DNA of 32,000 nt, from positions 1-32,000 of the forward strand of contig CAZPUN010000007.1 of the NCBI GenBank assembly GCA_964589775.1, given 5' to 3'. Source of the DNA: an uncultured archaeon. GTDB taxonomy: Archaea > Asgardarchaeota > Thorarchaeia > Thorarchaeales > CAZPUN01. Of this stretch, positions 1 to 32,000 are shown in pieces (within the stretch, counting starts at the first letter, position 1; each line of letters begins with the position of its first letter). The position numbers and the translations under genes are program-made. The notes below the pieces were generated by a model that saw only the letters and a list, made by a program, of their open reading frames with translations, was not told the origin of the DNA and did not search any database.

Positions 1-491
1 CACCACACCTAATTATAGATTTGGACATATTTAAACAATTTGAAAAAAGAGAAAATTACGAGTGTGCACAAATTAAAATATACTAAACATAAAATTGCAT
101 TCAAAGATATAGTCTTATGATAAATTATAGAGATAAATATAATGTAAACTCTTACCATATAAATATAATCAGGATGATCTTTCTCGTTTTATCATTATGA
201 TAATAATAGCAATCTAAAATATGTTGAATATATAATATATTTGGCATTACAATTTTTATTACGAATTTTGGTCGTTGTTTCCAATATTTATGACATATCA
301 CACAATAAAAAGAATCTTTAAAAGTTCATCTTTTTTCGCTCAGTTTGAGAAAAAATATATACGATTTGTTTTGTTTATTTTTATAATTTTTATTTTTTAT
401 TACTATTTAAGAAAAATCTTTTAAGTAATTGATGATAAATAAATATACCTATTATTCTACAGTAGGAGAATAATGTGTAGGAGAGAGATTT

Positions 492-3400
492 ATGAAAAAT
501 AAACTAATCATAGCCCTATCTTTTTTATTATTTATTAGTGGAATGTTTTTTCCAATAAATAGGGAAATTTTAACGAATGCAGATAATAGAGACATCATAG
601 ACATGGACAATAAATCTGTGGATACCAAGAGAATTATTTCAGACTATTTTAAAGGTGAAACGCCATATCGAGGAAATATGATCGAAGGGTCTATGGATTA
701 TTATAACTCGTATAATATGCCAAATGGTTGGAGTATTACTAGTTCAACGTTTGTAAATGCAACGCCGAAATATGTTGATGATACATATAATGGAACATAT
801 TCCGGGTATCTTGCGACAAGAGGAACAGAAACAATGTCTTCATCAATATATTTACGACAAAATATAATTTCAGCAAATGTAAACATAAGTAATCCTACAT
901 ATTTGAAAGCATATTATAAGATTTTGAACAATACTGGTGCGAGCTTGGGCTCTAATGTTTACTTTAATTTACAGATACAGACTTCAACTGGATACTATGC
1001 TCTGAATTATGTAGTATCAGGAACACGTTCGAATTATACACAAACTGTATCATATATAATATCAAACTCATCAACCAACTGGATTTATCTTGAGCGTAAT
1101 ATTACTGCGGATTTTGAATATGCCTTTAATACGACAAATGCAATCATTAGATACATATACTTTAATGCATTTTCAGTTTCAAATGATACAAATCTTATTG
1201 AAGCTCTAGTAGATAGTTATCGCATCGAAAATGCAACAGGATACAATTTTGTTGAAAATTATGATTTTGGTTCACCATATATATGGTATGCTCCATCATC
1301 TTCTAATGCCGCAATATATGATAAGAGTTCCGAATCGGTCGAGGGAGACTATTCATTTGAGGGGATTTGCCCTGCAGCGCGAAATACTCGAGCATACATT
1401 AATCTTTACAAATATTATCAATATCAAAATTCATATCTTATACATAATTCAGGTGATATTATTATTGGGTTCAATTGGTGGTACAATGCTACTGAAAACG
1501 GAGGCCCAGACCAATACCTTATGTTTACACTTGAACTTAGAAATAATACATATTATACTTATGTTACATATTATTTAGGCATTGAAAGTAATTATGTGAA
1601 ATCATCTAATTATATTACGCCCTCATATTCATATATTTACGTAAATGATACAATTAATAATGAACGTGCAACATGGCATTATACAACTATTGACCCATAT
1701 CAAATATTGTTCGATAATAATATTACAGATATGTCGATCAGCAGATTTACATTCTACGTGCAATCTGGATTATATGAAAACTCAACATGTAAATTCCGAA
1801 TTGATAATTTTACTGTTATTTCAGATGCAATCCCAAATGGAGATTTCGAGAACCACCATAATGGTGATTTTAGCTGCTTTACCGAGCAAGGTATGGTCAA
1901 TTACACTACAGATTCTATATCTGGCTATGCTATTAATATGACATCTATAAATAATAATATCGCCTCGGCAACACATAATTATATTTATCTACCCGCATCA
2001 CAGGATGTGCATGCAGTTGTTGGAAGTAAAATAATTACAATGCCAAGTACGGATACCTCATATGCATTATTAGAGATCTCTCTAAATGAAACTTATACAA
2101 TTACATACGTACTAAAATCCGTGGATATGAGTTATTCAAATATGACATATGTGGAATATATCTTACTAAACAATAGTGAAAATGCATGGACATATATGCA
2201 ACGAAACATAGCAGAAGATGCAACATATTTTGGAAATTACACATACATAATTACGAATGTACAGTTATACATATATACTGAATCCACATCACCCTTTACA
2301 ATATTGTTTGATAATTTGTTCTTAATAAAAGATATACACGCTCCAACAATTTCGGATATAAGTACAAATCCGGCAAATCCTGTTTATTATACAAGTACTA
2401 CAATAAGAGCGAACATAACAGACTTTACGGATATTACGGAAGCTTTGATCTATTATACATCCACAAGCACATCTGGCTCAATTGCCATGACACGCGTGGG
2501 CGACCATTATGAAGGAACAATTCCTCCACTGCCATGCGGAACTGTTGAGTTTTATTTCAATGTTACCGATAAATCCGGAAATAGACGAATAGATAATAAT
2601 GGAGGTACAAATTATTCATTTGAAGTAGGAGACGACGTATTGCCGGATGTTTCTATAAGTAATCCAATTCCAAATTCTAATTTGAAAGATAATATCACAG
2701 TCAGTGTAGATGCCTCAGACGTTGGATCTGGTATCGCATATGTCCGAATTTACTTAAACACTACGTTCGTTGCTGAAGATTCTTCTGAACCATTTACGTT
2801 TAACATAAATACGAGACAATATCCTAATGGAAATTATAGCCTACGAGCCATCGCTTATGATGGTGTTGGAAATCATAATGAAACTTCAATCGATGTTACT
2901 TTAGGTAATGACTTTGATGGACCGAACTTTTCAAACTTACAGATATTCCCCACAACACCAGAATATTCCAGCAATACCATCATTCAAATAAATATAGAAG
3001 ATACTAGTGGAGTTTCTTCTGTCATAATATCATATAACACGGGAAGTAGTTGGACAAATGTAACGATGACACGAATCGGTACTATGTATTCGGTAGAAAT
3101 TCCAGCTCAACCATATGGAACCGTTGTCAATTTCTACATAATTGCTCAAGACATCTATGAAAATATAGGCTTATATGGTTCGAAAATGGCTCCTGAGAGC
3201 TTTACTGTTGGAGATGTGAAAGCTCCTGTTGGTTCAGTTTCCGCACCTGCTAATGAAAGCACAATTAATGGTGTATTGAATATTCAAGTATACGCAACAG
3301 ATCCAGATTCTCCACAATCTAGTGGAATTGATAAAGTTAACTTCTATATCGATGGAACTCTAACGCAAACAGACAGCGAGGCCCCATTCCTTTTTGTCTG

Positions 3401-3638
3401 GGACACAACAAAGCTAGTTAATGGAGAACATACATTACGCATCGTAGTTCTAGACAAAGCAGGAAATGCTATCTCTATTTCGCTACAATACACTGTTAAT
3501 AATCCCGTAGGTATCGAAGCCGTTGGAGCAGCAGGACAAAATTTCATGTCTCAATTCGGTTTCTTCTTAGGTGCAGGTTCAGTAATCGCAGTTATAGTAG
3601 TATATAAGTTCATTATGAAGCGAAAAGGCGAATCGTAA
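492..3638 (+). CDS. Membrane-anchored cell-surface glycoprotein with three jelly-roll/CBM-like domains and four Ig-like domains
   Basis: N-terminal signal peptide (MKNKLIIALSFLLFISGMFF). Three repeated beta domains end in LVDSYRI / RIDNFTV / LFDNLFL. Ig-like units include Big_7-type DDVLPDVSISNP...AYDGVGN and DVKAPVGSVSAP...VLDKAGN. Many N-x-S/T sequons. C-terminal TM helix plus KRK. GGAG SD upstream. Confidence 0.85.
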   Translation: MKNKLIIALSFLLFISGMFFPINREILTNADNRDIIDMDNKSVDTKRIISDYFKGETPYRGNMIEGSMDYYNSYNMPNGWSITSSTFVNATPKYVDDTYNGTYSGYLATRGTETMSSSIYLRQNIISANVNISNPTYLKAYYKILNNTGASLGSNVYFNLQIQTSTGYYALNYVVSGTRSNYTQTVSYIISNSSTNWIYLERNITADFEYAFNTTNAIIRYIYFNAFSVSNDTNLIEALVDSYRIENATGYNFVENYDFGSPYIWYAPSSSNAAIYDKSSESVEGDYSFEGICPAARNTRAYINLYKYYQYQNSYLIHNSGDIIIGFNWWYNATENGGPDQYLMFTLELRNNTYYTYVTYYLGIESNYVKSSNYITPSYSYIYVNDTINNERATWHYTTIDPYQILFDNNITDMSISRFTFYVQSGLYENSTCKFRIDNFTVISDAIPNGDFENHHNGDFSCFTEQGMVNYTTDSISGYAINMTSINNNIASATHNYIYLPASQDVHAVVGSKIITMPSTDTSYALLEISLNETYTITYVLKSVDMSYSNMTYVEYILLNNSENAWTYMQRNIAEDATYFGNYTYIITNVQLYIYTESTSPFTILFDNLFLIKDIHAPTISDISTNPANPVYYTSTTIRANITDFTDITEALIYYTSTSTSGSIAMTRVGDHYEGTIPPLPCGTVEFYFNVTDKSGNRRIDNNGGTNYSFEVGDDVLPDVSISNPIPNSNLKDNITVSVDASDVGSGIAYVRIYLNTTFVAEDSSEPFTFNINTRQYPNGNYSLRAIAYDGVGNHNETSIDVTLGNDFDGPNFSNLQIFPTTPEYSSNTIIQINIEDTSGVSSVIISYNTGSSWTNVTMTRIGTMYSVEIPAQPYGTVVNFYIIAQDIYENIGLYGSKMAPESFTVGDVKAPVGSVSAPANESTINGVLNIQVYATDPDSPQSSGIDKVNFYIDGTLTQTDSEAPFLFVWDTTKLVNGEHTLRIVVLDKAGNAISISLQYTVNNPVGIEAVGAAGQNFMSQFGFFLGAGSVIAVIVVYKFIMKRKGES

Positions 3639-3667
3639 TAACTTCGCCGTTTTATTTTTTTATTTTT
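3627..3667 (+). terminator. Hairpin plus U-tract terminator
   Basis: GGCGAA(3627-32)/TTCGCC(3643-48) stem with the TAA stop in the loop, followed by a long T tract. Confidence 0.65.
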
Positions 3668-3851
3668 AATAGTTCAATAGAAGAAAATTATAAATGATTT
3701 TTATTTACCTATTTACCAATACAATGAACTAAAAAATTAAAATAAAACTATTTTCAATTTTTAACTAATTTACAAATAAGCTGCAAGAAAACATATATTC
3801 TTAAGGCAATTATGGTCGCCTAAAAGTTAATAAACGTGTAATTGTATAATA

Positions 3852-3936
3852 TAAATTGAGGATTTAGAACAAATCCCAACTTAAATACATCGCATCCAAA
3901 AAGCATCCTTAAATTGAGGACATAACCAAAGATCCC
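3852..3936 (+). repeat. Degenerate ~28-30 bp tandem repeat upstream of the TA operon
   Basis: TAAATTGAGGA...ATCCC at 3852-3877 and 3910-3936; the intervening unit is TTAAAT...AAAGCATCC. Confidence 0.5.
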
Positions 3937-4068
3937 TTGTCGGACACGGCAAGTATGCACATAAAAAGGCTATCACAGAACAATCATTTATGTAGATCCG
4001 TGTATTTCAAATGTGAGAAGTATGCTACAAATACATTAAATGGGATATTAAAAACAAATAAGTGAATT

Positions 4069-4260
4069 ATGATGTTAAAAGCAACGCTTGTGAGATTATT
4101 TAAAAAATCAAAATATAATACAGATCTTGATGAACTATTTTCAAAAGGATTGATAAAAGAAGATACGCCTCATTTTGATGAAATCGAAGAAATTAAACAA
4201 TACGAAGAAGAAAAGAAAAAGGGTGTAATGAAATATACTCCTCTTGATGAAATTAATTAA
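4069..4260 (+). CDS. Putative type II antitoxin (RelB-like, archaeal type)
   Basis: 63 aa with an acidic C-terminus (PHFDEIEEIKQYEEE...PLDEI), directly upstream of a RelE-family toxin. Confidence 0.65.
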   Translation: MMLKATLVRLFKKSKYNTDLDELFSKGLIKEDTPHFDEIEEIKQYEEEKKKGVMKYTPLDEIN

Positions 4261-4277
4261 TTCGATAGGTCCTATCA

Positions 4278-4547
4278 ATGACATATCATATTTTTCTTAC
4301 ACGAAAGGCAAAAAAGCAATTGGAGAAACTTGAAAAGGCAATACAAAAGCAAATAAAAGAGAAACTTCATGAAATCGAAAATAATAACAAACCACTTTAT
4401 GAATATGATATTGTTAAATTACAAAATGAGAAAAACAAATATAGATTACGAATTGGAGATTATAGAATTTTATTTGAATATATAAAACAAGAAAAAGAAA
4501 TTATCATTTTCGCAATTTTACCGCGAAAGAATTCATATAAAATCTAG
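4278..4547 (+). CDS. relE: Type II toxin, RelE/ParE family mRNA interferase
   Basis: MTYHIFLTRKAKKQLEKL...YRLRIGDYRILF...ILPRKNSYK is a typical RelE pattern. Confidence 0.9.
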   Translation: MTYHIFLTRKAKKQLEKLEKAIQKQIKEKLHEIENNNKPLYEYDIVKLQNEKNKYRLRIGDYRILFEYIKQEKEIIIFAILPRKNSYKI

Positions 4548-4583
4548 TTCCGGTTTTGAAAATACATCTCATTTTTTGATATA

Positions 4584-5420
4584 TTATTGAGCCTCATAGA
4601 TTGCAACCAACATGCCAAAGTAGGAAGGACACTGATACTCAAGCAGGGTGTTAGTAAGTTTTGTTTTCTGAAGTATTCCAAGTAATATTAGCATCTGCCA
4701 CAGACTATCTGGTTTTGCATGTTCTATGAAATCATCTGTAAATTTCAACATGTTTTCAAGTTTATTTTCTCGAATCATTTCCTGAATCATAGTATCGTAT
4801 TTTTCAGATGCTTCATCAAAGCCGTATGGACCTTCTGGATCATGAGAGTGCCCTTGATCTGCACTCGCAATATAAACAAGCCTCTTATTATGCTTCTTGG
4901 AAAGTTCGACTATGATTTTTCCAAGTTCAACAAGGTTCCTAAGTGGAATTTCACGAGATGGTGTAATAACTACGACAGGTGGGAGTTCCTGATTGTTGCG
5001 TTCGTATTCATTTTTTACAAACCAAAGCGGAATAATAGTACCCCAATCAAGACACATTCGAGATGCCGGACCCTCAGAGGCTCCATAATCCACAAGAACA
5101 ACCGGAAGCTTTCGCTTAAACGATTCAATATAGAGAATTTCAGAGAATTTTCGGTCCGTTTTAATTTCCAATTCAATTTTGCCGGTTTCAGATTCAACTT
5201 CCCCGGATAAGTATTCAGTATGTATGATTCCAATATGACGATCTATTCGGAGGTTATGTGGCGTCGCAATCACAATTAATTCCGGTTGAGAAGAAAACAA
5301 TTTTGATGCAAAGATCTCCATTGCGTCTTTTAGTTTTTTACTTTTTTCATCCATTTCCGGATTAAGTTCTGGAATGATTTCATCACCATGAGGCGTAATT
5401 GCAGCAAATACTACAGCCAT
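4584..5420 (-). CDS. LigB-like (class III extradiol dioxygenase subunit B-like) protein
   Basis: Motifs ITPHG, ATPHN, LDWGTIIPLWF, ASADQGHSH and YFGMLVA. Start moved to ATG 5420 because GGAGGT lies just upstream. Confidence 0.8.
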   Translation of the reverse strand: MAVVFAAITPHGDEIIPELNPEMDEKSKKLKDAMEIFASKLFSSQPELIVIATPHNLRIDRHIGIIHTEYLSGEVESETGKIELEIKTDRKFSEILYIESFKRKLPVVLVDYGASEGPASRMCLDWGTIIPLWFVKNEYERNNQELPPVVVITPSREIPLRNLVELGKIIVELSKKHNKRLVYIASADQGHSHDPEGPYGFDEASEKYDTMIQEMIRENKLENMLKFTDDFIEHAKPDSLWQMLILLGILQKTKLTNTLLEYQCPSYFGMLVAIYEAQ

Positions 5421-5478
5421 AGTATATACCTCCACAAAGTATTGAAAAAAGTAAGGCAATTCTGCCTTTTACATATTT

Positions 5479-6336
5479 TTATAGCTCTAGCTCCATTTCA
5501 ACTTTAACGTACTTTTTCTTTATTTTTCCAAACTCCTTTAGAATTCCATAGAGATAGGACTTGCCATCTATCTCAAAGAATAAAATTTTCGTATCTGGCG
5601 TTGCATTGACGTATTTGGCAGCAGCTCGTATTAATGTTGATGCAACAGAGGGGGTTCGCCAGCCATAACTCATGCCTAGATATGCGATAAATAATTCATC
5701 TTGAGGATAAAATCCAATGAATCCGACAGTTTCATTTTCATTCTTTCCGATTAATGCTCGATATGCATTTAAATATCGCTTATAATTACCTAGGGACCAT
5801 GGAATTTCCTGATCTTTCATACATAGTTCGAAATCATTAACTGTTATGGCCTTATCCGTGATATTGAGCTTTTGAGATGCATATTCTAATTCGGACAATT
5901 TCAAATATAGTGAATACCTAAGACGTACATCTCGATAGCCTAATTTCTTATAGAGATTATACGCGGGAGTATTATCTTTCAACACATAAAGTTTTGTAAT
6001 TTTTACACCGGCTTCTTTTTGCAGTTCTAACGCTCGTTTTGATAGATTATATGCAAACTTCTTACCTCTGTAACTCGGTATTATCGTAAGTGCAGCACAA
6101 TATCCATATCGAATACCATTGATATCTCGAATTCCCGTAAGCCAGCAGCCTATCGGCTTTTCGTCTGCAAAAGCCATAAGTGATAGATCAAGCTTCACAT
6201 CATTCGTTCGCACAATTTGCTCAAAACTTTCATTTGTAAATTCAATAGAAATCGCATGATTTTTGAATCCTTCTTTTAAGACTTTCAAAATATCATCAAT
6301 AGAAACTTTATCACAAGTTAAATATTTTATTGCCAA
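5479..6336 (-). CDS. GNAT family N-acetyltransferase (probably tandem GNAT domains)
   Basis: Acetyl-CoA motif IIPSYRGKKFA and NTPAYNLYKKLGY; a second degenerate motif GWRTPSVASTLI. Confidence 0.85.
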   Translation of the reverse strand: MAIKYLTCDKVSIDDILKVLKEGFKNHAISIEFTNESFEQIVRTNDVKLDLSLMAFADEKPIGCWLTGIRDINGIRYGYCAALTIIPSYRGKKFAYNLSKRALELQKEAGVKITKLYVLKDNTPAYNLYKKLGYRDVRLRYSLYLKLSELEYASQKLNITDKAITVNDFELCMKDQEIPWSLGNYKRYLNAYRALIGKNENETVGFIGFYPQDELFIAYLGMSYGWRTPSVASTLIRAAAKYVNATPDTKILFFEIDGKSYLYGILKEFGKIKKKYVKVEMELEL

Positions 6337-6643
6337 TTCGATGCCCCGACCTATTTTTAGTTATCAATTTAGAATTTTATACATTAAAATGTTTTTACGA
6401 AATATTCAAGTGCTTTTAAATAGTCACTAAAAATAGACTCTCAATTTATGAAACAAGATTTTCAAATGTGTTTTGTAATCATATTTTATCACAAAAGAGA
6501 AAAATGAAAATTCAAATTGTTAAAAACATATATAAATGAATTATATAGACGCCAGCCAAATACAAAATCCCTTAAAAACAACAGCAAAAATTGGAAACAA
6601 AACCTTTATTACCTTAATGGAAGGCATTGATTATTGATGTACA

Positions 6644-7351
6644 ATGGTAAAATTCGGTGGCCTTCAGAAAACTAGTCTTGTTGATTACCCAGATGAAATC
6701 TGCACGATTTTATTCACTATTGGTTGTAATTTTAGATGCCCATATTGTCACAATAAAGAACTTGTAAACCCGGAACTTTTTCCCAATGAAATCCCAGAGG
6801 ACTATATACTCGGATTTTTGAAAGAACGAAAGAAATACATAGATGCACTCACAATAACCGGAGGAGAGCCTACAATACATAAGGATCTTCCAGAGTTCAT
6901 CAAGAAAGTAAAAGACTTGGGTTTTAAAGTTAAAATAGATACAAATGGAACAAATCCTGAAATGATAAAATTCTTGATAGAAAATAAGCTTGTTGATTTT
7001 ATCGCAATGGACTATAAAGCTCCAATTAAGAAATATCCCGAAGTTGTCCGAGCGAAGATAGACATTAAGAAAATCGAAAAGACTAAAGAAATAATTATGA
7101 AGAGCAATGTGAACTATGAATTCCGCATAACAGTAGTTCCAACATTATTAACAAAAGAGGATATAATTCAAATTGGCGAAGAGCTGAAAGGAGCCAAACA
7201 AGTTTGGATACAACAATTTGAAAACAAACATGGAAATGTATTAGATGATAACTTTCTAACGATCAAACCATACAGAATGTCCGAAATAAAGGAAATGGTC
7301 GAATCCATCAAAAACAAAGTACAAGCAGTAGATGCCAGAGGCATCGTCTAA
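6644..7351 (+). CDS. nrdG: Anaerobic ribonucleoside-triphosphate reductase activating protein (radical SAM)
   Basis: GGLQKTSLVDYP, GCNFRCPYCHN (CxxxCxxC), TGGEPT, KIDTNG, YEFRITVVP. Confidence 0.9.
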   Translation: MVKFGGLQKTSLVDYPDEICTILFTIGCNFRCPYCHNKELVNPELFPNEIPEDYILGFLKERKKYIDALTITGGEPTIHKDLPEFIKKVKDLGFKVKIDTNGTNPEMIKFLIENKLVDFIAMDYKAPIKKYPEVVRAKIDIKKIEKTKEIIMKSNVNYEFRITVVPTLLTKEDIIQIGEELKGAKQVWIQQFENKHGNVLDDNFLTIKPYRMSEIKEMVESIKNKVQAVDARGIV

Positions 7352-7414
7352 TTCTATTTTTATATTCAAAATTCTTATATCATATTTTTCATAATAAATA
7401 TTGGTGCTCATAGT

Positions 7415-8119
7415 ATGAAAAAAGGAAAAATTTTTGCAGTTTTATTGATTATTGGAGGATTATTTTTTGTAACATATACATTTTATCCTCTACCTGAAGA
7501 TATTAATAATCCGCCACAATTTTGCACGGCTGATTTCATTGAACTAGACAAAATTAATAAAATTTCCAAGTTCCGCTCCTTTGTCGGACATGATTATTCA
7601 GATTCTTTTGAACATGATAGATCTATGAAACATTATTTTGACCCAATTTCAGCTTATGGTAATTCTAATGATAACATTACAATATATTCACCTGTAGATG
7701 GTACTGTTGATTATTTGAATGATGAACAACACCGATTAACAAATGGAGAAATTCGCGGAAAACAAATTGGAATAAAAGTCAAGAATTATGAGGAATATAC
7801 CATAATAATTTTCCATCTCAATCCTTTTGATAATATATCTGTTGGAACCATACTTCATGCAGGAGATGCTATTGGATATGCAGATGTCCGAGAGAATTCA
7901 AACACAGATATCGCAATTATGAGACATATAATGTTCTTAAAAACGAAATTGTATTCGTATTTTCAAGTAATCACAGAGGATGTTTTCAGTAAATACCAAG
8001 CACGAGGCATAAGCTCCAGAAACGATTTGATAAAATCAAGAGAGCTAGTGGATACACTCATACCAAATTGGGACGAATACAATGAAGATGATTGGGTCAT
8101 ATTGAATTCGCCATTATAG
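7415..8119 (+). CDS. Secreted or membrane-anchored protein with an M23 peptidase-like (barrel-sandwich hybrid) fold
   Basis: N-terminal TM/signal. GHDYSD, IYSPVDGTV, IFHL and VGTILHAGDAIGY match the LytM/M23 scaffold. The terminal HxH motif is absent. Confidence 0.55.
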   Translation: MKKGKIFAVLLIIGGLFFVTYTFYPLPEDINNPPQFCTADFIELDKINKISKFRSFVGHDYSDSFEHDRSMKHYFDPISAYGNSNDNITIYSPVDGTVDYLNDEQHRLTNGEIRGKQIGIKVKNYEEYTIIIFHLNPFDNISVGTILHAGDAIGYADVRENSNTDIAIMRHIMFLKTKLYSYFQVITEDVFSKYQARGISSRNDLIKSRELVDTLIPNWDEYNEDDWVILNSPL

Positions 8120-8174
8120 AAACAGTAGAAATATAAAAAATAGAGATGATACTAAATAAAGAGAATCTCAAGGC

Positions 8175-8214
8175 AAAAAAGGAGTTACCAGAAGTTAGAA
8201 TTCCTCTGGTAACT
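8175..8214 (-). terminator. Hairpin plus U-tract terminator of pckA
   Basis: Perfect 10-bp stem AGTTACCAGA(8183-92)/TCTGGTAACT(8205-14) with the stop codon in the loop; U6 follows on the minus strand. Confidence 0.7.
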
Positions 8215-9910
8215 TTAATGCTTCTAATGCATCAATAAACTTCTGTTCAAGTCCAATTTTCTTCAGGAAATCAATTCGGGTCTGAATACGTCCATTGAAT
8301 AATTCACGATATGCCATTTTTTCCTCAACATTGCGAGGATCATATTTTTTCGCATATTCCTCGTCAAACTTTGGAATTTTAAGGCCTGGACGATATTCTT
8401 CCCACTCGATTTCTCCGCGGGCTACTTTGGGATAGAAGGATAATGTCAGTGATGGCGGAATATCAATACGATCTACAGTATTTACGAAGAAATCTCCTGT
8501 GTTAAATACAAGACATTTTGCACCCGTAACCTCAATCATTTTTGAAATGGTCTTAGCTTCAAGAGTCAGAGGATATATGATGAACGGATTTGCACCAGGC
8601 ACAATCTTTAGTTTCTTCATCTCTTCAAGTGGGATATTTTCAGCTCCGGAAGGCTTTGTGCTCAGACTCATGAATAGAGCTGCAGCAAGAATTGGATCTT
8701 CCACGAGAGACATTGGAGGCAGAGTCTCATCACGCATTATTAATGTGATATAATTGGGCCATGGCACATTGACATCATCAGAGGCACCTTTCAACGCTTG
8801 TCGATATGTTACGCAACGACCATTTGGAGAGTAGGTATCCTCATGTAATATTAAACGGTTCCCATTTTCATCTTGATATACAAGTACGTTTTCAGCTGTA
8901 ACCATTGTATTAATCATGTAATTATCTGGTGTATAGCTATCTGTCTTATTGAAACAGCCTTCCTCAAACCCTAATGTCACGGGATAATCGAAAAGAACGG
9001 CAAGAGCGTCATCATTCGCAATTCTAACACATTCACCTTTTTCAGGATCAATATAGCCTTCATGACTAGAGAGCCCTATGGTAGATTTTCCGGTACCCGA
9101 CAGCCCAATAGTAATAAACACGACACGCTCTAACTTGTTTCCTTTCATTACCTTCATATATTTAGATGACCCGTGGATGGCTGCTCCATGCCCATTCATA
9201 ACGATTGTTTTCCATGTCAGAGTCAAAGCTGCTTTCTTTAGTTCGCCAAAGTATCTTGCACCGAGTAGATATGCCGTATTATATTCTCTATCAAACAGCA
9301 TGGTCAAACGTGGAAGCTCTGGTAGAATTGGCTTGTTATCTTGACCTCTAACCATAGTTGGGTCCCATTCAGGAAAGATTACAATCTTGATTTCAGGAGC
9401 TTTGATCTTTCGTTTCTCATATAGCCTCGTTGTTTGCTCATTCACGGGTATAAAGTTCGCTTGAAAATCTAAAGCAAGCTTTGCCCATTCAACTGGAAGA
9501 ATCAATGATGCCTTAATCATGAAATATTCGCTTTTCCCAATATATACCTCAGTATAAAGTAATTTACGAGCAAGAAGCTTCGCATTGACTTCGCGGACTA
9601 TTCGTTCGAACTTATCTTGCGTATCTGGATCAAAATCCTGGAGCACTCGGCGTGCCCACGCGGAACGACCCACATCCTGTCCGGAATAGGATACGATGAC
9701 CTTATTCTGGTCGGCGCCTAACCCTAACTTTTCAACAGCCACTTTTGGAATCCGGACGTCCGTAATAATTGTATTGATCCCCTTTTCAGCAAGACTATAG
9801 ATTTCCGAAATTGACGGATTATATATTATTTTCTTCGCACTTTTCAATATTTCTGCACTGGCTCTTATTCTGCTGAATTCAGATTTATCGACCAAGGAGA
9901 AACCTCCCAT
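8195..9910 (-). CDS. pckA: Phosphoenolpyruvate carboxykinase (ATP)
   Basis: YFGELKK, IHGSSK, P-loop GLSGTGKST, kinase-2 IANDD, FEEGCFNKT, NGRC, ANPF, FNTG. Confidence 0.85.
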   Translation of the reverse strand: MGGFSLVDKSEFSRIRASAEILKSAKKIIYNPSISEIYSLAEKGINTIITDVRIPKVAVEKLGLGADQNKVIVSYSGQDVGRSAWARRVLQDFDPDTQDKFERIVREVNAKLLARKLLYTEVYIGKSEYFMIKASLILPVEWAKLALDFQANFIPVNEQTTRLYEKRKIKAPEIKIVIFPEWDPTMVRGQDNKPILPELPRLTMLFDREYNTAYLLGARYFGELKKAALTLTWKTIVMNGHGAAIHGSSKYMKVMKGNKLERVVFITIGLSGTGKSTIGLSSHEGYIDPEKGECVRIANDDALAVLFDYPVTLGFEEGCFNKTDSYTPDNYMINTMVTAENVLVYQDENGNRLILHEDTYSPNGRCVTYRQALKGASDDVNVPWPNYITLIMRDETLPPMSLVEDPILAAALFMSLSTKPSGAENIPLEEMKKLKIVPGANPFIIYPLTLEAKTISKMIEVTGAKCLVFNTGDFFVNTVDRIDIPPSLTLSFYPKVARGEIEWEEYRPGLKIPKFDEEYAKKYDPRNVEEKMAYRELFNGRIQTRIDFLKKIGLEQKFIDALEALKLPEEF

Positions 9911-10170
9911 TCGTTGCCTATCTGAATGAAAATAAAACTACTATATAACACTTACTTTTTTTAAGATATGTCAAAAAAACAAAAATTTTCAATTATAATC
10001 ACAAAAAAGGTTCATATCATCGTTAGGATAAATTCTATAATTACATTCTTTTGAAATCGTAAACCATAAGTTATGTTTCAAACAATATAATTAAAATGTC
10101 TAATTAGAATTAGACGCAAGCAATGCATAATGTAGTTTGATTCAAACTAAAAAATTGTAAAAAGAGACCA

Positions 10171-11280
10171 CTATCCCTGCCAAGTATGTTTAACCTTTCC
10201 AGTGATTCGCTTTAAACGAAACTTCCATAATTTCATGTCGAATAGACGCCCAAGTGCAAAATACCAACGCACATCCGGATCTTTTATTTTCCATTTCTTC
10301 CTTCGCGCTTCAAGGTACCCCTTTATTAAATCACCACCATTCTGCCTGCGCATAATCCGGTAAATCACACTAAGAAATACCAAGAGCGGATGATAGTTGT
10401 GATAATACATTAAACGCCCCTGCCGTCTTATCCCCTTAGAAGTTAATTGTGTTGTCGGTCGTGATTGATAAATAGGAATTGGCAAACTTTTAGATTTATA
10501 GCCCCAGATTCGGAATTTTACAACTGCATAGGAATCAATAACGACGTCAGGCATTAACTCCGGCTTAAATCTGAGAAATAGATTACCACGCATAAGGCGT
10601 CCGGAACCTACAGGAACAGGTTCAGTTCGTATCTTCGATTCCCCAATTATGAAACCGGAAACTGCTCCTAATGTCGTATCATTTTCCATCTCACGAACCA
10701 AAATTTTCAGATATTCTCCACAAAATGCAGTGTCCACATCAACCTTCAATACATAGTCAAACCGCTCATTTCGATCCTTTAGCCTCTTTACAACCTCACG
10801 CATTCCAAATCCAACAGTGTCTAAATCGCCCTTCTCCTTACGAGGCATATCTACTATTTCAAATTCTATCGGACTATTCTTAGCTAGCTCACGTATGACA
10901 TCTCCAGTATTATCTGTCGAACCATCATTTATCCAGATCCATTTTGCAGGTCTTAAACTCTGGTTCATAATGACATCGTAGATCTTCTTCACAGCTTCAG
11001 ACTCGTTATAAACATTTGTTATCACATAGACAACACTATTCGGAGCTTCCTCTTTGCATTCTTTCTCATACAAACATCCAAATTCACATAATTTCCAGCC
11101 TTTCTGTTTCAATTCATTTCTAGACACCATTTGAAATTTGCCTCTTGATTCTTCTTGTCGAATTCCAACAACTATCCGATTCCTTTTGAAATTCGTAAGT
11201 CCTGCGTTGCGAAAATATTCGAATACACCTAAATAAGATTGTCGGGTATCTTCATATTCGGCTGCTAAAGACCATATCAC
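10171..11280 (-). CDS. Glycosyltransferase family 2 (the true start may be ~50-70 codons downstream of 11280)
   Basis: ITNVYNE, WINDGSTDNT, DxD motif KVDVD, LGAVSG. The first ~80 aa lie outside the recognisable domain. Confidence 0.85.
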   Translation of the reverse strand: MIWSLAAEYEDTRQSYLGVFEYFRNAGLTNFKRNRIVVGIRQEESRGKFQMVSRNELKQKGWKLCEFGCLYEKECKEEAPNSVVYVITNVYNESEAVKKIYDVIMNQSLRPAKWIWINDGSTDNTGDVIRELAKNSPIEFEIVDMPRKEKGDLDTVGFGMREVVKRLKDRNERFDYVLKVDVDTAFCGEYLKILVREMENDTTLGAVSGFIIGESKIRTEPVPVGSGRLMRGNLFLRFKPELMPDVVIDSYAVVKFRIWGYKSKSLPIPIYQSRPTTQLTSKGIRRQGRLMYYHNYHPLLVFLSVIYRIMRRQNGGDLIKGYLEARRKKWKIKDPDVRWYFALGRLFDMKLWKFRLKRITGKVKHTWQG

Positions 11281-11293
11281 ATTACGCGTTCAG

Positions 11294-11389
11294 AATACTT
11301 TCGGTTATCCCTCACTATAAGCTTCCTATACGATAGACAGTACACTATCATTTAGAAAAATATCTAACAACCGAAAGTATTAGTATAAA
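11294..11389. promoter_or_regulatory. Divergent BRE/TATA-like elements forming a 13-bp perfect inverted repeat
   Basis: AATACTTTCGGTT (11294-306) and AACCGAAAGTATT (11369-81). ACCGAAAG followed by an AT-rich box resembles an archaeal BRE-TATA. Confidence 0.5.
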
Positions 11390-11391
11390 TC

Positions 11392-11753
11392 AGACGTGCC
11401 TCCCGTTCTCTCGCCATGCATGTCTAGAGTTGGGAGTTAAATGCTCCCCTTCTCGCCCCCGATCAATATTCCCCCCAACAGATGGAAAAATTAAAAAACC
11501 CCTTCACACGGAACACATGAATTGAAAGAATAGATCCCCTCTCCACTCCAATACCATAACCACATCCATTGAATAAGAACTCGCACACGGTTGTACTCCT
11601 ATGCGGGGATACAACAGCATATGCGGGATACGGCTATCTACGGATAGCACAATCCTTGCCATAATGCAGGGAACATATCAGAAAACGAAAAGGAAAGACC
11701 GGGCATACAACGACTCCAACAATTTCCGGTCTTTCTAATTTTAATTTATTTTT
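11392..11753 (+). ncRNA. Candidate structured non-coding RNA of unknown family
   Basis: GC-elevated intergenic island with six hairpins, G-U pairs on the + strand, a cUACGg tetraloop, and a final 10-bp stem with a U-rich tail. Confidence 0.5.
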
Positions 11754-12046
11754 CAAATATGTTTTATGGCATTACAAATTAAATTCATATGGAATTTGTT
11801 AAGGTTACTAATAATTTGATTTTTAGTTAATGAAGCGCCCAAAATATACTAAAGATAGGGTTAATTTTTAAAAAATTTTCTAGTGTTATGTTATTTATCA
11901 TAGGGGTATTAGAGCATAAAAAATAGTTAAGAGTTAATTTTAGGTTTTAATCAACTATTTTATAAAGCAATACATAAAATTCATATCTGAATGTAATTCA
12001 AGAATGCGTAGGACAAATTGGTTTCGAATGTGAAGGAGTCTTAGGT

Positions 12047-13165
12047 ATGCCAAAAAGAAAAAAGACACCATGGACATTGATTGCACTTATTCTATTTCTG
12101 GGTATGTCTATGGGAATAATTATCGGCTACTATTATGGATATGCCTCTGCTGAAGTTGGAGGCGAAGTTGTACTGACTATGGCATATGGTTCTGAAAAGC
12201 GAGGTTGGATCGAAGAAGTAGCTCCATTATTTAGGGAATGGTGGGCAGTACATCATCCGGATATTGGAATCAGACTTGTATTCACGCCAATGGGTTCTCG
12301 AGAGAGTATGATACAGATTTTTACAGGTCAGATGCAACCAGTGATATGGAGTCCTGCATCTTCTGTTTGGATCCCTTTATTAAATTGGCTATGGGAGAAG
12401 GAATATGGTACTAAAATTGTTACTTCTTGGAACTCAACGGTTGTTTCGCCGGTGGTAATCGCCACATGGAAAAGCTATGCTGTGCAGCACAATATCACTT
12501 CTGTTGCAGATCTTTACAGATTAGCAGCAGAACCAGATTCTGGATTGAAATATGCCCATACTAACCCTCTTCTTTCTAATTCAGGCTTTTCAGCCATGTT
12601 GATGGAAGTAGCCGCGGCTGCACATAAACCAGCCCAAAATCTTACCTTGGACGACTTGGCAAATTCAACAGTAAAAGATTTGGTTGCAACTTTAGAATCA
12701 AAAGCTGTATATTATGGGAAAAGTACAGGATTTTTATCCAGTCAAATGATTGAGGAAGGACCTGAAGGTTTAACTGTTGTATTCATTTATGAGAATCTCG
12801 TAATTGAGAAAAACCTTGCGGGAGAACCACAAGCTCGTTGGAATGATAGCCTAGTTGCCATATATCCAAAGGATGGTGTTGTTTTAAGTGACCATCCATT
12901 TGCGATTTTGAATGCGCCATGGGTAAGCCAAAAAGAAGCCGAAGCCGCAAGAGAGTTCGTAAAGTTTCTTCTTAGCCCTGAGGCTCAGTCTTTGGCAAGT
13001 AAGCATGGGTTTAGACCAGCAATTGCAGGCATAACTCCAGACCCAGATATATTTAATGAAACAAATGGCGTAAAATTCGATCCAAACCTGAATATATTAA
13101 TTCCGCCCTCGAATGGTGAAGTATTATGGCGGCTTCCAGACGTATGGATGGCAACCAAAGCATAA
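12047..13165 (+). CDS. ABC transporter substrate-binding protein (SBP_bac_11-like clade, usually vWA-associated)
   Basis: N-terminal TM anchor; YGSEK, WSPASS, SPVVIA, HTNPLLSNSG, YENLVI, IYP...SDHPF, GFRP; GGAG SD. Confidence 0.85.
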   Translation: MPKRKKTPWTLIALILFLGMSMGIIIGYYYGYASAEVGGEVVLTMAYGSEKRGWIEEVAPLFREWWAVHHPDIGIRLVFTPMGSRESMIQIFTGQMQPVIWSPASSVWIPLLNWLWEKEYGTKIVTSWNSTVVSPVVIATWKSYAVQHNITSVADLYRLAAEPDSGLKYAHTNPLLSNSGFSAMLMEVAAAAHKPAQNLTLDDLANSTVKDLVATLESKAVYYGKSTGFLSSQMIEEGPEGLTVVFIYENLVIEKNLAGEPQARWNDSLVAIYPKDGVVLSDHPFAILNAPWVSQKEAEAAREFVKFLLSPEAQSLASKHGFRPAIAGITPDPDIFNETNGVKFDPNLNILIPPSNGEVLWRLPDVWMATKA

Positions 13166-13186
13166 TGCAAGTATGAGGTGCAACAA

Positions 13187-14899
13187 GTGTATTCAATATC
13201 AGACTTGTTTTCACGGATAATTGCAAAAATTGAGAGAGAGTTCAGCAAGGAACGATGGAGTAAGACGGGAACATCAATAGCCATTGGGTTCTTTTTGATT
13301 GTAGTTCTTCTTCCTACAATATGGATTTTTGGAAGCGTTTTTCTGAATTTAAACGAGATCTACCGCTGGGTATTTGCGGATCCTATCATTGGGGACACTC
13401 GCTGGAACTTAATGACTGTGGCATTAATTCGTTCATTTGAAATCGCATTTATTGTTATGATTATTGACATTATTATCGGACTCCCGATGGCTTATTTTCT
13501 GTCTAGATATGAATTTCGCGGAAAGAACATTGTTGATGCGTTGATAGATCTTCCGCTTGCAGTTCCGACAAGTGCTCTCGGTTTCTCGATTTATCTTTTC
13601 TGGGGTTCAGCTAGTGGTCTCGGAGGACTTCTCGGTCTCGAAACGGGTATTTTTAGCATGGGCCCAATTTTAATTATTCTAGCTCATGTAGCATTTTCAT
13701 ATACATACGTAGTACGTTCATTGAAGGTTGTTATTTCAGACATTGATCCAATTTATGATGAAGCAGCCCGAACATTAGGAGCTCCTTCGTTTACCTCGTT
13801 TAGGACAGTTACCGGAGCCCTAATGAAGCCCGGTTTAATTGCAGGTGCAATTTTGGCGTTCACAAGGAGTTTAGGCGAAACTGGAGCCACATTAATCGTG
13901 TTTGGTGTCTTTGAAACTGCACCAATTCTTGTAATTTCATGGCGACAGATGCTGCTTATACCCCCCACAGCATTGTTAAGCTTGATTTTGGTTGCAGTTG
14001 GTGTCACGCTCACAACATTAATGAAGGTTGGTGCCAAAAGACTCGGATTCCCAATTAAAAAAGTCTGGCCAAGCGGAGAACGCCTCCTAAGCTCGCGTAT
14101 TGTTAGATATGCTCGTGATGGTATTTCAACCACTGCATTCTTATTATTGGTATTAATCCCTGCAACATTCACGCTTGTATATGTAGTTACATGGTGGGGA
14201 GGAAGCCCATGGACTGGAGACCCTACACTGGGTGTATTTTATCAGGTTTTTCTTTCACCAGATAGAAAGTTCTTATACTTGATAGTTGCAGTAATGAATT
14301 CTGTAGAGATTGCTGGTATTACTACTGTGGTAGACCTTGTTATGGGACTTCCATTTGCATTCTATCTTGTCAGAAGTAAAAACAAGAAAATCAAGAGTAT
14401 TCTCGATGCACTTGTAGATGTTCCACTTTCAGTTCCAACAGCGGCACTTGGATTTTCATTATTTCTATTCTGGGGTCCAAATGGACTTAACATATTTCGC
14501 CCGGGATTCTGGCTGATTGTCATGGTACATATTGCTTTTACATTCCCATACATGATCCGTCCACTTATGGCAGTTATTGAGAACTTACCAAAAGATTTTG
14601 AAGGCGCGGCTCGTATTCTAGGAGCCCCCAAATTAACGGCCTATAGAAAAATTGCGCTTCCAATGATCAATCAAGGCATTTTAGCATCGGGAATTATGGC
14701 TTTTATGAGAAGTCTGGGCGAAACCGGAGCTACAATTGTTGTTATGGGACTTACAAAAACCGTTCCCGTTCTTATAGTGGATTGGGTGGAATCTATGGCA
14801 CTCGGAGCTGCAGCTTTCGCCAGTGTAGTTCTTATTGGAATGTCGCTGGTATTACTAATAATCTTGAGACATACTCAATCATCGATAGGGAGGAAGTAA
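13187..14899 (+). CDS. ABC transporter permease with two fused CysT/ModB-like membrane domains
   Basis: Duplicated DLPLAVPTSALG / DVPLSVPTAALG, EAA loops EAARTLGA / EGAARILGA, and RSLGETGAT twice. GTG start at 13187 follows a GAGGTG SD. Confidence 0.9.
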   Translation: MYSISDLFSRIIAKIEREFSKERWSKTGTSIAIGFFLIVVLLPTIWIFGSVFLNLNEIYRWVFADPIIGDTRWNLMTVALIRSFEIAFIVMIIDIIIGLPMAYFLSRYEFRGKNIVDALIDLPLAVPTSALGFSIYLFWGSASGLGGLLGLETGIFSMGPILIILAHVAFSYTYVVRSLKVVISDIDPIYDEAARTLGAPSFTSFRTVTGALMKPGLIAGAILAFTRSLGETGATLIVFGVFETAPILVISWRQMLLIPPTALLSLILVAVGVTLTTLMKVGAKRLGFPIKKVWPSGERLLSSRIVRYARDGISTTAFLLLVLIPATFTLVYVVTWWGGSPWTGDPTLGVFYQVFLSPDRKFLYLIVAVMNSVEIAGITTVVDLVMGLPFAFYLVRSKNKKIKSILDALVDVPLSVPTAALGFSLFLFWGPNGLNIFRPGFWLIVMVHIAFTFPYMIRPLMAVIENLPKDFEGAARILGAPKLTAYRKIALPMINQGILASGIMAFMRSLGETGATIVVMGLTKTVPVLIVDWVESMALGAAAFASVVLIGMSLVLLIILRHTQSSIGRK

Positions 14900-14900
14900 A

Positions 14901-16004
14901 ATGAGTATCGAGCTGAAAAACGTTACAAAGATCTACGATAAAAGAGTCCTCGCCGTGGATAATGCAAGCTTTAGAATCGAGGAGGGAGAATATGCCTGCA
15001 TTCTTGGACCGAGTGGCTGCGGAAAAACAACGTTATTGAAGCTAATTGCAGGACTCATAGAACCTACAAAAGGCGAGATTTTGATAAGAGGTGTTCCGTC
15101 AGAAAAGGTTCCTCCCGAAGACCGTGGCATTTCGATGGTATTTCAAAATTTTGCAATTTTTCCACACATGGATGTTTATGATAATGTAGCTTTTGGTCCC
15201 AGACTGCAACACTTACACGAAGATGAAGTAGAAAAACGAGTGGAATGGGCTTTAGAACTCGTACATCTCGAAGAAAAAGCGGAATTCATGCCTGATGAGT
15301 TAAGTGCTCCGGAATTACAAAGAGTCGGTATCGCACGTGCTCTCGCAACTCGTTCTCAAATATTGTTACTTGACGAACCTTTAGGTGCATTAGACGAGAA
15401 AATTCAGATTGAATTCAGAAGAGAGATCAGACACATCGTAAAGCAGCTTGGTCTTACCTGTGTTCATATTACGCATAATCAAGAGGAAGCAATGGAGGTT
15501 GCAGACAAGATTATTCTTGTAAGAAAAGGGCGAATACAACAGGTAGGTGAGCCTATCGAGGTGTATAAGAAGCCGAAACGACCCTTCGTTGCAAACTTTC
15601 TTGGTGAAACGAATTTCTTGAGTGGTACAGTTATGGAATGTAATGATCCATGTGCAAGAATTAATATTCCGGCTCTTGGCGATATCTATGGAAGGACAAA
15701 TCGACATTTGGTTTCTGGAGAACGTGCATTATTGTCTTTCCGACATGAACATCTACTACCTGAACAATTTTATGAGGAAGGCGATAACGTATTTGAAGGG
15801 ATTATCAGAGATAGCGTATTTTCGGGCAGGTTTAGAATGTATGAGCTCGTATTAGAATCGAGAGACATAATTGAATCCAAAACACCTATTCTAATAGACC
15901 CTGATTATAAGATTGGAGACAAAGCGAAATTCATCGTCAAGCGTGAAGATATTCGAGTGTTTAAATATCCCGAAAACTTGAATGAGGAACTCGCTCTGGA
16001 GTGA
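14901..16004 (+). CDS. ABC ATPase 1 (PotA/CysA/MalK-like, TOBE tail) with a degenerate signature motif
   Basis: Walker A GPSGCGKTT, Q-loop VFQN, Walker B LLLDEP, H-loop ITHN; the signature reads LSAPE. Confidence 0.92.
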   Translation: MSIELKNVTKIYDKRVLAVDNASFRIEEGEYACILGPSGCGKTTLLKLIAGLIEPTKGEILIRGVPSEKVPPEDRGISMVFQNFAIFPHMDVYDNVAFGPRLQHLHEDEVEKRVEWALELVHLEEKAEFMPDELSAPELQRVGIARALATRSQILLLDEPLGALDEKIQIEFRREIRHIVKQLGLTCVHITHNQEEAMEVADKIILVRKGRIQQVGEPIEVYKKPKRPFVANFLGETNFLSGTVMECNDPCARINIPALGDIYGRTNRHLVSGERALLSFRHEHLLPEQFYEEGDNVFEGIIRDSVFSGRFRMYELVLESRDIIESKTPILIDPDYKIGDKAKFIVKREDIRVFKYPENLNEELALE

Positions 16005-16010
16005 TGCAAC

Positions 16011-17105
16011 ATGGTTACTTTAAGACTTGAACACCTAACTAAGAAATATAATAAAGTGGCAGTTGTTGATGATGTATCATTAACAGTGAATGATGGTGAA
16101 TATGTTGTAATTGCAGGTCCGACAGGTGCAGGAAAAACTACAACATTAAAAATGATTGCAGGCTTGATCACTCCAGATGCAGGACATATTTATTTTGATG
16201 ATGAAGATGTTACAGATATACCACCCGAAGACCGAAATGTAGGATTACTATTTGAGGAATATGCACTTTTTCCACATATGACAGTCCTAGAAAATGTACT
16301 TTATTCACCATATGTGAAGGATAAATTAAACGAAGAAGCGAAATTCGCAGCAATGGATATATTACGTATGGTATTACTAGATGATCGAGCGGATGCATAT
16401 CCACGTCATCTTTCAGGGGGAATGCAGCAGAGAACCGCATTAGCACGAACATTAATGGCAGGAGCTCAAATATTGTTACTTGACCAGCCACTTAGAGCTC
16501 TCGATGCTAGAATTCGCCAATCATTACGAAAAGAACTTAAACGACTTTCAAAAACTATGAAATTGACGGCACTACATCTCACAAATAGTACACAAGAGGC
16601 ATTGATCATTGCAGATAGAGTTGCAGTCATGAGACGGGGAAGAATTTTGCAAATTGGAACACCCATGGAAGTATATAACAAACCAAAAACACCCTTTGTG
16701 GCGTATTTCATGGGCGATACGGAATTTTTCGAAGGAGAACCATTAGAAAAACACGACGGCGAAATCATTTTTGATATTGAAGGCGAGAAAATCGCTATAG
16801 ACTACGAACAGGATATTCCAAGGGGAAAGCTACTCCTGGGAATTCGACCAGAGTATATTTATCTTTCAGAAAAGAAAATCGACAACGCAGTAAGTGGAAC
16901 CATCACAGAAGCGAAATTCTTAGGAGATACCGTCTATTATGAACTTGAACTCAATTCAGGACGAATCCTTGAAGTTCTTGAACCGGGAAAAACAGAGAAA
17001 TTACACGATATTGGCGAGAAAATCTACGCGAATCTTGATAGAAAACGGTTCTTTGTATTTCAGTATCCCAAAGAGGGATTAAAAGATGCACTCTCATTGA
17101 CATAA
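16011..17105 (+). CDS. ABC ATPase 2 (paralog) with a degenerate Q-loop, catalytic base and H-loop
   Basis: Walker A GPTGAGKTT and signature LSGGMQQR, but LFEE, LLLDQP and LTNS. Confidence 0.92.
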   Translation: MVTLRLEHLTKKYNKVAVVDDVSLTVNDGEYVVIAGPTGAGKTTTLKMIAGLITPDAGHIYFDDEDVTDIPPEDRNVGLLFEEYALFPHMTVLENVLYSPYVKDKLNEEAKFAAMDILRMVLLDDRADAYPRHLSGGMQQRTALARTLMAGAQILLLDQPLRALDARIRQSLRKELKRLSKTMKLTALHLTNSTQEALIIADRVAVMRRGRILQIGTPMEVYNKPKTPFVAYFMGDTEFFEGEPLEKHDGEIIFDIEGEKIAIDYEQDIPRGKLLLGIRPEYIYLSEKKIDNAVSGTITEAKFLGDTVYYELELNSGRILEVLEPGKTEKLHDIGEKIYANLDRKRFFVFQYPKEGLKDALSLT

Positions 17106-17243
17106 CACAACGCTCCATGCAAACCCTTATCCAAGACATATATGGACTTTTTTATTCTTTTATTATAAATAATATCTAAGATATATAGTTTTTAAAAAAT
17201 CGCAAAAACAAAGAAATATCCTTTGAATAATTCGTATTTACCC

Positions 17244-17269
17244 CCATAAAGTATTATGGATTTTATAAA
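17244..17269 (+). promoter_or_regulatory. Inverted repeat abutting a TATA box
   Basis: CCATAA-N4-TTATGG (17244-59) followed by TTTTATAAA (17261-69), ~60 nt before the 17329 start. Confidence 0.4.
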
Positions 17270-17328
17270 CATCACCGTAATCTCTATATTAGATATAATC
17301 CAAATATATTGTATATGGAGGGATTTTT

Positions 17329-20300
17329 ATGGAACCTCTAAGTTCAGTTATAATAGAAATTGAAGGATCCAATCTAAAGGTTACAAATAAATCAGAAGAT
17401 GTAAATGAAGAATTAATTCAGCAGGTAAATAAGATAATTCAATCAACATTGCAGCCGGAAAGTGTGAGTGACAAAATAGTAGGCATGTTAAATATTTCAG
17501 ATAGATATATTGTTATATACGCAAACTTGAGTGAAGAACGCATACGTGTGAGATATGTTGTTTTGAATTATGAAACATATAAAAAATTTGATTTTAATCC
17601 GTATATATTAATTGATTCCGTTGGAGAAAAAATTAACTCGAATGATGTATCTTTAGAAATTTCAGACTTAAAAGAAAAAATACCGAATGAGGATTTAGAG
17701 GCTGCGTTTAAGTATCCTGGAGGAAAAGATACAATTATATTTTTAATGGAGCACGCAATGAAATCTAAAGATCCAGAATATATAATTGGAAAAGAAAAGG
17801 CTCCAGCAAACACACTATTCAAAGCAATTTGTCATTTAATGCCCATATCCGAACGAAATAATTTTGCGTTTATCTCATACGCAAATAAACCAATAAAGAA
17901 TTATTTCAAATACTTATACACCTCAAAAGAAACATTTGTTAATTTCGATATAGAACTTGCAAAAGGATTAAAGACGATTACATTAGACGATTTTTCGATT
18001 AAGGCACCATCAGGAGCAAAAACAAAATATGGAAAGTTTTTGGCAGCTCTATTAGAACGAAATATGGATGATGCTGTTAAATTCATGTACGATATAAATG
18101 GAATAATACGAGCACGTACAGCAAGTTATAAAATATTAAAGAATATCCCAGATAATTATGTTGATTACATAAGGGGCATTAATACATTAAAGGCTGCAAA
18201 TTCTCCAGATGAAGCAATTAGTCGATTAAAGGGATTTAAATCAATCTATCTGGATTCAAGCCGTATTATAGATCTGATAAATAGAGCATGGAAATATTTT
18301 GAGGATGCTCAGAAGAATGAGGATTTGAAGATTCAAAATGTAGCAAACACACTATCCGATGTGTTGCGAAAACATATCTCAAATCTCAAAACTGTTGCAG
18401 CTCAGGAAGGAACAAACGAAAATGTGACAAAATACATAACAGAGGAGATAATACCGAAATTAGAAGTCTTGGTACCTATAAATGCAAAGGCAAGTCTTGG
18501 GTTGTTTTCAACCATATATGAAGAGTATATATCTGATAAATCATTTGGACTTTCAAAACCTATATTGGATATTGCATTATTTGTTATTAATACCTTCAAA
18601 AGCAGCGACGAATCAATTGTTGTTAAATTAAACCAAATGATGCTTCAAATATTGAACCAAGAAGATATTATAAGATACACACTTGAAACATCCAATTATC
18701 TTTCAATTCCAAAATTACTTATGGACGATACAGTGTTTTTGATGAACTCTTTGTTATCTATTGAAAAGAAAGTACAACTCGAAGTGAATCTAGGTCATTT
18801 TTCGGAAATCATTACAAAACATTTGAAAAACGGAAACATAGACGATTCAGTTGTTCGCAATATCACAATGAAAATAATAGACATCATAGTTTCATGGACT
18901 GCCAAAAGATTACAAGAAGATAAACCAGTCTTTGAACTATTTGATCCGACATTTGATTTGATTATAGCATATAATTTCAGTGATCAAATGACAGTAAATG
19001 AGAAGATATCTTTTGGAATCTTTGGTTGTAAAGTATCGATCATAGAACAGCACATACAAGCATTCGAAAAATACGTAAAGTTCTCCGTAGATGCAGAAAA
19101 CATCGAGATAGATAACATACACAAGAGCAGTTCATTCAGACAGTTGTTAAATATTTTAGATGAAATTACGGAACTAAGAACCATATTTAAGAGAGCAAAA
19201 GAAATTACTAATACAAAATTTGAATTTGAAAAGAAAGTTTCACCCGAATTTATAAATGAACAGGGCCTCAACTTGTTTAAATATATTTACAAATTATATG
19301 AGAAATCCGAAGAATGCAGATATCAGATACTATACAGATTTGAAAAATTATTGCCACATATACACTCGGATAATATTGATGATATTAAAGAAATAGTAAT
19401 AATGACACACAATGAAGCAATAAAACTCAAAAATAACAATTTAGATGACCGTGCAATATCATTGTTCAATATAGCACTAAGCGGTTTATCTAAAATTGAA
19501 GAGTATACCGCATACATAGAAATCGCAAATGAATTGATTCCAATTATCTCAAGTCCAAATGTTCTATCACAATACGCATTTCAGTTTATTGATTTATATG
19601 AAAAACTAACGGCTGAAACGCTAGTAAAATATCATGATCTTATCAAAAGTATCGTATATCGAATCTATCCAAGTAAGAAAGATTTGGCTCTATCAATTAT
19701 GCTGAAAGAACTTAATATACTAAAGATACTGAATCCAGACCTTTATTTTGAAACAATAAATTACAACATTACCCTATCTGTAAGTGATAATAAAATAGTT
19801 GCTAAATTATTTAATGAATTATTAAGCAGCCGAGACATTGATGCAAACCGTTTTATTACATTAACTGCCGAAACAATGATTAAAGCGTACAAGAACAACA
19901 AAGAAATTTTAGATTCAATTATTGAAGCAACTCTATTTTCCTTGATAACCCACAATGAATTTGATGATGCGCTAAAAATTCTTGATATTGTATTCTCAAA
20001 GATTCAGGATGCATTCAAAGATTTTGCAAGAGAGTATCTAAAAATCCTGCTTAGAGTTCCAATAAATACATTACTTATGTTTATAGATCGTGTTTTTGCT
20101 GCGAATGTCTCAGAGGCTACAATCATAAGTATTGCCTTACAAAAGAATGCAATTGATTCAAATAATATGGTATACGCGTTACCAATAACACAAAAGATAG
20201 GACTCTCAATCATTCCAGAAGCCTATACGGAATATATTCAGAATGTTAATGAAATTATAAACAATTTTACTCGAGTGGATTGTGAGGATTATATCAAATT

Positions 20301-21807
20301 TGAAAACGACTTAAAATCTATCTATGATACTATTCTTATTCGTGAAGATAATGCTTTAAACGCGGGAATGTTCAAAGAATTATTAAATATGTCTATGAAA
20401 TTATTTGAAAAGATCTCACATTGTAAAGAAACAACGCTAAAATTAACTCAAACAGATTTCGCAAGAGTATTAATTGATATTTCGCAAAAATTGAATCTGT
20501 TCGGAGAAACTACTATTGAGATTATTAAAAAGCTCTACGAAATCTCGGAATACGAAAATGCCTTGGTGTGCTGGAAATATACTATGGAATTTGTTATTTC
20601 TTTAGGAGACAAAAATACTATTACAAGTCTATACGACACCATCTTAGAATATCCAGAATTAATTCAAAAAATGACCAGTGAAGACTTCATAAGGTACATC
20701 CCAATAGCAGTAGATGTAAACCATAGAGATGCACTCATAACTTTGATAACTTCGAAATATATCAGCAATGTCGTAGAAGATCCAGAGGAATTCATAACAG
20801 ATCTTTCAAGCTTAGACAGTCTAATTAAGGACATTAGAAGTCTTCCAATAGAACAACAAAAGAACCTCATTCAATATATTATCAAGTTTTCGAACATACT
20901 TCCAAATATTATTAATCATGTGTTGAAATCAAAGGATCCCTCGGATGAAATCTACGTAAGAGTTTCAACTGCAGTTGGAGCGTTCCTCGCAATTTCTATT
21001 TCAAATGAATATTATGATACGTCAGAAATTATTGAGGAGCAAATAAAATTCTGGTTCAGCACAAATAATGCAGACGCTGTTGTTGCATTCTTAGAAAGTA
21101 TCATGAACAATCTAAATGAAAAATACCGAGCCTCATTGCTAAATAGTTTCTTCGAGAAAGTGGAAGCAGTCGAGATAAATGCTACAACAGCTAGAGTTTA
21201 TGCAGAGGTCCTACGTGCTCTTACAAAATACATGAAGAAAAACGGCGAGAAAATCATGAAACAATCAGCAAAAATCCTCGCTTCTGTTCCAGCAGGACCT
21301 GGTCTCATTATTCCATTTATTGTTCCAAAATCTAAAGATGAAGAACCACCCATCAAGACAAAGAGCCCAGAGGACTTGACAAAACTCGTACTCGATATCA
21401 CTTCATATATTCTAAAATCTACAAAAGTTACCCCTAAGACAAAGGAAGAACAAGAAATCTATGTGACGATGGGCGAGAATCTTGATAGGCTTACGAAATA
21501 CTTCAGAGAACGCGCTGGACTTACAGACTGGCTCATAAAAGACGAAAAAGAAGCGAAAAAACTCAAGAAATACAAAGGGTTCTTCGACAAAACATTGGAT
21601 ATATTAAAGATCATATTTGATACATATCCGAAGCTCTCTCAAGACCTCCAGGAGAAAATATATCCGCATATGAGAGATATAACAGAATCGCAATTATATT
21701 ACTGGAGTGCCATCGGCGAACTGAAAATCCGAAGGTATCTATGTCAAAAAATAAACGTACTCTTTTCAAATGAACCCGAACTTAAGATGTCATGCTTTGG
21801 ATTCTAA
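17329..21807 (+). CDS. Large cytoplasmic protein: N-terminal longin/DENN-like (GAP1-N2/GAP1-M-like) module plus a long alpha-helical, solenoid-like region
   Basis: 1492-aa ORF with a GGAGG SD and no signal peptide. N-terminal b-b-a-b-b-b-a pattern, then LFKAICHLMPISERNNFAFISY. The remainder is amphipathic helices. The CDS is certain; the domain call is inferred. Confidence 0.6.
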   Translation: MEPLSSVIIEIEGSNLKVTNKSEDVNEELIQQVNKIIQSTLQPESVSDKIVGMLNISDRYIVIYANLSEERIRVRYVVLNYETYKKFDFNPYILIDSVGEKINSNDVSLEISDLKEKIPNEDLEAAFKYPGGKDTIIFLMEHAMKSKDPEYIIGKEKAPANTLFKAICHLMPISERNNFAFISYANKPIKNYFKYLYTSKETFVNFDIELAKGLKTITLDDFSIKAPSGAKTKYGKFLAALLERNMDDAVKFMYDINGIIRARTASYKILKNIPDNYVDYIRGINTLKAANSPDEAISRLKGFKSIYLDSSRIIDLINRAWKYFEDAQKNEDLKIQNVANTLSDVLRKHISNLKTVAAQEGTNENVTKYITEEIIPKLEVLVPINAKASLGLFSTIYEEYISDKSFGLSKPILDIALFVINTFKSSDESIVVKLNQMMLQILNQEDIIRYTLETSNYLSIPKLLMDDTVFLMNSLLSIEKKVQLEVNLGHFSEIITKHLKNGNIDDSVVRNITMKIIDIIVSWTAKRLQEDKPVFELFDPTFDLIIAYNFSDQMTVNEKISFGIFGCKVSIIEQHIQAFEKYVKFSVDAENIEIDNIHKSSSFRQLLNILDEITELRTIFKRAKEITNTKFEFEKKVSPEFINEQGLNLFKYIYKLYEKSEECRYQILYRFEKLLPHIHSDNIDDIKEIVIMTHNEAIKLKNNNLDDRAISLFNIALSGLSKIEEYTAYIEIANELIPIISSPNVLSQYAFQFIDLYEKLTAETLVKYHDLIKSIVYRIYPSKKDLALSIMLKELNILKILNPDLYFETINYNITLSVSDNKIVAKLFNELLSSRDIDANRFITLTAETMIKAYKNNKEILDSIIEATLFSLITHNEFDDALKILDIVFSKIQDAFKDFAREYLKILLRVPINTLLMFIDRVFAANVSEATIISIALQKNAIDSNNMVYALPITQKIGLSIIPEAYTEYIQNVNEIINNFTRVDCEDYIKFENDLKSIYDTILIREDNALNAGMFKELLNMSMKLFEKISHCKETTLKLTQTDFARVLIDISQKLNLFGETTIEIIKKLYEISEYENALVCWKYTMEFVISLGDKNTITSLYDTILEYPELIQKMTSEDFIRYIPIAVDVNHRDALITLITSKYISNVVEDPEEFITDLSSLDSLIKDIRSLPIEQQKNLIQYIIKFSNILPNIINHVLKSKDPSDEIYVRVSTAVGAFLAISISNEYYDTSEIIEEQIKFWFSTNNADAVVAFLESIMNNLNEKYRASLLNSFFEKVEAVEINATTARVYAEVLRALTKYMKKNGEKIMKQSAKILASVPAGPGLIIPFIVPKSKDEEPPIKTKSPEDLTKLVLDITSYILKSTKVTPKTKEEQEIYVTMGENLDRLTKYFRERAGLTDWLIKDEKEAKKLKKYKGFFDKTLDILKIIFDTYPKLSQDLQEKIYPHMRDITESQLYYWSAIGELKIRRYLCQKINVLFSNEPELKMSCFGF

Positions 21808-21895
21808 AATCCTACCCTCTTTTCTATTTTTAAGAAAAATCATATATATTAAATCAAACAAATTTATATTTATTCAAAATTCATGAGGGTTTTTT

Positions 21896-23914
21896 ATGCC
21901 AAAACAAAATATCTTGTTTCAAAGAGAATACTTGACGAATTTTGCGCGATTAGTATCAAAAACTGAACCACCAATATTATTAACAAATCCCTCTTGGAAA
22001 TCAGAAATAAATGTAGTTGCCGTAGATGACAAATATGTATATACCGGTCAATTGAATGATATGGTGGGGATCTGGAAACGTGGTACATGGATACACGTGG
22101 GGACAATTTCAGGATTTGAAAATGATATCACAGACATAGCATTTGATGATAAATATATCTACATAGGAAATTCTGATTATGAAATAGATATATTTCAAAA
22201 GGAATCATGGGAATTTGTAGCCAAAATGAAGGGAGATACTGATTTCGGCAAAAGAATATCTGTTGATGATAAATTTCTGTATGTCTTATCTCAAAAAGGA
22301 GTAATAATCTATTCAAAAGAAAACCGCGAGCAAGTTTCAATACTTGAGTTCAATTTAAACGAAAATACATCATTAGACATTGATGACCAATTTGTATATT
22401 GTGGAAATAGAGATGGCAAGATTAGAATATGGGAGAAGAATTCATGGAAACAGATCACCGAAATAGAAGCACATTCATGGTCCGTTTCAGCTCTCACCCA
22501 TGATGAAGAATATTTGTATTCCGCATCATGGGAAAATGATATCAAGGTATGGAAGAAGAACTCATGGGAAAATATTGCAATTATGAAAAAACATACATCA
22601 TTTGTTTCAGATATTGTACTGTGTGATAATTATATAATAAGCGTGTCATATGACATGCAAGCCATTAGATGGGAGAAAAATACATGGAAATTACATTCGA
22701 TTTTTCTAAAATCTCCAGATGTAATCACTAGCGTCGCCATTGATGATGAATTCATTTATATGGGTACTAAAGGAGAGAGAGTCTTCATTTTGGACAGAAA
22801 CACGTTTTCATTAATTGATCCCAGGAAAGAACTACCACTAACGATTAATACTTTGGCTATTGATGATAAATATGTATATGCAGGTGGGGAATATGACTTT
22901 CTGAAAATATTCAATAAAGAATTCGAGATTGTAGAAATTCTGAATGGACATGAAGGAAACGTACTTGCGGCAGCTGTGGATGACAAATACATCTACACCG
23001 GTTCAGATGATGAAACAATTCGTGTTTATGAAAAAGGATCATGGAAACATATCAAGACTCTAATGGACCATAGAGAATCTGTAACTACATTAACAACTGA
23101 TGGACGATATTTATATTCTGGGTCCAGGGATAATACAGTTAAGGTCTGGGATAGAGAAACATGGAAATGTATCGCAACTCTGAAAAACCATAGATTGTGG
23201 ATTATTGCATTAGCCGTAGATGACAAATATGTATATTCATGTTCGACAGATGGAGTTCTGGTAATCACAAGTAAAGAAACATGGGAACCAATTACCTATT
23301 TTGAAGAAGATATAGAAACATTTGGAATAGATGAAAAATACTTGTACTTATCCTCAGAAAAGTCCATATATGTCTTGGATAAGGAGTCCCGCAAAACTAT
23401 AACAACATTAGAAGGATACGTTTCAAACATAGAATCAATATACGCAGATGAAGATTACTTATATACTGGCAGCATAAATGGAAATTTTGTCATATGGAAA
23501 AAATCAACATGGGAACCGATAGGCATATTCGATGGTCATTGCTGTTCAATAAATGCTATTACTGGAGATGATAAATTCATATATACTGGCTCATCTGATA
23601 AGACCGTTAGAAGATGGCCCAGATGGATCGCAACCCAAAACGAAGAAGAAATGAGAAAATTTATCCTAAAATTGTTTGAAGAAAGCGAAACACTGACAAT
23701 TCAAGATTATGAATCATATTATTGGGCATCATGGTATAGTGATGTATTGAAATTTATTATGGATAGCGATTCTGAACTTGCAGAAGAAGCAAGGTATCAC
23801 TTGATAGGCATTACGAAAAAACAGATGGATTATATCAACGAAAAAATTGGTTCGAAGTGGAGTATGTACGAAATACAACATCTCATGAAAATAATTAAAA
23901 AGTTGAACATATAG
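21896..23914 (+). CDS. WD40-repeat protein with 14 repeats (two 7-bladed propellers) and a helical C-terminal tail
   Basis: Fourteen ~40-aa units with D[DE]xY[IVL]Y cores, e.g. GHEGNVLAAAVDDKYIYTGSDDETIRVYE and YSGSRDNTVKVWD. Confidence 0.92.
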   Translation: MPKQNILFQREYLTNFARLVSKTEPPILLTNPSWKSEINVVAVDDKYVYTGQLNDMVGIWKRGTWIHVGTISGFENDITDIAFDDKYIYIGNSDYEIDIFQKESWEFVAKMKGDTDFGKRISVDDKFLYVLSQKGVIIYSKENREQVSILEFNLNENTSLDIDDQFVYCGNRDGKIRIWEKNSWKQITEIEAHSWSVSALTHDEEYLYSASWENDIKVWKKNSWENIAIMKKHTSFVSDIVLCDNYIISVSYDMQAIRWEKNTWKLHSIFLKSPDVITSVAIDDEFIYMGTKGERVFILDRNTFSLIDPRKELPLTINTLAIDDKYVYAGGEYDFLKIFNKEFEIVEILNGHEGNVLAAAVDDKYIYTGSDDETIRVYEKGSWKHIKTLMDHRESVTTLTTDGRYLYSGSRDNTVKVWDRETWKCIATLKNHRLWIIALAVDDKYVYSCSTDGVLVITSKETWEPITYFEEDIETFGIDEKYLYLSSEKSIYVLDKESRKTITTLEGYVSNIESIYADEDYLYTGSINGNFVIWKKSTWEPIGIFDGHCCSINAITGDDKFIYTGSSDKTVRRWPRWIATQNEEEMRKFILKLFEESETLTIQDYESYYWASWYSDVLKFIMDSDSELAEEARYHLIGITKKQMDYINEKIGSKWSMYEIQHLMKIIKKLNI

Positions 23915-23939
23915 GCTATTTTCAGTCTTTTTAATTAAT

Positions 23940-23974
23940 AAAAAAATAAAAAAAGGATTAGTGGAAATTAATCC
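23940..23974 (-). terminator. Hairpin plus U-tract terminator
   Basis: GGATTA(23955-60)/TAATCC(23969-74) overlapping the stop codon, followed by long U runs on the minus strand. Confidence 0.6.
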
Positions 23975-26900
23975 ATTCCTATCTTGGGACCTGGACCAGG
24001 ACCTGGACCCGGAGGTACCTTCCTGAACGTCTTAGTTGCATATGTAGTATCGCCTTCTGAATCATACATAACGAGTTTAAGTGTATGTGTACCGTAAGCT
24101 AACGAAGAAATGCCAAAATAGCCATACCAGTAATTACTGCTTTTAGTGAGCGTGCCGTAATATTTGTTATCGATATAGACCTTAATATATGCGATTCCAT
24201 CTGGATCTGATGCATATGCCTTCACATAAAGTTTCTTGGTGCTTGATAGATAACTAGCTAAGCTTATTGTTAGTGTGCCTGCGAAATCGCCAACGCTAAG
24301 AGTTACTGTCTTCTGTGTCATGCATCCAAAGATATCATAAACCTTGAACACAATCCTATAGGTTCCTTCTCTGGGTGGCATCCAGTTTGCAGTGTAATAT
24401 CCATTGCTATAGGACATCGAGACTGTATTGATGATGCTTGAGCCTTTCATAATTACAGCTTTAACTGATGAGATACCATTAGGATCAACTGCGTGTATCT
24501 TAAGATTTACATTGGTATTTCCATCGACTGAGCTTCCAGGACTGGAAACTCCAATCGTTGCAGGTATTGGCTTATACACGGCAAGCCAAAATGCATAAGT
24601 CATAGTATTTCCTTCGTTATCAGCACTCTTCAGAATGAAGCGAAGCACTGTGTAAATCTTGAGCCCAAGAATGTCATATAGATTTACGTGATATCTACGT
24701 ACTATCTTAGAGTATAGCAATTTACCCTTAAATTCTGTACTCGTATGAGAAACAACTGAACCCGATACGGTAGCTGCCTTGTATGTTTTCTGTGCATATA
24801 TCACAGATATCTGAGCTCCTGAGGGATATGTATCATAGATTTCATATCCATATCCGTAATGTCTTTCAAAGTCAAAATATACAATGTTATCAATACTGAT
24901 ATCATCAAACATCCAGTTTCCTCTGGCTAAGAATGCATCTACTGTTAGTATTCGTTCAAATGGGAACTTGGTATGCAAATCATGAAGCAGATCGAGCTTC
25001 ACATTATTCCAATCGTCCTTCTTCAAATTCAATGGCAGATGCAGATATCCGCTGCTTACGTAATATGGCTGGAAGTTTCCGGGGTGATACGTTAGATACA
25101 TATGATAGTGTGTTGTATCGATACGTATGAATAGATACCAGAAATTATCTGAGGGCTTAGCAACAAAGTTGAATTCAACTCTGTCTGTATATCTAGGTCG
25201 GTGTCCATCATCGGTATTATAGCTGTGTCGTGGAGTGAACCAAAGTCGGAATCCATTATCTGTACCTGAACTAACAGTACGAAGTACCTTACTAGACTCA
25301 TTGACATAGATATCAAGCTGCGATGGATAATTGATATCTACACCACTGAATACAGTGTATCTATGTGTTCCGGAACCATATGGAAGATTATTGTATTCTA
25401 ATGTAAGTTTGCGATCTTCAAATGTAAAATCAAAATCACGCTCACCTACAGGAATTGCAGAACTCTCGCTTGGTGGATTCACACTTAGAGGATGATTGGC
25501 ACTAATTATTGGTGCTTCCCAATCACATGGCTTTTCAACGTAGTATAGCTTGGATGCCTTAGAAACAAGACCGGCATTATCGATCGCAACAGCATAGAAC
25601 ATGTGCCAGCCTTCTTTCAGATTATATTGATCCATACGGCGATATAAATCCATATGCACTTTCCAGATTCCCTTCCATCCGCGTTTGCCTGAAACCTCTC
25701 CAACTCCAGCTGCATCAACTTGAGAACTTACAAGTTCTATGAAACCATTATCATTGCTTGAACTAGATGTGGATCTCCAGACATGACCCGCTTTATACTG
25801 AATACCTACAATTTCCACGGTAATTGAAACGCCTTTCTTAGTTGAAGGTGCAATTACATGACGTGGAATATAGTGTGGATCTAGGACTAATTCGCCGTTT
25901 ACAATGTAGTATTCGAAGGAACCAGGGATTATTTCACCACGAGCGAGATGAATTGTATTTCCTGAATACCATGGGCCCCAAATTTCTATATCATTGCCAT
26001 AGCCTACCTGACGAACGCTGCCAGATGAACTCATGAATGCTAATGCAAAGCCAGATACATTAGGATTATGTATCCTAACTTTAGGTCGTACCATATATAC
26101 GCCAGTCTTAGATAACGTGTACGAATATTCAGGATTTGATTGAGATAGTGTAGCCTGTACAGATACAGTTTCAAATCGAGTGTGTCCTGCTTCAGGATCA
26201 TCAATGTATAAATACACAGAAGAAACTTTGTTGTTAGTGATCTTATTGCCATTGATTACGGGATGCTCATCAAAGGTATAAATCTCTAATGTAGCATTAT
26301 CTCCAGAGAGTGGTAGAGTCTTATTGATATGAATTATAAGTGGAATTGAACCAAAATCACCGAGTAAGTCGCATCCGATTAGGTTTCCGATTTTCTTAAG
26401 TATTTTCGCTCCATTCTGAATAATCTGTTGATATATAGTGAATGATATAGAGCCAGAAGAGCCGTAGTTTATACTTTGATCTAATTGAGAGTTGGGAGTA
26501 ATGAAAGTTACAAATGGTGGCGTATGATCAAAAGCTGAACCTTCAGTTATTTCAGCTCCTGCTATTTCATGAAAGCCACCTTCAACAAATTTCATACCCC
26601 AAGGAACTTTCCAGTTCAGCTGGGCTTCCCATAGTACGTTAGCGATATACGTTGAAGGTGAAGTTTTCGTTCCAAACGGAAGGAAAATAGCATTTCCACC
26701 CATGCGGTCTATGAGAGAGAAGTCAAATTCTTTCTTGATAGGTCCAAGACCAATTTCACCACTGATTTTGAACCTAGCTTCAAGAACTGGCCAATAAATG
26801 ACGAATTTCTCGAATATTGTCTCATTCGACCTGATCTTAATGTGACCATCTAATGTAAAGCTCATCTTGAATTGGACATCAAGAGTTACCTTTAATACAG

Positions 26901-28419
26901 GTGTTTCGAACTCTAAGTTTAATACGAAATTACCCTGACCATTGGGCAATCCATATTTCGTTGCACTGAACAAAAGATCGATACCATCGTCTGTTTCTGT
27001 GGCTACAACCCATATTGTAGCAACCTTATCTGGACCTATTGTGAGCTTTGGTAGCATACTTTTCAGTTTCTTAACGAGACCAGTATCATTCTCGTTTGCT
27101 GTATACTTTGCGAAGTCAACAACAATAGCACTTCCGGGAGTAATGATGATTCCACCGTAAAATCGCGTAAATCCTATTATAGGACACCTTGATGTGAACC
27201 ATACTTCAAGGGTTCGCTCACCGTATTGACTTGGAATCTTAGAGTATCCAATAAGCTTGTAAATTGTATCATCTGGGTTTCCAGTTGTAGAACGATATAA
27301 CTTGCCATTGTAAGAACTATTTATAGTTGCTCCAGGATTGTTATGGTCACTTGCGTAGTACTCTAATAGAATATCAAAGTAGAAAAATCCACTGATATCC
27401 ACATAGGATGTTATAGGAACTCCGTAAACTACAACTTCTTTCTCCAATCTTAATGTTATCTTAGTGAAAATTTGAAGGACCTTTGAATACACATCTGCAT
27501 CTAATACATCCTCGGAGAAGACCTGCTCCTTTACGGATGCTGCAAACTCAATTTTTATTGGACCCTTAGAAAACTCAAAGTGTAGGAACTTGTTTATTGC
27601 TTTGATGATAATGTTCTCAACGTCTTGTTCTGTAATTATGACTTCAGGTGGATCTTCAGAAGTAAATATCTGATAGAACAAACGAATAATTGTATTAATT
27701 GGACCGTTGGGGTCATCTAGACCAAGATTGTGTAATGTATTGTTTATGAATTCTTGGAATTTCTTATAATATGGGTTCTTCCAATGCAATGCTTCCATAG
27801 TCTCAATAGGATTAATGGTACGCCCAATTATTGATACATAATTGTCTTCATCATTAATGAATTCGGAAATATGTACCAATAATGGATTGTCCTTCTTGTT
27901 CTGTGGCGTATGAATTTCGCCATACTCAATAGCTGTAATCACTGTTGCAGGAAAGTAGTCAATGGCTTTATCAAAGCCACGAACATCATAGTAGGAATTA
28001 CCAATGTATTTCTTAATAGTGTTGGAATAACACGATACAAACAAATGTGTCTTAACATGAGTGTTCTGAACATCTAGGGCTATCCGCTTCCATGAGACAT
28101 GATTACTTCCGATAACTAAACCGGATTTATCACCATGGAAGACATAAATGAATGTTGAGGCACTCGAAGACCACAAAGATGAATCAATCATCTCTGTATA
28201 GTCGCTTATGTAGTATACCGAGTAGTCGACATAGCTGTCAAATAGTTGATCAAACAAATCAACTGATTTTGATGCAACAGCATCATTCTTCTCGGCAAAT
28301 ATAATTGTCGAATGTGTTTCAGTGGTCGGCTCGAAAATGAGCCCCTGTACTGAAATTGTAGATGCCATACTACCCAAGAGTAGTACGAGCAGAAATAGAC
28401 TCACGTGCGTATTCTTCAA
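23968..28419 (-). CDS. Large secreted multidomain protein: caspase/CHAT-like His-Cys domain, beta-rich core, jelly-roll and Ig-like domains, Pro-Gly tail
   Basis: TTG start at 28419, 9 nt after GGAGG. Signal peptide; YVFHG...LFVSCYS; Ig-like units (DHTPPFVTFITP...AVAIDNAG, AVDPNGISSV, ASDPDGIAYIKVYID); ends PPGPGPGPGPKIGMD. Confidence 0.75.
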   Translation of the reverse strand: MKNTHVSLFLLVLLLGSMASTISVQGLIFEPTTETHSTIIFAEKNDAVASKSVDLFDQLFDSYVDYSVYYISDYTEMIDSSLWSSSASTFIYVFHGDKSGLVIGSNHVSWKRIALDVQNTHVKTHLFVSCYSNTIKKYIGNSYYDVRGFDKAIDYFPATVITAIEYGEIHTPQNKKDNPLLVHISEFINDEDNYVSIIGRTINPIETMEALHWKNPYYKKFQEFINNTLHNLGLDDPNGPINTIIRLFYQIFTSEDPPEVIITEQDVENIIIKAINKFLHFEFSKGPIKIEFAASVKEQVFSEDVLDADVYSKVLQIFTKITLRLEKEVVVYGVPITSYVDISGFFYFDILLEYYASDHNNPGATINSSYNGKLYRSTTGNPDDTIYKLIGYSKIPSQYGERTLEVWFTSRCPIIGFTRFYGGIIITPGSAIVVDFAKYTANENDTGLVKKLKSMLPKLTIGPDKVATIWVVATETDDGIDLLFSATKYGLPNGQGNFVLNLEFETPVLKVTLDVQFKMSFTLDGHIKIRSNETIFEKFVIYWPVLEARFKISGEIGLGPIKKEFDFSLIDRMGGNAIFLPFGTKTSPSTYIANVLWEAQLNWKVPWGMKFVEGGFHEIAGAEITEGSAFDHTPPFVTFITPNSQLDQSINYGSSGSISFTIYQQIIQNGAKILKKIGNLIGCDLLGDFGSIPLIIHINKTLPLSGDNATLEIYTFDEHPVINGNKITNNKVSSVYLYIDDPEAGHTRFETVSVQATLSQSNPEYSYTLSKTGVYMVRPKVRIHNPNVSGFALAFMSSSGSVRQVGYGNDIEIWGPWYSGNTIHLARGEIIPGSFEYYIVNGELVLDPHYIPRHVIAPSTKKGVSITVEIVGIQYKAGHVWRSTSSSSNDNGFIELVSSQVDAAGVGEVSGKRGWKGIWKVHMDLYRRMDQYNLKEGWHMFYAVAIDNAGLVSKASKLYYVEKPCDWEAPIISANHPLSVNPPSESSAIPVGERDFDFTFEDRKLTLEYNNLPYGSGTHRYTVFSGVDINYPSQLDIYVNESSKVLRTVSSGTDNGFRLWFTPRHSYNTDDGHRPRYTDRVEFNFVAKPSDNFWYLFIRIDTTHYHMYLTYHPGNFQPYYVSSGYLHLPLNLKKDDWNNVKLDLLHDLHTKFPFERILTVDAFLARGNWMFDDISIDNIVYFDFERHYGYGYEIYDTYPSGAQISVIYAQKTYKAATVSGSVVSHTSTEFKGKLLYSKIVRRYHVNLYDILGLKIYTVLRFILKSADNEGNTMTYAFWLAVYKPIPATIGVSSPGSSVDGNTNVNLKIHAVDPNGISSVKAVIMKGSSIINTVSMSYSNGYYTANWMPPREGTYRIVFKVYDIFGCMTQKTVTLSVGDFAGTLTISLASYLSSTKKLYVKAYASDPDGIAYIKVYIDNKYYGTLTKSSNYWYGYFGISSLAYGTHTLKLVMYDSEGDTTYATKTFRKVPPGPGPGPGPKIGMD

Positions 28420-28926
28420 TAGAAATCTCCTCCACACGAAGGTCAATTATAAAAACAAAATATTAATTTATAAAATTTATTTACAGCGCATTTATAAAAA
28501 TTAAATAAATCGTTAATTTATTTTTTAAAAGTTTTCAGCACATTTTTTTACATTTTTGCAGACCACTAATAAACCAATTTGCAATTAATAAAGCGTTTTT
28601 TTGCATGAACTTTGTTTGTATCCGATATATCACATAGAACTTGGCGCTATAACAATTAAAATTATATATCTGAAATATATTAAGGTTATAGTTAAAATTG
28701 AGCGATTAAATTGATTTATAAATCTAAAAAATGAATATTATCCAATTTTCGATTTTTGCACATAACCTTATTTTATTAATGAGATATCTGAAATAATGAA
28801 AAAAATTTTTGAGAATATAAATTTCATATCATAAGCATTTAACAAAATTTGAATACGAATTATTTTAAAACTTACAAAAAAATTTAATCTACGAATCTGC
28901 GAAAATTAATTTGTAGTAATAAGGAT

Positions 28927-30450
28927 CTATTTTTCGACTATTAATTGTCTTATTAGTTCTTCAATCTGATTTTCCAATTCCATGGAGGTGCTATCAATTG
29001 AAGTTAAGATCTTTTTCACGATAGATATGATTTTATTTTTCAATTCAGGAGAGATTTCAGGAATTTCAATATGCTCAAGTAATCTTTGTGTAAAGCTAAT
29101 TCGTTTTCCTCTACGACCACCTTTGATAAAATAGTATTTTCTGAAGATTTTTGTATTTAGAAAACCCAATAGGAAATAAAGGTCATCATCATGATTTGGT
29201 TGAATAAACAGAACGTCTCCAGAGGGCAGTAATCCTTCAGGGCCCAAGCTGAAACGATTATATTCATGACGATCCAGAGCTGGGACATAAATTCGTTTTC
29301 TATTGATATTATTCTTTAAAAATTTAAAATTCCGCAACGCCTGCCATTGAAACCATTTAGTATCATTTGGAAGATAGCGAGTTTTCATTTTATCTTTGAA
29401 TTTTACAAGTTTAGAGTAAATATTCGGATAACATTTTTGTAATTCTTCTTCAGTTCGAATAGATTTGTCGATAACAATATATTTTGAGAATCCGTCAGTT
29501 TTATATCTTATGCAATTTTTAGACTTTATGAAATTCCACACTAACGATTTTTCGCTTTCTGTTAACTTCTTGACTTCCTCGTCTGTAATTAGAAACGCTT
29601 TATCAAAGCCGGAAACAAGTCCGACACCGACACGAGCGATATCTTTCAATCTAATTGAAGAGTGGAAAGAAATAGCGGACGGATATGTCGTCCAAATTTC
29701 ATGTGATAGGAAGTGTGGCTTTTGTGTATATGAGAATATATCATTATCACATTTATTCTGTAGCGACTCAACAGCAGCATTTTTCAATCTATCGAGTTGA
29801 ATATTCCGTAATTTTATGTTCAACACTTCGATTTTTTCATTTTTCAGATCAAATGTCCCTTTGCGATATCTGAAAATTATAGTTTCGGGGTTTTCACCTT
29901 TAAATATTCGAAGTTCATCAAGGTCTATTATGATTTCGAATTTTCCGGACTCAAGTAATTTTTTTCGGACATATTTTGCATGGGTATTATAAAAGAAATG
30001 ATATGGAACAATATAAATGAGTTCACCATTATCATTTAATAATTCAAGAGATTTCAAAATAAAGGCGTAGTAAATATCGCTTTTGCTTGTTTTGGTGATA
30101 TATCGTACTTCATTTTGAATATCTTGTGGAAGATTGCGAAAATGCGCATATGGGGGATTTCCAATTATGAGATCAAATTTACAATCGGGAGTATAACTTA
30201 GAAAGTCAGTATTAATGATTTCCACGCTTGAAAATGCCTTTTTGCATTCATCAGACAAGGTTTTATCAAGTTCAATTCCGACGCATGATGTAAAGCCACG
30301 ATTCAGTAGTTCTTTGATAAAAACTCCACGACCACAGCCAGAATCTAGTATTTTAGCATCAGGTTGTTCTAATGTTGTAAGGCGAACCATAAGTTCTGCA
30401 ATTGGAGGAGGAGTTGTAACGAAGGATAATCGCTCAGACATTTTCATCAT
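28927..30450 (-). CDS. N6-adenine DNA methyltransferase, gamma class (TaqI/Eco57I-like) with a C-terminal specificity domain
   Basis: Motif I ILDSGCGRGVF, motif IV IIGNPPY, DIYYAFI, GELIYIVP; TaqI_C-like LYFLLGFLNT...LEHIEIP. Confidence 0.9.
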   Translation of the reverse strand: MMKMSERLSFVTTPPPIAELMVRLTTLEQPDAKILDSGCGRGVFIKELLNRGFTSCVGIELDKTLSDECKKAFSSVEIINTDFLSYTPDCKFDLIIGNPPYAHFRNLPQDIQNEVRYITKTSKSDIYYAFILKSLELLNDNGELIYIVPYHFFYNTHAKYVRKKLLESGKFEIIIDLDELRIFKGENPETIIFRYRKGTFDLKNEKIEVLNIKLRNIQLDRLKNAAVESLQNKCDNDIFSYTQKPHFLSHEIWTTYPSAISFHSSIRLKDIARVGVGLVSGFDKAFLITDEEVKKLTESEKSLVWNFIKSKNCIRYKTDGFSKYIVIDKSIRTEEELQKCYPNIYSKLVKFKDKMKTRYLPNDTKWFQWQALRNFKFLKNNINRKRIYVPALDRHEYNRFSLGPEGLLPSGDVLFIQPNHDDDLYFLLGFLNTKIFRKYYFIKGGRRGKRISFTQRLLEHIEIPEISPELKNKIISIVKKILTSIDSTSMELENQIEELIRQLIVEK

Positions 30451-30786
30451 AATTCTTCTTTTATCATTAGTTGTCGCTAATAAAGCACTGCCCTTTAGGA
30501 GGTGATGGATTCCGGAGAGTGGGGTGGAAATTATGTATTAGATATACGGCATTATTATGGTGAAGCCAAATATGAATATTTTGCATAAAGTATTTCCGAA
30601 CTATGAAAGGGGATTGATAACAGACCTGATAAGCCTTAAGAGAAATATATTCTCTGTTCCCCTAAAACCTTCTAAGGCGCAGAGTATTATCATAAATAAA
30701 AGTAAATACAATATGAAAAAGCTTTCGATTAACAGAAATAAAAAAGATCAAAAAACAATAAAAAGTGATAAAAAAATAAGGGAAGC

Positions 30787-30987
30787 TTAGTTCTCCTCAA
30801 TTTCAGACTGTTCGAAAGTCTTTCGCTGATAAAATTCTTGTTGCTTCCCCTTATTCCATTGATCCACTGGTCTTAGGTATCCTACTACTCTGGAATACAC
30901 TTCACAGCGAGTTCTATGGATTTCTTTCTTGCGTGGTTCGGGAGGAACAATTTCCTCTGCCACTTTTCCTATTTTGATTGTAGACAT
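30787..30987 (-). CDS. Stand-alone glycyl-radical domain of class III ribonucleotide reductase
   Basis: CEVYSRVVGYLRPVDQWNKGKQQEFYQR is the NrdD C-terminal RxxGY radical loop; own SD GAGGTGA at 31002-30996. Confidence 0.88.
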   Translation of the reverse strand: MSTIKIGKVAEEIVPPEPRKKEIHRTRCEVYSRVVGYLRPVDQWNKGKQQEFYQRKTFEQSEIEEN

Positions 30988-31000
30988 TTTTTATTTCACC

Positions 31001-31999
31001 TCATAATTTCAAGTTTAGAGTAATTGCGGATGTTGATTCAGATGATGATTGTTGCTGTGCTGCTCTAAGTTCGGCTTCCTCATCACAAATTGGACAGAAT
31101 TCGTGCTCGCCGGGAATATATCCGTGAATTGGACAGATGCTGAATGTTGGAGTAATAGTAAAGTAGGGTAATCGGAAGTTCTCAGCCACCTTTCGGACTA
31201 GTTTTCGTGTTGCCCTCCAACTATAGATACGCTCTCCAAGGAAGATATGAGCTACAGTTCCTCCAGTATATTTAACTTGGAATTCGTCCTGAAGCTCAAG
31301 CATTTCAAAGAGATCTGCAGTATAATCAACTGGCAATTGAGTTGAGTTGGTATAATACGGAGCCGCTCCACGAGTTCGGAATGCCTCCTCATTTGCAACG
31401 ATTATATCAGGATATTGACGCTTGTCGATTCTAGCCAGCCTGTATGAGACACCCTCCGCAGGAGTTGCCTCCAGATTGAAGATATCTCCAGTCTCCTCCT
31501 GATATTCGCCAAGGCGATCCCTCATAAAGTCCATTACCCTCAATGCGAACTTGCGACCCTCAGGTTCGACTATAGTTACACCAAATAGATTTAACATTGC
31601 CTCGTTCATTCCGACAAGACCAATGGTTGAGAAGTGATTCTTCCAATACTGACCATAAGTCGATTTAATAGTCTGCAGATAGAATCGTGAATATGGATAA
31701 AGGCCCTGTTCAGTAAATCGCTCGACAACCTTTCTTTTAATAACAAGGCTTTCTTTTGCCAAGTCCATTAGGTCCGCAACATGCTCAAGAAATTCGTCTT
31801 CATCTTTAGATATGAATCCGATTCTGGGCATGTTTAAAGTAACGACACCAATTGAGCCAGTAAGTGGGTTGGCTCCAAACAATCCACCACCACGCTTTCT
31901 AAGCTCACGGTTGTCTAGCCTAAGCCTGCAACACATTGAGCGTGCATCTTCGGGTTTCATATCACTGTTTATGAAATTACTCCAGTAGGGGATACCGTA
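31001..31999 (-). CDS. nrdD: Anaerobic (class III) ribonucleoside-triphosphate reductase catalytic subunit; 5' part lies outside the window; lacks the Gly-radical tail
   Basis: Frame open to the window edge (YGIPYWSNFINSDMKP). Finger loop RSMCCRL, TGSIGVVTLN, EATPAEG, YYTNS, YTGG, Zn site CPIH...CPIC. Confidence 0.93.
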   Translation of the reverse strand, partial: YGIPYWSNFINSDMKPEDARSMCCRLRLDNRELRKRGGGLFGANPLTGSIGVVTLNMPRIGFISKDEDEFLEHVADLMDLAKESLVIKRKVVERFTEQGLYPYSRFYLQTIKSTYGQYWKNHFSTIGLVGMNEAMLNLFGVTIVEPEGRKFALRVMDFMRDRLGEYQEETGDIFNLEATPAEGVSYRLARIDKRQYPDIIVANEEAFRTRGAAPYYTNSTQLPVDYTADLFEMLELQDEFQVKYTGGTVAHIFLGERIYSWRATRKLVRKVAENFRLPYFTITPTFSICPIHGYIPGEHEFCPICDEEAELRAAQQQSSSESTSAITLNLKL

Positions 32000-32000
32000 C

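Follow-up and report, generated by a model that had tools for sequence, protein, structure and literature searches.

A divergent GAP1/DENN-type head on a long helical arm, encoded beside a WD40 protein in an Asgard archaeon: a possible GTPase-less derivative of DO-GTPase/GAP1 systems

DO-GTPases together with GAP1 proteins have been described as 'GTPase-centric' conflict systems (Kaur, Burroughs, Iyer & Aravind, 2020; PMC7159879). In about a dozen other Asgard genomes we found one or two DO-GTPase genes followed by a gene for a GAP1 head and often, downstream, by a gene of the beta-propeller type. The DO-GTPase genes lie directly upstream of the GAP1-head gene in G002, G393, G306, G319, G196, G127, G086, G099, G104, G093, G114 and G131, and the gene after the head is of the FG-GAP propeller type in G002, G393, G127 and G044; in G319 its C-terminus is a PLD domain. 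Asgard archaea also carry expanded families of DENN paralogs with non-eukaryotic architectures (Liu et al., 10.1101/2020.10.19.343400). In C9orf72-SMCR8-WDR41 (CSW), DENN proteins carry a WD40 subunit, and coatomer-type proteins (alpha/beta'-COP, IFT-A, Sec31 and clathrin) join one or more beta-propellers to an alpha-solenoid.

We analysed a window of 32,000 nucleotides (the whole stretch of DNA under study) from a genome of 2.16 Mb, in which two co-oriented open reading frames were confirmed at 17329-21807 and 21896-23914. The features of this locus are the following.

17275..17295, + strand: AT-rich block with a TATA-like core 5' of gene A, a candidate archaeal promoter judged from its sequence and from alignment of the upstream region with that of the ortholog
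17315..17331, + strand: start context of gene A, with a GGAGGG Shine-Dalgarno, a T-rich spacer and ATG (ATGGAGGGATTTTTATG)
17329..21807, + strand: gene A (protein P0001, 1492 aa), in which a head of predicted GAP1/DENN fold precedes a long helical arm and a conserved C-terminal module
17329..17628, + strand: residues 1-100, predicted longin/roadblock-like domain (uDENN, GAP1-N2-like), from model secondary structure, fold matches and family alignment
17686..18024, + strand: residues 120-232, cDENN-like/GAP1-M-like alpha/beta core, from sub-threshold Pfam GAP1-M, alignment and DENN structural matches
18025..18318, + strand: residues 233-330, helical portion of the head resembling dDENN, from the predicted model and a fold search
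18319..21243, + strand: residues 331-1305, long arm, helix-rich by composition, with no detectable relatives or internal sequence repeats
21244..21375, + strand: residues 1306-1349, Pro/Gly-rich segment with 93% identity between the two orthologs
21376..21804, + strand: residues 1350-1492, C-terminal domain conserved at 78% identity, with an invariant EPELKMSCFGF at its end
21808..21895, + strand: intergenic spacer of 88 bp, which carries the GAGGG Shine-Dalgarno of gene B as well as a run of five T (T5) and AT-rich, TATA-like sequence
21896..23914, + strand: gene B (protein P0002, 672 aa), a WD40 protein
21998..23626, + strand: residues 35-577, 14 WD40 repeats, from strong Pfam WD40 matches and the sequence
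23627..23911, + strand: residues 578-672, helical tail of ~95 aa, from paralog comparison

Asgard GAP1 heads aligned colinearly with residues 1-330 of P0001, whose predicted two-domain arrangement (N2-like, then M-like) would be that of the GAP1-N2 type (PMC7159879). Pfam GAP1-M (PF20014) was the top match, at the same position, for both P0001 and its one ortholog (E 0.003 and 0.03, below the cut-off), scoring 16.6-18.3 bits over P0001 residues 145-188, 15.1 bits for the ortholog and 20.3 bits in a six-frame search, with both proteins beneath the gathering score of 24 bits; GAP1-N2 (PF20013) had no match in P0001. A profile HMM made from the heads of nine Asgard GAP1 proteins placed the ortholog at the top of 4947 ORFs (E 1.6e-4), and with the heads cut out the alignment to P0001 residues 18-200 was colinear in both domains (E 3.5e-4, and 2e-6 for the ortholog; Z=4947). 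When ESM Atlas was searched by features, all ten of the ten best matches were GAP1-N2/M clusters (score 0.86). BLASTP and phmmer comparisons of P0001 with Asgard GAP1 proteins yielded no significant match, hhalign on shallow profiles returned a probability of 2.4%, PADLOC and NCBIfam held no meaningful match for P0001, and nothing was found by PDB sequence searches with the head and with the arm or, at database-wide E-values, by a word-indexed search with an 11-row head alignment. We infer that the head is homologous to GAP1, all sequence statistics falling short of curated thresholds. As in GAP1-N2 proteins, a LLPxSxR-type motif is kept in the core (here LMPxSER, residues 120-232) with an invariant Pro (P172 in the family alignment). 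Unlike them, residues 1-100 lack both YTS and the AGxDExGRP loop typical of the GAP1-head family; the AGxDExGRPxRxxH loop of Asgard N2-type heads is removed by an eight-residue deletion in both orthologs, and conservation between them is lowest in the longin part (41%).

An AF2 model of the head computed with the two orthologs alone was unusable (pLDDT 39.8). When the alignment was enlarged by 16 Asgard GAP1 heads, the pLDDT of the head rose to 64.7 (pTM 0.59), and the GAP1 likeness of this model is partly by construction, since GAP1 rows were in its alignment. Within this moderate-confidence model, residues 1-100 take the order beta-beta-alpha-beta-beta-beta-alpha, with longin/roadblock structural matches at Z 4-5.8, and the whole matches the tripartite DENN fold of longin/uDENN, alpha/beta core and helical lobe. 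The top eight Foldseek matches in the PDB were all DENN proteins (3tw8, E 5.9e-4, probability 0.99), and VIA-align returned 6ekk_A (Z 7.6 over 229 residues), 3tw8_C (7.4), TagF (7.2) and DENND10 (6.7), Z scores that are middling (below 8). The VIA-align matches to DENND1A/1B, DENND10 and TagF spanned 216-240 residues and outranked single-domain longin matches, with DENN structural matches covering model residues 1-274. By shape, 10/10 ESM Atlas matches were bacterial GAP1 clusters (TM by query 0.50-0.61, 225-292 residues). Eukaryotic DENN modules (DENND1A/1B-Rab35, DENND10, C9orf72/SMCR8 and FLCN/FNIP) and bacterial TagF were the best structural matches of the head model, with which they share a predicted longin domain, alpha/beta core and helical lobe; in contrast to DENN modules, to which sequence identity is 5-11%, P0001 has no Pfam DENN-family match at E up to 10, is a single protein and not a DENN heterodimer, and has an extension of ~1160 residues and no linked GTPase. 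The head is predicted, with moderate confidence, to fold like both eukaryotic DENN regulators and bacterial GAP1 proteins, so that the description of gene A as DENN-like in the sequence-only reading is borne out by the model. Its description as all-helical holds at most in part, since residues 1-232 are alpha/beta in the predicted model; the remainder is helix-rich by composition and poor in Pro and Gly.

Beyond the head, self-BLAST of P0001 revealed no internal sequence repeat, no Pfam repeat family matched the arm, and a search of ESM Atlas with features of residues 330-1492 (head removed) gave no usable match. Residues 1306-1349 and the preceding helices resemble one armadillo-type unit of ~43 residues, each repeat match reaching only about 6 bits. 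A long variable C-terminal extension is common to GAP1-N2 proteins, and Asgard GAP1 members reach 1060-1552 aa.

Gene B had been read as exactly 14 WD40 repeats followed by a helical tail, and both the repeat count and the Pfam matches agree. The repeats of P0002 are 37-40 aa long, each with a DDKY[VI]Y-type strand, and are enough for two seven-bladed propellers; their mean identity is 22%, and no tandem repeat was found at the DNA level. The tail is common to three other WD40 proteins of the host, one tail-only ORF and one protein in one genome of the same order (G002), and the WD40-plus-tail paralogs sit at unrelated loci; a word-indexed search with the tail found nothing. As a homotypic (EAD-like) adaptor between the two proteins it was dropped, since P0001 holds no copy. 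GAP1-N2 systems encode a repeat-rich protein in the neighbourhood of the head gene, FNIII in bacteria or FG-GAP in Asgard archaea; the protein encoded immediately downstream here is WD40, and P0002 is analogous, not homologous, to the FG-GAP-type third genes of other Asgard loci.

Among 5.8 billion clusters gene A had a single ortholog (57% identity); when 1.84 billion representatives, of any length, were searched with a HMMER profile, only P0001 itself was recovered. It was not found in 40 genomes of the same order, the host genome holds no P0001 paralog, and no fused form of genes A and B was found. In the genome of the relative both genes keep their neighbourhood and strand, with an EamA transporter gene inserted between the gene A ortholog and the WD40 gene, and the two genomes carrying the pair are broadly syntenic (ABC transporter ... 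methylase ... NrdD). Conserved adjacency, which the sequence-only reading had proposed as a check, did not hold: the genes directly adjoin each other here alone, and only one narrow lineage has the pair, so that the coat proposal is in part refuted on its own terms. The gene pair is a young, lineage-specific invention and not an ancestral module.

We tentatively interpret the locus as a GTPase-less derivative of DO-GTPase/GAP1 conflict-type systems with the WD40 protein as a putative repeat subunit, a reading whose chances we place somewhat below even. Gene A would encode a GAP1-type protein that has diverged far and is restricted to its lineage, with a longin, DENN-core and helical module formed by the first ~330 residues. 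The conserved Arg-bearing loop of that module would have been lost, as would the GTPase gene. What remains would probably be a non-catalytic scaffold consisting of the head, a fast-evolving helical arm of ~1000 residues and a strongly conserved C-terminal module, and the WD40 double propeller may serve as a repeat-type subunit for ligand binding or sensing, in place of the FNIII or FG-GAP propeller proteins of canonical systems. P0001 and P0002 would then act together, presumably in conflict or surveillance, and the sensor or scaffold of a conflict system that had been offered as a second choice from the sequence fits the GAP1 kinship of the head. In keeping with this reading, and unlike in GAP1-N2 systems, no DO-GTPase adjoins gene A and none is recognisable in the genome, where PF19975, PF19993 and a DO-GTPase HMM from Asgard sequences had P-loop-level matches only. 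Against it, a DO-GTPase could sit in unassembled sequence, the genome being 96.75% complete, no effector domain, TM segment or EAD was recognised, the case for a functional link to the WD40 protein is a shared neighbourhood in two related genomes of broad synteny, one of them with EamA inserted, gene B probably has its own promoter, and its WD40-plus-tail paralogs lie elsewhere. The locus is a boundary case for the emerging picture in which prokaryotic GAP1 and eukaryotic DENN regulators are one fold: a head that persists without a GTPase and without the conserved Arg loop, on an unusually long arm, helps to define which parts are GTPase-dependent.

The two genes may instead be unrelated neighbours, a degenerate GAP1/DENN relic and a member of a WD40-plus-tail family lying side by side in a syntenic region with no joint function, which we regard as a possible but rather unlikely alternative. 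Linkage of the genes is uninformative, given that gene A is present in just two genomes and that synteny extends over the entire region. The EamA gene that splits the pair in the relative, the AT-rich upstream region and Shine-Dalgarno that gene B has for itself, the three other WD40-plus-tail paralogs at unrelated loci, and the presence in G002 of a tail-bearing protein with no gene A match all suit such independence. Against it, both genes have the same uncommon start context, the two families occur within one and the same narrow lineage, and other Asgard genomes repeatedly place a propeller-type gene after a DENN/GAP1-head gene.

It is unlikely that P0001 is a small-GTPase regulator comparable to C9orf72-SMCR8-WDR41 or folliculin, with the head acting as GEF or GAP on a Ras-superfamily GTPase encoded elsewhere and the WD40 protein as a localising subunit. 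The DENN fold of the head, at the confidence of the model, is consistent with this, as are the expanded Asgard DENN paralogs (10.1101/2020.10.19.343400) and the many candidate clients in this genome (23 matches to the Pfam Ras family, beside a true actin). In CSW a DENN protein is bound by a WD40 protein, 6lt0 was among the fold matches, and here a WD40 gene adjoins the DENN-head gene; however, CSW contains a heterodimer of two DENN proteins, and the single DENN-like protein of this genome has no paralog with which to form one. There is no small GTPase gene on the 64.7-kb contig, Pfam DENN families had no match elsewhere in the genome (including PF02141), and the Arg loop of GAP1 heads is deleted within a poorly conserved longin part. 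The Asgard operon of Roadblock, Rab-like GTPase and DENN and the DENN paralogs (10.1101/2020.10.19.343400) resemble gene A in having an Asgard DENN-type head in an architecture absent from eukaryotes, but that DENN operon is widely conserved, whereas gene A occurs in two genomes only and neither of the other operon genes adjoins it. A related proposal, in which head, arm and double WD40 propeller would form a CSW-like or coat/tether-like complex recruited by a Ras-superfamily GTPase, with the invariant Cys at -4 from the C-terminus as a lipid anchor, strikes us as very improbable; if true, it would be an independently evolved archaeal membrane-associated scaffold with the same parts as eukaryotic trafficking machines.

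Least probable of all is the split proto-coatomer or tether that headed the sequence-only reading, in which the arm as alpha-solenoid and the double propeller would build a membrane-coat-like lattice: the 14 repeats suffice for two propellers, the gene for a long helix-rich protein adjoins the WD40 gene and one unit resembles an armadillo repeat, but apart from generic WD40 similarity neither protein is like the families of COPI, COPII, clathrin, nucleoporins or IFT, the arm lacks internal repeats by self-BLAST, the head ties P0001 to GAP1-type systems instead, and with one ortholog, adjacency broken in the relative, no fusion, no conserved pairing outside one narrow lineage and WD40-tail paralogs elsewhere the proposal is not supported. 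The locus, like coatomer-type proteins, brings together two WD40 propellers and a long helical part, but here the parts are on separate polypeptides in reversed order (helical protein first), there is no detectable homology, P0001 carries a GAP1/DENN head and its arm is helix-rich by composition only. A tempting but unsupported candidate is thereby struck from the list of Asgard eukaryote-like features.

The spacer had been said to hold a small hairpin and a T tract. The hairpin was not significant (z -1.30; 22/200 shuffles fold equally well), and a terminator scan of the spacer found no consensus site on the + strand; the T tract itself is present (T5). The translation starts, reported as near-identical, do have similar GAGGG/T-rich contexts, but the string given for the second carried one surplus T: the start context of gene B is ATGAGGGTTTTTTATG (21883-21898). 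The pattern ATG[AG]?AGGG[AT]5-7ATG occurs only four times in the genome, two of these being the starts of genes A and B, and among 1370 long ORFs GAGGG with an A/T spacer stands ahead of 10; because of these counts, we regard the GAGGG/T-rich start as an uncommon form of an ordinary Shine-Dalgarno context. The gene directly upstream of gene A encodes an ABC ATPase with a TOBE domain. The AT-rich, TATA-like block 5' of gene A is kept upstream of the gene A ortholog, which also retains the GAGGG start context.

Co-oriented genes separated by 88 bp had been proposed from the sequence alone, and we confirmed both ORFs and the gap between them. The features of the region were as follows:

Upstream of gene A: four-gene ABC importer operon
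17329–21807, co-oriented with gene B: gene A, ORF for P0001 (1492 aa)
21244–21375: Pro/Gly-rich stretch of P0001 (residues 1306–1349)
21772–21804: last eleven residues of P0001, EPELKMSCFGF
21896–23914, co-oriented with gene A: gene B, ORF for the WD40 protein P0002 (672 aa)
23968–28446, minus strand: Big_7 surface protein (1492 aa), downstream and convergent
Downstream of the gene pair, opposite strand: type II DNA methylase gene

The Big_7 neighbour is exactly as long as P0001, a coincidence, as the proteins are unrelated. In the source genome (G000; 64 contigs, 96.75% complete) the Pfam Ras family was matched 23 times and a true actin is encoded (E 8e-132), which marks it as that of an Asgard archaeon. 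G+C was 29–35% over genes A and B (17000–24000) versus 39–41% in the adjacent ABC transporter genes. The start contexts, ATGGAGGGATTTTTATG (gene A) and ATGAGGGTTTTTTATG (gene B), were indeed alike, although the second had been quoted with one T in excess. The combined pattern occurred four times in the 2.16-Mb genome, two of them being these starts, and GAGGG with an A/T spacer preceded only 10 of 1370 long ORFs. The likeness is thus real, yet what the two starts share is an ordinary Shine-Dalgarno context in an uncommon version; the gene for P0003, the sole ortholog of P0001, retains that of gene A. Compared with shuffled sequence, the hairpin described between the genes showed no better folding (z −1.30). 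Since a T5 tract does occur in the spacer, together with TATA-like stretches rich in A and T, the two genes may be transcribed separately.

P0001 had been described as a long, all-helical, DENN-like protein. It is not all-helical, because the first ~230 residues are alpha/beta; DENN-like was supported for the head (residues 1–330). GAP1-M was the top Pfam match for both P0001 and P0003, in each case at identical residues with a score under the cut-off, and all ten of the ESM-Atlas clusters nearest to P0001 by features carried GAP1-N2/M; without the head, the same search gave no usable match. Searching the phylum with GAP1 models revealed canonical GAP1 loci elsewhere among Asgard genomes. Nine of their heads were made into an HMM, which placed P0003 first among all ORFs of G000 and gave colinear alignments of the cut heads of P0003 and P0001 over both the N2-like and the M-like domain (E 2e-6 and 3.5e-4, respectively, scaled to a proteome-sized search). 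hhalign of the head with shallow profiles, however, gave a probability of only 2.4%. In an 18-row alignment, the P0001 head retained the LLPxSxR motif, with P172 invariant, and lacked the YTS and AGxDExGRPxRxxH motifs of the GAP1 family, the latter through an eight-residue deletion. AlphaFold2 modelled the head with a pLDDT of 39.8 from the two orthologs only, and with a pLDDT of 64.7 (pTM 0.59) from the 18 rows, a model that takes signal from the GAP1 rows in its alignment. The top eight Foldseek matches of the latter model in the PDB were all DENN proteins, namely DENND1B, DENND1A, C9orf72/SMCR8, FLCN/FNIP2 and DENND10. An independent all-against-all aligner gave middling Z values, placing DENND1A (Z 7.6, 229 residues, rmsd 5.5), DENND1B (7.4), TagF (7.2) and DENND10 (6.7) above single-domain longin and roadblock matches, and the ESM Atlas searched by shape returned bacterial GAP1 clusters in 10 of 10 rows (TM 0.50–0.61). 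Taken together, these results indicate that the head is probably akin to GAP1/DENN; the literature found on the subject nowhere links DENN or longin to GAP1.

In canonical Asgard loci, one or two P-loop GTPase genes directly precede the GAP1-head gene (G002, G393, G306, G319, G196, G127, G086, G099, G104, G093, G114 and G131), that of G002 matching the Pfam DO-GTPase1/2 models. The following gene is often large, being of the FG-GAP propeller type in G002, G393, G127 and G044 and having a PLD C-terminus in G319; in G127 a STAND NTPase gene lies further downstream. One such locus, from a genome of the same order, is a tight operon with stop/start overlap:

L021 (G002:C118), 4289–12956, minus strand: DO-GTPase, then 1552-aa GAP1-N2/M protein, then 980-aa FG-GAP-type protein

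Comparable loci exist in G393, G306, G196 and G319 (L080–L082, L047), and the GTPase and GAP1-head loci are consistent with the GTPase-centric conflict systems that Kaur et al. described (PMC7159879). In contrast, the locus of gene A has no such GTPase gene, and the Pfam DO-GTPase models and an HMM from thirteen Asgard DO-GTPases found only P-loop-level matches anywhere in G000. In P0001 loss of the Arg-bearing loop coincides with loss of the partner GTPase, suggesting that its head may no longer act on a GTPase. Our preferred reading, held tentatively and at somewhat less than even confidence, is that P0001 would be a scaffold derived from the DO-GTPase/GAP1 kind after loss of GTPase and loop, with P0002 as its putative repeat subunit.

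For the arm (residues 331–1305), neither relatives nor a Pfam repeat family were found; self-BLAST showed no internal repeat, and TM segments were absent. In canonical Asgard GAP1 proteins, too, relatedness between arms is confined to close pairs. Between P0001 and P0003 the longin part was least conserved (41%) and the C-terminus most, with 93% identity in the Pro/Gly-rich stretch, the most conserved part, 78% over residues 1350–1492, and identical last eleven residues. Such conservation would be expected of a binding motif more than of a passive linker, and the stretch is a candidate for a peptide that docks on the face of a propeller. A ~43-residue unit around 1290–1333 resembles that of designed armadillo proteins, each match scoring only ~6 bits. 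The Cys at position −4 in both proteins recalls a CaaX-type lipidation signal.

P0002 contained 14 repeats, as the sequence-only reading had counted, each of 37–40 residues and with strong Pfam WD40 matches to the protein, followed by a ~95-residue tail. The helical tail is shared by three further WD40 proteins of G000 and one 83-aa tail-only ORF, all at unrelated loci:

G000 C63:388–2415, C5:11509–12771, C56:26850–28757 and C28:14789–14980

Among 87 same-order genomes searched, it was found in only one other. P0001 itself is rare: when 5.8 billion protein clusters were searched by a word index, P0003 (57% identity) was the one relative to emerge, a HMMER profile recovered the query alone from 1.84 billion representatives, and there was no match in 40 same-order genomes and no paralog in G000. 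Synteny holds around P0003 (ABC transporter, P0003, methylase, NrdD), with a second WD40 paralog (43%) beyond the methylase, but a shared neighbourhood proves little at such evolutionary distance. A 299-aa EamA transporter gene separates P0003 from the WD40 ortholog (53% identity; L002, 14572–21627), so that strict adjacency is unique to G000, and no fusion was found. That the genes are incidental neighbours is only slightly less likely than the preferred reading. Clearly less likely is a C9orf72-SMCR8-WDR41- or folliculin-like regulator of GTPases encoded elsewhere; the 64.7-kb contig has no small GTPase gene. A coat-like assembly is highly improbable, and the proposed split proto-coatomer is not supported: neither protein showed homology to coat proteins, the pairing is conserved only within a single narrow lineage, and the arm is at most a candidate solenoid.

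Elsewhere in Asgard genomes, a conserved protein of ~298 aa with a weak GAP1-head profile match (E 3e-5 to 2e-3; L068, L070 and L075 in G162, G247 and G298) always adjoins a DRG-like GTPase gene, and the two may form another head-plus-GTPase pair. In a same-order genome (L074, G003:C22, 638–3059), three short genes for P-loop NTPases flank that of a 313-aa protein with a weak GAP1-head profile match.
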